Assembly (NCBI GenBank): GCA_977020255.1
Contig: CDROCS010000506.1
Location: 62,001 to 126,000, forward strand
Length of the DNA stretch: 64,000 nucleotides
Direction of reading: 5' to 3'
DNA from: Obrimoposthia wandeli
Taxonomy: Eukaryota
Shown here in pieces: positions 1 to 64,000 of this stretch. How positions within the stretch are numbered: the first letter of the stretch is position 1; every line of letters starts with the position of its first letter. The notes under the pieces were generated by a model, which had not been told where the DNA came from, made no database searches, and was given only the letters and a program-made list of their open reading frames with translations. Made by a program: the position numbers and the translations under genes.

Positions 1-719
1 CCAGCTAATGCATCAATTGCATTACTGTGCTCGCTTTTTGCCATTTCAACATTAGCGCCTTCAGTGACCGTTTCTTGCTCTGGCACTAATAACTTCGCCA
101 TCAACAAACTGCCCGGCGCCGCCATGAAACTTGCGGCGATCAGGTATTTAATTTCAACGCCTAAACCTGCGTAGCCACCCAGTACACTACCTGCTACCGA
201 TGCCATACCACCCGTCATCACAGCGAACAATTCTGAACGTGTCATTGTTGGTAAGAAAGGCTTCACTAATAACGGTGATTCACCTTGCGATAGGAAGATG
301 TTACCTGTTGCTGCTAATGATTCCACACGACTGGTACCAAGAAACTTCTGGATACCACCGCCAATCACTTTAATCACCCACTGCATAACACCGATGTAAT
401 ACAGTAAGGAGATGAGCGCACTAATAAAGATAACTAACGGTAATACGCGGATCGCAAAGACAAAGCCTTCCGTCGCTAAATCACCAAATAAGAATTGGAT
501 ACCCACATCAGCAAATCCAAGCAGACCGGCAACACCGCTGCTCATCGCGCCTAACATTGATTGACCAATAGAAGAATAAAGCACAATGGCAGCAAAACTC
601 GCTTGCAGGAACAATGCCCCACCCACGGTACGCCAATTGATCGCTTTACGGTTTTCAGAAAGTGCGCATGCACATAAAATAAGTACTAAAATACCAACTA
701 AACTAATTAACAACTGCAT
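1..719 (-). CDS. NupC/NupG (CNT) family nucleoside:cation symporter, 5' part (runs off window start)
   Basis: Manual translation from ATG at 719: MQLLISLVGILVLILCACALSENRKAINWRTVGGALFLQ...RVESLAATGNIFLSQGESPLLVKPFL...ELFAVMTGGMASVAGSVLGGYA...LIAASFMAAPGSLLMAKLLVPE, typical CNT motifs; no stop to the window edge. Not in the ORF track. Confidence 0.92.
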   Translation of the reverse strand, partial: MQLLISLVGILVLILCACALSENRKAINWRTVGGALFLQASFAAIVLYSSIGQSMLGAMSSGVAGLLGFADVGIQFLFGDLATEGFVFAIRVLPLVIFISALISLLYYIGVMQWVIKVIGGGIQKFLGTSRVESLAATGNIFLSQGESPLLVKPFLPTMTRSELFAVMTGGMASVAGSVLGGYAGLGVEIKYLIAASFMAAPGSLLMAKLLVPEQETVTEGANVEMAKSEHSNAIDALA

Positions 720-932
720 TATTTCATCCTGGTCTTAAAAATAAATGTATAAGAATGAAGGTGTGATACCAATTGGAATAAAATTTAGATGGCAGTAAAC
801 GCAGGAAAAATTAACACCCAGTGGGATTAACTTAGACCTGATTCGATGATCATGATTTTATTGCAATGGGTATTACGTGCATTGGTATATGAGGTGAGGA
901 AAAACAGCATTTTTGGATAAAAATAATCTAGT

Positions 933-1070
933 CAGTCCGCCCAATAACAACATACGAGTCACCTTGATAGCAAGCTACAGTCACGCTGGTCCAAAATCCT
1001 TGGGTCGTTCACATTTCCTTGGTGACGGCTTGTAACTAAGGTGGCTAAACTCGATGGTTCTGGCCGGATG
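933..1070 (+). ncRNA. Candidate structured non-coding element (long nested hairpin), unassigned
   Basis: Nested pairings read by eye: 933-941/1062-1070, 951-959/1049-1056, 960-966/1037-1043, 971-976/1027-1032, 980-984/1022-1026. GC-richer than the flanking AT-rich DNA; no ORF. Confidence 0.35.
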
Positions 1071-1077
1071 AGAATTG

Positions 1078-1099
1078 TATAGAGATCTAGTTCACATTA
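1078..1099. promoter_or_regulatory. Putative CRP-binding site in the transporter / liu divergent intergenic region
   Basis: TATAGAGATCTAGTTCACATTA matches the CRP consensus AAATGTGATCTAGATCACATTT at 16/22 positions, with an intact TCACA half-site. Confidence 0.6.
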
Positions 1100-1295
1100 A
1101 CAACACTTTCCGCACTTTTACTTTAAATATTAAATTAATGCTTAACAATTAAACTAAGTCCGTAGTTATTAAACTAAATGTACAACTGAAAATGAAGCAA
1201 ATATCTCCAGCTCCAAATTGGCAACCCCCTCGTTAACGACCATACTCAAACTAATGAAAGACAAGATTAATTCGCCAGTTCAGTAAGACTCTTGA

Positions 1296-1313
1296 CTAAC
1301 TCTAACTCTAACT
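1296..1313. repeat. Short tandem repeat (CTAACT)x3 upstream of liuA
   Basis: ctaactctaactctaact read directly. Confidence 0.7.
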
Positions 1314-1351
1314 GTAGTCGTTCGTCATAGAGTCCCGAATAAGGAAAGTAG

Positions 1352-2524
1352 ATGCCTAATTCCTATACCTCACTTAACTTCGCCCTCGGTGAAACAATCG
1401 ATCTACTGCGCGACAGTGTCGCGGCGTTTGCCGAAGATGAAATAGCACCTCGCGCAGCGCAAATCGATAAAGACAATTTGTTTCCAGCAGATATGTGGCG
1501 CAAGTTTGGTGATATGGGGTTATTGGGCATTACCATCAGCGAAGAATATGGCGGCGTTAACATGAGTTACCTCGCCCACGTTGTTGCGATGCAGGAAATA
1601 AGTCGCGCTTCAGCCTCGGTCGGGCTCAGTTACGGTGCCCATTCAAACCTCTGCGTAAATCAAATTTACCGACATGGCAATGAACAACAAAAACAACAAT
1701 ACCTACCCAAACTCATCAGCGGCGAACACGTGGGTGCACTTGCCATGACCGAGCCTAACGCTGGTTCTGACGTGGTATCAATGAAGCTAAGTGCGCAATT
1801 AGACGGCGATGACTATGTGCTAAATGGCAATAAAATGTGGATCACCAATGGTCCCGAAGCCAGTACTTATATTGTTTACGCCAAAACAGCCCCTGAATTA
1901 AACAGCCACGGTATTACTGCTTTTATCGTTGAACGCGGCTTTGTCGGATTTAGCCAAGCACAAAAACTCGATAAGCTCGGCATGCGTGGTTCCAATACTT
2001 GCGAGTTAGTATTTCAACACTGCCGAGTACCCAAAGCGAATATCTTGGGCGAATTAAATAAAGGCGTGCAAGTACTCATGAGCGGGCTTGATTACGAACG
2101 CCTGGTATTAACCGGAGGTCCACTGGGGATCATGGATGCCTGTATGGATCTGGTTGTGCCCTATATCCACCAGCGCCAGCAATTCGGTAAAGCCATTGGT
2201 GAATTCCAACTTGTGCAAGCCAAAATTGCCGATATGTACAGCCAGATGAATGCCGCAAAATGTTATACCTACGCTGTTGCCCGTGCCTGTGATAACGGGG
2301 ACGCCAGTCGTAAGGATTGCGCAGGGGTGATCTTATATTGTGCTGAACTAGCGACGAAAATGGCACTCGATGCAATCCAATTATTAGGCGGAAATGGCTA
2401 TAGCAATGAGTACGCGGCAGGCCGGTTACTCCGAGATGCTAAGCTCTATGAAATTGGTGCAGGTACATCAGAAATGCGCAGAATGCTTATTGGTCGTGAA
2501 CTGTTTAACGAATCAAGAGGATAG
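1352..2524 (+). CDS. liuA: Isovaleryl-CoA dehydrogenase
   Basis: Acyl-CoA dehydrogenase motifs ([51 protein letters not shown]); first gene of the liu cluster; RBS AAGGA. Confidence 0.95.
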
Positions 2525-2529
2525 CGAAC

Positions 2530-4137
2530 ATGGCTAAAATTGGCACGGCGCTTAACATCAAACACCCGACTTTTGTGGCAAAACAACAGGCTATGCAGGA
2601 TCTTGTTCATCAACTCGAAAGCAATATTGAGCAAGTAAAACAAGGCGGTGGCGAAATAGCACAACAACGGCATTTAGCCCGAGGAAAAATGCTGGCACGC
2701 GAGCGTATTGATGCGTTATTAGATCCCGGTTCGCCATTACTCGAACTCGGTCAATTTGCGGCTTGGCAATATTATGACGATGCCGTACCCGCAGCGGGTG
2801 TGGTGGCTGGTATCGGCCGTGTAAATGGCATTGAATGCATGATCATCGCTAACGATGCCACCGTTAAAGGCGGTACTTATTACCCCCTCACGGTAAAAAA
2901 ACATTTACGCGCCCAAGAAATTGCCGAACGCTGCTGCCTACCCTGTATCTATTTAGTCGACTCTGGCGGTGCGTTTTTACCCCGACAAGATGAAGTGTTT
3001 CCCGACCGTGACCACTTTGGCCGTATCTTCTTTAATCAAGCCAACATGTCCGCCAAAGGCATTCCACAAATCGCTTCGGTTATGGGCTTATGTACTGCTG
3101 GAGGTGCCTATGTGCCAGCAATGGCTGATGAGTCGATTATTGTAAAACAACAAGGTACTATCTTTTTAGCAGGTCCACCGCTGGTCAAAGCGGCTACCGG
3201 TGAAGAAGTCAGTGCCGAAGAACTCGGCGGCGCTGATGTGCACTGTAAAATATCGGGGGTTGCCGACCATTATGCCCAAGATGATGCCCACGCATTACAA
3301 CTTGTACGCCAAGCTATCGCTAATATCAATCACCTCAAACGGCCCGATTTAACGGTGTATCCCAGTGCCCCACCACTATTCGACAGCCTAGAATTATACG
3401 GTATTGTCGGCACTGATTTAAAAAAGCAGTTCGATGTTAAAGAAGTCATTGCTCGAATTGTAGATAACTCTGAATTGGATGAATTTAAACAGTATTACGG
3501 GGCCACATTGGTGTGTGGATTTGCGCGGATTCATGGCTATCCTGTTGGCATCATCGCCAATAATGGGGTGTTATTCTCGGAATCGGCACAAAAAGGCGCT
3601 CATTTTATTCAGCTGTGTTGCAAACGAAAGATCCCATTAGTATTCCTGCAAAATATCACTGGCTTTATGGTGGGTAAAAAATACGAAGCGGAAGGTATCG
3701 CCAAACATGGGGCGAAAATGGTGGCCGCAGTATCTTGCGCTCAAGTACCCAAATTTACGGTCATTATTGGCGGCAGTTATGGTGCCGGTAATTACGGTAT
3801 GTGCGGTCGCGCGTACGATCCCACCTTGTTATGGATATGGCCGAATGCCAGAATTTCGGTCATGGGTGGAGAACAAGCCGCGAGTGTGCTCAGCCAAGTT
3901 AAAAAAGACGGTTTAGCCCGTAATAATAAAACCATGACAGCAGAAGAAGAAGCCGAGTTCAAAGCGCCTATTGTTAAGCAGTATGAAACCCAAGGCGACC
4001 CTTATTATGCCAGTGCACGCTTGTGGGACGACGGCATTATCGACCCCTTACAAACAAGACAAGTACTGGGTTTAGCAATATCAGCCGCACTCAACGCGCC
4101 TATTGCCGATACCCAATTTGGTATTTTTAGAATGTAG
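2530..4137 (+). CDS. liuB: 3-methylcrotonyl-CoA carboxylase beta (carboxyltransferase) subunit
   Basis: [42 protein letters not shown] and [13 protein letters not shown] motifs. Confidence 0.96.
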
Positions 4138-4161
4138 TGTCAATAAGCCTAATCACCTATT

Positions 4162-4182
4162 AATAATCAATAATCAATAATC
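4162..4182. repeat. Short tandem repeat (AATAATC)x3 between liuB and liuC
   Basis: aataatcaataatcaataatc read directly. Confidence 0.7.
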
Positions 4183-4215
4183 ACGCTAGGTTACCAACCA
4201 CGTTAGGAACCATGA

Positions 4216-5031
4216 ATGACAACAAAATCAGAGCAGTTAAACATTATCAATGCAGAACACTTCCACACGGCTGTTGATGATCGCGGTATCGCCACAATCA
4301 CCCTGACACGACCCCAGGTACGCAATGCGTTTAACGTCGACACCATTAATCACCTGTTAACAACGCTCACGGTATTAGAACATGATCTCGCTGTGCGCAT
4401 CTTGCTATTGCGCGCCCAAGGCGAACACTTCTGTGCCGGTGCGGATATACACTGGATGAAAGATGTCGTCACATTAGGTTATCAAGAAAACCTCGCTGAC
4501 GCAGGGAAATTAGCCAAACTGATGGACAAGCTAAACCAATTCCCCAAACCCACAATTGCCCTTGTACAAGGCGCTTGCTTTGGTGGTGCAATAGGTCTGG
4601 TGGCCTGTTGCGATATTGCACTGGCAACATCAACAGCAAAATTCTGCTTGAGTGAAGTAAAAATAGGCCTTATTCCAGCAGTGATAAGCCCTTACCTTGT
4701 GGCGGCAATGGGAGTGAGACAAGCTCGTCGCTATTGCTTAACCGGTGAACATTTTAGCGCAGCACAAGCCCTTCAATATGGTTTGGTTCACCACCTTGGT
4801 GATAATTTAGATACAATCGCAGCGCCTTTCATTGATAATCTACTCAACAATAGTCCCGCTGCGATGCAAGCCATAAAATCACTGCTTCACGACATTAATA
4901 ACCAAGCCATTAACGACGTATTAATTGCCGATACCAGTCAACGTATCGCTGCAATTCGGGTATCGAACGAAGCACAGGAAGGCTTAGATGCATTTCTGAG
5001 TAAGCGTAAGCCCGACTGGACCAAGGAATAA
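4216..5031 (+). CDS. liuC: Methylglutaconyl-CoA hydratase (crotonase family)
   Basis: Enoyl-CoA hydratase motifs FCAGAD, GGAIGLVACCD, SEVKIGLIPAVISPY; operon position. Confidence 0.9.
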   Translation: MTTKSEQLNIINAEHFHTAVDDRGIATITLTRPQVRNAFNVDTINHLLTTLTVLEHDLAVRILLLRAQGEHFCAGADIHWMKDVVTLGYQENLADAGKLAKLMDKLNQFPKPTIALVQGACFGGAIGLVACCDIALATSTAKFCLSEVKIGLIPAVISPYLVAAMGVRQARRYCLTGEHFSAAQALQYGLVHHLGDNLDTIAAPFIDNLLNNSPAAMQAIKSLLHDINNQAINDVLIADTSQRIAAIRVSNEAQEGLDAFLSKRKPDWTKE

Positions 5032-5036
5032 CGCTT

Positions 5037-7226
5037 ATGTCGCATCAGGTCTCACAGCCAGCACACTTTAACAAACACTCGAATAAACAGTTTAACAGAC
5101 TGCTTATCGCTAATCGCGGTGAAATAGCCTGCCGCATAATAACAACAGCGCAGCGATTGGGTATCAAATGTGTGGCCATTTATTCTGCGGCAGACAGTAA
5201 CGCACGGCATGTAAAAATGGCCGATGAAGCATTTTATTTAGGACCTGCACCCGCGACAGAATCTTACCTTAATAGCCAACGCATACTCACTATTGCCCAG
5301 CAAGCCAACGTACAAGCTATTCATCCCGGTTATGGGTTTTTATCCGAAAACGCAGCATTCGCCCAGGCCTGCGCCCAACAAGGATTAATCTTCATTGGCC
5401 CAAGTGTTGAAGCTATTACCACAATGGGCAGTAAAAGTGCGGCAAAAGCGATTATGGCGACCGCCGATGTGCCACTTGTTCCCGGTTATCATGGTAAAGC
5501 CCAAGATGAAAAAACATTAAAGCAGCACTCGCTTAAAGTGGGTTACCCACAACTACTCAAAGCGGTATATGGCGGCGGTGGTAAAGGCATGCGTATTGTC
5601 CATCACCCCGAAGAGTTTAACCAAGCACTCGCCGCAACCAAACGAGAGGCAATGGCCAGTTTTGGTAATGACGACATGCTTATTGAGCGCTACTTAACCA
5701 AGACTCGGCACGTCGAAATTCAAATATTCAGCGACAACCACGGTAACTGTATTTACCTGTCTCAGCGCGATTGCTCGATTCAACGCCGCCATCAAAAGAT
5801 ACTCGAAGAAGCCCCCGCCCCCGCATTACCGCTGGTAACACAAATCGCCATGGGAGAAGCCGCGGTAGCAGCCGCTCAAGCTATCGATTATCAAGGCGCT
5901 GGCACAGTCGAATTCTTATACGACGAACAAGGTCTATTCTATTTCATGGAGATGAATACCCGCTTACAAGTCGAACATCCCGTCACCGAGATGATCACGG
6001 GATTAGACTTAGTCGAATGGCAACTGCATATTGCCAATGACGCGCCATTACCACTGACTCAAACACAAGTTAAAATCAGCGGTCATGCTATCGAAGTACG
6101 TATTTATGCCGAGGACACCGAGCATGATTTCATGCCTGCTAGCGGCAAAATCACATACTTAAGTCAACCAAACATATCTGAACATGTACGTATTGATACT
6201 GGTGTTATTGAAGGCGATGAGATCAGCCCGTATTACGATCCCATGATTGCCAAGTTAATCGTCTGGGATCATACTCGCGATTTAGCTATTACTCGTCTGC
6301 AAGCCGCGTTGTCTGATTATAAGATTGCCGGTATTAAAACTAACATTGGATTTCTAACCCAGCTATCCCAAGTGCCCGCATTACAACGCGCAGCGCTGAA
6401 CACTGATTTTTTACTCACCCATGCAGCAGATTTAGTACCAACACCGGTCAATATTAACTACGTTTTACTCCTGGCAGGGCTCGCTTTACAACTGCAACAG
6501 CAGTCAACACCACAACTTGATGTGATAAATACACTACACCCAGCAATGCATAACACCAATCAGGATAATGATTCCCCTTGGGCGCAAACAACAGGCTGGC
6601 GTTTAAATCAACCTGCTATCAACACCGTTAAATTAACGATATCGAATAACAGCCATCACCTTGATATTAACGATGATCAAGAGCAGCAATACAGCCTTAG
6701 TTTTACAACCTTGGCTCAAGGCTATCAAGTTCAAATTAATGACCACTCTCATCACCATAATCAAAAGCAAAAGCATAAAAAGCAGCAGCAAGATCACCAG
6801 ATCCACGGCGAACTAGATGGTCATCAACTCACGGCATTTATTGATGGCCATCGAATTAAGGCAACGGTCGATATCTCGCAGTCACAAATCACGTTGTTTT
6901 ATGCTGCTCGCAGTACCGTATTGTTTCGCCAAACGATTATGCAAAAAAACGTCTTACCAACTAGTATTGATACTGAACTGGAAACAAAAATAACCGCTCC
7001 AATGAATGGCGTTATCGTTAGTGTACTGTGCCAAGTCGATCAAGTTGTCGACGCAGGCGAACCTTTAGTCGTGATGGAAGCGATGAAGATGGAGTGCAAT
7101 ATAAACGCGCCGGTAGCAGGCACAATTACCACCGTGTTTTATCAAGAAGGTGACATGGTTGAAGATGGTGCTGAATTAATACAGTTAACCCCTTCTCTCA
7201 TTCTTGATAACAAGGAACAGGCCTAA
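5037..7226 (+). CDS. liuD: 3-methylcrotonyl-CoA carboxylase alpha (biotin carboxylase + biotin carrier) subunit
   Basis: LIANRGEIACR, HPGYGFLSENA, RDCSIQRRHQK, FMEMNTRLQVEHPVTE, biotinyl motif EAMKME. Confidence 0.95.
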   Translation: MSHQVSQPAHFNKHSNKQFNRLLIANRGEIACRIITTAQRLGIKCVAIYSAADSNARHVKMADEAFYLGPAPATESYLNSQRILTIAQQANVQAIHPGYGFLSENAAFAQACAQQGLIFIGPSVEAITTMGSKSAAKAIMATADVPLVPGYHGKAQDEKTLKQHSLKVGYPQLLKAVYGGGGKGMRIVHHPEEFNQALAATKREAMASFGNDDMLIERYLTKTRHVEIQIFSDNHGNCIYLSQRDCSIQRRHQKILEEAPAPALPLVTQIAMGEAAVAAAQAIDYQGAGTVEFLYDEQGLFYFMEMNTRLQVEHPVTEMITGLDLVEWQLHIANDAPLPLTQTQVKISGHAIEVRIYAEDTEHDFMPASGKITYLSQPNISEHVRIDTGVIEGDEISPYYDPMIAKLIVWDHTRDLAITRLQAALSDYKIAGIKTNIGFLTQLSQVPALQRAALNTDFLLTHAADLVPTPVNINYVLLLAGLALQLQQQSTPQLDVINTLHPAMHNTNQDNDSPWAQTTGWRLNQPAINTVKLTISNNSHHLDINDDQEQQYSLSFTTLAQGYQVQINDHSHHHNQKQKHKKQQQDHQIHGELDGHQLTAFIDGHRIKATVDISQSQITLFYAARSTVLFRQTIMQKNVLPTSIDTELETKITAPMNGVIVSVLCQVDQVVDAGEPLVVMEAMKMECNINAPVAGTITTVFYQEGDMVEDGAELIQLTPSLILDNKEQA

Positions 7227-8215
7227 TGGCGTCTCTCATTCCAACAAACGTGAAGCACTTATCAGCCAAAGGCAATCAACCCTCTGAAAAAATTAGTCAG
7301 CTGCCTGATAAAGTTAAAATTGTCGAAGTCGGCCCGCGTGACGGCCTACAAAATGAAATTGAAGTAAGCCTAAGTGATAAAGTGTCTCTGGTGAATATGC
7401 TTAGCCACACAGGTTTAACCATGATCGAATCCGGTAGTTTTGTGTCACCGAAATGGGTACCACAAATGGCCAATAGCAGTGAGCTTTTCCAACGAATAAA
7501 GCGTAGTCACGGCGTTACTTATTCTGCGTTAACACCTAACTTAATTGGTTTGAATGCTGCAATATCTGCAAACGTCGACGAAATAGCCATATTCGGTTCA
7601 GCATCAGAAAGCTTTAGTCGTAAAAATATTAACTGCTCTATTAGCGAGTCGTTACGCCAATTTGAACCCGTCGTAACACAAGCTCTCGCAGCTGGCTTAC
7701 CCGTACGCGGTTATATATCTTGTACCCTTGGTTGCCCCTACGAAGGTTATATCAGTATCAATAAAGTCGCGAAAGTCGCCCAACAATTACACGATATGGG
7801 GTGTTATCAAATAAGCCTTGGCGATACCGTCGGCGTCGGCACGCCTGAAGCGGTCAAAGCCATGATTAACGCCGTCAGTCAGCACGTGCCTATCGACAAT
7901 TTAGCCGTGCATTTTCATGATACCTATGGCCAAGCACTCGCTAACATTTATGCAGCATTACAATTAGGCATTAACGTTATCGACAGTGCTGTCGCTGGTT
8001 TAGGCGGTTGTCCTTATGCCCAAGGCGCATCGGGTAATGTAGCTACCGAAGATGTGGTGTATATGCTCAATGGTTTAGGCATCGAATCTGGCGTTGATTT
8101 GAATGAATTAATTGCCGCCGGTAATTTTATTTGCCAACGTTTAAACCGCGCAAATGGCTCTAAAGTCGCGTTAGCCTACCCAACTGCCCAAGCTCGATTT
8201 CAATCATTAATATGA
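7226..8215 (+). CDS. liuE: Hydroxymethylglutaryl-CoA lyase
   Basis: VEVGPRDGLQNE, HFHDTYGQAL, GLGGCPYAQGASGNVATED motifs; start overlaps the liuD stop. Confidence 0.95.
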   Translation: MASLIPTNVKHLSAKGNQPSEKISQLPDKVKIVEVGPRDGLQNEIEVSLSDKVSLVNMLSHTGLTMIESGSFVSPKWVPQMANSSELFQRIKRSHGVTYSALTPNLIGLNAAISANVDEIAIFGSASESFSRKNINCSISESLRQFEPVVTQALAAGLPVRGYISCTLGCPYEGYISINKVAKVAQQLHDMGCYQISLGDTVGVGTPEAVKAMINAVSQHVPIDNLAVHFHDTYGQALANIYAALQLGINVIDSAVAGLGGCPYAQGASGNVATEDVVYMLNGLGIESGVDLNELIAAGNFICQRLNRANGSKVALAYPTAQARFQSLI

Positions 8216-8216
8216 G

Positions 8217-10385
8217 GTGATGATGGCAGCGCAATCAACAGATCCAATCTGGACACCAAGCCAAGCCCGTATTGATAACAGTAACATCACCCGTTACCTG
8301 CAATTTCTACGTGAGGAATACAGCCTGACGTTTGTCCATTACCAACAATTGCATCAATGGAGTATCGACAATACTGCGGTATTCTGGGGCTCGTTAGTGC
8401 ACTTTTTTAACTTCAAAGGTAACTTTAACCTTAAGCGTGTTTTTGTCCAAAATGACTGTTTTTATCATTGCCAATGGTTTCCTGATTCGACATTAAACTT
8501 CGCTGAAAACCTGTTGTTTCCAACTGTTTTTTCTATTAATAAAAAGTCTATATCTATTAATAAAAATCATGTTTCAACGAATTGTAGCCATTACTCAGCT
8601 AATGACCAACATAGCGTCAATCCAGACAAGTTGGCCATCATCTGCTGTCGTGAAGATGGCCAGCGAACGCAACTCAGCTATCAACAATTACGGGATGAAG
8701 TCACGCGCGTTGCAGCTGCTATGCGCGAATTAGGCATTGTAAAAGGCGATCGCGTTGCGGGTTTATTACCAAACTGCAGCGAAGCGATTATTGCCATGCT
8801 CGCGACCACTAGCATTGGCGCTATCTGGTCATCTTGCTCGCCTGACTTTGGTCATCAGGGTGTGCTTGACCGATTTATTCAAATTAAACCTAAGTTATTA
8901 TTCGCCTGTAACGGTTATTACTACGCCGGTAAGCAGATCGATATTCGCGAAAAAGTGAATGCGATCGCCAGCGTCCTGGCAGACTTAACACAGCTCGTTA
9001 TAATTCCTTATTTAGCGCTAGACGTAGACATACAGACGCAAGCAAACGTAACGCCATCCATACTAGATAAAACCACGGTCTGTCACTGGCGACATTTTTG
9101 TGCGGCGATCCCACGCTCCTTAAGCTTCGAAGCGACGGCTTTTGCAGACCCCTTGTATATCCTCTATTCCTCAGGCACAACGGGCATGCCAAAATGTATC
9201 GTCCACAGTGTTGGTGGTACCCTATTACAACATGCTAAAGAACTGGCGTTACATACCGATGTACAAATTGATGACCGCATTTTTTATTACACCACGTGTG
9301 GTTGGATGATGTGGAATTGGCTAGTGAGCAGTTTATCGCAGGGCGCAACCTTAGTTTTGTTTGACGGCTCGCCTTTTCACCCCCACAAACAAGTACTTTT
9401 TGAATTGGCAGACACCGAAAAAGTGTCTATTTTTGGTGCTAGTGCCAAATATTATTCAGCCTGTGATAAAGCACAATTACGTCCTGCTGAAACTTACAAA
9501 CTCAGCAATTTGAAAACTATGTTATCCACGGGATCGACTTTATCCCATGAAAGTTTTGATTATATTTATCAACATATTAAGCAGGATGTTTGCCTGTCCA
9601 GTATCTGTGGCGGTACCGATATTATCTCCTGCTTTATGTTAGGCATGCCGACCTTACCTGTATACCGTGGTGAGCTGCAATGCATAGGGTTAGGTATGGA
9701 CGTGGCGTTTATGCAAGGTGACTTGGTCTGCCGACAACCTTTCCCATCAATGCCAACGGGGTTTTGGCAAGATCCCGATGATCGTAAATATCATGACGCT
9801 TATTTTTCACGTTTCCATAATATTTGGGCGCACGGTGATTACGGTGAGCTGATTTACCATTATATTAATCCCAGCCCTGAATTAGTCAAACCTATCGAAA
9901 ATAAAAGCGAATCAGTAGCAGATAGTGGTATTAAAAAAAGTACCGACATCTCTATCAAACAGATAGGTGTGATCATCCACGGCCGCTCTGATGCGGTATT
10001 AAACCCGGGAGGTGTGCGTATTGGTACTGCTGAAATATACCGACAAGTTGAAAAGCTGCCTGCGATCCAAGAGTCCATTGCGATTGGTCAACAGTGGCGT
10101 GATGATGTACGGGTGATCTTGTTTGTGCGTTTATCTGCAGGTGTTGAATTAGATAGCCAATTAATCAGTCAAATCAAACAAGTCATTCGCACCAATACTA
10201 CACCAAGACACGTGCCTGCTAAAATCATCGCTGTAGCAGATATCCCCAAAACCATCAGTGGTAAGATCGTCGAACTCGCGGTGCGTAACGTCGTACACGG
10301 TATATCAGTAACAAACAAAGATGCCCTCGCCAATCCTGAAGCATTGACCTTGTTTGCTCATTTAGCTGAACTACAATGTAAATAG
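8217..10385 (+). CDS. aacS: Acetoacetyl-CoA synthetase (acetoacetate--CoA ligase)
   Basis: YSSGTTGMPKCIVH, YYTTCGWMMWNWL, SICGGTDIISCF, WAHGDY, GRSDAVLNPGGVRIGTAEIY motifs. Confidence 0.9.
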   Translation: MMMAAQSTDPIWTPSQARIDNSNITRYLQFLREEYSLTFVHYQQLHQWSIDNTAVFWGSLVHFFNFKGNFNLKRVFVQNDCFYHCQWFPDSTLNFAENLLFPTVFSINKKSISINKNHVSTNCSHYSANDQHSVNPDKLAIICCREDGQRTQLSYQQLRDEVTRVAAAMRELGIVKGDRVAGLLPNCSEAIIAMLATTSIGAIWSSCSPDFGHQGVLDRFIQIKPKLLFACNGYYYAGKQIDIREKVNAIASVLADLTQLVIIPYLALDVDIQTQANVTPSILDKTTVCHWRHFCAAIPRSLSFEATAFADPLYILYSSGTTGMPKCIVHSVGGTLLQHAKELALHTDVQIDDRIFYYTTCGWMMWNWLVSSLSQGATLVLFDGSPFHPHKQVLFELADTEKVSIFGASAKYYSACDKAQLRPAETYKLSNLKTMLSTGSTLSHESFDYIYQHIKQDVCLSSICGGTDIISCFMLGMPTLPVYRGELQCIGLGMDVAFMQGDLVCRQPFPSMPTGFWQDPDDRKYHDAYFSRFHNIWAHGDYGELIYHYINPSPELVKPIENKSESVADSGIKKSTDISIKQIGVIIHGRSDAVLNPGGVRIGTAEIYRQVEKLPAIQESIAIGQQWRDDVRVILFVRLSAGVELDSQLISQIKQVIRTNTTPRHVPAKIIAVADIPKTISGKIVELAVRNVVHGISVTNKDALANPEALTLFAHLAELQCK

Positions 10386-10435
10386 TGTCCCTATTTCTAC
10401 GCCGTTATTCACAAATCATTTATATCACCACTTGT

Positions 10436-10462
10436 ATATCGTATATTTACAATGTACGATAT
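10436..10462. promoter_or_regulatory. Inverted repeat, candidate ArsR/BigR-type operator of the MBL-yeeE operon
   Basis: ATATCGTATATT-TAC-AATGTACGATAT: 12-bp arms with 11/12 complementarity, 43 nt upstream of the MBL start; the operon encodes an ArsR regulator. Confidence 0.5.
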
Positions 10463-10505
10463 TGAATCGTGAATAGTTGTAATAAACGGTCTTGAGGAGC
10501 TTAAG

Positions 10506-11387
10506 ATGTCTGCCATTATTATTAAACCATTTTTTCATCATGATACTTTTACTATCAGTTACCTGATCTATGATCCGCAGAGCCTCAAAGCTGCAATCAT
10601 TGACAGTGCTATCGATTATGAAAATAACTCAGGCAACATTGCTTTTCATTTTGCTAATGCTCAAATTGAATTTGTCAAAGACCACAAGTTAACGCTGGTA
10701 TGGATTTTTGAAACGCATGCCCACGCCGATCATCTATCAGCAGCACATTATTTAAGATCACAGCTTGGTGGTAAAATTGCGATAGGAAAAAACATCACTC
10801 AAGCACAGCGGGTGTTTAAGGATATCTTTGGCTTCAATGATGACGAAGTTTCAGTCTCAGGTGAAGAATTTGACGTACTGCTTCACCACAATGAAACGCT
10901 TCATCTTGGTGATGTCGCCATCAAGGTTATTGAAACACCAGGACATACTAAAGACAGCGTCACGTATCTCATCGAAGATAATGCATTTACTGGCGATACC
11001 TTATTCATGCCCGATAGCGGTTCTGCTCGTTGTGACTTCCCTGGCGGCTCGGCCACAGAATTATACCAGAGCATAATGCAGATCTACTCACTGCCAGACA
11101 ATACCAAGCTTTGGGTGTGCCATGATTACCAACCAAACGGCAGAGAATTGCAATTTCAAACCACAGTGGCAGAAAGTAAAAAATCGAATATCCATATACG
11201 TGATGATGTCAGCCAGGATGACTTTGTCGCGATTAGACAGACTCGTGATAAAAGCTTGGCCGTACCCAAACTGTTATACCCAGCACTGCAAGTTAATATT
11301 AAAGCAGGACAACTACCTCAAGAAAATAAACGCAAGCAAGTATTTTTCAAAATACCTGTTTATACACCACTAGCTGAGAGTAAATAA
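10506..11387 (+). CDS. MBL-fold metallo-hydrolase, ETHE1/Blh-like persulfide dioxygenase
   Basis: ETHAHADHLSAA, TPGHT, FTGDTLFMPDSGSARCDFPGG, WVCHDY, PALQVNI motifs. Confidence 0.88.
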   Translation: MSAIIIKPFFHHDTFTISYLIYDPQSLKAAIIDSAIDYENNSGNIAFHFANAQIEFVKDHKLTLVWIFETHAHADHLSAAHYLRSQLGGKIAIGKNITQAQRVFKDIFGFNDDEVSVSGEEFDVLLHHNETLHLGDVAIKVIETPGHTKDSVTYLIEDNAFTGDTLFMPDSGSARCDFPGGSATELYQSIMQIYSLPDNTKLWVCHDYQPNGRELQFQTTVAESKKSNIHIRDDVSQDDFVAIRQTRDKSLAVPKLLYPALQVNIKAGQLPQENKRKQVFFKIPVYTPLAESK

Positions 11388-11816
11388 ATGACGCAGTTAA
11401 CTATTTTAGATTCAATTTTAGGCGGTCTGGTTTTATCCATTTCCGCTTTATTCATGCTCTTTGGTATCGGTAAGCTCAGTGGTATTTCCGGTATTTTTTA
11501 CAATTTAAAAAACATCAAATCACCAAGTGAATACTGGCGGGGATTATTTATTCTCGGCCTAGTGATAAGTCCTTTCTTTGCGCATTTTTTAGGATTTTCA
11601 CTACCTAGCAGCATCGATGTGAGTTGGTCTGCGATTATCATCGGCGGCTTGCTTGTGGGTATCGGTACGCGTGTTGGTTCCGGTTGTACCAGTGGCCATG
11701 GGATCTGTGGTATCGGTCGCCTTTCAGTACGTTCACTCGTCGCCACTATCATCTTTATGAGCACAGCGGTGATTACTGTGTTTATCGTCAACAACCTTTT
11801 GTCATCGACAGTATAA
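11388..11816 (+). CDS. YeeE/YedE family sulfur transport membrane protein
   Basis: SGISGI and GTRVGSGCTSGHGICG motifs. Confidence 0.88.
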   Translation: MTQLTILDSILGGLVLSISALFMLFGIGKLSGISGIFYNLKNIKSPSEYWRGLFILGLVISPFFAHFLGFSLPSSIDVSWSAIIIGGLLVGIGTRVGSGCTSGHGICGIGRLSVRSLVATIIFMSTAVITVFIVNNLLSSTV

Positions 11817-11829
11817 GTTAGGATAAAGA

Positions 11830-12261
11830 ATGAAATTATTTATAGCCTTGTTCAGCGGTATCTTATTTGGTATTGGCTTAATTATCTCGCAGATGGTAAA
11901 CCCCAATAAAATATTCAACTTCCTTGATATTACTGGTGATTGGGATCCAAGTTTGGCCTTTGTCATGGGGTCGGCATTAGTACTTTTCATTCCGGTTTAT
12001 CGGATCTTAAAGAAAAAATTAAAACAACCATTATTCGCATCTGAATTTAGCCTGCCAATGAAAACATTAATAGATCGCCCGCTCATCATTGGCGCAGGAT
12101 TATTTGGTATCGGTTGGGGTATTTCAGGTATTTGTCCAGGACCCGCGATTGTTAATGTCTCCGCTGGTGATCCTAAGATTATTGCCTTTATATTTGCAAT
12201 GGTGCTGGGGATGTATATTTCTAACTATGTTAATATAGCGCTATCAAAGCCAAAAGATTGA
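11830..12261 (+). CDS. YeeE/YedE family membrane protein (second half-transporter)
   Basis: MVNPNKIFNFLDITGDWDPSLAFVMG and FGIGWGISGICPGPA motifs. Confidence 0.88.
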   Translation: MKLFIALFSGILFGIGLIISQMVNPNKIFNFLDITGDWDPSLAFVMGSALVLFIPVYRILKKKLKQPLFASEFSLPMKTLIDRPLIIGAGLFGIGWGISGICPGPAIVNVSAGDPKIIAFIFAMVLGMYISNYVNIALSKPKD

Positions 12262-12267
12262 TTAACT

Positions 12268-12573
12268 ATGACTGAACAAATGAGCATTGAGCGATTAGAG
12301 CAAAACGCCTCTAAAGCTGAATCACTGATGAAAGCATTAAGTAACAAGCATCGCTTAATGATATTGTGCTTATTACAGCAAGGTGAACTGTCCGTATCAG
12401 CGCTTAATGAATTAATACCTATCCCGCAATCGACTTTATCGCAACATCTTGCTTGGCTAAGGCGTGAGAAATACGTGAAAACACGCCGTGAAGCGCAGAC
12501 TATCTTCTATCAGCTAGATGATAACAACGTGACCAAAGTGATTACGGTGTTGCACGACATCTTTTGTGATTAA
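12268..12573 (+). CDS. ArsR/SmtB family regulator, BigR/YgaV-like
   Basis: MKALSNKHRLMILCLL...QSTLSQHLAWLR...TRREAQTIFY; two Cys at BigR-like positions (helix 2 and C-terminus). Confidence 0.88.
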   Translation: MTEQMSIERLEQNASKAESLMKALSNKHRLMILCLLQQGELSVSALNELIPIPQSTLSQHLAWLRREKYVKTRREAQTIFYQLDDNNVTKVITVLHDIFCD

Positions 12574-12606
12574 GCCTTTGTAGCTTCGCTTTAAAAGATA
12601 ACAATA

Positions 12607-12634
12607 AAAAGGGTGCAAATATTTGCACCCTTTT
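12607..12634. terminator. Bidirectional intrinsic terminator between arsR and katA
   Basis: Perfect 28-bp palindrome AAAAGGGTGCAAATATTTGCACCCTTTT between convergent genes. Confidence 0.85.
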
Positions 12635-12663
12635 GCTTTTTAGATTCTAAACCAACCTAATGC

Positions 12664-14118
12664 CTAGTTTTGATATTTACTTGCATCAATACCAAGTAGT
12701 TTAGCAATACCATGCGCATAAGCAGGATCTGCTTTGAAACAATGGCGTAAATGTCGCAACTGAATTTCTTCAGGTACACCGCCGATATTACGCGCGGTAT
12801 TATCAAACAATACAGCTTGCTTCTCTGCGGTCATTAATCGGAACAGATCACCTGGTTGGCTAAAGTAATCATCATCTTCACGGTGATCCCAATGTGCTGC
12901 CGCGCCATCTAAACTTAACGGTGGCTCAGCGAAATCAGGTTGCTCAGCCCACTCACCCTGATCGTTTGGTTCATAGCCCACCGTGCCACCATGGTTACCA
13001 TCAACACGCATTGCACCATCTCGGTGATAACTGTGAACAGGGCAACGTGGTGCATTCACCGGAATACTGTGATGATTTACACCTAAACGATAACGCTGGG
13101 CATCGCCATATGAGAATAAGCGACCTTGCAGCATTTTATCAGGAGAGAAACTGATACCCGGTACGACACTTGCTGGATTAAACGCAGACTGTTCCACTTC
13201 TGCAAAGAAGTTTTCAGGGTTACGGTTTAGCTCTAGCTCACCCACTTCAATTAATGGATAATCGCTGTGCGGCCATACTTTTGTCAAATCGAATGGGTTG
13301 TAAGGCACTTTTGATGCGTCATCTTCAGGCATAATTTGTATTTGCATCGTCCACTTCGGAAAGTCACGATTATCAATACTTTCGAGTAGGTCACGGTGAT
13401 GACTTTCTCGGTCTTTACCAATCAGAGTTTCTGATTCTGCATCGGTTAAATTCTTAATACCTTGCTGTGATTTAAAGTGGAACTTAACCCAAAAACGTTC
13501 GTTATCACTGTTGATAAAGCTGAACGTATGGCTACCAAACCCGTGCATGTGGCGGTACGTTGCTGGAATACCACGATCACTCATCACAATCGTGATTTGA
13601 TGTAATGCTTCAGGTAATGAAGTCCAAAAATCCCAGTTGTTTTTTGCGCTGCGCATGTTGGTTCTAGGATCGCGTTTAACCGCATGGTTAAGATCGGGAA
13701 ATTTAAGCGGATCGCGTAAGAAGAATACGGGCGTATTGTTACCCACTAAATCCCAGTTACCTTCTTCGGTATAAAACTTCATCGCAAAGCCACGGATATC
13801 ACGTTCTGCATCCGCAGCGCCACGCTCACCTGCGACGGTGGTAAAACGGGTGAAAAGTTCCGTTTTTTTACCGATGGCAGAGAAGATCTTAGCTTTAGTA
13901 AATCGCGTAATATCATGCGTAACGGTAAAAATTCCATAAGCCCCAGAGCCTTTAGCGTGCATACGACGTTCGGGGATCACTTCTCTATCAAAGTGCGCGA
14001 GCTTTTCCAAAAACCACACGTCTTGAAGCAATTGAGGGCCTCTTTTGCCTGCGGTTTGTACATTCTGATTGTGCGCAACAGGACAACCTGCAGCTGTCGT
14101 TAATTTTTTACTCATCAT
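12664..14118 (-). CDS. katA: Monofunctional heme catalase (small-subunit clade 3)
   Basis: [57 protein letters not shown]. Start moved to 14118 (or 14115) because RBS GAAGGA sits there. Confidence 0.96.
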
Positions 14119-14210
14119 TAATTCCTTCTCTATGTTATGTATGAACTTAGAAACCAACTTGATTGCTTACGCTTACCTTATTCTTTACTGCTCGTATTAC
14201 TTGTACGACT

Positions 14211-15044
14211 TTAATTCGACGTCTTTTTTATATGGTTCTGGCCTGCATCTTTCCCCATCAAATAACCTTTGTTTAGGGTGGCTTGATTCATTGTTAATCG
14301 TTTAACTGCAAACTGCTTTGGAGGCGCAATGACTCGAATTGTTAAATCACTTGGTGGATTTTGAATAAATTCGAGAGAGTCGTTATAATTACTGGCTCTC
14401 ACCAACATTGATTTGGCGATATTAGGGTGTTGTGAGAATAGTGTTTTAACCAACCATGGATATTTAATTGTTTGTTTTTTATAACTCAATGGATGTGAAA
14501 GGACCACGGTAATATCACGCGCACCTAGGCGATAGGCTTTTCGAACGGGTATTGAATCTGCAACACCTCCATCAGTATAGCAGCCACCTGAAAAGCAAGG
14601 CATTTCACGATAAGCAATGGGTAACGCAGTCGTCGCTTCAAGCACATTTGATAATGAATCAGGCTTGATTCGATGGTAATCAGCATGCCCTGTATCGACG
14701 TTAGTTACTGCGGCGTACATCGGGATACTGTTAAATAACGTTTCATGATTAATCGGATAACGTTCGACAGATGTCTCCCATAACCATTTTACATCGACAA
14801 GGTTGCCACCTTTGGCAAAACGAACAGGATTGAAGAAGGCTTTGTCTGTAGCCATCGTCGTGATCACATTGAAGCTACGCTCTGGCTCGTTAGCCAAGTA
14901 ACCAATCAAGTTAGATGCCCCAGCCGAAACACCAATAGCAAAGTCATAAGGCAAATAGTGTTGTTCCATAAAAGCATCCAATACACCGCTGGCAAAAATA
15001 CCGCGCATACCACCACCTTCAACTATTATCGCTCTTTTTTGCAT
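14211..15044 (-). CDS. Patatin-like phospholipase (YjjU/DUF6363-like)
   Basis: EGGGMRG Gly-rich loop, GVSAG nucleophile elbow, DGGV catalytic Asp. Confidence 0.88.
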   Translation of the reverse strand: MQKRAIIVEGGGMRGIFASGVLDAFMEQHYLPYDFAIGVSAGASNLIGYLANEPERSFNVITTMATDKAFFNPVRFAKGGNLVDVKWLWETSVERYPINHETLFNSIPMYAAVTNVDTGHADYHRIKPDSLSNVLEATTALPIAYREMPCFSGGCYTDGGVADSIPVRKAYRLGARDITVVLSHPLSYKKQTIKYPWLVKTLFSQHPNIAKSMLVRASNYNDSLEFIQNPPSDLTIRVIAPPKQFAVKRLTMNQATLNKGYLMGKDAGQNHIKKTSN

Positions 15045-15123
15045 TGGTCATTCCTTATCACATCAATGTATAAAGAATAGAGTGGTTTTATAATAAAGGA
15101 AAAGTGATTAAACCGACTATTTT

Positions 15124-15140
15124 GATAGTTTAAAGCTATC
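15124..15140. promoter_or_regulatory. OxyR-like LysR box upstream of patatin-katA
   Basis: GATAGTTTAAAGCTATC fits ATAGnTnnnAnCTAT on both strands, 80 nt upstream of the patatin start; a second degenerate CTAT lies at 15117-15120. Confidence 0.45.
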
Positions 15141-15402
15141 ATTCCTGATTTATTACATTCGCACTACTTTGGTGTGGTGGATACGTGACCCCGCACTATT
15201 ATGGTGAAACAAAACCTACCCACTTATAAATACCTCCATATTTCAAATGGTTAACTTTTGGCGTGAAAATTGATAGATCTTTTAAACGTTGTAAAGAGTT
15301 GTAAATAGCGGATAAAATTTTATTTAACCGCTATTATTGATACAAGTACCAAATACAGACCCGTAACTAATTGAATAAAAACAATTATGGAGTGATTGAA
15401 AT

Positions 15403-16620
15403 ATGCAAGATACATTAACGGTAGTCCTCGCAGGAGGCATGGGTTCACGCCTTGCCCCGCTCACCGATAACAGAGCAAAACCCGCGGTGCCTTTCGGTGG
15501 AAAATATCGAATCATCGACTTTACCTTAACTAATTGCCTGCACTCTGGTCTAAGACGTATTCTGGTACTGACCCAATATAAATCTCATTCATTACAGAAA
15601 CATCTGCGTGATGGCTGGTCTATCTTCAACCCTGAATTGGGTGAGTACATTACAGTGGTGCCACCACAAATGCGTAAAGGTGATAAATGGTATAGCGGCA
15701 CTGCCGATGCTATTTATCAAAACTTATGGCTATTATCACGTAGCGAAGCCAAGTATGTAGTGGTGCTTTCTGGCGATCATATTTACCGCATGGATTACGC
15801 CCCGATGCTGCAGCGCCATAAAGAAACCGGTGCGGATTTAAGTATCGCGTGTATGGAAGTGCCGATTGCAGAAGCCTCAAGCTTTGGTGTAATGGCAGTA
15901 GATGACAACCAGCGGATCGTCGCATTTGCAGAGAAACCAGCACAACCTGCGCCATTACCTAATGATTCAGAAAAGAGTTTAGCGTCAATGGGGATCTATA
16001 TTTTCACTACCGATGCATTGGTCGATGCGCTAGAACATGATGCTGAAAATCCAAATTCTAATCATGATTTTGGTCAAGATATTATTCCAAGACTGATTGA
16101 TAAAGAGAAAGTCTACGCCCATCAATTTGGCGGTTCAACAGGACGTGTAACGGAAGATGCTTACTGGCGTGATGTGGGTACTATCGACTCGTTATACCAA
16201 GCCAATATGGATCTATTGCAACCAGTTTCACCCATCGATTTATATCAACGTGATTGGGCAATAAGAACTTATGAGCCACAGTTACCACCAGCAAGAACCA
16301 CATCATCAGATAGCGGTAATGAAGGTATATTTATTAACTCACTTATTTCCAGTGGTGTGCTGATTGCAGGCGGGTCTGTACAAAATTCAGTACTGTCATC
16401 AAATGTGAAGATCTATGACGGGGCGACAGTGTCAGCCAGTATCCTATTTGATGACGTTGAAGTCGGCGAATTCTGCCAATTGCAGAACTGCATTATCGAC
16501 AAGCATGTTAAGATCCCACCAAGAACACAAATTGGTATTAATGCCGTTGAAGACGCCGCTCGTTTCACTATTTCAGAACGTGGCGTGGTTGTCGTATCTG
16601 GCGATTATCAGTTTGAATAA
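15403..16620 (+). CDS. glgC: Glucose-1-phosphate adenylyltransferase
   Basis: LAGGMGSRLAPLTDNRAKPAVPFGGKYRIIDF, WYSGTADAIYQN, SGDHIYRMDY, YWRDVGT. Confidence 0.96.
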   Translation: MQDTLTVVLAGGMGSRLAPLTDNRAKPAVPFGGKYRIIDFTLTNCLHSGLRRILVLTQYKSHSLQKHLRDGWSIFNPELGEYITVVPPQMRKGDKWYSGTADAIYQNLWLLSRSEAKYVVVLSGDHIYRMDYAPMLQRHKETGADLSIACMEVPIAEASSFGVMAVDDNQRIVAFAEKPAQPAPLPNDSEKSLASMGIYIFTTDALVDALEHDAENPNSNHDFGQDIIPRLIDKEKVYAHQFGGSTGRVTEDAYWRDVGTIDSLYQANMDLLQPVSPIDLYQRDWAIRTYEPQLPPARTTSSDSGNEGIFINSLISSGVLIAGGSVQNSVLSSNVKIYDGATVSASILFDDVEVGEFCQLQNCIIDKHVKIPPRTQIGINAVEDAARFTISERGVVVVSGDYQFE

Positions 16621-16708
16621 TCGTATTTACTAGTATTTGGGCGATTATTCCTATTTCGCCACAACAATTGTTGATGTAAACCTCTGCTATCGTTTATAAA
16701 AATGATAG

Positions 16709-17719
16709 CTAGTCTTTCGCTTTTAACACTTCTGTTAAGACAGGCAATACGTCAAATAAGTCTGCGACTAAACCGTAGTCTGCGACATCAAAAATGGGTG
16801 CATCTGCATCACTATTCACAGCTACAATCACCTTACTGCCAGTGATACCGGCAATGTGTTGAATTGCGCCTGATATGCCCACAGCAATATACAAATCGGG
16901 GGCAACGATCTTACCTGTTTGCCCTATTTGTAAATCATTAGCCACAAACCCTGCATCTACCGCAGCACGGCTCGCACCAACAGCCGCATTAAGCTGATCG
17001 GCCAACGCATCGAGCAAGGCAAAGTTTTCGGTGTTTTGCATCCCCCGACCACCAGCAATAACAACCTTAGCCGTGGTTAATTCTGGTCGTGACGATTGAG
17101 TTAGCTCCGCGTTAACAAATTCAGATTTACCGCAGTCTGCTTGCGCTGCTAATTCAACAACAGCTACTTGGTTGCCATTACTTAACGACGGGTCGCTTAA
17201 TGGTGCAGCGACAAACGCACTACTACGTACAGTGATAACTTGAAGGTAGTCGCTCGATTGTACCGTCGCGATAGCATTACCTGCGTAGATTGGTCGCTTA
17301 AAAGTATCGGCGGACTCAACACTGATTATATCGGAGATCTGCGCGACATCGAGTAAGGCGGCAACACGAGGTTGATAGTCTTTACCCGTGGTGCCAGCTG
17401 ACGTCATAATATGACTATACTTGCCCTGACTATCGCCTTCATGCGCTTGGCTTTGCGTTTGGACTAACGACGCGATTAACGGGGCGATGTTCTCTGCTAA
17501 GGGATATTGGTATATTTGATGATCGGCAACCAGTATTTGACTCAATCCTGTTATGCCCTGCGCCATATCCACAACCGGTTGGCAGTCGTGCCCCATGATA
17601 AGCAAGTGTAATTCACTGTTATTGGTATATGTCGCAATCTCTGCGGCTGCGGTTAATACACTTAACGTCGCAGGATGAATAGTATGGTTGTCATGGTCTG
17701 CTACTATCAATATCGCCAT
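16709..17719 (-). CDS. etfA: Electron transfer flavoprotein alpha subunit
   Basis: [49 protein letters not shown]. Confidence 0.94.
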
Positions 17720-18469
17720 TTAAAGTACCCCAGCCTGTTGTAGTTTATCCACCAGTTCAGCGACATCAGCCACTTTAATCCCAGCTTGACGTGTTGGTGG
17801 CGGCTCTACTTTAAGCGTCGTTAATCGTGGTGATAAGCTCACCCCAATATTCTCAGGATATGTAACGGTGATGATTTTACGTTTCGCTTTCATAATATTA
17901 GGCAGCGAGGCATAACGCGGTGTATTTAGGCGTAAATCGACAGTAACAACCGCGGGTAAGCTTAAAGCTAATGTGACTAAGCCCCCATCGACTTCGCGGG
18001 TGACTTTGATTTTATTCGGCACTGTGAAAACGATATCAGAGGCAAAAGTACCTTGCGGCATGTCGGTGAGCGCCGCTAACATTTGCCCCGTTTGATTGTT
18101 GTCGGTATCAATAGCTTGTTTACCCAATAGTACTAAATCTGGCAATTGTTCTTGTACGACTTTGTGCAGTAATTTTGCCACATCAAGGGATTGAACCTCT
18201 TCGTCGACTCTGATCAGAATAGCCCGATCAGCGCCTAAGGCTAACCCTGCCCGCAATTGAACTTCCGCGTCTTTGGGGCCGATACAAACCAAGACAACTT
18301 CATCGGCCGAGCCTTGCTCTTTAAAACGCACAGCTTGTTCAATCGCGATCTCGCAGAATGGATTAATCGCCATTTTTACACTGCTCGTTTCAATGCCGCT
18401 TTCATTAGCATTCACCCTGACGTTGACCTTATGATCGACAACCCGCTTCACCGCAACTAATATCTTCAT
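17720..18469 (-). CDS. etfB: Electron transfer flavoprotein beta subunit
   Basis: MKILVAVKRVVD, NPFCEIAIEQA, GKQAIDTDNNQTGQMLA, NTPRYASLPNIMKAK. Confidence 0.94.
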   Translation of the reverse strand: MKILVAVKRVVDHKVNVRVNANESGIETSSVKMAINPFCEIAIEQAVRFKEQGSADEVVLVCIGPKDAEVQLRAGLALGADRAILIRVDEEVQSLDVAKLLHKVVQEQLPDLVLLGKQAIDTDNNQTGQMLAALTDMPQGTFASDIVFTVPNKIKVTREVDGGLVTLALSLPAVVTVDLRLNTPRYASLPNIMKAKRKIITVTYPENIGVSLSPRLTTLKVEPPPTRQAGIKVADVAELVDKLQQAGVL

Positions 18470-18686
18470 AGCATCCTCAAGACATACTTGTGTTTATTCA
18501 ATAATGTCGTTATGCATTAAGAATAGTGGTGTTATGGGGTATGGCAAATTGGAAGGATGATAATTAAACATCGTAGATTAAAGCGCAGCAAGGCTTTAAA
18601 TCATCGGTTATAATCTGTAAAGTACCAACCATATTATAACAAGTGCTTGCTTGGTATGAGCGAGTAGCAATAAAGAGTATTAAAAA

Positions 18687-18935
18687 ATGAATAACGAACA
18701 TGATGTCATTGATAATTTAGCAGAACTTGAGCGTTTCCTATTAAGTGTTGAAAACGGTGGTTTCGGTCTACAAAATGTTGAAGGTATTGGCATGGCGACA
18801 AACACCAAAGACGGTCGCCACTTTGTCGCTGTATTTGATGATAAGCAAAGTCTACTTTTAGCACGTTATGTGACTGACGAAGTTTATGAAAACGGTAAAG
18901 AAATGGTACGTAACGGTGTGCAAACTAAGCATTAA
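18687..18935 (+). CDS. Hypothetical protein (82 aa, acidic)
   Basis: Clean ORF in an intergenic gap with normal codon usage; no family recognised. Confidence 0.7.
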   Translation: MNNEHDVIDNLAELERFLLSVENGGFGLQNVEGIGMATNTKDGRHFVAVFDDKQSLLLARYVTDEVYENGKEMVRNGVQTKH

Positions 18936-19046
18936 TACTATGCCATTTAACGCATAATCCTTCACCGTATAAACAGTAACGGGATCTGAACTGGTAGTTT
19001 AGATCCTGTGATGCCCTTCCTTCAAACATGCCGATTAGCCAACCCA

Positions 19047-19934
19047 ATGAATTCACTACATCTTAAAGCACTATTACTGGCCATTGAAACCGGTTCTATT
19101 TCTGCTGCCGCACGTAAACTAGGTAAGAAACAACCTCAAGTAAGTCAATGGATCTCAGACCTTGAAATAGATCTCGGGGTGAACTTTTTTGATCGCAGTG
19201 GCAATAAATCGACATTAAGTCTCGAGGGGGAACGTTTACTGCCCTATCTCACACATACGCTTAGTCAACTAGATAGGTTTGTGCAAAGTGCCGAGATGAT
19301 TGCACAAGATGAGCCGACGGTGCTTACGATAGGTATCGAAAATTACGTGCCTGATTTAGCTTTTATCGAGCCACTCTCACTAATATTAGACTTGCCCAGT
19401 TTAAGTATTGAAGTGTATCGAGATGAGAAACAGCAGTTAACGCAGGCTTTAATCACGGGAGATGTCGATATTATCATTACCCATGAGTCTGATACCCTGC
19501 ACCACCAGCAGTTTGAATATTGTCGCTTAGGCCATTACCAAGATGTACTTGTTTGTGCGCCTGCACATCCGCTCGCCTCATTATCAATGGTGAACACGAG
19601 CGATCTGAGCCAATACCGAGAACTCATTTTAGGCGAATCAAATAACCAACTACAGAGCGATGAAAAGAATGATGGTTTTAGCCCCAGTTATGCGATGTTT
19701 TCAGATATCCAGCTACTTATTACGTTGTTGAAAAATAGCAAAGGCTTTGCATTTTTACCCGCAGATTATATCAGTAACGACATTACCAGCAAGTACCTGA
19801 CCACTTTAGCTTGTGACTTTGAACCAGCAGCTATTATCCGTCGTATCGAATTATGCTGGCACAATGGCTTAACCTTATCAACGCAAGGTAATCAAGTTAT
19901 CTCTGCCTTTAAAGACAATCACCAGCTTGCATAA
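19047..19934 (+). CDS. LysR family transcriptional regulator
   Basis: HTH LKALLLAIETGSISAAARKLGKKQPQVSQWISDLEIDLG; ATG at 19047 preferred over the ORF-track start 19008. Confidence 0.9.
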   Translation: MNSLHLKALLLAIETGSISAAARKLGKKQPQVSQWISDLEIDLGVNFFDRSGNKSTLSLEGERLLPYLTHTLSQLDRFVQSAEMIAQDEPTVLTIGIENYVPDLAFIEPLSLILDLPSLSIEVYRDEKQQLTQALITGDVDIIITHESDTLHHQQFEYCRLGHYQDVLVCAPAHPLASLSMVNTSDLSQYRELILGESNNQLQSDEKNDGFSPSYAMFSDIQLLITLLKNSKGFAFLPADYISNDITSKYLTTLACDFEPAAIIRRIELCWHNGLTLSTQGNQVISAFKDNHQLA

Positions 19935-19978
19935 GGCTTTGAATATTTAACCTTTTAAGTATGAGACTATGACATCCT

Positions 19979-21040
19979 TTAGACCTTTATTTCTTGCTGT
20001 GTTGCACAGTGGATAGTACCACCACCTGCAGCTATCCCATCAATAGCGATTTGTTCTATTATTCTATCAGGAAAAGCCTCTTCTAAAATTTTTCTCGTAC
20101 GTGCGTCTGCTTTTTTATCACCAAATTTTTGTGCCACAATAGCATTGTTACAGGCGTAATAACCAATATAGCCTGCTGCAAAGTCGCGGGTGCCAAATTT
20201 CTTGTTAATTTTTTCAGGTGTATCGAGGACAATTATCTTTAATTTATTGCCAGCGGAATCCTCGCTGTTTTTTAATACTTCAATATTTTTTCGAGTTACC
20301 TCATAGTCAAATGAATAACGATCATTATCCCTACTTACGATTACTTCCCCAGGTTTTGTAAATCGAGCATAAAAGTCAGTATGACCATCGGTGATATCCT
20401 TACCTTTAATTCCCTCCAGCCAGATGATCTTTTTTAGTCCAAGTAATTCTTTTAACTCTGATTCAATCTCCTCTTGGCTCATCCCTGGATTACGATTACC
20501 GTTAATAATACAGCTCTTAGTCATAATGGCAGTGCCTGCGCCATCTACTTCAAAACACCCTCCCTCTAGAGTTAATTTTGATGTTTTAATAATAGAGTTT
20601 GTATAGCTGCTTATGAAATCTGCAACGTGAGCATCTAAGCTATGCTTTTGCTCTCCCCCCCAGCCGTTAAAATTAAAGTTAATTCCATATTTTTTGCCAC
20701 CAGAGTCTTTGACAAAGATCGGTCCTGTATCTCTGAGCCATAAATCGTCAGTCTCACACTCAATGAGATCAATTGGGTAGTTATTAGTCTCAGACTGATC
20801 CAATAGTGAAATCGCTTCATTATAATCATTCGATGATACGAGCATCGATACGGGTTCATATTTCGCAATAGTGTTAGCGATCAAAACTAAATTCTTTTTA
20901 ACTTCAGCAATTTGTCTTTTTGACCATATATGATCATTTGCGACAAAGGACATCCAAGTTCGCTCATGAACGTCATTTTCTTCTGGCATTGTCATTAACA
21001 TCGATAAAGAGCTATCTTTTGAAAATATATTTTTACTCAC
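19979..21040 (-). CDS. Agmatine deiminase / peptidyl-arginine deiminase (PAD_porph) family enzyme
   Basis: DLWLRDTGP, LEGG, DITDGHTDFYARF, GGGTIHCATQQ (catalytic Cys). Likely GTG start at 21040 after AGGAG; no signal peptide. Confidence 0.88.
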   Translation of the reverse strand: MSKNIFSKDSSLSMLMTMPEENDVHERTWMSFVANDHIWSKRQIAEVKKNLVLIANTIAKYEPVSMLVSSNDYNEAISLLDQSETNNYPIDLIECETDDLWLRDTGPIFVKDSGGKKYGINFNFNGWGGEQKHSLDAHVADFISSYTNSIIKTSKLTLEGGCFEVDGAGTAIMTKSCIINGNRNPGMSQEEIESELKELLGLKKIIWLEGIKGKDITDGHTDFYARFTKPGEVIVSRDNDRYSFDYEVTRKNIEVLKNSEDSAGNKLKIIVLDTPEKINKKFGTRDFAAGYIGYYACNNAIVAQKFGDKKADARTRKILEEAFPDRIIEQIAIDGIAAGGGTIHCATQQEIKV

Positions 21041-21155
21041 ACAAAAACTCCTGAATAAATTGGTACCAATAAATATTATTACTATTTTATTAGATTGTGC
21101 ACAGTTAAAGTAATGGTGATTATTGGCCGCTAACCACCTTACGTTGATACGATTA

Positions 21156-22841
21156 TTATTCCGAATCAAATACGATATCACCTTGCAATACTGTCATCAA
21201 AATCTCAGTTTTAGCGATGGCGTTTTTAGAAATACGGGTAATGTCTTTGTCTAAAATAGCGAAGTCAGCCGATTTACCTACCGTAATAGAACCGGTAATA
21301 TCGCTGATACCTAAGCTGTCAGCTGCATTAATGGTATATGCATCTATCGCCGCATACACATCAGGCAAACCTGTTTCACCCATCTTCAAACTATTGGCAA
21401 TGCCCACTAATGGATTAATGTCATTTACATTCCAATCACTACTTAGCGTTACATTGGCACCAGTATCGAAAATCGACTTCAAGTTCATTAATGAATGAGT
21501 ACGTTCTTTACCTAAAAAAGCTTCAGCCCACTGATGGTCATGCTGCGCAACATAATCAGAACCAACTTGGAAATCGGCAGTCACATCTAACTTAGCAAAA
21601 CGCGCCACGTCTTGGGGATTGACCATTTCAACATGCGTTAGCGTATAAGGTTTTTCAGAACCTTGGCTGCGCGCATACTCAACCGCATTTAATGATTCGC
21701 GAACAGCGCTATCACCAATAGCATGGATATGAGCGCTGTAACCTATTTTATCCAACGAACTTAACCATGTTTTCATCTGTTTTGGGGCAATATAGTTAAT
21801 GCCATTGGGTTCGTCGGGTATGTATGTCTCTAAATAAGGTGCGAGTGTTTTTGCAGTACCATTAATAATGATGCCGTCACTGTACATCTTGACTTGATCA
21901 ATGAGTAACAAGGATGATTTATCACTTGATTGTATGGTCTTTAAAAATGCCAATTGCGGTGGCATTGAATCAGTCGGGTAAATCCATGGACGTAGGGAAA
22001 TGCGCGAGGTTAAATCCCCTTTTCTCTCAGCTTCTTTCCATACTTCATACCAACCGCGTTTCCAATAAAGTCGCCCATCGCCAATAGTGGTAATACCGTG
22101 TGCAGCCGCTTCTTCAAGACCAACCATCAACCCGTCATAGCTTTGGTCAAATTGATTCTCTAAACTGTTCCACGCCATCTCCATCATAATGTCACCAGCG
22201 TTATCAAACACAATACCGTTAAGTTCACCCGTTATTTTGTCTTTCAGGATCTTACCGCCTTGCGGCTCTGCTGAATCCTTGGTTATGTTAGCTAACTTTA
22301 ACGCGACAGAGTTGACCCACATAGAATGTGACGTTTGCTCCATCAGCACAACGGGTTGGTCGGGGAAAATACGGTCAATAACTTCAAGCGGTGTATAACG
22401 ATTATCATCCGTTAAAATCGCATCTAACGAAAAACCATAACCCATGACCCAAGCTCCTGGCTTCGCATTTTCACGACAGGTTTTTAAGTAAGATATTTGC
22501 TCTTCAAGGGATGCGTCCATATCCAGTTCGCAATTACCGCCCGCTTCCGATGCGGCTTCAAACACATGATTATGATTATCGATAAACCCAGGCATCACAT
22601 ATGCTTGTTCGAGATCGATTATTTCAGTGCCTTTCGCGCGATATGCTGCAGATGCGTTACCCTTACCGATAAAGACAATATTGCCATCACGTATTGCAAT
22701 GGTATTCGCATTATCGTGACCGTATATGTTGGCGTTGGTTAAAATCATATCGGCTTTTGTACCAAGTTCTGGTTGCGCCGCCAAAATGGTAGGACTCATC
22801 ATTAAACTCACAGCTATTGCTAGAGGGGTAATTTTATTCAT
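21156..22841 (-). CDS. Secreted metal-dependent amidohydrolase (amidohydrolase_3 / YtcJ-like)
   Basis: Sec-type signal MNKITPLAIAVSLMMSPTILAA; PGFIDNHNH, HIHAIGD, THVE and SSDW metal ligands. Confidence 0.88.
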   Translation of the reverse strand: MNKITPLAIAVSLMMSPTILAAQPELGTKADMILTNANIYGHDNANTIAIRDGNIVFIGKGNASAAYRAKGTEIIDLEQAYVMPGFIDNHNHVFEAASEAGGNCELDMDASLEEQISYLKTCRENAKPGAWVMGYGFSLDAILTDDNRYTPLEVIDRIFPDQPVVLMEQTSHSMWVNSVALKLANITKDSAEPQGGKILKDKITGELNGIVFDNAGDIMMEMAWNSLENQFDQSYDGLMVGLEEAAAHGITTIGDGRLYWKRGWYEVWKEAERKGDLTSRISLRPWIYPTDSMPPQLAFLKTIQSSDKSSLLLIDQVKMYSDGIIINGTAKTLAPYLETYIPDEPNGINYIAPKQMKTWLSSLDKIGYSAHIHAIGDSAVRESLNAVEYARSQGSEKPYTLTHVEMVNPQDVARFAKLDVTADFQVGSDYVAQHDHQWAEAFLGKERTHSLMNLKSIFDTGANVTLSSDWNVNDINPLVGIANSLKMGETGLPDVYAAIDAYTINAADSLGISDITGSITVGKSADFAILDKDITRISKNAIAKTEILMTVLQGDIVFDSE

Positions 22842-22881
22842 CGTTCATTCCTTTGTGTCCTACAATCATCATAATTATAGG

Positions 22882-22944
22882 AAGTGTGTGTCGATGAGGT
22901 AAGTCTACTGCAGCGAATAAAGGAAAGAAAAGTAGTGAGTATAA
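22882..22944 (-). promoter_or_regulatory. Conserved upstream motif, copy 1 (amidohydrolase operon)
   Basis: Ungapped 48/63 identity with 29629-29691; contains TTATACTCACT (-10-like TATACT) and TGCAGTAGACTTACCTCATC on the minus strand. Confidence 0.7.
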
Positions 22945-22974
22945 GGATTTTGGGATAGTGATTAGCCTCGATAA

Positions 22975-23577
22975 TTAATCATCAAGCAATTGCGCCACTC
23001 GCTGTTGTAAATGCGGGATCACCTCTTGTTCAAACCAAGGATTTTTCTTCAACCAAATATTGTTACGTGGGCTTGGATGTGGCAAAGGTAATAGCTCTGG
23101 CCAATCGCCTTGACAAAAGTCTTGCCAATGCCTCACTGTTTCGGTCAGGTTTTTCTGTTTTACCTCACCCATGTGCCATTTTTGCGCATAAATACCAATC
23201 ACCAGTATCAAATCAATATTGGGCATTGCAGCGAGTATGTCTGCTCGCCATGTTTTAGCACATTCAGATCGTGGCGGCAGGTCACCTGACTTACCGGTTC
23301 CTGGATAACAGAATCCCATTGGTAAAATGGCGATTTTACTGGCATCATAAAAAGTGTCGTTATCAATATCCATCCATTGGCGTAAACGATCGCCACTAGG
23401 GTCGGTAAATGGTATACCTGATTCATGCACGCGAATACCTGGAGCCTGCCCTGCAATCAATATTTTGGCTTGCGTATCGACTTGCAACACAGGCCTTGCC
23501 CCCAGTGGCAGATCTGGTTCGCACAAGGTGCACTTTCGTACATCGGAAACGATTGTATCGAGAATATTATTTTTCAT
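22975..23577 (-). CDS. Uracil-DNA glycosylase superfamily protein
   Basis: CTLC start, GQAPGIRVH...PFTDPSGDRLRQW, MGFCYPG, LPHPSPRN motifs. Confidence 0.88.
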   Translation of the reverse strand: MKNNILDTIVSDVRKCTLCEPDLPLGARPVLQVDTQAKILIAGQAPGIRVHESGIPFTDPSGDRLRQWMDIDNDTFYDASKIAILPMGFCYPGTGKSGDLPPRSECAKTWRADILAAMPNIDLILVIGIYAQKWHMGEVKQKNLTETVRHWQDFCQGDWPELLPLPHPSPRNNIWLKKNPWFEQEVIPHLQQRVAQLLDD

Positions 23578-23693
23578 ACTGTCATCCCAGAACGGTTTCT
23601 ACTTTATACCGAAAAATAGGCTTTATATTTCACTACTCAAATTCATCTGAAGTATAACGAGTATATTGATTGTTCGTCTGTTTATATAGGCTC

Positions 23694-23737
23694 TTTTTAA
23701 CCAACTATTATTTGCCTCTAATGTGAGGCGCTATGCC
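23694..23737 (+). repeat. attC-like remnant (right half) upstream of ydeI
   Basis: AACCAACTATTATTTGCCTCTAATGTGAGGCGCTATGCC; its arm is complementary to 24372-24390 and it ends one base from GTTATGC. Confidence 0.45.
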
Positions 23738-24329
23738 AAAAGGATCTAATTTGATGCCTGAACCTGACCCATTGAAAATAATGACATTTGTAACACCGAA
23801 AGATCTCGGCCAGTGGCTCAAAGTGAATAACGCCTCTGAAAGTGAACTATGGGTGAAGATATACAAGAAAAATACGGGGATTCAGAGCGTGACTTGGAAT
23901 GACGTCGTGATCGAGGCGTTATGTTGGGGTTGGATCGACGGTATTAAAAAGTCAATCGATGACCAAGCTTATCTTCAGCGCATTACGCCCAGAAAAACGC
24001 GAAGCAACTGGTCTAAAAGGAACACTGAGCATGCGGAACGTTTGATAAGTGAGAGCCGGATGATGGAATCAGGGCTCGTGCATATTCGAGCAGCAAAAGC
24101 GGACGGTCGTTGGGAAAATGCCTATGTGGTCAGTGAAATGGAAGTGCCCGCGGATTTCCTAACTGCACTGGAGAGCAAGCCGAATGTTAAAGCCTTTTTT
24201 GAAACGCTCAATAAATCGAGTCGTTATGTTATCGCGTACGGATTGATAAGTGCGAAGAAACCCGAAACCAGACTAAGGCGGTTTACAAAATTCATGGACA
24301 TGCTTGTTCACGAAGAAAAGCCTAAATAA
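23733..24329 (+). CDS. YdeI/OmpD-associated family protein
   Basis: ELWVKIYKK...VTWNDVVIEALCWGWIDG...RITPRKTRSNWSKRN...KKPETRLRR. Real start is possibly the ATG at 23754. Confidence 0.88.
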   Translation: MPKGSNLMPEPDPLKIMTFVTPKDLGQWLKVNNASESELWVKIYKKNTGIQSVTWNDVVIEALCWGWIDGIKKSIDDQAYLQRITPRKTRSNWSKRNTEHAERLISESRMMESGLVHIRAAKADGRWENAYVVSEMEVPADFLTALESKPNVKAFFETLNKSSRYVIAYGLISAKKPETRLRRFTKFMDMLVHEEKPK

Positions 24330-24350
24330 GTAGAATTCGACATATAAATA

Positions 24351-24442
24351 AGAATAAGTGTTGAACAAGCGGGACAAATTACAGTTGGCTTTTACCCTTT
24401 CCTCGCTTGTTTTAGCTCATCATTATTGCCTCTAACTGAGGT
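24351..24442 (+). repeat. Degenerate attC-like site downstream of ydeI
   Basis: CAAGCGGGACAAATTACAGTTGGCTTTT...TTTTAGCTCATCATTATTGCCTCTAACTGAGG; shares TTGCCTCTAA..TGAGG with the upstream remnant. Confidence 0.45.
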
Positions 24443-24473
24443 ATCTCGCTTTAATTAGAAATAAACGGACACC

Positions 24474-24806
24474 ATGTTTGAATTAAAAACTATCGCACTA
24501 TTTTTCATCACTGCCATTGCTGAAATCATTGGCTGTTATTTACCTTATCTTTGGCTTAAGCAAGATAAGAGTATATTGCTGCTGATCCCTGCTGCAGCAA
24601 GCCTTGCGCTATTTGCATGGTTGTTGTCACTGCACCCAGAAGCAGCAGGTCGTGTGTATGCGGCGTATGGTGGTGTCTACATTTTCGTTGCCATACTATG
24701 GCTTTGGGGTGTTGATGGTATTAAACCGACGATGTGGGATATGATTGGCGCTTCAGTAGCCCTTGTTGGTATGGCCATTATTATGTTCGCACCAAGAGCC
24801 GCGTAA
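24474..24806 (+). CDS. ynfA: YnfA/UPF0060 small multidrug resistance-like membrane protein
   Basis: [14 protein letters not shown] and [14 protein letters not shown] motifs, 110 aa, 4 TM. The 3' end overlaps the convergent GATase gene by 26 nt. Confidence 0.88.
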
Positions 24807-25512
24807 CCATAGTCTGCCTTAAAAACACCAATATCCACTTGGCGATAAGCTTATCATCTGCTTGCTGTCCAAGTGAGTCCATCGCAGATTTGATCGTATC
24901 TGCAGGGATAATATCGCGACGTTGTTCCATCAACGCTGCTGAATATTGCGAGGTAAACTCAGGATGTCCCTGCAGACCAAGAAAATGCGAATCCACCTGG
25001 AACATGCTATAACGACAGAAATCATTACTCAGCAATACTTGAGCACCAGCAGGTAATTTACAGACTTGATCTTGATGGCAAACCACCAGCGCAATGTTAT
25101 CTTGCTTCGGCAGCATCCAACTGTGATCGACAAGCACATCAGCATGTGCAATACCGACGCCCCAACCGCAGGTACTTTTCTCCACTTGTCCGCCCAACGC
25201 TTTAGCAATCATTTGATGACCAAAACAAATACCGACTAAGCCCTTCTGTGCCTCATAGAGTTGACGCGTGAAATCTTCCAACTGGCGGATCCAAAGGTAA
25301 TCATCATTAACACTCCATTTACTGCCACTGCAAATGTAAGCATCACACTCGTCAATATGCTCTGGAAACGTCCCATCAATCACCCGATAAAAATGAAGTT
25401 CTAATACGCTATCCACTTGCTGGAATAACGCCTCAAACATAGCGGCGTAATTACCAAAATCAGCGTGTAAACTAGCCCTTACATCGTCACATTGCAGAAT
25501 ACCGAGTTTCAT
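24781..25512 (-). CDS. Class I glutamine amidotransferase-like hydrolase (putative gamma-glutamyl-amide hydrolase)
   Basis: GICFGHQ nucleophile Cys and QGHPE His-Glu triad; last gene of the GS-like operon. Confidence 0.85.
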
Positions 25513-25546
25513 AGCCTTGCCTCCACCTTATAGTTAGTCCTGCCGT

Positions 25547-26716
25547 TTACAAATCGCCATGTACCGCAGATAAGAAAATATCAGCATATTGCTGCGCATT
25601 AAGCATTATCGGATTACCGCCTGCTGATGGGTCTTGCTCTGCCATGATACCGATCGCAACGACACGGTCAGCATCAATGCCAATTTCACCGAGAGAATGT
25701 GGTATATCGAGTTGTTTACGCAATGTCAGTACCCATTCTAGAAAACCATCAAAGTCAGCATCTTCTAAAGTTAAATAACGACTTAAACGAGTAAGTTTAG
25801 CTTCAATGGCACTACGATTGGCCTTTAAAACATACGGCATTAAGATAGCGTTTAATAAACCATGGTGACTATCGAACAGCGCACCAATAGGGTGAGCGAG
25901 TGCATGCATACCACCAAGACCACGCTGGAAAGCAGTTGAGCCCATAGTTGACGCAGTCATCATTTGGGCTCTTGCTTCCAGGTCGCAACCGTCTTCAACT
26001 GCGCGCGGTAAATATTCTTTAATCAACCGGATCGCTTCGAGGGCAATGCCTTCCGCCATCGGATGATAACCAGTAGCACAATACGCTTCTAAAGCATGGG
26101 ACAATGCATCTAACCCTGTAGCTGCGGTTAATTGCGCTGGTAATCCGACACTCAATTGTGGGTCTAAAATGACAATGGCAGGCAACATCTTAGGATGAAA
26201 AATAATGCGTTTAATGTGATTGTTACTGTCCGTAATCACCGACGCGCGCCCTACTTCTGAACCTGTGCCAGACGTGGTAGGCACTGCGACAACAGGTACC
26301 ATTCCTCCAACATTTACCTTTAACCAGTTATCATCGACATCGTCGAAATCCCAAATAGGCCGATCTTGCCCGACCATCAAGGCAACGGCTTTACCGGCAT
26401 CCAATGCTGAACCACCACCAAATGCGATAACACCATCATGTCCGCCGCCCTTAAATGCACGCACTCCATCACTGATGTTATCTCCTGTTGGATTACCTTT
26501 AATCTGTGAGAAGATACGGCACTTTAAACCCGCATTTTGGCAATTGATTAACGCGGTTTGCACCATCGGCAAGTCAGCGAGGCCGGGATCGGTAATGAGT
26601 AGCGGTGATGTCATGCCCAGTTCTTGGCAAGTAGCGGGGAGTTCTTCAATACGACCGATACCAGCACGTATAGCAGTAGGATAATGCCAATTCGCCGTGA
26701 ATTGATTGAGTTCCAT
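25547..26716 (-). CDS. Iron-containing alcohol dehydrogenase
   Basis: GGGSALD, PTTSGTGSE, DALSHALEA, HALAH and HHGLLN metal ligands. Confidence 0.92.
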   Translation of the reverse strand: MELNQFTANWHYPTAIRAGIGRIEELPATCQELGMTSPLLITDPGLADLPMVQTALINCQNAGLKCRIFSQIKGNPTGDNISDGVRAFKGGGHDGVIAFGGGSALDAGKAVALMVGQDRPIWDFDDVDDNWLKVNVGGMVPVVAVPTTSGTGSEVGRASVITDSNNHIKRIIFHPKMLPAIVILDPQLSVGLPAQLTAATGLDALSHALEAYCATGYHPMAEGIALEAIRLIKEYLPRAVEDGCDLEARAQMMTASTMGSTAFQRGLGGMHALAHPIGALFDSHHGLLNAILMPYVLKANRSAIEAKLTRLSRYLTLEDADFDGFLEWVLTLRKQLDIPHSLGEIGIDADRVVAIGIMAEQDPSAGGNPIMLNAQQYADIFLSAVHGDL

Positions 26717-26757
26717 AGAGCCTCCATTTTTGTTTACTACAACGGTTATAACGACAG

Positions 26758-28164
26758 CTACAATTTAATATGAAATGATTTCGGACGTGTGAGCGACTCA
26801 TAACCTAATTTAGATAAGGTGCAGCCTCGCCCCGAGTTCTTCACTCCCGTCCACGCCAATTCAGGATCGAGGTAATCACAACGATTAACAAAAAAAGTAC
26901 CGGTTTCCAGTTGCTCGCCAATAGCGATAGCCTTGTCGATATCTTCAGTGAATACCGATGCAGTAAGCCCGAACTCAGAATCATTCATTAACGCGATGGC
27001 TTGTTCATCACTTTCGACTTTCATGATGCCAATGACAGGGCCAAAACTTTCTTCGGTCATCACCCGCATTTGGTGGTTAACATTGGTTAACAGCTGCGGT
27101 GCCAGATAAGGCGAACCAACTTCATTCATTGCAAAATCATCGGCATTAATATGCGCAATAGCACCTTGAGATATAGCATCATGAACTTGCGAACGCACAA
27201 AGTCAGCCGCTGACGTTTTGACCATCGGCCCTAATGTGGTGTTCCTATCATCAGGTCGCCCCAGTTTATAGGCTTTAACAAGATCAACAGACTTACGCAC
27301 AAATTCGTCGAATACGCAGCTATCTACATAGATACGTTCAATACCACAGCAAGATTGTCCTGAATTGAAAAATGCCCCATCGATACAGGTGGCCACGGCA
27401 TGATCAAGTTCTGCATCACCGCGGACATAAGCAGGATCTTTACCGCCGAGTTCTAATCCAACACCAATGAAACGCCCGCAACTGGCATTTTCAACCATAG
27501 CGCCACCCGCCACTGACCCAGTAAAAGCCACGTAATCAATTCGAGTATCCTTAATAACGGCTTCTGTATTGGCATGACTAAGATGTAAATATTGAAATAC
27601 CCCATCCGGTAAACCTGCTTTTTCAAAGGCTTTATATAATTGCTCAGCACATAATGGTGTCTGTGCGGAGTGCTTTAATATCACACTGTTGCCCGCCATA
27701 ATGGCAGGCATGACGGCATTAATCGACGTCAGGTAAGGATAATTCCACGGCGCGATAACAAAAGCGGTCCCCAATGCTTCACGTTTAATATAGCGCTGGA
27801 AACCGGTTTTATCTGGTAATTGAATATTTGCTAAGGCGTCATCGGCAGCGTCAATCATGTAACGCGCACGCTCAGCTAACCCTGCGACTTCACCACTTGC
27901 ATATTGGATCGGACGCCCCATCATCCAGCATAATTCATCTGCTATCTCAGTTTCATTGGTAATGAAAGCATCGACCATTTTATGGCAAATAACAGCGCGC
28001 TCTTTCAGCGCAAGCTTACGCCAATGCGTTTGCGCGGCGACAGCTTTATGCAAGGTAGCATGAATGTCGTCAAGACTCGCAAGTTCACGCTCAACGTAAA
28101 CAGCATTATCAATGGGTGAACGTGTTTGTTGTATAAGCCTTCGCTTTTTACTTATCATTGTCAT
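26758..28164 (-). CDS. NAD(P)-dependent aldehyde dehydrogenase
   Basis: APWNYP, FTGS, LELGGKDP, GQSC (catalytic Cys), EESFGP. Confidence 0.93.
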   Translation of the reverse strand: MTMISKKRRLIQQTRSPIDNAVYVERELASLDDIHATLHKAVAAQTHWRKLALKERAVICHKMVDAFITNETEIADELCWMMGRPIQYASGEVAGLAERARYMIDAADDALANIQLPDKTGFQRYIKREALGTAFVIAPWNYPYLTSINAVMPAIMAGNSVILKHSAQTPLCAEQLYKAFEKAGLPDGVFQYLHLSHANTEAVIKDTRIDYVAFTGSVAGGAMVENASCGRFIGVGLELGGKDPAYVRGDAELDHAVATCIDGAFFNSGQSCCGIERIYVDSCVFDEFVRKSVDLVKAYKLGRPDDRNTTLGPMVKTSAADFVRSQVHDAISQGAIAHINADDFAMNEVGSPYLAPQLLTNVNHQMRVMTEESFGPVIGIMKVESDEQAIALMNDSEFGLTASVFTEDIDKAIAIGEQLETGTFFVNRCDYLDPELAWTGVKNSGRGCTLSKLGYESLTRPKSFHIKL

Positions 28165-28178
28165 TATCGCAGTGCTCC

Positions 28179-29549
28179 CTAAATAATTTCAAAATAACGT
28201 TCGAGTTCCCAATCCGTCACGTGTTTTCTAAATTCACGTTCTTCCCACTCGCGAGTCGCAGCATAATGCGCAACAAATTCTTGGCCGAACAACTCTTTCG
28301 CCGCTTCAGAACGTTTGAGTTTACGCGCGGCATCAAACAATGTGCGTGGTAGAGATAACGCTTCAGCATGGTCTTGATCGTAGGCATTACCTTTCACTTG
28401 TGCATGAGGCTCTAACTTCTGCTCGATCCCCATTAAACCAGATGCTAATGCCGCTGCGAGCGCAAGATAAGGATTAGCATCGGCAGAGCCCAAACGATAT
28501 TCAATACGCTGAGATTTTGCCGAACCAGGGATCACCCGCAGTGCAGTGGTGCGATTTTCGACGCCCCAAGTTGCATCAAGCGGCGCCCATAACCCCGGCA
28601 CCATACGACTATAACTGTTTACGGTCGGCGCGATCATAGCCAAGAATTCTGGCATGTATTTTTGCTGCCCGGCAAGGAAGTGACGTTGAGTATCACTCAT
28701 GTTGTATTCATTATTAGGTTCGTGAAACAATGCTTTACCACTTTTGTCTTTTAACGAAATATGGATGTGACCACTTTGGCCCGGCCAATCACTTGACCAT
28801 TTCGCCATGAAGGTTGCCATCAGATTATTACGCTGCGCCCAGACTTTAATGAAAGTTTTGAATAGTGCGGCTTTATCTGCGGCATCTTGCGCGCCATCAT
28901 AAGCAATGGCCGCTTCTAATACACCTGGACCGGTTTCGGTGTGTAGACTCTCTAATGGAAAGTCCATAACTTCACCTAGAACCATGATTTGATGATGTAA
29001 ATCGGCATGGACTGAATTGCGAATAATAGAGTAGCCAAAACTATCAGGGGTGAGCGGCGTTAAATTCTTGTAACCTTTTTCTCTTATCGATTCAGGTGTT
29101 TCTTTAAACATAAAAAATTCATATTCAAATGCAGCGGTAACATCCAAGCCCATACGCTCGGCACGTGCTAATACTCGGCGTAACGTACCACGAGGACAAA
29201 TCGCTTCGGCTTGATCGCGAAACTCAGCAATGAATAACAACATATCGCCTTCAGCAGGTAGATTACGGCAAGTATCAGGTAAAATACGCACCGGGGCATC
29301 GGGATAGCCAGTATGCCAACCAGTGTATTCAACATTATCGTAAAGCTGATCTTTTGAATCCCAGCCTAAAACCACATCACAAAACGAAAAACCACTGTCG
29401 AGAGAACAGAAGAATTTATCTTTACTCATATACTTACCGCGCATAATACCGTCGGCATCAAACAAACCAACTTTGATATGGCTTAAACCGCGTTGTTCGA
29501 TAATATGCTTGGCATCGGCAACGGTTTTCACTTCTCTGGGATTGAGCAT
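28179..29549 (-). CDS. Glutamine synthetase-like gamma-glutamyl-amine ligase
   Basis: EYEFF, HTETGPGVLE, GQSGHIH, ENRTTALR, RIEYR; 456 aa GS-like subfamily rather than canonical GlnA. Confidence 0.9.
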   Translation of the reverse strand: MLNPREVKTVADAKHIIEQRGLSHIKVGLFDADGIMRGKYMSKDKFFCSLDSGFSFCDVVLGWDSKDQLYDNVEYTGWHTGYPDAPVRILPDTCRNLPAEGDMLLFIAEFRDQAEAICPRGTLRRVLARAERMGLDVTAAFEYEFFMFKETPESIREKGYKNLTPLTPDSFGYSIIRNSVHADLHHQIMVLGEVMDFPLESLHTETGPGVLEAAIAYDGAQDAADKAALFKTFIKVWAQRNNLMATFMAKWSSDWPGQSGHIHISLKDKSGKALFHEPNNEYNMSDTQRHFLAGQQKYMPEFLAMIAPTVNSYSRMVPGLWAPLDATWGVENRTTALRVIPGSAKSQRIEYRLGSADANPYLALAAALASGLMGIEQKLEPHAQVKGNAYDQDHAEALSLPRTLFDAARKLKRSEAAKELFGQEFVAHYAATREWEEREFRKHVTDWELERYFEII

Positions 29550-29628
29550 AATACATCCTTATATTACAGAGCCTATTGCGGCTATGCTTGATAATGAGTG
29601 ATAGCATCATTCTTAGTATAGGGAGTGT

Positions 29629-29691
29629 AAGTGTGTTGTGATGAAGAAAGTCGACTGCAACGATAAAATAAAACCAAAAAAGTGAGTATAA
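29629..29691 (-). promoter_or_regulatory. Conserved upstream motif, copy 2 (GS-like operon)
   Basis: Ungapped 48/63 identity with 22882-22944, same orientation relative to the downstream minus-strand operon. Confidence 0.7.
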
Positions 29692-29766
29692 TCAGCTCAG
29701 AATAGGCTGAAATAGAACTTTCACCTTGCAGCGAATATCGACCAGCCGACTCAACAAGGACATGAG

Positions 29767-30279
29767 ATGACGAATATCAACATTCAATACTTTAAGCACC
29801 CTTACGCTGAATTTGTACTTGGCTCATACCAAGGCAAACTGTGTTTGTGTGATTTTCGCTACAGGAAAATGCGCGAGTCTGTTGATAACCGTATTCAGCG
29901 CGGCCTTAATGCCAGGTTTGTCGAACAAAATGATGCGGTATTAGAACAAACCAAAGCGCAGTTAAACGCCTATTTTATGGGGGAACGTAGTGTGTTTGAC
30001 TTGCCTTTATTACTGCTCGGCACCGATTTTCAACAAACGGTATGGCGAGCACTACAGGAAGTAAAGTATGGTGAAACAGCGACATATTTAGATCTAGCGA
30101 CAACCATAGGTAACGAAAATGCAGTGAGAGCGGTAGGCAATGCCAACGGTGCGAATGGATTAGCCATTATCATTCCTTGTCACCGTATTATTGGTAGCCA
30201 AGGCGAGCTGGTCGGTTACGGCGGTGGTTTGTCATTAAAGAAGCGTTTGTTAGAACTTGAGCAGAATTTATTTATCTAA
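29767..30279 (+). CDS. ogt: Methylated-DNA--protein-cysteine methyltransferase
   Basis: GTDFQQTVWRAL, RAVGNANGAN and PCHRI active-site motif. Confidence 0.92.
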   Translation: MTNINIQYFKHPYAEFVLGSYQGKLCLCDFRYRKMRESVDNRIQRGLNARFVEQNDAVLEQTKAQLNAYFMGERSVFDLPLLLLGTDFQQTVWRALQEVKYGETATYLDLATTIGNENAVRAVGNANGANGLAIIIPCHRIIGSQGELVGYGGGLSLKKRLLELEQNLFI

Positions 30280-30336
30280 TACATTATCTAAATAAATCGC
30301 ATTCAATAAATTTTAGTTAAGTACCAAAAAAAAGGC

Positions 30337-30368
30337 AAAAAAAATGGCAAACCCATAAGGCTTACCAT
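30337..30368 (-). terminator. Intrinsic terminator of the cold-shock gene
   Basis: Minus strand ATGGTAAGCC-TTAT-GGGTTTGCCAT followed by a T run. Confidence 0.7.
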
Positions 30369-30414
30369 TCTTTATATCTATTCAGCTCTGAATCAGAGCC
30401 GAATACATAGCAAA

Positions 30415-30621
30415 CTAGATTGCTACGATGTTTTCAGCGTTAGGACCTTTTTGACCTTCGCCTACTGTGAATTCTACTTTTTGGCCTTCAGTCAAAGTTT
30501 TGAAACCTTCACTTGAGATAGCGCTGAAATGTGCGAATACATCTGGGCCATTTTCTTGCTCGATGAAACCAAAACCTTTAGCTTCGTTGAACCATTTAAC
30601 TGTACCTTGAACTTTAGACAT
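30415..30621 (-). CDS. Cold-shock protein (CspA family)
   Basis: RNP1 KGFGFI and RNP2 VFAHF, 68 aa; long AT-rich upstream leader (30622-30790). Confidence 0.97.
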
Positions 30622-31019
30622 AATAATACCTGTAATTTTAATTTAATTTGCCTTAATAGGCTTGGATAGCGTACAAAAAACTGGAACTTAAAAACTACAA
30701 TGCGAGGTATTAATATAACAACGAAATGGAGAATGTAAACAAAAGGCTTTCTTGCTGAGGGACACTCTATAGAATCTAAAAAAAAAGTCAAAGCTATTCA
30801 AAAAATAAAATACCTAAAATTGTAATAAAAACATAATTAAAAACAAAGTTACACATAACTTTCAAAGGCTTAATCTGTTTTTTCACCCATATATTATTTT
30901 ATATTTATTTATCACTACTGACGAGGAAACATCCAGTCATGTCTAAATGTCAAGCTTGCTTTACCACAACGGCGCGGTTATTCTGATCTTATAGATAGAT
31001 AACAGATTAAAATATCAAT

Positions 31020-31946
31020 ATGAAAGCACAATATACATTACCAATAATCCTTGATGGTGGCATGGGCCGTGAACTTCAGAGCATTGGCGCGCCTTTTCAA
31101 CAACCAGAATGGTCAGCTCAAGCATTAATTGAAGCCCCTCACTTTGTTTCTCAAGTACATACTAGCTTTATAAAGGCCGGTGCCGAGATTATTACCACCA
31201 ATACCTACGCGTTAGTGCCCTTTCATATTGGCCAGAAACGCTTTGACGAACAAGGCGCAGACCTCATCAAACTTAGCTGGAGTTGAAGCGAGTATCCATA
31301 CACTGCCGGATCACTCAGTTATTAGGCCGCTGCCGTATCCCCCAGTATTAGGTTCTTACCGACCCGACCTGTTTAAAGTAGAAGCAGCTGCAAGCTCCCA
31401 TGCTCAGCTATCAAACAAATCAACAAACAGGATGTCATTGGCCTTGCCGAAACATACCTGAACCATCTCTAAGAAGCGGCCATGATCAAATCCCGCACCG
31501 CGACCACAGACAAACCGACCTGGATTGCATTTACCATTAAAGATGAAATAACCACAGAGCCTGCTCTGCGTTCTGGTGAGTTGGTTTATGATGCGGTGAG
31601 TCAAATAGCAGGACAACATGTGTCGGCTATCTTATTTAATTGCAGTTGCGCCGAAGTCATGGAAGCAGCGCTGACGACGGCCAAACAAGCGTTATCCGAT
31701 CTCGGTATTGCTGACCAAGTACAGTTAGGCGTATACGCCAATAACTTCCCGCCCATTGGCGACCTGCACGAAGCAAATAATGCCGTAAAAGGCATAAGAA
31801 AGGATGTTGCACCGCAAAGATACCGCGAATTTGCGACAACTTGGGTCAACGCCGGCGCATCAATTGTCGGTGGTTGTTGTGGCGTCTCGCCGGCACACAT
31901 TAAAGCATTAGCCGAGCTTAAACATTTACCGTCATCACTTAGCTAA
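31020..31946 (+). pseudogene. Homocysteine S-methyltransferase family gene, frameshifted
   Basis: Three fragments in different frames: LDGGMGRELQ..ITTNTYA (31020-31286), PPVLGSYRPDLF (31228-31461), ILFNCS..GGCCG (31482-31946). Confidence 0.85.
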
Positions 31947-31985
31947 TCGGTAATCGGTAATCGGTAATCGGTAATCGGTAATCGC
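31944..31985 (+). repeat. Tandem heptamer (TAATCGG)x5 plus one imperfect copy
   Basis: Read directly; the first TAA is the stop codon of the methyltransferase gene. Confidence 0.95.
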
Positions 31986-31989
31986 AATA

Positions 31990-32892
31990 TTAATGCGTGC
32001 TGCCTTTAGGCGTCATATTAAAATGGCGCTTAAATTCACGACTAAACTGCGATGAACTGGTATACCCCCACTTGAGTCTCTCGCGGCATCACCACTCTTA
32101 AAGCCCCCTCGGTATTGATCAGCTCTTGGCTTGGCTTTAGCGCACTTTCTTTAAATACTGCAGCGGTGATTCTAATGTCACTTTACGAAATGCTAAATGG
32201 AATGCAGAGACACTCATGTTAGCTTCATCTGCCAGATGTTGAACCGTGAGTCCTTCTGAATAACCTTGGTAAGTATTTGCAGACTCTCGCCACTGGCGTA
32301 TTGCCCGTCGTCAGATGTGGGCTAAATCAACAATACATGCCCTCTCTTCAGACCCAAATCAGTGCCCGGATAAACTGATTTCATGACCGCCCATAATTGA
32401 CTCACCCAAATATTTAGTCTCTAAGTCAGAATGCAGTGCCATCATCAAGCGCTTGCAACTCTCTAGCATTGGCGTCGCCATTTTGACCGAGCTTAATCCA
32501 CAGGTTTCTTGGTTACTTCTCGATGCATAATCAAAAGAGGCCGCTTCCAATTCATTCACTAAGCGGTGTAACAAGGTTGGATCGACATTAATGGTTAAGC
32601 CTAACAAGGGCACACCATGCTCGGGGAAAGCTTCGCACTCCAATGGCATTGGCACACCAACGACCAAATAGTCTTCAGGCCCATAATGCACTGGCTGATT
32701 GCCTATGTGTATATGCTTGCGCCCCTGCCCCATAACGATAATTCCCGATTGGTATACAAAAGGCTGGCGCTTATTGCCTTTGCTACTGCGATAAAACCAC
32801 ACCCCTGGAATAGCGGTTTCTTTAATGCCTTCCAGATCGTTAAGATCGTACGCATCCGCATATGTTTGCATTAAATCGCCAAGAGAATTCAT
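31990..32892 (-). pseudogene. yqhC: AraC family regulator, YqhC-like, frameshifted
   Basis: AraC_N ORF 32359-32892; HTH remnants [32 protein letters not shown] and SQFSREFKRHFNMTP in other frames; divergent from the yqhD-like gene. Confidence 0.8.
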
Positions 32893-33040
32893 TGTTGCCC
32901 TTAAATAGCAGTCATCGTCTGTTTATTAAAATACGTAACTTTAGAGGAATAGGCAACTTAAATGGAGGATTCAGCCTTTTTAAAGCGCATTACAAAGAGT
33001 AATATGCACTTATTGAATAAATCAAAATAAAGGACATACA

Positions 33041-34216
33041 ATGAAATTCTCTTATGTTAACCCGACTCAAATCCATTTTGGCCAAGGTCAAATTTCAACT
33101 ATCGCAACGTCTATTCCAAAAGATAAAAAAGTGTTGGTGATTTACGGTGGTGGTTCTATTAAGAAAAATGGCGTTTATGACCAAGTTTGTGACGCACTGA
33201 AAGAACATACATGGTCAGAATTTTCAGGTGTTGAAGCAAACCCAACAGTAGAAACATTAGACAACGCAGTTGTGATGGCAAAAGAACAAGCTATCGATTA
33301 CATTCTTGCTGTTGGTGGTGAAATGCCTGTTACGATGATGGTGCTAAATACGTGGCAATAGCAGCGGCGCATGTATCACAGCAATGGTTGGGATATTTTT
33401 GATTGGTAGCAGCACACATTTAAAATTGGAAGCGATTCCACAAGGAAGCAATTCTGACGATTTACCTGCAACAGGTTCTGAACTCCCAAATTCAGGCTCT
33501 GTTAAGGTTGCTCAATCAGCAAACTCTTGCCGTTCTATGAAGCTTCGCAGCAGTACAACCTAAGTTTGCTGTACTTGATCCAGATTCAATGAAAACATTA
33601 CCAGAACGTCAATTAGTGAATGGTATTGTTGATGCTTGGGTACACGTTTGTGAGCAATACCTAACACTGCCAACAGGTGCAATGGTTCAAGACGGTTATG
33701 CTGAAGTATTACTTAAAAACTTAAGAGTATTAGCAGAACAATACGACGATCGTGATAACAACGAATGGCGTTCAAACCTAATGTGGACAAAAAAAACCGC
33801 AAGCGCTAATAATATGGTTCTTGGTGTAACACATGATTGGGCGCAACAATACGATTGGCATGAATTAACAGCGCTATACAGTGCTGGATCATGCGTACTG
33901 TTTCCGTATCGATTATCCAGCCGTGCTTTAATACATGTAACTAAATCAAAGCGAAACGCGCTAAATTGAACAACTTTCGGTAAGAAATGTAATTTGGTTT
34001 AGACGTTCTGACCTGGGCTTGAACGCACAATTGTGCTAAGTCGGAAGTTATGATGTTAAAGTACCAACACAATTAACTGAACACGGCGACGATAAAGCAT
34101 CTGCTGTTGATACAATTATCAAGCAACTTGAAGCGCACGGTATGGTTGCATTAGGTGAAAGCCAAGCGATTACGCTGGAAGTTTCTCGCCAAATTTTAGA
34201 AGACGCAGTAGCGTAA
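33041..34216 (+). pseudogene. yqhD: YqhD-like NADPH-dependent iron-type alcohol/aldehyde reductase, frameshifted
   Basis: NPTQIHFGQG, IYGGGSIKKNGVYDQV, GVEANP, ILAVGG; second fragment MKTLPERQLVNGIVDAWVHVCEQY; C-terminus SRQILEDAVA-stop at 34216. Confidence 0.82.
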
Positions 34217-34273
34217 TAGCACGCTAGATAAAACGCGTACGTCTATCGAGCGTTAATACAAACATTTAGTAGC

Positions 34274-34308
34274 AAAGCCAATATCGTTAATTCGGTATTG
34301 GCTTTTTT
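34274..34308 (+). terminator. Intrinsic terminator after the yqhD-like gene
   Basis: AAAGCCAATATCG-TTAATT-CGGTATTGGCTTTTTT. Confidence 0.8.
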
Positions 34309-34346
34309 GTATTGATAGCAAAGAGCTCCACTTCCCCTACCGCTAC

Positions 34347-34377
34347 TCCGACTTAATCCGACTTAATCCGACTTAAT
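34347..34377. repeat. Tandem decamer (TCCGACTTAA)x3
   Basis: Read directly; the last unit contains the LysR stop codon (TAA on the minus strand, 34375-34373). Confidence 0.93.
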
Positions 34378-35283
34378 GACAAGTAAATGTTGTTTTGGCG
34401 AAATCGATAAATTGTCGCGTTTTATTCAGCATGCCATTTACTTTACACACATGCTGCCAAACAAATCATCCGTGGATAATTCCCTGCTTACTGCCAATCT
34501 TGCAATAGTGGCACGAGTGTCCCCGCTGCAATACCCTGCTGCGCGATATAATCTGGCAAACCGCCAACACCAAAGCCCTGTTCAATCGCATCACAACGCA
34601 TCTCACTGTGGTTAATCAAGTATGATCCTGTCACGTGGACGGTCGCTTGTTGATTTTCATTGCTAAACCGCCAACGATTATCAGCCATATTTTCACCTAA
34701 GCACAGGCATGGTAGATATTTTAAGTCATCGGGGTGTGTAGGCAGTGCATGGTTTGCAAGGAAATCAGGACTGGCACATAACACCTGTTCAACGCGACCG
34801 ATTTTAACGTTGACCAATGCTTCAATGGGATTGTCATTAATATGGATCAGAAAATCGACACCATCATGAATCGGGTCTAAAACACGGTCCGTCACTTTTA
34901 AATGTAACTGAATATCTGGATAACATTTTAAAAAATCGGTGAAAAGTGGTCTTAATACCCGACTCGCCAACGATTTTGGCGCTGCCACTAATAATAATCC
35001 GCCTGGCTAAGTTTGCGCAGAGGTACTGGCGTGTCTTGCAGGACTCAACCATTTGTTTACAATAATCGAACGTGATCTTACCTGACTCCGTTAACGCCAG
35101 TTGTCGCGTAGTACGCTGTAATAGCTTGATGCCTAATGCATCTTCTAACCGGCTAATTTGGCGGCTCACCGCTGAGGGTGTTACCCCAAGTTTCCTGGCA
35201 GCTTTACTAAAGTTCCCCTGCTCAACCACAGTGACCAAAATCGCCATATCAGGCAACAAAGGGATTATTTTATTTGTGTCCAC
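34373..35283 (-). pseudogene. LysR family regulator, frameshifted
   Basis: HTH fragment VEQGNFSKAARKLGVTPSAVSRQISRLEDALG (34864-35292) and substrate-domain fragment (34488-34988) in different frames. Confidence 0.83.
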
Positions 35284-35396
35284 AAGGCACAAGTCCTTTT
35301 ACAATGGGGTGTAGTTGTTTTAAATCCTCATAAACATGGTTGCAGCGTAACAATATATGTTGTTGTAAGCCTATTTTAAATAATGAGAGGTTAAAT

Positions 35397-36043
35397 ATGG
35401 AATTCGCTAATAAATACATATATGGCAGAAATTATAGCGAAGTGGACTACCATTGCTATTTTTTATGGGCGATCTCTACCTGGGGCTGATTTTATGGTTT
35501 GCGACGCGCGTATAGTATTTATAAATGTAATGTCGTTTAATGGTTATATGCTAGTTTAGCGTGTGTTTATCTGTTTGTATTCATGCCAGTTATTCAATGG
35601 ATTCTAGCCGTCGTGATCAAATCTTCTAGCAATTGTTAAATTAATTATACTTAGGAGTCGCTTTACCTTATCTATATTGCCTGGCAGTTATTAACAACAC
35701 GCGCAAAAGCGACAAATACCGGTCAAAACACATCAAACGGTTCACGTATATGTCACCCGCTTTGCAGCGATGCGCCAGTTTTACCTGCAATATATTAAAC
35801 CCTAAAACATCTATCTTTTTCTTAAGTATTTTTACCCAAGTGGTATCGATCGATACGCCGCTAGTCATGCAGATAGGATATGGTTTGATCATTATGCCCT
35901 TTTATTCCGCTTCTGCTATCACCCACCCAAACATACTGCCTCGCATACTGCACTACGTCCGGCATAAACAAAAAATTGATAAAGGGGCAGGATTTGTATT
36001 AATGCTGATTGCGATAAAACTCACCTTAGTAAATTCTATTTAA
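35397..36043 (+). pseudogene. LysE/RhtB family exporter, heavily disrupted
   Basis: RBS GAGAGG + ATG at 35397, PGADF remnant, C-terminal fragment NILNPKTSIFFLSIFTQVV...KIDKGAGFVLMLIAIKL; divergent from the LysR gene. Confidence 0.72.
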
Positions 36044-36084
36044 TGTAACGACCGACAGCGCTATATCCGAGACAATGTGGCAGG

Positions 36085-36492
36085 TTAATATGGCGGAATA
36101 ATGCGTATATCACAGTCTTCTTGTATAAACTCAAAGACAGACGTTATCTCTTCTTTATTACTGTCGGTCCGCAAATCAATTTCAAAACAAAGATAATCAT
36201 ATTCGCGAGCAATACCCTCTAGACTGGGTATTTTCTCGGGTAACACAGTGAACGTAATAATACGGCCAATTTGCTGTAAATATTTAACAAAGAAGATATG
36301 CTCCATGCCTTGTTTAAACACATCAACATCAAAGCGTAAGGATATATGCCAGTCATTATTCGTCGCGACTTGCTCATCACTACGATCTAATGTCTGAATT
36401 CTATTCGCAGATGAAACATCAACTATGCCGGCCAATAGCGTTTCTATTTCAACTAAACAATCCTGCTTAGCGGCGTCCAGATCACTACTCAT
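36085..36492 (-). CDS. Stand-alone CheA-derived fragment (degenerate N-terminal helix + P2-like domain; no kinase, Hpt His or CheW domain)
   Basis: RBS AAGGA + ATG at 36492; WHISLRFDVDVFKQGMEHIFFVKYLQQIG...YLCFEIDL...VFEFIQEDCDIRIIPP resembles the internal post-Hpt segment of proteobacterial CheA. Confidence 0.6.
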   Translation of the reverse strand: MSSDLDAAKQDCLVEIETLLAGIVDVSSANRIQTLDRSDEQVATNNDWHISLRFDVDVFKQGMEHIFFVKYLQQIGRIITFTVLPEKIPSLEGIAREYDYLCFEIDLRTDSNKEEITSVFEFIQEDCDIRIIPPY

Positions 36493-36826
36493 GTTAAATT
36501 CCTTTTTGATAATTACATGTTCAATTATCTCCCATTCTACAGCCCCCTCTTTCTCGAAAAACCCCATAAAAGAGGGATAAAAAGGTGATAAAAGAGAAGT
36601 AAAGTTAAAAATGGGGAGTAAGGGGTTAGTGGGCTAGCGAAACCTAAAGGCAAACAATATAATCGGCTTAATAATGAGGGTCTTACAATACAAGTTCGTT
36701 AACTGGACAACACATTGATTGCTGAATGACAGGCGAATTATTTTCACTGTAACGTTATTGTGTTCGAGGTGTCTGCTTTGAAATTGGCTCAGGGATTAGT
36801 TGATTGATGTTCAATAGGATATATGT

Positions 36827-37970
36827 GTGCTTAATTATAATGAAATAAATAAAATGTTTAATCAACACGAAGATACCTCGACTTATCTTGATGCACTTTA
36901 CAATGCCGCAAGTAATAGTTATCGAGGGCTATCGCGATTGTCAATTATTTTGATTAAAGATAATCTGCCCCATTTTTTGTATTCGAGGATAGCCTCTGCT
37001 ACGATTGTGAAATAATGCATTTCGTTGTGCACAAAATAAATGAAATGAAAAATGAGCGACATTCTCAAACACGATAAAGCATTTTAAAATCAGCAAGTGG
37101 TAGTTTATGATTTATGAAATACGTAACATTAAATTCAAGCAACCCCTTTAATCTCTATGTGAATAATGTGTCATCGTAGTTAGCTTCCCTCATCCGCTTA
37201 TATCGGAAGGGAAAGCGATTGCCATGGTGTTTTTTAATGCCTCTGAATTAGATTTTTTTGCGAAACGTTCGATACAAAAAGATATGTTATTTATATCAAC
37301 CCTTATTCATTCTCTGATCGTTCGTCAATTTGAAAATAAATCTTTCGTTGATATCGCCCTGACGGTCGCCTTAGATATTGGGCATTCTAAGGATCCCGAA
37401 ACCAAAGCGCATCTCAATAGAATGGAACGTTACAGCTCGAAACTTGCATATTCATTAAGTGATAATGAAGAGGTTACTCACGAGTTTATTCATCGTATCG
37501 AATCTTATGCTGCTTTTCACGATATTGGTAAGTATAAGGTCCCCGATGATATTTTATTCAGTAGTACTATTTTCACCACCGAAGAACGAGAAGTAATGAA
37601 TCTACATTGTTCTCATGGTGTTGATACTATTAACAATGTACTTAGACATTTCCCTATTAATATGCAGAATGTTGTAGAGTTTCGTTTTCTAAAAAACATT
37701 ATTCTGCATCATCATGAGCATTTCGACGGTAATGGTTACCCGATGGGATTAAAGGGATATGCGATCCCATTGGAAGCTCGAATCGTAATGGTTGCAGATG
37801 TGTTTGATGCGTTATTAAGTAAGCGTTTATACAAACAAGCCTGGACTATTGATCATGCAGTCACTTATATGAAAGACAACTCAGGTACTATGTTTGACCC
37901 TGATTGCATCCAAGCTTTAATCGATAATTTACCTGATTTCATTGAAATTTATGAAACCAATTCAGATTAA
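36827..37970 (+). pseudogene. HD-GYP c-di-GMP phosphodiesterase with disrupted N-terminal sensor region
   Basis: ORF 37224-37970 has HDIGK, HHHEHFDGNGYP, RIVMVADVFDAL and YK. N-terminal fragment 36827-37015 plus out-of-frame remnants in between. Confidence 0.78.
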
Positions 37971-38177
37971 TATCGAGCAACGTTAGATCATCAGGTATTT
38001 AACTTTCCTCTACATTTTTAGTAACCTACTAAGTTCAATATTAAGGTGCCCCTACCCCCTTTAATCACTCTCTACCAACCTCTTAAGAGTGTTTATCTAG
38101 AATAAGGGGGGCGATACCATTGAACATAATTAATGATTATTTTGGTAATTCCCAGCCCTGTATTGAGATAAGTACTG

Positions 38178-39734
38178 ATGAGCAAAGAAAGACTGTTTAC
38201 AGAAAATGAAATACTGTTATCAACGACTGACTTGAATAGCACCATAAAATATGCAAATAAAGAATTCTGTGATATCGCTGGATATTCTCTAAATGAATTA
38301 CAGGGAAACACACATAATATCGTCCGCCACCCAGATATGCCCGAAGCGGCATTTAAAGATTTATGGGCATTTATTCAATCCGGTCAATCTTGGATGGGCC
38401 CGGTTAAAAACCGATGCAAAAATGGAGATTATTACTGGGTTAATGCTTTTGTTACCCCTATAAAAGACTCGAAGGGAAAAACAACAGAATATCAATCCGT
38501 TAGAACAATGCTAAACAGAGATGTAGTCAACAGAGCCTCTCAGGTCTACAAAAAAATTAATGCCGGTACTCCGCCAATACAGTTGAAGTTCAGCACTGAC
38601 TTAACCTTATGGGTTCAGATTTTTCTTATCCTCTCGTCTGTATTTTCTACACTGGTTGCAATTTTTAGCGATATCAGTTTGTTGCTTAGCCTACCTATGG
38701 TTGTAATATCAGTTCTGTTTACAGGATTGTTTTTTAACTGGCGATTAAAATATATAAATTTGCTCTGTGAAGCAAAATCAATTTTCAACAATCCATTAAT
38801 GAGCTTTATCTATTCCGGAAATAATGATGCTATCAGTACAATAAATTTAGCATTAAAAATGCGTAGCGCGGAGATTAAAGCTGTTGTTGGCCGAGTCTGT
38901 GACGTTTCAGACAATATTACGAAAACGGCTAAAGAATCATCTGAATGCGGTATCAATATATCAACGATTTTATCACAACAAAACAATGAAACTGAGCAGG
39001 TAGCTACAGCGATGAACGAGATGTCAGCGACAGTGAGAGAACTGGCTCAGGTAGTTGAACACACAGCGAAAACATCACAACAGGGATTAAATATTTGTAA
39101 TCAAGGACAATACATTGTTCAGGAAACGATTGCCGCAAACAATGGTTTATCGGTGCAGTTAAGCGAGGTTGAACAAGCTATCGAGCGCTTGGTTAATGGC
39201 ACTAAATCAATTGGAATTGTGTTAAATGAAATTAGTGGCATTGCAGATCAAACTAATCTATTAGCATTAAATGCAGCAATTGAAGCGGCTCGAGCTGGGG
39301 CGCAAGGACGTGGTTTTGCTGTTGTTGCAGACGAAGTTCGTGCATTGGCGATGCGCACTCAACAATCAACAACCGAAATTAATAAATTGTTAGCGCAATT
39401 ACAATCTGAGTCTGATTTTGCGAATACGACAATGGAAAAAAGCGCTGAACTTTCCTGTATCTGTGTGCAACTTGCCGGTAAAACGGGCGTATCGCTGACG
39501 CAAATAATTTCTGAAGTGAGTGAACTAGCTAATCTGAATATACAGATCGCAACAGCGATAGAAGAACAATCGTTAGTCAGTGAAGAGATTAATCGCAATG
39601 TCGTGGCCATTTCAGATATGGCGTCAACCAGTGAGGAAAATGGCCAGCAATCTGTTGAACTATCAAATGAATTGTTAGATAAACTCGAAGAGCAACAAGC
39701 TTTAGCCGTTGTCACACAATCCTACTCCATCTGA
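38178..39734 (+). CDS. PAS-domain (Aer-like) methyl-accepting chemotaxis protein
   Basis: [35 protein letters not shown]; MCP signature [34 protein letters not shown]. Confidence 0.93.
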
Positions 39735-39884
39735 AACAAGTGTCAGCTTCTTTATAATGACCAAGTTAATATTTTTAAGCTTTCAATTTATTTGTGAGTT
39801 TGAGTTATTAAATTAATTCTCAATTAACAATTTGGTATGTGTAGTTAATTGAATTTTCGTTTAAAACGAGAGAAACAGTGTTAA

Positions 39885-40594
39885 TTATTTAATATTTGAA
39901 AACAGTTCATTAGCTTTAACAGCTGCTTCTCTGCGATTATTGACATTAAGTTTATGCAGACTTTTAACGGTTTCAGTGACTAGCTAATCTCTCACTTTGT
40001 AAACGCTTCGTCAATAACTTTAGATACTTTTATTTTGAGATAAGTGTTTTGCCTTTTATAACAATTACCGGCAATTGCTAATTTTCATTTTTTCATCTAG
40101 GTCTAGGCGGACATTGCTTTCTCCGGGTTGCCTAAAGCGGTTTTTCCATCCTGAGCTAACTCAACTTTAGATGGTCCTTTACGGCGATTGCGAAAACCTG
40201 ATACCACGATATCGGTAACCGCACTGCTCAGGTACATTTTCTCATCCATCACCACGTAAATTGCCTGAATAAGTTCTTCGGGTAAACTTTCTTTAAGTAA
40301 GTACCCTACAGCACCGGCATCAAGCATACCTTCGACATAATGCTGAGATGAATGAATAGACAGTGCGATCACTTTGCTTTCTGGCGATGTAGCGACAATC
40401 TGCTTCGTTGCTTCAATGCCATTAAGTTTGGGCATGCTAATATCCATCACCACGATATCGGGTTTTAATACTTTGACCTGCTCCAGCGCTTCTTCACCAT
40501 TATTTGCTTCCCCTACCACCACTATTTCATTCTCTTCCTGTAAAAGCAGCGACATCCCTTTACGTAATAAAGCATGGTCATCATCCGCTAACAT
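39885..40594 (-). pseudogene. NarL/LuxR-type response regulator: REC ORF plus an out-of-frame LuxR/MalT-type HTH remnant
   Basis: REC ORF 40103-40594 (DDH, VVMDISMP, GYLLKE). Downstream minus-strand remnants LLTKRLQ, ETVKS and KLNVNNRREAAVKANELFSNIK-stop (39953-39885). Confidence 0.72.
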
Positions 40595-40707
40595 GTATTT
40601 TTTAACTCAATTTACCGTTATCATTTCTAGCAACATTTCAATATTTCTCATTATTATTTCTTCATGTGATTCTTTTACAGGCTGCCCAACTCAATAACCG
40701 GTAGTTA

Positions 40708-43700
40708 TTATCTACCAGTACAACCTTCTTGGGGTTTAGCATTAATTATCAACTGTCCCCCGATATCAATCATTCGTTCTTGAATACTAAATAAACCAAA
40801 TCCACCAGCGACACTCACGTTTCCAGCCTGCTCATCAACCATAAATCCAATACCATTATCTTTAACGGTGATCTGATAGCACCCTGACTTTTCTTCGAGG
40901 TTAACGACTACCACTGTCGCCTTCGCGTGTTTAATGACATTGATGAGTAATTCACGGATATTTCGAAATATAATAGCTCTAAGATCAAGATTAACAAAAT
41001 CTATTTCTAATCGATCAATAACCTCAATCTCAAGACCATGACTCAGCTTACAAGTTTGTTCTTTCCATTCCGTGATGGCAGCGGCTAAACCAAATTCATT
41101 GAGTGATGGCGAGCTAATTTCAAAAATAAGATGACGGGTCTCTTGAATAACCGTTAATATCAATTGAGAACAATTATGTACTAATCCTGCTGTTTTTTTG
41201 TCATCCGGCAAGCGTTTAAGCACCGCTGCTAACTGCAGCCGCGTTAACGCGAGCGATTGACCAACATTATCGTGTAAATCAGCGGCAATATGGCGTCGTT
41301 CTTGTTCCTCGACAAGGGCTAATTGTAGCGCTAATGACTTTAAACGCTGCTGATAATTAATCAGTTTCTGTTCCGATTCTTTCAACTCTGTAACATCCTG
41401 CAAGATACCAAATAATCGAATAGCTCTACCTGCATCATTGTACTCCGCTGTCGTTGAAATCTTTGTAGACAACGTGCGTGTCAAGCCATCAGGGCGAATT
41501 ATTCGGTAAGTGTATGTTTCGTCAGGCTGAGACTCTAATGCCAAAGCTCGATTTTTAATATAGTAGTCACGATCTTCAGGATGAATGTATTCCAGTATCG
41601 ACTGGCTGCTTAAAAGTGTTCCGATAGTAAGACCAAAGATCTTATAAGTTTCGTCCGATATAGTAAATTGGTCGCTAATAATATCCCATTCCCAGTGACC
41701 TAAATGTGCTATTTTTTGTGCTCTGATTGATTCTCTTTGGCTTTTAAGTAATGCACTTTCAACTTTCTTACGTTTCGTTATATCCATGATCGTCCCAAAA
41801 ATAACCCCATCGCACAGTACTGCAGAGAAGAGCGAATGGATGGGCTGATGAGATAAAGATAGACCGACGACTTCAAAGTCTCTAACACTACCGGATAATT
41901 TAAGTTCTTTTATATACTTTTCACGCTGCTCAACATCAGCCCATCGAGCAATTGAGCCTGCGGTTATCAGTTCTTCCCTGCTTGTAAAGTCAAACATCTG
42001 CACTAATGCATCATTAACAAAAAGAAAACGTCCTTCGAGGTCGCTAGTAAACACCCCCACGAGCGATGTATCGACCAGACTTCGGTATTTTTTTTCACTT
42101 TCAAACAATGCATTATGCGCTTGTTCTCGTTCAATTATTTCCCGCTGTAGCGCGACAGTGCGACGATTTACTAACTTACGTAAGCTGCGATTCCACCCGA
42201 CAAAAAATAATACGATAATAAGTGCGATGGAGAAAATTGCAGATATCCACAATAATACCTCGACTAAATCAATGCCTTGTACCTTATAGTTCAAAGCAAC
42301 ATACTTATTACGGATAGCTATTTTTTCTTTTTCGCTAATACTCAGCAGGGCAATATTTATAATGTCGGTCAACTCAGGCCAATCTTTACGGTTACCCATT
42401 GTAAAATATTCACTGTCTAACGAGCTAGAAGCATCAATCTGAATATTTGAGAAACCGCGTTTCTGAATAATATAAGCCGCATTAGTCAAACTGCCAACAA
42501 ATGCATCTACATTGCCGTTTGTTAACGCTTCGAGCGCCAGTTCATTGGAGTTGTATAAAGCCAACGTAATATTTGGATACTGAGCCGACAACAAATGTTG
42601 TACATTACCCGCTTTCAGCACTGCCACCAGCTTCCCAGAGAGTCCTTGAAGATTAACGCTAAAATCACTGTTGTCACGCGTCGCAATCACAGTCGGTGAT
42701 TCAATATAATTATCGCTAAATAACATATATTCTAGTCGCTCATTACGCGGGACGATCAATGCGGTCAAATCAACGTCTTGTCCACGCTTGAAGCTTCCCA
42801 GGAATTCGTTAAAAGATTGATCTGATACTTCATAACTGAACTTTATTCCCGTACGCTGAGCAATTAAGTTGAGGTAATCAATGGCGATACCTTCAGGAGG
42901 TCGACCCGCTTTAATGATCATATAAGGCGGCAAGTCACTGACCCTTACTCGCACCACATTATGCTCTGCCAGCCATGATTTCTGCTTCATGGTTAACGCC
43001 AATTGTGGCTTTTTGGCCGCTTTCGAATAAAGTGCAATCCACTTATTTTTAATGATTTGATGTTGCTGCTTTGAAATAGAAGCAAAAGCCTTATTCAGTA
43101 TTGCTGTAAATTGCGGCCAATCTTTGCGAACCGCGACATACAAATCACCGTGCATGGAGGTAGGAAGTCCTGCCACTTTAAGCCCAGTGATTAAACTTTT
43201 ATCAATGATATAACTAATGGTTGGCAGATTTTCAAGTAGCGCATTAATCTCTCTATTTACCAATGCATGTACGATATCCTCATGGGTATCGTATAAAACC
43301 AGATCAATATCGGGATGGTTTTCATTGATGAAGCTAATAGAATAGTCACCCGCCAGAACACCCACTCGTTTACTCGTCAAATCATCTAGATTGGTAATTC
43401 CCTGAGTCTCTTTATTCACAAAAATTGCGTATTGAAGCGTCGTATAGGGGCCTGCAAAATCAAGGTACTCTTCTCTCTCTGTATTTTTCAACGAAAGACT
43501 AAGGCCATCCAGATTATGCTCTTTTGCCAACGCCTGTATTTCACTCCAGTCGCCCGAAACCATATTAATTTGAATCCCTAAACGTTGCGCTATAAGGTTT
43601 AAGTAATCTGGAGTAATCCCTATTGATTTACCCTGTGTATCAATAAAGTTAAGCGGTGGATATATGCCGCCACCGAGGGTGATAATTGGATGTTCAGCCA

Positions 43701-43902
43701 GCCAAGTCTGCTCATTAGCAGTTAAAGTTAACCTTGGTGCATCTGTTACTGGCAATGGATCATTAGCCGTGTGGGCGAATACTGTCGATGAAAATAACAG
43801 CAGTACAAGCAATCCAAATACAAGTACTAATGCAAACACAAATGCAAAAATAGAAAGCCAAATCCGATTTTTTAATGTCCGTTTCAAATTGCATTTACCC
43901 AT
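40708..43902 (-). CDS. Sensor histidine kinase: 2 periplasmic SBP_bac_3 (BvgS/EvgS-like VFT) domains, 2 PAS, HisKA_3, HATPase_c
   Basis: N-terminal hydrophobic signal; YPPLNFID..GITPDYL and PPYMII..GIAIDYL VFT motifs; EERRHIAADLHDNVGQSLA H-box; RELLINVIKHAKA, DNGIGF, GGFGLFSIQER. Premature TAA TAA before an in-frame LPVIELGSL tail (to 40675). Confidence 0.88.
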   Translation of the reverse strand: MGKCNLKRTLKNRIWLSIFAFVFALVLVFGLLVLLLFSSTVFAHTANDPLPVTDAPRLTLTANEQTWLAEHPIITLGGGIYPPLNFIDTQGKSIGITPDYLNLIAQRLGIQINMVSGDWSEIQALAKEHNLDGLSLSLKNTEREEYLDFAGPYTTLQYAIFVNKETQGITNLDDLTSKRVGVLAGDYSISFINENHPDIDLVLYDTHEDIVHALVNREINALLENLPTISYIIDKSLITGLKVAGLPTSMHGDLYVAVRKDWPQFTAILNKAFASISKQQHQIIKNKWIALYSKAAKKPQLALTMKQKSWLAEHNVVRVRVSDLPPYMIIKAGRPPEGIAIDYLNLIAQRTGIKFSYEVSDQSFNEFLGSFKRGQDVDLTALIVPRNERLEYMLFSDNYIESPTVIATRDNSDFSVNLQGLSGKLVAVLKAGNVQHLLSAQYPNITLALYNSNELALEALTNGNVDAFVGSLTNAAYIIQKRGFSNIQIDASSSLDSEYFTMGNRKDWPELTDIINIALLSISEKEKIAIRNKYVALNYKVQGIDLVEVLLWISAIFSIALIIVLFFVGWNRSLRKLVNRRTVALQREIIEREQAHNALFESEKKYRSLVDTSLVGVFTSDLEGRFLFVNDALVQMFDFTSREELITAGSIARWADVEQREKYIKELKLSGSVRDFEVVGLSLSHQPIHSLFSAVLCDGVIFGTIMDITKRKKVESALLKSQRESIRAQKIAHLGHWEWDIISDQFTISDETYKIFGLTIGTLLSSQSILEYIHPEDRDYYIKNRALALESQPDETYTYRIIRPDGLTRTLSTKISTTAEYNDAGRAIRLFGILQDVTELKESEQKLINYQQRLKSLALQLALVEEQERRHIAADLHDNVGQSLALTRLQLAAVLKRLPDDKKTAGLVHNCSQLILTVIQETRHLIFEISSPSLNEFGLAAAITEWKEQTCKLSHGLEIEVIDRLEIDFVNLDLRAIIFRNIRELLINVIKHAKATVVVVNLEEKSGCYQITVKDNGIGFMVDEQAGNVSVAGGFGLFSIQERMIDIGGQLIINAKPQEGCTGR

Positions 43903-44004
43903 AATTTCCCATCGTCATATATAAAACATATTGAAAGCACTTACTCTACATCAAGTGCTAAATAAAACCATTAAACCCACAGAGGCATTAAACTCCCCTG
44001 CCAT

Positions 44005-46125
44005 TTAATGCGAACCAATTTGTGGCCACATTAATGCCTTTACATGATTTCTGTCAATGAGATTGTTTACCGCCCAACCAGCACCTGATGACCAGTCCGC
44101 CATCCATTTAGACAGTTCGCAAGCAGGCATAGGCATAGCTATACCGTACCCCTGCATCAATTCACAACCAAGCGCTAACAATGCCACGCTATGCGCCCTC
44201 GTTTCTACCCCTTCGGCAATGACTTCACGTTTGAATGATTTAGCTAAACCAACGACACTCTCTACAATCATTAAGTCATCAGGATCAATCAACATGTCCC
44301 GTACAAAACTCTGATCTATCTTAATAAGACTAGCTGGTAAATGCCTTAGATAGGTAAGTGAAGAATAGCCCGTACCAAAGTCATCTAAAGCAAAACTGAC
44401 ACCCAGTTTAATACAGTCGTGCATAACTTCCGAGACCTGCATTACATCCGCTAACGCACTGGTCTCAAGCACTTCTAAAAGCAAAAATCGTGGTTCAACC
44501 TGGGGCCATGCAGACAGTAGTACTTGTAAGCGTTCTGCAAAGCCATGTTGTAATTGCAATGCGCTAATGTTGACGCTGACAGGTATGTCTAATCCCAACG
44601 CTTGCCACGCCGCAATTTGACTAAGCGCTGTCGCAATCACCCATTCACCAAGTTCGATACTGATGGGATAATTTTCAATCAAAGGCAAGAAATCGCCAGG
44701 CAAAAGCAAACCTCGCTCTGGGTGTTGCCAACGAATTAAAGCTTCAGCACCAATCACGGTTCCTTTTCTCAGGTTAACCTTGGGTTGGTAATGCAGAACA
44801 AATTCATCTTTTTGCAACGCCATACGAATACGATCAAAATTGACACGCCGAGTATCCATCAGTCTCGATTTTGTCACGTCAAAAACGAAATAACAGTTCT
44901 TACCTGCTTTCTTAGCTTCGTACATCGCTTGGTCAGCATGACGTATAAGCAGGTCTGAGTCCGAGTCGGAATTATCTTGCGAATAAAATCTAACACCAAT
45001 ACTGGCTGACACTTTTAACGTGACCTTACCAACGGTGACAGGGTCAGATATAGCCCGTAACAGTCGTCCTAATATTGATGTACAATTATCCTTACTGTCT
45101 AATCCCGTTAGCACGGCGACAAACTCATCCCCCCCTATTCGAGCAAGCGTATCGTGTTCACGTAACGTCCCTCTCATACGATGTGAAAGCGCAATTAAGA
45201 GTTCATCACCGACATCATGCCCATAGGTATCATTGACCGCTTTAAATCCATCTAAATCAATAAATAGTACTGCTAACGACAGTTTACTGCACATGCATTG
45301 ACGCTTTGCGCTGGAGAGACGCTCTCTGAGTAATGTGCGATTAGGTAAATGAGTTAAGGGATCGAAGTGGGCCATTTCTTCAAGTTTATTCTGATAATCT
45401 TTAATATGCGAAATATCACTAAAGAGCGCAACATGGTGTGTGATCACGCCGGCACGATCTCGCACGAGACTAATTGACAGCGCTTCAGGATAAATCTCAC
45501 CATTTTTACGACGGTTCCAGATTTCACCGCTCCAGTGTTCTTTTTCTGCCAGCGTTTTCCAGATCTCCGCATAGAATACTGGCGGATGCACACCTGATTT
45601 CAAAATGCTTGGGTTCTTACCCAACACTTCTTGACGACTATAACCAGTGATGGCGGTGAACATACCATTGACGTCAAGTATTTTGCCGACTGGATCGGTG
45701 ATGGTAATACCTTCTCGAGCATGGGTAAAGACACTGGCTGCAAGCTTTAGCTTTTCATCAGATAACTTTAATTCAGTAATATCAATATTTGTACCGTCAA
45801 TCCTAATTAGCTTGCCAGCATCGTTACGAAATACAGTCACCATACTCTTTATATGAAAATAATGGCCACTTGGCTGATTCACTCTAAAATCGATTTCAAG
45901 CTGTTTGCCATCATCAAGCATTGCTTGCACTTCACTATTTCCGCGCTTGCGATCATCGGGGTGTAAATGCTGATCCCAAGCAATCACAGCGTCAGCGAAA
46001 TTTTCATTGCGCATATGATCGAATGTGAATAGTGAAGTACCTAACATATGTTCTTGGGTTAACAGATCCCTGTGCCACATGCCCATTCCATTTGCGGCGA
46101 TGAATGCAAGATTTATAGATATCAT
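44005..46125 (-). CDS. PAS-PAS-GGDEF-EAL c-di-GMP signalling protein (5' end probably truncated by damage at ~46140-46400)
   Basis: Intact GGDEF with RxxD I-site (REHD), EAL, LDDFGTGYSSL, IKIDQSFV, EGVET, QGY. Confidence 0.9.
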   Translation of the reverse strand: MISINLAFIAANGMGMWHRDLLTQEHMLGTSLFTFDHMRNENFADAVIAWDQHLHPDDRKRGNSEVQAMLDDGKQLEIDFRVNQPSGHYFHIKSMVTVFRNDAGKLIRIDGTNIDITELKLSDEKLKLAASVFTHAREGITITDPVGKILDVNGMFTAITGYSRQEVLGKNPSILKSGVHPPVFYAEIWKTLAEKEHWSGEIWNRRKNGEIYPEALSISLVRDRAGVITHHVALFSDISHIKDYQNKLEEMAHFDPLTHLPNRTLLRERLSSAKRQCMCSKLSLAVLFIDLDGFKAVNDTYGHDVGDELLIALSHRMRGTLREHDTLARIGGDEFVAVLTGLDSKDNCTSILGRLLRAISDPVTVGKVTLKVSASIGVRFYSQDNSDSDSDLLIRHADQAMYEAKKAGKNCYFVFDVTKSRLMDTRRVNFDRIRMALQKDEFVLHYQPKVNLRKGTVIGAEALIRWQHPERGLLLPGDFLPLIENYPISIELGEWVIATALSQIAAWQALGLDIPVSVNISALQLQHGFAERLQVLLSAWPQVEPRFLLLEVLETSALADVMQVSEVMHDCIKLGVSFALDDFGTGYSSLTYLRHLPASLIKIDQSFVRDMLIDPDDLMIVESVVGLAKSFKREVIAEGVETRAHSVALLALGCELMQGYGIAMPMPACELSKWMADWSSGAGWAVNNLIDRNHVKALMWPQIGSH

Positions 46126-46537
46126 GTTTACCCCTGAATTTAATTAACGTCGGCAAAACCAGCCTGTTAGCGAACGCTGATAATAACGAAGTTGAAGCCT
46201 GGCAATGGAGAGAGGGATTGGGGGTAACCAAAACCAAGCCGCTGGAACGGTTGGAAATTGAAGCAGCCGAATCGAAAATAGCTTGACCTCCAGAGGTAGT
46301 TCAGGGTGAGAGATAGGGTGGTGGTCTTGCTGAAAGTATAGGTCGCTAAGGCAATATAATAACGATCTTAGAAATAATTAGCCACAATAACACGTAATTT
46401 AACCTATTTCCTTAATCAGCCGTAAGCATTCAAGTTTAAGCATTGCTAAATATCCAATACGCCCTCTAGACCTGCAACTGCATACGCATGAGCTGCTGGT
46501 GTGAAATTAATTCTATTAAATAAGTCATAATCAAATT

Positions 46538-48432
46538 ATGCAGATAGAATGTCAAACTCAAATAGTAGGAACGCTGAGTGTAATAATTGTTGTCATTATT
46601 ACCCTGTTGGTTTCTCTGAATTACATCTCGTTCAAGGATGAGAGTGTTGATTTGAACAGAGCGTTATTGCGTGAAAAAAATGTAACGACTCACGTTGATT
46701 TAGTACAAAAATTTCAGGGTTATAGACAGATGCTATCATCTATTAATGCCTCCACTGCTGACATTAATGTTAATGGCTTATCCCTCAATGCGATAACGCA
46801 ATTAAAAGCGCTATCTAGAGCACAAAGTACAATGAGTGATGGTGTATATCTTTTTACCAGAAAGGGAGACATTTATAATGCTGAAGGTGAAAAGCTGAAT
46901 TTCAATGTCAAAGCTTTAGATCGAGCCTATTATGATGCCATCTTCAATAAAGGCAGCGCATTTGTTGTATCCCCGCCTTTTAAATCTGCGGTAACAGGAG
47001 AAGAAGTATTAGGCATGGCCCTTAAAATTGACGCTTCTGTTGCAGTACTTTCTAATTTGCATTTAGACGACGTGCTTGAAGCAAGCGTTAATCGACAAGA
47101 TATGTTCATGTACACTGCTGATGGTACGATATTAATTGCTCCCTATCCTGAACTCATTAATAAAAATATTTTCACAGAGCGTCCTTTATATAAACAATTA
47201 AATGCCAATAACCCAGTATTATCATACACCGCAGAGGTTAACGGTGACGATGTGGCCTTTACTTCATTCTGGGGGATGCTAGATACAACAGGATGGGGTT
47301 ATGTCACCTTCATTCGCGATAGTGTTATTGAAAAAGGGGCTGATAGCCAATTGACCTCTGGTATATTAACGGCTGTCATTAGTTTGATTGTCGCGGTGCT
47401 TGTTTTACTTGCTGTTGTGGATAAATTAGTGCTGAAACCCGTCGGTGGCGCGCCGAGTGATATTGCCGCTTTAATGGAAAACATGGCAAGTGGTGATTTA
47501 ACTCAAAATTTAAATAAAACCGGTAAAGAAACGGGTATTTACCTTTCTTTGATTAATTTATCGAGTCAGCTCACAGGTCTCATCCAGAGCTCTCATAGCA
47601 TTTCAGAAAGCGTTTCCTCTGCTTCACAAGAGTTAAATACCGTGATGAATCACACCCAAAGCAATGCGCAGAATGAGTTGGCGCAAATGGAAGGTATTTC
47701 GACTGCGATTAATGAACTGTCGACCACCTCTCAAGAAGTAAGTAGCAAAGCGGTAATGGCTGATAGCGAAACCAGAAAGGCGCAAGAAAGCGTCGTAAAC
47801 GGTAAAAAAACATTAGAAAAAACCATTACTTTGAACTGAGATTAACGCTGGCGTTATAATTACAACAAAAAAAAATTGTTGAAGAATTAAAACCAGGTGC
47901 ATTTGAAATTGGTTCACCTGTGCACCGGCCAGAAGTCATTAATAACATCTCAGACCAAACAAATTTGTTGGCTTTGAACGCCGCCATTGAAGCAGCCCGC
48001 GCTGGTGAGCAAGGTCGAGGGTTTGCTGTTGTTGCTGATGAAGTTCGGAATCTGGCGTCGAAAACTCAAACGTCAACGGTGAGCATTCAAGAAATCATAG
48101 AGAAACTGCAATCTCAATCTGAAATGGCCGATAAGAACATGCTTAAAAATGTAGAATTGATTCAAGAATCTGTTTTACTTGCTGACCATGTTAAAGCCTC
48201 GTTTGAGGATATTTCATCCGCAGTACAATCTATTTCAGACATTAATACCCTGGTGGCTACCGCTTCAGAACAACAGTATTGTGTAACAGAAGATATATCC
48301 AAAAATACGACGATGACTTTTGACTTGGTACAGCAAAACGTATCAGCGGTTAACCAAACATTGCAAGCATCGGCGGAGTTATCGCACTTGGCTGAATCGC
48401 AAAAACAAGAGCTTTCATTCTTTCGAGTTTGA
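46538..48432 (+). pseudogene. Cache-type methyl-accepting chemotaxis protein split by a frameshift at ~47840-47930
   Basis: TM-Cache-TM-HAMP ORF 46538-47839 and signalling-tip ORF 47920-48432 ([27 protein letters not shown]); the junction contains an A9 homopolymer. Confidence 0.85.
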
Positions 48433-48729
48433 TTGAACGTTTAACGCCAACAACCCCGATATAATGTAAGTGCGCTTTATCCTGCGCACTTACATTTTGT
48501 CTAATAGCGATCATGACCGGTATTCATATTCGCTATAACAGGATCCTAGGAATAACCAATCAAATCACCGCCGCTTTACAATCACGATAGCTCTGCCCTC
48601 GCTCGATTTTACCCCACACTTATTTAGGTTATTCTTTGCTCACAGCGTTAAAACTTCAAATGAGAATCATTTTCAAGTAGAATGTTTTTCCATATACCAT
48701 ATTATCTTATACAGGCATGAGTTAGATCT

Positions 48730-50007
48730 ATGCAAAGCGAATCATTAGAACGTCTTAAGAAAGCATTTATCTCTGGTATTTGGGCCACCCTTGCCAGTAT
48801 TAGTGTGGGCTTCGCCTTTAAGATTTGGCTGGCACAATGGGTGGCAAAAGGCGATCTTGCTTTGTACCATACAGTGGTTGATATCATTTCACTGTCATTG
48901 ATTTTAATGACTGGTTTTCGCTCTTCGATGGTGGTTACTTACTCTCAAACACACAACGACCGTGATATTATCAATATCTTCCGTTTCAGTTTAATTGCGA
49001 TTGTATTGATTACTTGGGGTACCATCATTCCCTATATTAAACATTCGCTTAATATTAATGTTGGTTACTTGCAGATGGTTGGCATCATCTTCGGCATGGG
49101 CTTAAAGATCTACTTCACCAACCTTGTCGCCATGTATCGTTTATACGATGTGTCCAATAAAGTCACCTGGCTTGAGCCTATCAGTAATGTGGTTATGTTT
49201 GTGTTCTGTTATTATTTCTTAGGGCTGGATACACTCTCGTCTCTGTTTTATGGCCTAACTCTATCTTCGCTATCGATTGCTATTTATATGTACGTGCGCC
49301 GTAAGAAGTCGATCACTACACTTCCTTTAGCTCTGGTACACCTTGATCCTCCGCTTATCAGTTACGTGAAGAAAAGTTTTACCGCGTCTCTAGAAGCCGG
49401 AGCCAGTATCTTAATGATTTATATCACCGTACTCCTGACGATCACGCATTTTAGCGTCGATGAACTCGGCGATTTCCAAGTGGTCGTTCGCCCTGTTTTT
49501 ACCTATATGACGATGTTATTTGTCTTCCCAATTTATCGCTTTGTATTGCCTGAATTAGCGGTATGTATACGTAATAGCGATCATGAACAAGTGAAGCAAA
49601 TACGTCGCTGGGTGTTTAAGTTGTCATTTGCAGTTGGATTATCATTTGTCGCTATTATGTTTTTTGGTGGTAAGTCGATGATTGCTTGGGTATTCCCGCC
49701 CGAATATAGCAATGCCCTACCAGTATTATTTCACTTCTCCATCTTCTTTGTGTTTATGATGTTAAACGCTTACCAATTAGCATATATTAAGGCGCATGGT
49801 CGATTTACCCTTAGCCTGTTAATCCGTCTTATGGGTATAGTTACTTTAGTCGCCGCGTATTACCTGTTGTCACAAATGACTGCAAATGTTGTCGCGATCA
49901 TTACCGCACTTTGTTCTGGCTATGTTGCGATGTTCATTTTATCAAGTATTGCTGAGCGTCAAATTTTGAATACAACAACGAATGAAATCACGCCAGCTAC
50001 AGCGTAA
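48730..50007 (+). CDS. MOP superfamily (Wzx/MATE-like) polytopic membrane exporter
   Basis: 425 aa, about 12 hydrophobic segments, two-fold repeat with ALYHTVVDI and GDFQVVVRP helix-2 motifs typical of MOP flippases. Confidence 0.65.
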   Translation: MQSESLERLKKAFISGIWATLASISVGFAFKIWLAQWVAKGDLALYHTVVDIISLSLILMTGFRSSMVVTYSQTHNDRDIINIFRFSLIAIVLITWGTIIPYIKHSLNINVGYLQMVGIIFGMGLKIYFTNLVAMYRLYDVSNKVTWLEPISNVVMFVFCYYFLGLDTLSSLFYGLTLSSLSIAIYMYVRRKKSITTLPLALVHLDPPLISYVKKSFTASLEAGASILMIYITVLLTITHFSVDELGDFQVVVRPVFTYMTMLFVFPIYRFVLPELAVCIRNSDHEQVKQIRRWVFKLSFAVGLSFVAIMFFGGKSMIAWVFPPEYSNALPVLFHFSIFFVFMMLNAYQLAYIKAHGRFTLSLLIRLMGIVTLVAAYYLLSQMTANVVAIITALCSGYVAMFILSSIAERQILNTTTNEITPATA

Positions 50008-50078
50008 AGGGTGCTGAAAAACTAAGTCGTAACGTATTATAAGGGTCAGTAATCAGGCTTTTAAAAGGATTTTAATAC

Positions 50079-50741
50079 ATGCTAAAACACTTAATTTGGG
50101 GATTAATTAGACTAGGAATCGTTTTAGTTTTCGTATATCCGGTCGTCCGCGCCATCATAATCATGGCTGCGACAGCAATCCCCTATTTTAATCTAGATAT
50201 AAGGCTTGAAGCCGTCATTTGGATATCGTCATTGATAAGTGTGTTGGGTTATATTTTACTTCGAACTGCAAACACCAAAGAGATCGGAAAATTTGTTCTT
50301 TTAAGTGTACTCGGCTCGATGGTGTTGACTATGTATGAAGGTGATATATCCGGAGACTTTCCATTAAGGTATGTCACTTCGTCATTATTTTTAATTCCGC
50401 TCTGCTTGATTATGATGGTGTATTTCGTTTTCCCGATACGACAATTAAAACCATTTATGTTTCTTGTCCCCGTATCCTCATGTTCATGGTTAATGTATAA
50501 ATCTATCTATCAGCCGTCCTATTTCGCATATGAATTTTTTACTTCAAAGCCAACTATTCCCGCTGAAGCCTATGCCCGCATCATGTCTGAAATACCGCAT
50601 ATATACTTAGATGGTTTCATTTCAGGACTCTTTTCACTTGGTTTGTTATGCCTCTATTTTTTCTGTCTTTATTGGCATAATCCCAAGGGTATATATAAAA
50701 GCGCAAGAGGGAAATTAGCGACGTTTGGTGTGGCTAAGTAA
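50079..50741 (+). CDS. Hypothetical multi-pass membrane protein
   Basis: Clean 220-aa ORF with RBS AAGGA and about 6 hydrophobic segments. Confidence 0.75.
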   Translation: MLKHLIWGLIRLGIVLVFVYPVVRAIIIMAATAIPYFNLDIRLEAVIWISSLISVLGYILLRTANTKEIGKFVLLSVLGSMVLTMYEGDISGDFPLRYVTSSLFLIPLCLIMMVYFVFPIRQLKPFMFLVPVSSCSWLMYKSIYQPSYFAYEFFTSKPTIPAEAYARIMSEIPHIYLDGFISGLFSLGLLCLYFFCLYWHNPKGIYKSARGKLATFGVAK

Positions 50742-50825
50742 AACGCTGAAATCGACCTATTTTTGCGGTCTTAAAAATGACATTAGTATCGATGTTATCA
50801 ACACCAAAAATAGCTTTCACTACGA

Positions 50826-51909
50826 TTATGGGTTAATGCAATACAGTGATTTAATGGCTTCTTTCAGCCACAGCAACTTGGGATTGTGAGCGTTACGTTT
50901 GTGCCAAATTAACGTGAATGGAATTAACAGTTTATCTTGATAAGCCTTGTCTACCGGAATGGGTAAACACAACAAATCTGGATGTTGCTGCTTTGTATAA
51001 TGCTGACAATAAGCAGGTGCGGTCGTGATCATATTTTGGTTTGGTTGAGCCGACATGAATAATGATTGCTCAAAGCTAGCCATAGTCAGGGTAATGTCTC
51101 GCTTCAACCCCTGTTCACTCAGTATTTCATCCAATGCCCAAGTTTCACATTTCTCCCAAACGATATTAATATGTGGGTATTTGAGGAAAGTATCAAGGCT
51201 CCACTCTTCTTCTAAGGCTGGATGGTCTTTACGCAAATATACAACGGGAAGATCAGAGAAAATAACTTCAAAATCAATAAAGTAAGGAAGCAGATGTAGA
51301 GATTCTTTTGATCGTGGATGGCTCTCTCTTCCTGTGAGCCCAATATCAGTTTCACCACGGATAATTGATTCTAAAGAATCGTAATCGTTATGCGTGCTAA
51401 TCGGTATAATGTTGTTGAATTTTCTGGACTAGTTCATTTAACACTGTGAGCAAAAGCGGAGATTCAATCGCTAAATCAAATTGAATACCTTTTGGCGAAT
51501 CACCGCTATGTTTTTCCAAAAGTTGACTACTTATCTGTAACCAATCTACAAGATCTTGTTGATTACCCTTTAGGTGTTTTTAACTGTAACCATCTACCGC
51601 AAGACTTGTCAATCATTTATCGGTTGGCGTCATGCTCTGTGTAAACGGACTCTCAAACCCTTTAGGTGTTTTAACAAAACAAAGGGTATCAACAGCTCAC
51701 CAAACCATCTCGCAATTCTCTTCTCAACGACTACTCACCGTAGAGATTTTTTGCTGTGCTGAGATCCCTGATACCTCATGGTCGGGCAATTGGCGTGACA
51801 GGTCAATTTGAAGTTGTTCTGATTACGCTGTCTTTAGATAATAGTTTAAGCATACATATTTTCTGCACTCAATTAAACCGCCCTTGGGCAAATAGATTTT
51901 TTCAATCAT
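50826..51909 (-). pseudogene. yidZ: YidZ-like LysR regulator, disrupted
   Basis: C-terminal [26 protein letters not shown]...[18 protein letters not shown] closely resembles YidZ; garbled upstream remnants [10 protein letters not shown] and KTPKG, the latter duplicated at ~51566 and ~51658. Confidence 0.75.
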
Positions 51910-51929
51910 ACGCCAACGATGGCCGTTGA

Positions 51930-53099
51930 GGTTTAGGTATCTCCTATGAGCAAGGCTATGCACGCCTATAATCAAGGCCGAGCTATTCAGTGCATATGCC
52001 AACAGCACCCATTAAAACCAAAGCCGAGCCAGTAGCTGTTGCCCACCGACTTGAGTAATACCCACAATGCAATGAACTTGCCATCCCCAGCGACAGAATA
52101 CGGGCTAAGATTGACCACGATCAGGATACCAATATCAATGTGATGCAAAAAGCACGTAACAAAAAGTAGGCACCGAATGAACATAAATGTGCGTGATTAT
52201 TTAAATTCAAATACTGACTACCTGTGAGTGTTATCATCGCAGCAGGGCTGTTGAAGTAGACACTGGTCGCCTAATATACAAACAATTAAAATCCATGTCA
52301 TCCAGTATCAAGTTATCGTTCTTAAACGTAGATAATGCAATACCCAGGTGTCAAAACCTCAGCATACTGACTAGCGGTGCTCGGCTGATAGTAGAAGTAC
52401 GCTCTTATCAAACCCCATGGCTACAATATCAAAGGTGATACGTTGACATAAGTTAAAATGGTCATCACTCCGAGCGACGTTATAACCACGCGGCTGATAA
52501 AAAAGCGCTCTAAAAATGATTCTTGCACAAGGCTACAGTCTGAATGAATGTCATTAATGGCAGCTAACTTGTTTGGCTTCGTTTTTGTATCACCAATATT
52601 GCCACCGCCCTTAATACAGTATCATACTTGACCATGGAAATTTGAGCATTATAAGGTAACCTATCACGGGGGCAACAACAGGAATAACACAAGTGATCCC
52701 GTTGAGCATAGAAAGTACTTTAGCACGTTGAATATCGCCCAAAGTATCACGAATAATGGCAAAGGCAACCACATAGCAGCTACCCGCACCAATCCCCTGG
52801 ATGAATCGAGCAATAAGAAATTGCGTACTATGTTCGGCCATTCCAGCAAGTATTGATGATACTGTAAAGATGATGGCACCCGTAATAGCAACAGGTTTAC
52901 GACCTATTGAGTCAGCCACTTTCCCAGCAATAAGCATCGTTGCCGCCATACCGATCAAATAGATAGAAAAAGCAAAATGCAGCTGGGATTCAGTGGCCTG
53001 AAGATCTGCTGCAATTTGTGGCAGACCAACAAGATAAAGATCGATAGCAGTGGGATAAAGTAGTACAAGTGTAAAACTACAAAGAAGATATCGGAACAT
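51930..53099 (-). pseudogene. mdtL: MdtL-like MFS multidrug transporter, disrupted
   Basis: [33 protein letters not shown]...[13 protein letters not shown]; out-of-frame QESFLERFFISRVVITSLGVMTILTYVNVSP; lies upstream of yidZ as in enterobacteria. Confidence 0.8.
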
Positions 53100-53955
53100 A
53101 AGAACCTCACAAATGATTAGTTATGAGTATGATAGTGCTATCCGTATTGACTGGCGAGTGAGCTTTATGACATCAGGTATTTCCATTGGCGACAGACACT
53201 AAAATAAGCCTTGGTTATTCTCGATATTCAATCTGTAATGCGAACGACATCCTTCGAAGCTAGAATCTTATTACTTCCCCAAACTTGTGTTAGAGCCGTT
53301 ACTTATAGTGTTTCATACTCCTGCTAACGCACAATTGAACCCTATTGCGAATGTCAAAGGCATCCTATAGTGTGACTTGTATCTGCCTTATTAGAAATAA
53401 GCAAATTGACCTTTGCCATTTCCTAAGACAGTGCAAAATGAGAATTACCGATTAATAATAATGAAGAAAGAATTATATCAAATGTATTATTGGCAACTGT
53501 GGGATGACATACAGAAATCCCAATCCAGAATCTCTAGGTGATAGGAGTCGATTAACTTTGTCAAGAGCAAAAATCCTCCTCTGAGGCTCATCTGTGCTAC
53601 TTAATTTTAATTAATGCTAATGCTGGCAGTTATGAGGGAATGTCTTGCGGATTATAAATTACTGACTAAATCTAGGTTCAGCATTGGGTTTTATTGTTAT
53701 AGGTATGATCGTTTTTCCAATTTTAGTGGCAGCCTACTTCGAACGACAAATGATGGTTATGTTCCCACAAATATAGCCACATTACCTTATATGACCTTAT
53801 TTTCAAAGCGAATTGATTCATAAATTTATTTCTCACTTTTGCATCTAGCATAGGATAGTAATTAATTTGGTTCAGAATCCTCTCTACTATTAAAAAACTT
53901 AGGTATTAATGTTTTGCTCCACGGTATGGAAGAAGAAGTCTATTCATCGAAGGTT

Positions 53956-54330
53956 ATGGAAAACGTGAGAACCAAGCACTTTCGTGACTTAATCACTTAT
54001 CATGCATTGATTTACCAAAAGATGAAGGCTCAACAGCATAAAGCATGTATCAAGCGCTGATGGTAAGTGATAATGTGTTTACAATCAAGAGTTAACAATG
54101 TCTGCGGAATTCTTGTTCCCAAAAGCCGGAGCGAAGAGCTGTAGCAAGAGTGGAACGGGTTAAGCTGTGTATTGAAAAGTAATCGATGATTGTGATTATT
54201 ACCTACTTATTATTGGCGGGCGTTACGGCCTGTATTTCAAGATGGAAGTGGTTAACTAATTTAGAATAAGCACACAGAGAAAAAGAGTTTGATTATGCGT
54301 TTTGGTAGAAAGGTCTATGCAGACCGCGTA
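53956..54330 (+). pseudogene. DUF4062-like (TIR/STIR-clan) domain gene remnant
   Basis: In-frame KVIDDCDYYLLIIGGRYG at 54176-54229, TEK(+2 nt)EFDYA at 54274-54299 and MEN/KR start with RBS at 53956; insertion-garbled in between. Not in the ORF track. Confidence 0.65.
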
Positions 54331-54377
54331 CCTAACAGTTAGTTACTCAATTTGAAATAAAAAAGCACGACCTTGAT

Positions 54378-55392
54378 CTAGTTATGTGCCCCTTTGTAAA
54401 AATCTTCGAATTGTTCTTCTATTCTTCTAATTTCATTTTTTTGATGTACTAGTTCATCTCTATGCTCTTGTTCTCGTTGCGTTACTTCTTCGTATTCATC
54501 TTTAAGTTCATTAAATGAGTCGACGTCCATGGATCTTACCATACACATGATGAAGGCATCTTTATCAAGTGTTTTCGCTGAAAATAATGTCGAGATTAAT
54601 TTTACAGTCTCATCAAATGCATCATCACCGATGGTGGTCATCAGCACCGGATGTCACAGAGTCACACCTGTCACACTAAAGCGTTAAAGCGTTCTGGAAA
54701 TGCGCAATCACCGATCATCACCGTGGTCACAGGTCACAGGGACAGGGATAGTCACACTTGTTAAAGCGTTATCAGAAAACGCATATTTACCTAACAATAA
54801 AACACTCGTTAAAAGCGTTATGTATCATCATCACCGATGGTGGTCACAGGAAATAGATGGTCACATTCGTTAAAGCGTTATCACACAGAGTCGATAATAC
54901 ACTTGTTAAAGGTTATCAAAGGGATAGTCACACTCGTTAAAAAGCGTTATAAGAAAAACAAATTACCGATGGTGGTCACAGAATCAGGATAGTCCTCTTG
55001 ATAAGAAAACACCACCATTACCGATGGTGGTCACAGATATAAATGAGCTTATCATCAAATGCACCATCACCGATGGTGGTCACAGAGTCAGGGATAGTCA
55101 CACTCGTTAAAGCGTTATCAGAAAACGCATATTTACCGATGGTGGTCACAGAGTCAGGGATAGTCACACTCGTTAAAGCGTTATCAGAAAACGCACCATC
55201 ACCGATGGTGGTCACATTCACCGATGGTGGTCACAGGAACACCACCCAAACTATCATCAGGAAATTAAAGGGTATCGAGATAAATATGCTTCTGAAAACA
55301 TTCATTTGTAAGAGTAGTGTTCAGGGATTATTACTGCAACCTGTTAACGCTGTTGAAATGATCAACAATAAAGAATTAGTTTTTGAATTCAT
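54378..55392 (-). pseudogene. BspA/TpLRR (LRR_5) leucine-rich-repeat lipoprotein, disrupted in this sequence
   Basis: RBS AAGGA + MNSKTNSLLLIISTALTGC lipobox at 55392; [13 protein letters not shown] cap; 22-aa repeats VTTIG(DG/KY)[15 protein letters not shown]; acidic coiled C-terminus (ORF 54378-54647). Confidence 0.8.
54627..55234. repeat. 66-bp LRR-coding tandem array with degenerate and partial units
   Basis: ACCGATGGTGGTCA(C) at 54627, 54833, 54965, 55020, 55069, 55135, 55201, 55220; spacings 206, 132, 55, 49, 66, 66, 19. Confidence 0.92.
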
Positions 55393-55574
55393 TATTTTTC
55401 CTTGAAAAGTGCAGAGAAATCATTATGTTAATCCTCACATCATTATTTAATCTAAAACTCATGTTATGTAAGATCAGAATCCGATTATGGTTCACTACGT
55501 GAAATATAGCGAAACGCCCTCCAAGAATTGTTCTAAACGCGTAGCGAATGTATCAAAGCCAACGGAAAGCATAC

Positions 55575-57033
55575 TAGTAAATCATTCATTGAAATGTCTT
55601 GTCTTGCCACCAGTAGAAATGTCGCTTTTGGTACTATTTTAAAATAGGCAATACTTGTCCATAAATCAAATCATTCATGGTTTACTTGAGGCGCTAGCTC
55701 TAAATTCATGAGGATTGGCAAGCACCGGATTGATGGATCTTAGCTGATCGAGTGCTCGTTGTTGGGCTGAGCGCCTCGGCGCTTATCTTCAGCATCTAAT
55801 TTTTGATGTTCTATCTGAGCTAATTTGAGCACGGCGCCAAGCCTTTTGTTATCAACTACTTGACCTTGATCTATTTTTTGAAGCTTATCAAATATCTGGT
55901 AACGCAAGACGCGATCACCATAACGAATGGCAATGGTACCATCTGGATAATCAAGAACCTGAACCGTTTCACGTGTTAACCTGTTATTTTCCTCGGTAGA
56001 CTCAATCATATAAAGTACTTTATCGTATTGGATCGTCAGTGAATTTGATAGCTTCCTGGTGTCTTGCCAAGAAAAAATGTCATCTAATTCATCGTATTCC
56101 TCTTCGTGAATAGGTCGATGCATATCTTTAGTGCAAATAGGGGGCTTGGCAAATCGTCGATTAAAATCATCAATAAATTCGGGTAACCATCGGTTTGCAT
56201 CAGTCATATTACCAATGCCTTTAAGCCGCATTTCTTTAATCAACCGGTCTTGTAACGTTTTATTAGCTCGTTCAACGCGACCTTTAGCTTGAGAGCTGTT
56301 TGCGCATATTAATTCGATGTTTAAGTCTTTAAGCGCACGACCAAATTGCGTTATTTTAGCCGTTTTAGCATCTCGACTATTCACTTTAAATACGGCATGT
56401 TTATCAGAATAAAACGCGGTTGGTTTACTATTCGTTGCTGGTAACGTTCATTTCCAGAGTTGGTCAACGCCAATGTAATGGTTTGTAACTCATCAATTTA
56501 CTCGTCGCGTCATCAATATAAACAAGTAAGCAGCACTTATCGCTGCGTCCTTCAAACCAATCATGATGAGAGCCGTCAATTTGTATCAGTTCACCTAGAC
56601 AGTCACGACGATAGCGTGGTTGATAGACTTGAGGTTTGCGTTGGAAATGAGGTTTCCAGAGGCCATCAGCAATCATCCAGCGACGTAACGTCTCTAAGCC
56701 AAGCGAGATATCATGTAACTCAACAAGCTTCTCAACGTGAACCAATTGAAATACGCGATAGTGAGTTTTAAATATATCCAGTTGCAGTGGGTTTATTAAA
56801 CCTTCGCGAAGTCGATATATTTGCCGCGGGCAAAGATTAAGAAGAGAAGCTGCTTCGACACCTGAAATGCGTTTATCAATAACGTTTTTGATGGTGCTAA
56901 TTTTGTGTATTTCATTATCAGTCATAGTGAGTAACATCATGTGAGTCCAGAGCATCTAAAGAGATGTTCTGAAGATAGTTCAACATGACATTTCTGATGG
57001 TGCCAAACATGACATCTCTACTGAGGAGCTACA
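55575..57033 (-). mobile_element. ISNCY-family insertion sequence with a split DDE transposase
   Basis: Transposase fragments 56464-56955 (LGELIQIDGSHHDWFEGR..CLLVYIDDAT) and 55740-56384 (ANSSQAKGRVERANKTLQDRL). Imperfect terminal inverted repeats 55591-55623 vs 56987-57018 (27/33). Confidence 0.85.
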
Positions 57034-57099
57034 GTTGTTAAACGCATTATCACCTTTATGTTCAATAGCCCGCATATGGATGATTTTATCTCGAGATCT

Positions 57100-57121
57100 A
57101 AAAAGCCTCCAATTAGGAGGC
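57100..57121 (-). terminator. Intrinsic terminator
   Basis: Minus strand GCCTCC-TAATT-GGAGGC-TTTTT; the loop contains the stop codon of the cryptic ORF. Confidence 0.75.
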
Positions 57122-57328
57122 CAGATTCAATGAGCCACTACAACAATCCTCACTTCTGTACATCTTACTATTATCTTGTATACATTGGCGAGCAAATTTA
57201 TTAGTAATTGTCTGCGACCTCTGTCCTGAACCAATTGAAATACAAGAAGTTGCAGTTCCTGTGGGTTTATAGCTATTAGCGGTCACACCTGTACTAAAAA
57301 TAAGTGGTATAAAATAAGATCTTTACAT
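57113..57328 (-). pseudogene. Cryptic small secreted Cys-rich protein with a stop at codon 2
   Basis: ATG-TAA then 69 open codons RSYFIPLIFSTGVTA-NSYKPTGTATSCISIGSGQRSQTITNKFARQCIQDNSKMYRSEDCCSGSLNLAS, ending in the terminator. Confidence 0.35.
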
Positions 57329-57468
57329 ATTCCGATCCAGAACTAAACTGCGCATAACTGCATCATTGGCGAGTTTATAGATTCTTCGGAGTGAGCGTCA
57401 ATGAGATTCCCATAAAATAAGATCTTTACATATTCCGATCATCGTTCCAGCAACTAAGCTGCGCATAA
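57309..57468. repeat. Direct repeat, 29/29 identical core (offset 103 nt) with a similar 3' extension
   Basis: ATAAAATAAGATCTTTACATATTCCGATC at 57309-57337 and 57412-57440, each followed by CCAG(C)AACTAA(A/G)CTGCGCATAA. Confidence 0.9.
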
Positions 57469-57677
57469 ATATCCCTACAAAATATAATGTGTATTACCAT
57501 CGGTTAGTACAATAATTCTAAGCCGTTTATGTCCACAAACGAGTTAGGCAATGAAATTAAACAATTGTGAACACCAAGGGACTTTGTCGTACCAGTCACG
57601 TGAATCCCCCCTAACTTGAGAACCCCAAAAAACTAACTAAACTCAAATATGTACGCCCCACATATAAGGAAAAGTAA

Positions 57678-58100
57678 ATGGGACATTGCCACAATACGAT
57701 AAACATCGATGCACCTATCGACAAGATCTGGGAAACCATCAGTAACTTCCATGACTTATCATGGGCTGCAGGTGTGATCACCTCTTTGCGCATCGTCGGT
57801 ACCCAACAAGGTCACGAAATTGGCGCAAGGCGAGTATTAAACGACGCTTTTCATGAAACCTTAACAGCAGTAAATGCCGAGCAATATACTTTTTCATACA
57901 GCATTGATGACGGTCCAGGACCAGTAGCCAAAGATGCTGTCGATAACTATATTGGCGTAGTTAAACTGGTCGAAACAAGTGAGGGGACATTAGTTAAATG
58001 GGATTCAAGCTTCGAGTCAGCCAATAGCCAAGAAGTTGCTGATTTTTGTGACCCTATTTATCAAGGCTTGTTGTCGGCCTTGAAAGAAACATTCTCTTAA
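57678..58100 (+). CDS. SRPBCC / polyketide cyclase-dehydrase family protein
   Basis: IDAPIDKIWETISNFHDLSW, IGARR, YTFSYSIDDGP, TLVKWDSSF; RBS AAGGA. Confidence 0.85.
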   Translation: MGHCHNTINIDAPIDKIWETISNFHDLSWAAGVITSLRIVGTQQGHEIGARRVLNDAFHETLTAVNAEQYTFSYSIDDGPGPVAKDAVDNYIGVVKLVETSEGTLVKWDSSFESANSQEVADFCDPIYQGLLSALKETFS

Positions 58101-58141
58101 CGGTATAAATCATATCTTAGTTACGTATAACACAGTCGTTA

Positions 58142-58166
58142 AAAAGGAAGCATTTCAGCTTCCTTT
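58142..58166. terminator. Bidirectional terminator between SRPBCC and patatin
   Basis: AAAAGGAAGC-ATTTCA-GCTTCCTTT between convergent genes. Confidence 0.75.
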
Positions 58167-58184
58167 ATTTATATCGATTCAACA

Positions 58185-59411
58185 TTACCTTAAGGTTGTT
58201 TTATCATTCAGAATATCAGCAAAGTTTTTTACAAAATGACGAGCGACCTCTTTGCCTTCTCGGTAATCCACTTCTAAATCATCCTTATCACTCAACAAAG
58301 CTCTGCTGCGTAAAACTTTCTTTGGTGCTATTTGAATAACCGTCAATCCTTCAGGTGGGTTAACCAAAAAATCATTTAACTCACGATAAGATTGATAATA
58401 GCGAGCTAGCATTTCGACCACTTCACTGCTTTTACCTTTGTTCGACATCGAAAGAAAACGTTCTAAATTATCGGCGTTAAACAATTTCCAACTACCATTA
58501 TCATTTTTCACCAATTCGCTAATCCCTGGTAAAATAAGGGTGTTTTTTTCATCCTGATTTTGATTAAGATTAAGAACAGCTTTATCACTCCAACTTACTT
58601 TCCATAAATCAAAACGCTGAGTAAGATCTTCGTGTAGTGTTTTAAATTTATCTAGCGATTGCTCTAGGCTTAGTTTCTCAATATATTGTGGTAACCTCGA
58701 TTCAATCTTTTGCCGCCAGTCATACAATACACGCCCGCCATTATCGACATTATCAACGGGTTCAGTTCGCACTACCACAATGACTTCAGCGCCGCGTTTC
58801 CATGCTTCTTGTACGGGTATCGCGGCACTCACTCCGCCATCAACCCATTCCAAATCGTTAAAACTTATTTTTTTTGTGTATAAAATAGGCACCCCACAGC
58901 TTGCTCGAAGAACCTCTTTCCAATTGTCCTGATACAGCGGCAGATAAATATCTTGCATGGTGTCTTTTCGGGTTGCACACGCAAAGGCCTGACGATACTG
59001 TAAATTTTTCCGCGCCGTAATGATATCCAGCGGTGTCAGTCCCTTTGCCGAGACAGCATCCAGCGCCCAATCTAAATTCAACGGCTGTTGTTTTCTCAGG
59101 TATTTATAGAGATTGAAAAATTCATCATCTGTGGTGTAATTGACAATAAAGTTGTAGCCAAATTTAGACTGGCGACTGATAAAAGACGAAAGATTAAGTG
59201 CACCAGCAGAAGTGCCTATATACAGTTCAAACGGGTCAAAACCGGCATCCAGAAAATAATCAAATACGCCTGCGGTAAATATGCCTCTCTGCCCACCACC
59301 TTGCACAACCAAAGCTAGCTTTTTTTTCTTAGTCTGATCTATTTGCGTTAAAATTTCGTTGCTAACTTGGCGCTCAATTATACGTGAATTCAACAGCTGA
59401 TGACTTGTCAT
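58185..59411 (-). CDS. Patatin-like phospholipase (YjjU-like)
   Basis: QGGGQRG, GTSAG and DGGVS motifs. Confidence 0.88.
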   Translation of the reverse strand: MTSHQLLNSRIIERQVSNEILTQIDQTKKKKLALVVQGGGQRGIFTAGVFDYFLDAGFDPFELYIGTSAGALNLSSFISRQSKFGYNFIVNYTTDDEFFNLYKYLRKQQPLNLDWALDAVSAKGLTPLDIITARKNLQYRQAFACATRKDTMQDIYLPLYQDNWKEVLRASCGVPILYTKKISFNDLEWVDGGVSAAIPVQEAWKRGAEVIVVVRTEPVDNVDNGGRVLYDWRQKIESRLPQYIEKLSLEQSLDKFKTLHEDLTQRFDLWKVSWSDKAVLNLNQNQDEKNTLILPGISELVKNDNGSWKLFNADNLERFLSMSNKGKSSEVVEMLARYYQSYRELNDFLVNPPEGLTVIQIAPKKVLRSRALLSDKDDLEVDYREGKEVARHFVKNFADILNDKTTLR

Positions 59412-59594
59412 AGTTTACTCACATTAATAGATTGGTGGCGTTGAAAATAGATATAGCCGTTATGGTAATGGGCACTAGCCTAGCAATGACGTGGACTATA
59501 ATCTAAGTGTAGAACACTGCTTGATTACTTATCTTGCATCTGCGGACTTTGGGCTGAAAGGTTTGATATCATCGCAATATTGGAGAACATATTT

Positions 59595-59984
59595 ATGATA
59601 AACGTTAGCGGTAAAGACGGGACTTTAAATAATATTTTAGTTATTGGTGAAAAAGGAATAAGTAATGAAGGTTTTGTACGCTTATTTGACAGCTGTGAAT
59701 TTTCAGTAAGTGTTAATCATGGTGATTTACAAGACATTGATCTTTTAAACTATGGCGCGATCGTACATTTGACACGTTCATCAGATTCATCGGCTTTATT
59801 ATTAGACGACAGATTAACATCAGTTAAAGATGAAAAGTGGATTTTAATCGAAGGTGATGATGAAGATCTGCATTGTACAGTTAAGATTACGGTTTTAGCA
59901 TCAGTAAAACTAAAGTTGTTTATTAGGACACTGTGGGCAAGGTTTAATATCGCTGTCGAAGACAAATGGGTCAGGATATTATGA
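59595..59984 (+). CDS. Hypothetical protein
   Basis: RBS GGAG at 59582-59585 favours the ATG at 59595; no family recognised. Confidence 0.6.
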   Translation: MINVSGKDGTLNNILVIGEKGISNEGFVRLFDSCEFSVSVNHGDLQDIDLLNYGAIVHLTRSSDSSALLLDDRLTSVKDEKWILIEGDDEDLHCTVKITVLASVKLKLFIRTLWARFNIAVEDKWVRIL

Positions 59985-60067
59985 ATAAAGTAAAAATTAA
60001 GCGATTTGGTAATAGCCTTAGCAACTATTGTAGCTATAATTAGTGATACAGCAAATAATTTTAATCA

Positions 60068-60265
60068 GTGAGTCAAGGGTGCATGATGAAAATTTCAATC
60101 ATTAAGAATGACACGGATCTGGTAATAGCCTCTTACCAAATCAATTTGGACACGCTTGATCACACTCCCTCCGACGAAGAATATTATTCTCAGGCATGGC
60201 TACATGCAATTGAGGACGATATTGTCGAAGAGAATGACTATGCCAAGTATAGTTTCAAGATATAG
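60068..60265 (+). CDS. Small acidic hypothetical protein
   Basis: Clean ORF followed by a hairpin at 60293-60313; likely start is the ATG at 60083 or 60086. Confidence 0.6.
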   Translation: MSQGCMMKISIIKNDTDLVIASYQINLDTLDHTPSDEEYYSQAWLHAIEDDIVEENDYAKYSFKI

Positions 60266-60366
60266 CTACGAGCTATAAATAAAAGCTAAATGAGGAAGCA
60301 TTCCAGCTTCCTTTAACTAATACATCTGTGATGGTTCATATGGCCTTACATCGTAGGGCCTTTTGA

Positions 60367-61386
60367 TTATAAATCAGCTAGCGCTGCGGCTACTTTTATA
60401 GCCACGTCTTTCGGTACCCACTGACTCCACTTATCTTTATTATTTAATAAGAAGTGTTCAGCGGCATAATCACCGTCGGCTTGCTCTTCATCTATCCACG
60501 CTAACTGCTGGTTCATTTCATCATTGCTGAATGAACGTTTCCCAAGATACTGCATCACCGCAGGCGCTCGTTTAGAAAAATCAGTAGTCACAATACTCTG
60601 CACAGGCGCTGCTGGATAATCGGTTACTTTCGGGTTTTCACAGTCTTCAACAATGGTACAATTTTCAAATTCATCACGATCAAAACCAGTACCAAAATCA
60701 ACACGCACCATATCGTATTTATCCATGATTGCCGTTGGTGACCAATAATAACCAAACCACGCTTCTTTATTTTCATACGCTTTAGCCATCGAACCCGCTA
60801 AACCAGCGCCGGAACCTGGATCAACTAAATCAAAACCGTAATCAGCAAGGTCCATCGCATTGAATAAGTTAGTCGTTGAGATCTGACAAGTCCAGCCAGC
60901 AGGACAAGCCATGAAAGCAGAACGCGTTGGATCTTCAGGGTGCTGGAATAACTTCGCATTGGCTTTAATACCCGCTAGCGTCGCTAAAGACGGATCTTTT
61001 TCAACCATATACTTAGGTACCCAAAATCCAGAAACTGCACCGTCAGAGAGTAAATCACCTGCCACAACAATGCGCCCTTCTTCACCGCCTTTTGCTAATG
61101 TCGCTCTGATCTGATTAGTCCAAAATTCAGGGGCAATATCAGGGGTATTTTTTTCAATCATCGACGTTGCTGTGATCGTTGAGTTACCTGGCACAATTTC
61201 AACGTCGCAAGCGTAGCCATGTTCTAGAATAAACGCATCAATATTAGCAACCAAGGTAGCGCTACCTAAGTTCATATCGGCGATGGTCACTGAACCGCAT
61301 TCAGCAGCAAGCGTATTGTCTACTGCAAAAGAATTAAAAGACGCCATGGTCAACAGCAATGCTAAGGGTGCTTTTTTAAGCATCAT
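60367..61386 (-). CDS. ProX/OpuAC-family ABC substrate-binding protein (orphan)
   Basis: Signal peptide; DIAPEFW, GFWVPKY, CPAGWTC, WFGYYWSPT motifs. No permease or ATPase gene adjacent. Confidence 0.88.
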   Translation of the reverse strand: MMLKKAPLALLLTMASFNSFAVDNTLAAECGSVTIADMNLGSATLVANIDAFILEHGYACDVEIVPGNSTITATSMIEKNTPDIAPEFWTNQIRATLAKGGEEGRIVVAGDLLSDGAVSGFWVPKYMVEKDPSLATLAGIKANAKLFQHPEDPTRSAFMACPAGWTCQISTTNLFNAMDLADYGFDLVDPGSGAGLAGSMAKAYENKEAWFGYYWSPTAIMDKYDMVRVDFGTGFDRDEFENCTIVEDCENPKVTDYPAAPVQSIVTTDFSKRAPAVMQYLGKRSFSNDEMNQQLAWIDEEQADGDYAAEHFLLNNKDKWSQWVPKDVAIKVAAALADL

Positions 61387-61420
61387 AAAACCTCAAATTA
61401 AACTGGGTGTATTAAATATA

Positions 61421-61440
61421 GATGACGTTATTGTACTGCA
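61421..61440 (-). promoter_or_regulatory. Possible third copy (core only) of the conserved upstream motif
   Basis: GATGACGTTATTGTACTGCA matches the copy 1 core 16/20 and the copy 2 core 14/20; same orientation; 35 nt upstream of the SBP start. Confidence 0.4.
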
Positions 61441-61585
61441 CTATTTTAAAGGCAAGTTTAACCTTTAGTTAAAAATGTTAACTTGTCGCCAAAATTCAGC
61501 GAGTTAATTACTAATAGCTATATCTGTGGCGCTTATTCAAACATACACAATACTTAGATCAGCCATATGTTTAAGGATGTTAAGT

Positions 61586-63277
61586 GTGAAGCGAGAATCA
61601 ATGGAATTTGATGTTGTCATTGTCGGATCTGGACCTGCTGGATTATCTGCAGCCTGTCGCTTACGTCAACTTGCACTAGACACTGATACCGAACTCAGCG
61701 TTTGTATCCTCGAAAAAGCCGCTGATATTGGTGGCCACACCCTTGCAGGTACGATCTTTGAACCCCGCGCATTAGACGAACTGTTTCCCGACTGGCGCGA
61801 CTTAGACTCACCTGTCACCTGTCATGTCAAACGTGATGAAACTTGGTTGTTAAAAAACGCCACCACAGCCCGCCGCGTACCCAGCATGTTAGTGCCATCA
61901 AGTTTAGACAACAAGCACAACTACATCATCAGCCTTGGTGATCTGTGTATTTGGTTAGCCAAACAAGCTGAAGAGTTGGGTGTCGAAATATTTACCGGTT
62001 TTGCCGCCAATGAATTCACCTTTGCTGACGATGGTAGCGTCAAAGGCGTGATCACCGGAGACATGGGACGTGATAAAAACGGCGCAGAAAAAGACAACTT
62101 CATGCCAGGTATGGAACTTATTGGCAAGTATACCTTAGTCACCGAAGGCTCTCGTGGTCATTTAGGTAAACAATTAATCGAGAAGTACCAATTAGATAAA
62201 GACGCCGATCCACAGCATTACGGACTCGGCATTAAAGAGTTGTGGCAAATAGACCCAAATATTCATCAACCGGGATTAGTCATTCACAGTATCGGCTGGC
62301 CATTAGCAGAGCACGGTGCGACTGGTGGTGCTTTTTTATATCACGTCGGTAAAGATCAAGCTTATGTCGGTCTCATCACTGATTTAAACTATCAAAACCC
62401 TTACCTCAGCCCTTTCGAAGAATTCCAACGGCTTAAATTACACCCTGCAGTGAGTCGCTATTTAAAAGGCGGGAAACGACTAGCTTACGGCGCGAGAACT
62501 GTAACCAAAGGTGGTTATAACTGTTTACCGAAGATGGTATTCCCCGGCGGATTATTACTCGGTTGTGATGCCGGTACATTGAACGTGGCTAAATTAAAAG
62601 GCACTCATACCGCCATGAAAACAGGTATGGTCGGTGCTGAAGCCGTGTTTTCCGCAATGGCATTGACACGCTATAAAGCCAACGAAAGCACTGAACAAGC
62701 AACTGATAAAGCGACAAAAGCCAGTAATAGCCTCGAACACTTCACCTTATTATATGAAGCATCTTGGGTCTACCAAGAGTTATATCAATCACGTAATTTT
62801 GCGCCGATCACACATCGCTGTAATGCCATGCTGGGCGTCACCTGGTTTGAGCAAAACATATTGCACAAAAGCTTACCCTTTACCCTGCACGACTCAAAAC
62901 CAGATCACAGCCAATTACAAAAAGTCACCCGATCGTCAGCCATCACGTATCCGAAACCAGATAACATCTTAACCTTTGACCGTTTAAGCTCGGTATTTTT
63001 AGCGAATATACAACATGATGCCGACCAACCAAACCACCTTAAACTGACCGACCCGAGTATACCAATGTGTACCAACCTGCCCCGTTTTGCAGAACCCGCG
63101 CAACGATATTGCCCTGCGGCGGTATATGAAATAGTCACGGTTGATAAAGAAGTTAAATTCCAAATAAATGCGCAAAACTGTATCCACTGTAAAGCGTGCG
63201 ACATAAAAGACCCGTCGCAGAACATTGTATGGACACCACCAGAAGGCGGTAGCGGTCCCAACTATTCAGGAATGTAG
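61586..63277 (+). CDS. Electron transfer flavoprotein-ubiquinone oxidoreductase
   Basis: FDVVIVGSGPAGLSAA, HYGLGIKELW, GCDAGTLN, C-terminal 4Fe-4S RYCPAAVYE..NCIHCKACDIKDP. GTG start at 61586 after TAAGGA. Confidence 0.93.
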   Translation: MKRESMEFDVVIVGSGPAGLSAACRLRQLALDTDTELSVCILEKAADIGGHTLAGTIFEPRALDELFPDWRDLDSPVTCHVKRDETWLLKNATTARRVPSMLVPSSLDNKHNYIISLGDLCIWLAKQAEELGVEIFTGFAANEFTFADDGSVKGVITGDMGRDKNGAEKDNFMPGMELIGKYTLVTEGSRGHLGKQLIEKYQLDKDADPQHYGLGIKELWQIDPNIHQPGLVIHSIGWPLAEHGATGGAFLYHVGKDQAYVGLITDLNYQNPYLSPFEEFQRLKLHPAVSRYLKGGKRLAYGARTVTKGGYNCLPKMVFPGGLLLGCDAGTLNVAKLKGTHTAMKTGMVGAEAVFSAMALTRYKANESTEQATDKATKASNSLEHFTLLYEASWVYQELYQSRNFAPITHRCNAMLGVTWFEQNILHKSLPFTLHDSKPDHSQLQKVTRSSAITYPKPDNILTFDRLSSVFLANIQHDADQPNHLKLTDPSIPMCTNLPRFAEPAQRYCPAAVYEIVTVDKEVKFQINAQNCIHCKACDIKDPSQNIVWTPPEGGSGPNYSGM

Positions 63278-63297
63278 AGCATACTGGCGTATGAAAA

Positions 63298-63331
63298 AAA
63301 AGCGCTACTAATCAGTGATTAGCAGCGCTTT
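63298..63331. terminator. Bidirectional terminator between ETF-QO and glpD
   Basis: AAAGCGCTACTAATC-AGT-GATTAGCAGCGCTTT with an upstream A run. Confidence 0.8.
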
Positions 63332-63368
63332 AATGTGAGTTGATCAATCAACGTAGTGAGTTACGCGA

Positions 63369-64000
63369 TTAACCAACTTTATCTAACTTTACCGGATTAA
63401 GCTTTACGACTTGTGCATTGACGTAGTCAGCAACAGCGGCTTGTTGGGCTTTGTCTAAGTACAAACCAAGCTTAGTACGACGCCACAATACATCTTCCGC
63501 TTTCTTGGCAAATTCTGTTTCAATCAAGTAATCAATTTCGCGGCTGTAAACACCGTGACCAAAGTTAACACCGAAATCAGCTTCAGATTTACAATCAGCG
63601 AATAATTTCCAAGTATCGGTACCAAACTGATTTACATAACGCGTCGCAGTTTCAGGGTTTAGCCATAAATGCTGTGAACAGATGTTGGCAACTAGCTGTG
63701 TACGTGGGTAGCTAAAATCACCGCCCGGCAACGGCGTATCAGCTGTCCATGAATCACCTAACTTATCAAAGTACGGTGAAATCAGTGTCATTGCTGACTC
63801 TGCTAACTTACGGTAAGTCGTTAACTTGCCACCGAAGATAGATAGCAATGGCGCTTGTGTGCCTTCTTGCTCTAGTTCCAGTGTGTAATCACGTGTGATT
63901 GCTTGTGGAGATGAAGATTCGTCATCACACAGTGGACGTACGCCACTGTAAGTCCAAACAACATCGCTTGGCGCAAGTTGTTTCACAAAATGTTCGTTTA
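63369..64000 (-). CDS. glpD: Aerobic glycerol-3-phosphate dehydrogenase, 3' part (runs off window end)
   Basis: VVWTYSGVRPLCDDESSSPQAITRDY, FGGKLTTYRKLAE, DVLWRRTKLGL; the frame stays open to 64000. Confidence 0.94.
   Translation of the reverse strand, partial: NEHFVKQLAPSDVVWTYSGVRPLCDDESSSPQAITRDYTLELEQEGTQAPLLSIFGGKLTTYRKLAESAMTLISPYFDKLGDSWTADTPLPGGDFSYPRTQLVANICSQHLWLNPETATRYVNQFGTDTWKLFADCKSEADFGVNFGHGVYSREIDYLIETEFAKKAEDVLWRRTKLGLYLDKAQQAAVADYVNAQVVKLNPVKLDKVG

What the first reader, a model, noticed from the sequence alone, without database searches (positions are those of the whole stretch)
22876..29691. Shared 63-nt non-coding motif upstream of two separate amine-catabolic operons: candidate new regulon or cis-regulatory element
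Seen: 22882-22944 and 29629-29691 align without gaps at 48/63 identity, and a CCTATA element follows in both after a 6-nt gap. On the minus strand both read TTATACTCACT - T-rich - TTTAT(T)CGYTGCAGTMGACTTWCYTCATC - ACACACTT. Copy 1 lies 41-103 nt upstream of the amidohydrolase/agmatine-deiminase operon and copy 2 lies 80-142 nt upstream of the GS-ALDH-FeADH-GATase operon, in the same orientation. The flanking genes are unrelated, so this is not a gene duplication. Inference: TATACT is the -10, so most of the conserved block is a 5' leader or downstream operator (palindrome AGTnnACT), and the two operons form one co-regulated pathway. It matches no riboswitch or TF box I recognise.
Basis: partly seen in the sequence, partly recalled or inferred. 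Interest (0 to 1): 0.72.

Follow-up and report, generated by a model that had tools for sequence, protein, structure and literature searches.

The report
Duplicated promoter-operator region in Moritella
Two unrelated amine-breakdown operons of a Moritella bacterium carry diverged copies of one ~110-base promoter-and-operator region, most likely because the control region of an amidohydrolase gene was copied in front of the other operon; this is a tidy but ordinary case of regulatory rewiring.

Summary
The two blocks match 48/63 without gaps, and the similarity runs over about 110 nt (z = 17.5 against shuffles).

It is not an RNA element: Rfam gives nothing and RNAalifold predicts 0 pairs. It is not a dispersed repeat either. 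In 13 Moritella genomes a model of it hits strongly only upstream of the amidohydrolase (AH) gene and the GS-like operon.

The AH copy is the original:
- It is found upstream of AH orthologues in other genera.
- There it starts with an inverted repeat, CTATC-N10-GATAG.
- A LysR-family gene lies next to AH.

In Moritella the right half of that repeat reads TTATAC. The better core promoter is the proximal ATCACA-16-TATACT.

The GS copy is specific to Moritella and has been truncated or lost in most species. Where it survives it is far better conserved than fourfold sites (0.02-0.14 against 0.40-0.60).

Best reading: a duplicated LysR-type operator plus promoter that can put both operons under one regulator. 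Binding, transcription start and inducer are all untested.

The scan holds one other first-reader note on this same stretch and none on other DNA.

The parts
22866..22958 (-). Copy 1 of the element, the regulatory region of the amidohydrolase (AH) gene: dyad-like box, T-rich tract, 16-nt core and proximal -10-like box
   Evidence: Alignments A1-A3. Model R1 hits the orthologous place in 6 Moritella genomes and in 2 genomes of other genera.
22939..22958 (-). Dyad-like box CTATCC-N8-TTATAC.
   Evidence: The only exact match in the window to CTATC-N10-KATAS. It occupies the position of CTATC-N10-GATAG upstream of AH orthologues in four other genera.
22917..22933 (-). 17-nt T-rich tract
   Evidence: Its T-richness is kept in all copies and in the other genera.
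22901..22916 (-). 16-nt core TCGCTGCAGTAGACTT. It contains the -10-like TAGACT, 31 nt after the dyad.
   Evidence: The core is identical in 6 of 13 Moritella genomes, at either the AH or the GS copy.
22865..22894 (-). Proximal promoter-like region. The scan calls TCGACA-18-GATGAT. A perfect TATAAT lies at 22879-22874.
29607..29705 (-). Copy 2 of the element, upstream of the GS-like/ALDH/Fe-ADH/GATase operon
   Evidence: Alignments A1-A3. R1 hits the orthologous place in G175, G142 and G081, and partly in G004.
29686..29705 (-). Dyad-like box of copy 2, CTATTC-N8-TTATAC
   Evidence: One mismatch to the dyad pattern. Same register as copy 1.
29648..29663 (-). 16-nt core of copy 2, TCGTTGCAGTCGACTT. 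TAGACT is changed to TCGACT.
   Evidence: The change is shared only with G175.
29615..29642 (-). Sigma-70-like promoter ATCACA-16-TATACT, the best candidate core promoter of the GS operon
   Evidence: Promoter scan. This part is kept upstream of the GS gene in species that lost everything further upstream.
21156..22841 (-). AH: Amidohydro_3 protein, 561 aa. This is the gene the element originally belongs to.
   Evidence: Pfam PF07969, 2.6e-93. Orthologues in other genera carry the element or its dyad.
19979..21181 (-). PAD_porph (agmatine-deiminase-like) gene, overlapping the end of AH
   Evidence: Pfam. Found only in the window and in G175. Absent from C410 and from all other Moritella loci examined.
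19008..19934 (+). LysR-family regulator, convergent with the AH operon. Candidate binder of the dyad.
   Evidence: Pfam HTH_1 and LysR_substrate. Co-occurrence with AH and adjacency to it.
24781..29549 (-). GS-like, ALDH, Fe-ADH and class-I GATase operon (gamma-glutamylation type)
   Evidence: Pfam and NCBIfam. The gene order is kept in 11 Moritella genomes.

Best explanation
The two blocks are paralogous copies of one DNA-level control region of about 110 nt. It consists of an operator, a T-rich spacer and a promoter.

The original belongs to the amidohydrolase gene. There it is conserved across several genera, beside a LysR-family regulator gene. It begins with an inverted repeat, CTATC-N10-GATAG, which in Moritella has become CTATCC-N8-TTATAC.

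In an ancestor of Moritella the whole region, from the dyad to just past the proximal -10, was copied in front of the GS-like gamma-glutamylation operon.

Inferred mechanism: the LysR protein binds the dyad. Through the T-rich tract and the core it activates a weak promoter when an amide- or amine-derived inducer is present. The promoter is either the proximal (C)CTATAMT box about 60-75 nt downstream of the dyad, or TAGACT at 31 nt. In strains that keep both full copies (this one and G175), the amide-splitting and amine-glutamylating steps would then be switched on together.

Shown: homology of the copies, copy number, distribution, conservation, and the lack of RNA structure. Inferred: the binder, the direction of control, the transcription start and the inducer.
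For: Similarity:
- It is far above chance.

Not RNA:
- There are no Rfam matches above chance in 18000-32000 even at E up to 10, apart from the unrelated cspA element.
- RNAalifold predicts 0 pairs on 14 copies.

Copy number:
- Model R1 gives hits at E <= 3e-11 only upstream of AH and GS in 13 Moritella genomes; the next best hit, at E 9e-4, is the degenerate GS copy of G159.
- The 16-nt core occurs elsewhere only at control level.
- The metagenome scan found four more AH-linked copies and no new context.

The AH copy is older:
- R1 finds it upstream of AH in the non-Moritella genomes G053 (8e-10) and G027 (4e-8).
- G377, G270, G125 and G161 have ATC-N10-GAT at the same place, followed by the same CTA..TTTT run.
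- 80 GS loci outside Moritella have no element, no AH and no LysR nearby, and the dyad occurs there only at chance level.

LysR link:
- AH and LysR co-occur in the same 6 of 13 genomes.
- LysR is adjacent to AH in G027, G377, G270 and G125.
- In G059 LysR is broken, and the AH element has decayed: core divergence 0.18-0.27 against 0.02-0.14 in the others.

Selection:
- Fourfold-site divergence is 0.40-0.60 between most species pairs (0.16-0.34 for the three closest), against 0.02-0.14 for positions 14-57 of the element.

Promoter:
- ATCACA-16-TATACT is called by the scan.
- Species that lost the upstream half keep it.
- TATACT or TATAAT lies 59-76 nt after the dyad in Moritella, G377, G270 and G053.
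Against: - There are no binding, transcription-start or expression data. No RNA run holds this DNA.
- G142 and G081 keep a full, well-conserved GS copy but have no AH and no LysR orthologue. Either something other than this LysR constrains it, or the loss is recent.
- The dyad spacing is ATC-N10-GAT, not the textbook T-N11-A.
- The dyad lies about 84 nt (or about 52 nt) upstream of the predicted start, not about 65 nt.
- The LysR gene is convergent with AH, not divergent as is usual.
- In Moritella the dyad is degenerate: only TAT...ATA is symmetric.
- No similar dyad was seen upstream of the LysR gene itself.
- In the window's GS copy TAGACT has become TCGACT, which would cripple that candidate -10.
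- The link between the broken LysR and the decayed element in G059 is a single case.
Confidence: 0.6

Rival explanations
1. One reading: the distal TATACT is the -10, transcription starts a few bases downstream, and the conserved block is a 5' leader or a downstream operator bound at the AGTnnACT palindrome.
For: TTATACTCACT is invariant in 10 of the 12 copies aligned in A3 (G059 reads TGATACTCACT, G081 TTCTACTCACT). TATACT is a 5/6 match to the -10 consensus. A partly similar GATTATACCCACTTTTTT lies in a promoter-like position at one other orthologous place in at least 9 of the 13 Moritella genomes.
Against: - No -35 and no TGn motif lie upstream. The promoter scan does not call it.
- The sequence upstream of it is not conserved and is replaced in different genomes.
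- In G377, G270, G125 and G161 the same position reads GATAG, not a -10, as the right arm of a palindrome.
- GS operons of six species lack it altogether or carry it mutated.
- AGTAGACT is not a palindrome in most copies.
Confidence: 0.15
2. A neutral relic: a piece of intergenic DNA carried along when the ogt gene moved between the AH and GS neighbourhoods, with no function at the GS operon.
For: ogt lies divergently next to the element on the GS side in the window and G175. It lies on the AH side in G123, G035 and one metagenome contig (L186); in two others (L185, L187) about 2.4 kb separates ogt from the AH element. The upstream half has been lost repeatedly in front of GS.
Against: G142 and G081 have the full GS copy without ogt beside it. 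GS copies differ by 0.07-0.09 in the core where fourfold sites differ by 0.44-0.50. Type-specific differences are shared across species, so the copy is old and has been retained.
Confidence: 0.12
3. A cis-acting RNA: a riboswitch, an attenuator, or an unstructured pyrimidine-rich leader bound by a protein or a small RNA.
For: It lies upstream of catabolic operons and has the same orientation in both. In four other genera the dyad could form a 6-bp hairpin whose sixth pair varies in step (C-G, A-T, T-A).
Against: There are no Rfam matches. There is no consensus structure, 0 pairs. The hairpin potential is lost in Moritella, where only 3 pairs remain. The block lies upstream of the best-supported promoter.
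Confidence: 0.05
4. A small mobile repeat (REP, MITE or Correia-like) that happens to sit at two places.
For: Two copies sit in one genome next to unrelated genes.
Against: There are at most two copies per genome in 13 genomes, always at the same two loci. There are no terminal inverted repeats. Copies group by locus across species, not within a genome.
Confidence: 0.02

Closest known systems
LysR-type (LTTR) regulated promoters with an upstream dyad recognition site and a promoter-proximal activation site, such as the BenM/CatM, CbnR and OccR systems (from general knowledge, not tested here)
   Same: A LysR-family gene is linked to the target gene across genera. An inverted repeat lies upstream of a promoter with a weak -35. 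An AT-rich tract lies between the dyad and the promoter. The targets are catabolic genes, which are probably induced by a small molecule.
   Different: The regulator gene is convergent, not divergent. The dyad is ATC-N10-GAT rather than T-N11-A. By prediction it lies about 84 or 52 nt upstream of the start, not about 65. In Moritella the dyad is degenerate. Binding has not been shown.
Putative mobile promoters / promoter reuse (Matus-Garcia, Nijveen and van Passel 2012; commentary PMC3575422)
   Same: Similar non-coding sequence of 50 nt or more lies upstream of non-paralogous genes in one genome. It is not tied to a known mobile element. It has been proposed as a route to regulatory rewiring.
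   Different: Their criterion is at least 80% identity over at least 50 nt. These copies reach only 38/50. This is an old duplication, predating the Moritella radiation, that has been kept by selection. Here the donor locus and the likely regulator can be named.
Gamma-glutamylation amine catabolism operons (E. coli puu, Pseudomonas pau and ipu) with their own repressors (from general knowledge)
   Same: The GS-like ligase, aldehyde dehydrogenase and class-I amidotransferase-type hydrolase gene set.
   Different: An Fe-alcohol dehydrogenase takes the place of the amine oxidase, which suggests an amino-alcohol substrate. No PuuR/PauR-type regulator gene is adjacent. NCBIfam scores are below the cut-offs for PuuA and PuuC.
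REP, MITE and Correia-type intergenic repeats
   Same: A short non-coding sequence found more than once in a genome.
   Different: There are two copies at most, at fixed loci. There are no inverted termini and no dispersal.

Membership tests
LTTR-regulated promoter | A LysR-family regulator gene genetically linked to the target | tested here: met
   LysR is adjacent to AH in all 6 Moritella genomes that have AH, in C410, and in four other genera. The orientation is convergent, not the usual divergent one.
LTTR-regulated promoter | Dyad recognition site of T-N11-A type centred near -65 | tested here: inconclusive
   A conserved dyad exists (CTATC-N10-GATAG). Its spacing is one base longer than the classic form. 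Its predicted centre is about -84 (proximal -10) or about -52 (TAGACT). It is degenerate in Moritella.
LTTR-regulated promoter | Binding by the regulator and a response to an inducer | not testable with these tools
   This needs EMSA or footprinting and expression assays.
Putative mobile promoter (PMP) | At least 80% identity over at least 50 nt upstream of non-paralogous genes in one genome | tested here: not met
   The best 50-nt window is 38/50 = 76%. The genes are non-paralogous. It works like a reused promoter but fails the operational cut-off.
Riboswitch or other Rfam cis-regulatory RNA | Match to a covariance model, or a conserved secondary structure with covariation | tested here: not met
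   No match at either region at E up to 10. RNAalifold predicts 0 pairs on 14 copies.
REP/MITE-type repeat | Many dispersed copies, with terminal inverted repeats or a palindromic unit | tested here: not met
   One or two copies per genome in 13 genomes. No inverted termini.
Sigma-54 promoter | GG at -24 and GC at -12 with fixed spacing | tested here: not met
   No TGGCAC-N5-TTGC-like site with GG and GC in either intergenic region at up to 3 mismatches.
Sigma-70 promoter (proximal) | -35 and -10 hexamers 16-18 nt apart | tested here: met
   ATCACA-16-TATACT at 29642-29615 and TCGACA-18-GATGAT at 22894-22865. These are consensus matches only, and the count in each region is no higher than in shuffles.

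The most novel reading that the evidence does not exclude
A complete LysR-type operator-promoter cassette was copied, without any recognisable mobile element, from an amidohydrolase gene to a gamma-glutamylation operon in the Moritella ancestor. It was then independently truncated, internally deleted or replaced in at least five lineages. If so, the genus is a natural experiment in how an operon is recruited into a regulon and later released from it. The same reading links an exported amide hydrolase to amino-alcohol or amine glutamylation as one inducible pathway.
Probability: 0.4. Interest if true: 0.45.

Novelty: new member of a known kind. Interest (0 to 1): 0.3.

Why it matters
Regulons are usually thought to grow by point mutations that create short operator sites. 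Here the whole control region, from operator to -10, seems to have been copied, and related species show several stages of its later decay.

That gives a concrete, testable pair of promoters for studying rewiring. It also gives a handle on two uncharacterised catabolic modules of a deep-sea or cold-water genus: an exported Amidohydro_3 enzyme, and a GS-like/ALDH/Fe-ADH/GATase pathway. The LysR protein and its inducer would point to the substrate.

It is not a new class of element.

Tried and rejected
Tests that excluded a reading:
- Rfam at E up to 10 over 18000-32000 found only the unrelated cspA thermoregulator.
- RNAalifold on 14 copies gave no structure.
- A genome-wide search in the 1.35-Gb mixed assembly found only copy 1, copy 2 and the orthologue of copy 1 in a second Moritella contig, C410. 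Pattern hits on low-GC contigs were chance: control counts were about half the hits, and 0-1 mismatch hits were confined to the Moritella contigs apart from one on a 26% GC contig. For those other contigs I computed GC content only.
- Regulon search: the 16-nt core at up to 2 mismatches in 13 genomes stays at control level outside the two loci.
- The dyad pattern alone in the window gives 11 hits against 10.8 expected.
- No sigma-54 site and no terminal inverted repeats.
- The idea that the copy arrived with ogt is rejected, because G142 and G081 have the copy without ogt.

By eye only, with no tool test: no CRP, NtrC, Nac, IHF, NarL or PuuR-like site, and no conserved upstream small ORF.

Steps that could not be run:
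- RNA evidence: no RNA run holds the stretch. The only run that does holds it as Logan contigs of unrecorded type, probably the source sample.
Moritella loci were reached through the genome search instead.
I redid it from references.
Full report
**Where the window comes from**

The window is part of contig C506 (over 3.5 Mb) of a 1.35-Gb mixed assembly with 6912 contigs. The GS-like protein is 91-98% identical to proteins of named Moritella species, so the contig is a Moritella chromosome. A second, related Moritella contig, C410, is in the same assembly.

Twenty other loci fetched by a pattern search lie on other contigs, many of low GC. For those I computed GC content only.

**The observation**

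On the minus strand, 22882-22944 and 29629-29691 match 48/63 without gaps.

- The similarity starts about 14 nt further upstream, at a CTATYC motif. From there it is 56/80 in register.
- With one 6-nt indel it runs through CCTATAAT / CCTATACT.
- The local alignment score is 35, against 9.6 +/- 1.45 in dinucleotide shuffles (z = 17.5). Nothing else in the window resembles it.
- Copy 1 precedes an Amidohydro_3 gene (AH, 21156-22841) and a PAD_porph gene.
- Copy 2 precedes a GS-like ligase, an aldehyde dehydrogenase, an Fe-alcohol dehydrogenase and a class-I amidotransferase.

**Not RNA, not a repeat**

- Rfam gives no match at either place even at E up to 10.
- RNAalifold on 14 copies predicts no base pair at all.
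- I built a sequence-only model, R1, from a gap-free 79-column alignment of 12 copies. It was searched against all 13 species-level genomes of the genus.
- All hits at E <= 3e-11 lie upstream of AH or of the GS gene. There are one or two per genome.
- The next best hits have E above 1e-4. The best of them (E 9e-4, G159) is the degenerate GS copy; most of the rest are partial matches to the TATAC/T-run part at one other orthologous place.
- Outside the two loci, the 16-nt core TCGCTGCAGTAGACTT at up to 2 mismatches occurs no more often than its reversed control.
- An exact-pattern scan of the metagenome contigs gave five hits. Four are upstream of AH in Moritella-like contigs and one is chance.

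**Distribution within Moritella**

I fetched 18 kb around the GS gene from 11 genomes.

- AH is present in 6 of 13 genomes, and in C410. It always carries the full element and always has the LysR gene just downstream.
- The GS operon is in all 11 fetched genomes, but its upstream region varies.
- Full element: the window, G175, G142 and G081.
- Lacking the dyad: G004.
- Degenerate: G159.
- Internal deletion that removes the T-run and the core: C410 and G190.
- Replaced upstream of TTCATCACAAC: G204 and G035.
- Replaced upstream of CCTATACT: G103 and G059.
- Gone altogether, with an amino-acid permease gene directly upstream: G123.
- What almost all of them keep is the proximal part. The promoter scan calls it as ATCACA-16-TATACT (29642-29615).

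**The AH copy is the original**

- Eighty GS loci from other genera (67-79% protein identity) have no match to R1, no AH and no LysR within 10 kb. The dyad occurs there only at chance level.
- By contrast, AH orthologues in a sample of 400 genomes of the order carry related upstream regions.
- R1 finds the element in G053 (E 8e-10) and G027 (E 4e-8).
- G377, G270, G125 and G161 have an inverted repeat, CTATC-N10-GATAG, at the corresponding place. It is followed by the same CTA(A/C)(C)TTTT run.
- The LysR orthologue is adjacent to AH in G027, G377, G270 and G125.
- In Moritella, G027 and G053 the right arm reads TTATAC.
- The sixth position of the arms changes in step across genera (C/G, A/T, T/A). 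This fits either co-evolution of an operator with its dimeric regulator, or a hairpin. I cannot separate the two readings.

**Selection**

- Fourfold-degenerate sites of the GS gene differ by 0.40-0.60 between most species pairs; the three closest pairs differ by 0.16-0.34.
- Positions 14-57 of the element differ by only 0.02-0.14 within each type.
- Differences between the AH type and the GS type are shared across species. The duplication therefore predates the radiation of the genus, and both copies have been kept by selection where they are still full length.
- The one AH copy that has decayed (0.18-0.27) is in G059, where the LysR gene is split and carries a stop. This is suggestive, but it is a single case.

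**Where is the promoter?**

There are three -10-like boxes.

- The distal TATACT has no -35, lies in the operator arm, and is absent in other genera.
- TAGACT lies 31 nt after the dyad. That is the same offset as TAAAAT in G125 and GATAAT in G161. In the window's GS copy, however, it has become TCGACT.
- The proximal TATAAT/TATACT lies 59-76 nt after the dyad in Moritella, G377, G270 and G053. It has a C just upstream of the hexamer (CTATACT), and it survives every truncation.
- I favour the proximal box as the core promoter, with TAGACT as a possible regulator-dependent one.
- No RNA run holds this DNA, so the start sites remain open.

**Interpretation**

The element is a DNA-level control region made of an operator dyad, a T-rich tract, a core and a promoter. 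It belongs to AH and most likely to its neighbouring LysR-family regulator. In the Moritella ancestor it was copied in front of the GS operon. In this strain both operons could therefore answer to one regulator, which fits a pathway in which an exported amide hydrolase frees an amine that is then glutamylated and oxidised.

There are caveats:
- G142 and G081 keep a conserved GS copy without AH or the LysR.
- The geometry of the dyad is not the textbook LTTR one.
- The LysR gene is convergent with AH.
- The PAD_porph gene is a recent insertion, found only in the window and G175. The 'amidohydrolase/agmatine-deiminase operon' is therefore young.

**Relation to known things**

Reuse of promoter regions upstream of unrelated genes has been catalogued as 'putative mobile promoters' (PMC3575422). 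This pair works like one but is older and more diverged: 38/50 against their cut-off of 40/50. It is a new member of known kinds, namely an LTTR-type promoter and a case of promoter reuse. It is not a new class.

**Tool notes**

Noticed in passing
window 30376-30773 (-): Rfam cspA thermoregulator (RF01766), 78.4 bits and full length, upstream of a cold-shock protein gene. In C410, G190, G159 and G059 the cspA terminator lies directly upstream of the GS region. In the window ogt sits between them.
   Followed up: partly
window 29767-30279 (+); L123 4432-4941; L124 5212-5721; L122 3777-4286: The ogt (O6-methylguanine methyltransferase) gene changes place between Moritella genomes. It is divergent from the GS operon here and in G175. 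It is divergent from AH in G123 and G035. Elsewhere it is convergent with the UDG-family gene, and in G204 it is interrupted. Wherever ogt adjoins the element, a second GCTGCA...AGACTTACCTCA-like stretch lies between them (window about 29724-29736).
   Followed up: partly
L124 about 5135-5190: A hexanucleotide (AAGAGC) tandem expansion lies between ogt and the AH element in G035. G123 has a single unit at that place.
   Followed up: no
window 19979-21181 (-): The PAD_porph (agmatine-deiminase-like) gene has an N-terminal extension of about 60 aa and scores below the NCBIfam agmatine deiminase cut-offs. It is found only in the window and G175, inserted between AH and LysR and overlapping AH by 26 nt.
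   Followed up: partly
L148 1501-1528 and orthologous places in at least 8 other Moritella genomes: A conserved AAAATGATTATACCCACTTTTTT lies next to a 243-aa gene. It is followed by about 1.5 kb with no ORF of 60 aa or more and no Rfam family at gathering score. This is an unexplained conserved non-coding stretch.
   Followed up: partly
L121, L122 and L126, about 130-150 nt upstream of ogt: A Fur-box-like AATGATAATCATTATC lies in the region between ogt and a divergent gene, in the genomes where ogt is not next to the element.
   Followed up: no
L139 (G217:C225:17763-17794): A remnant of the AH element lies directly after the UDG-family gene in a genome without AH. The element is cut between the dyad region and ACTTACCTCATC, apparently by a deletion at a short GACT repeat.
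   Followed up: no
L127 12787-13652 (G059): The LysR orthologue is split into two frames and carries a TGA, while AH remains intact.
   Followed up: partly
window 24474-24806 (+): The YnfA-family small membrane protein gene is 93-99% identical across the genus, much more conserved than its neighbours. It overlaps the 3' end of the GATase gene on the other strand.
   Followed up: no
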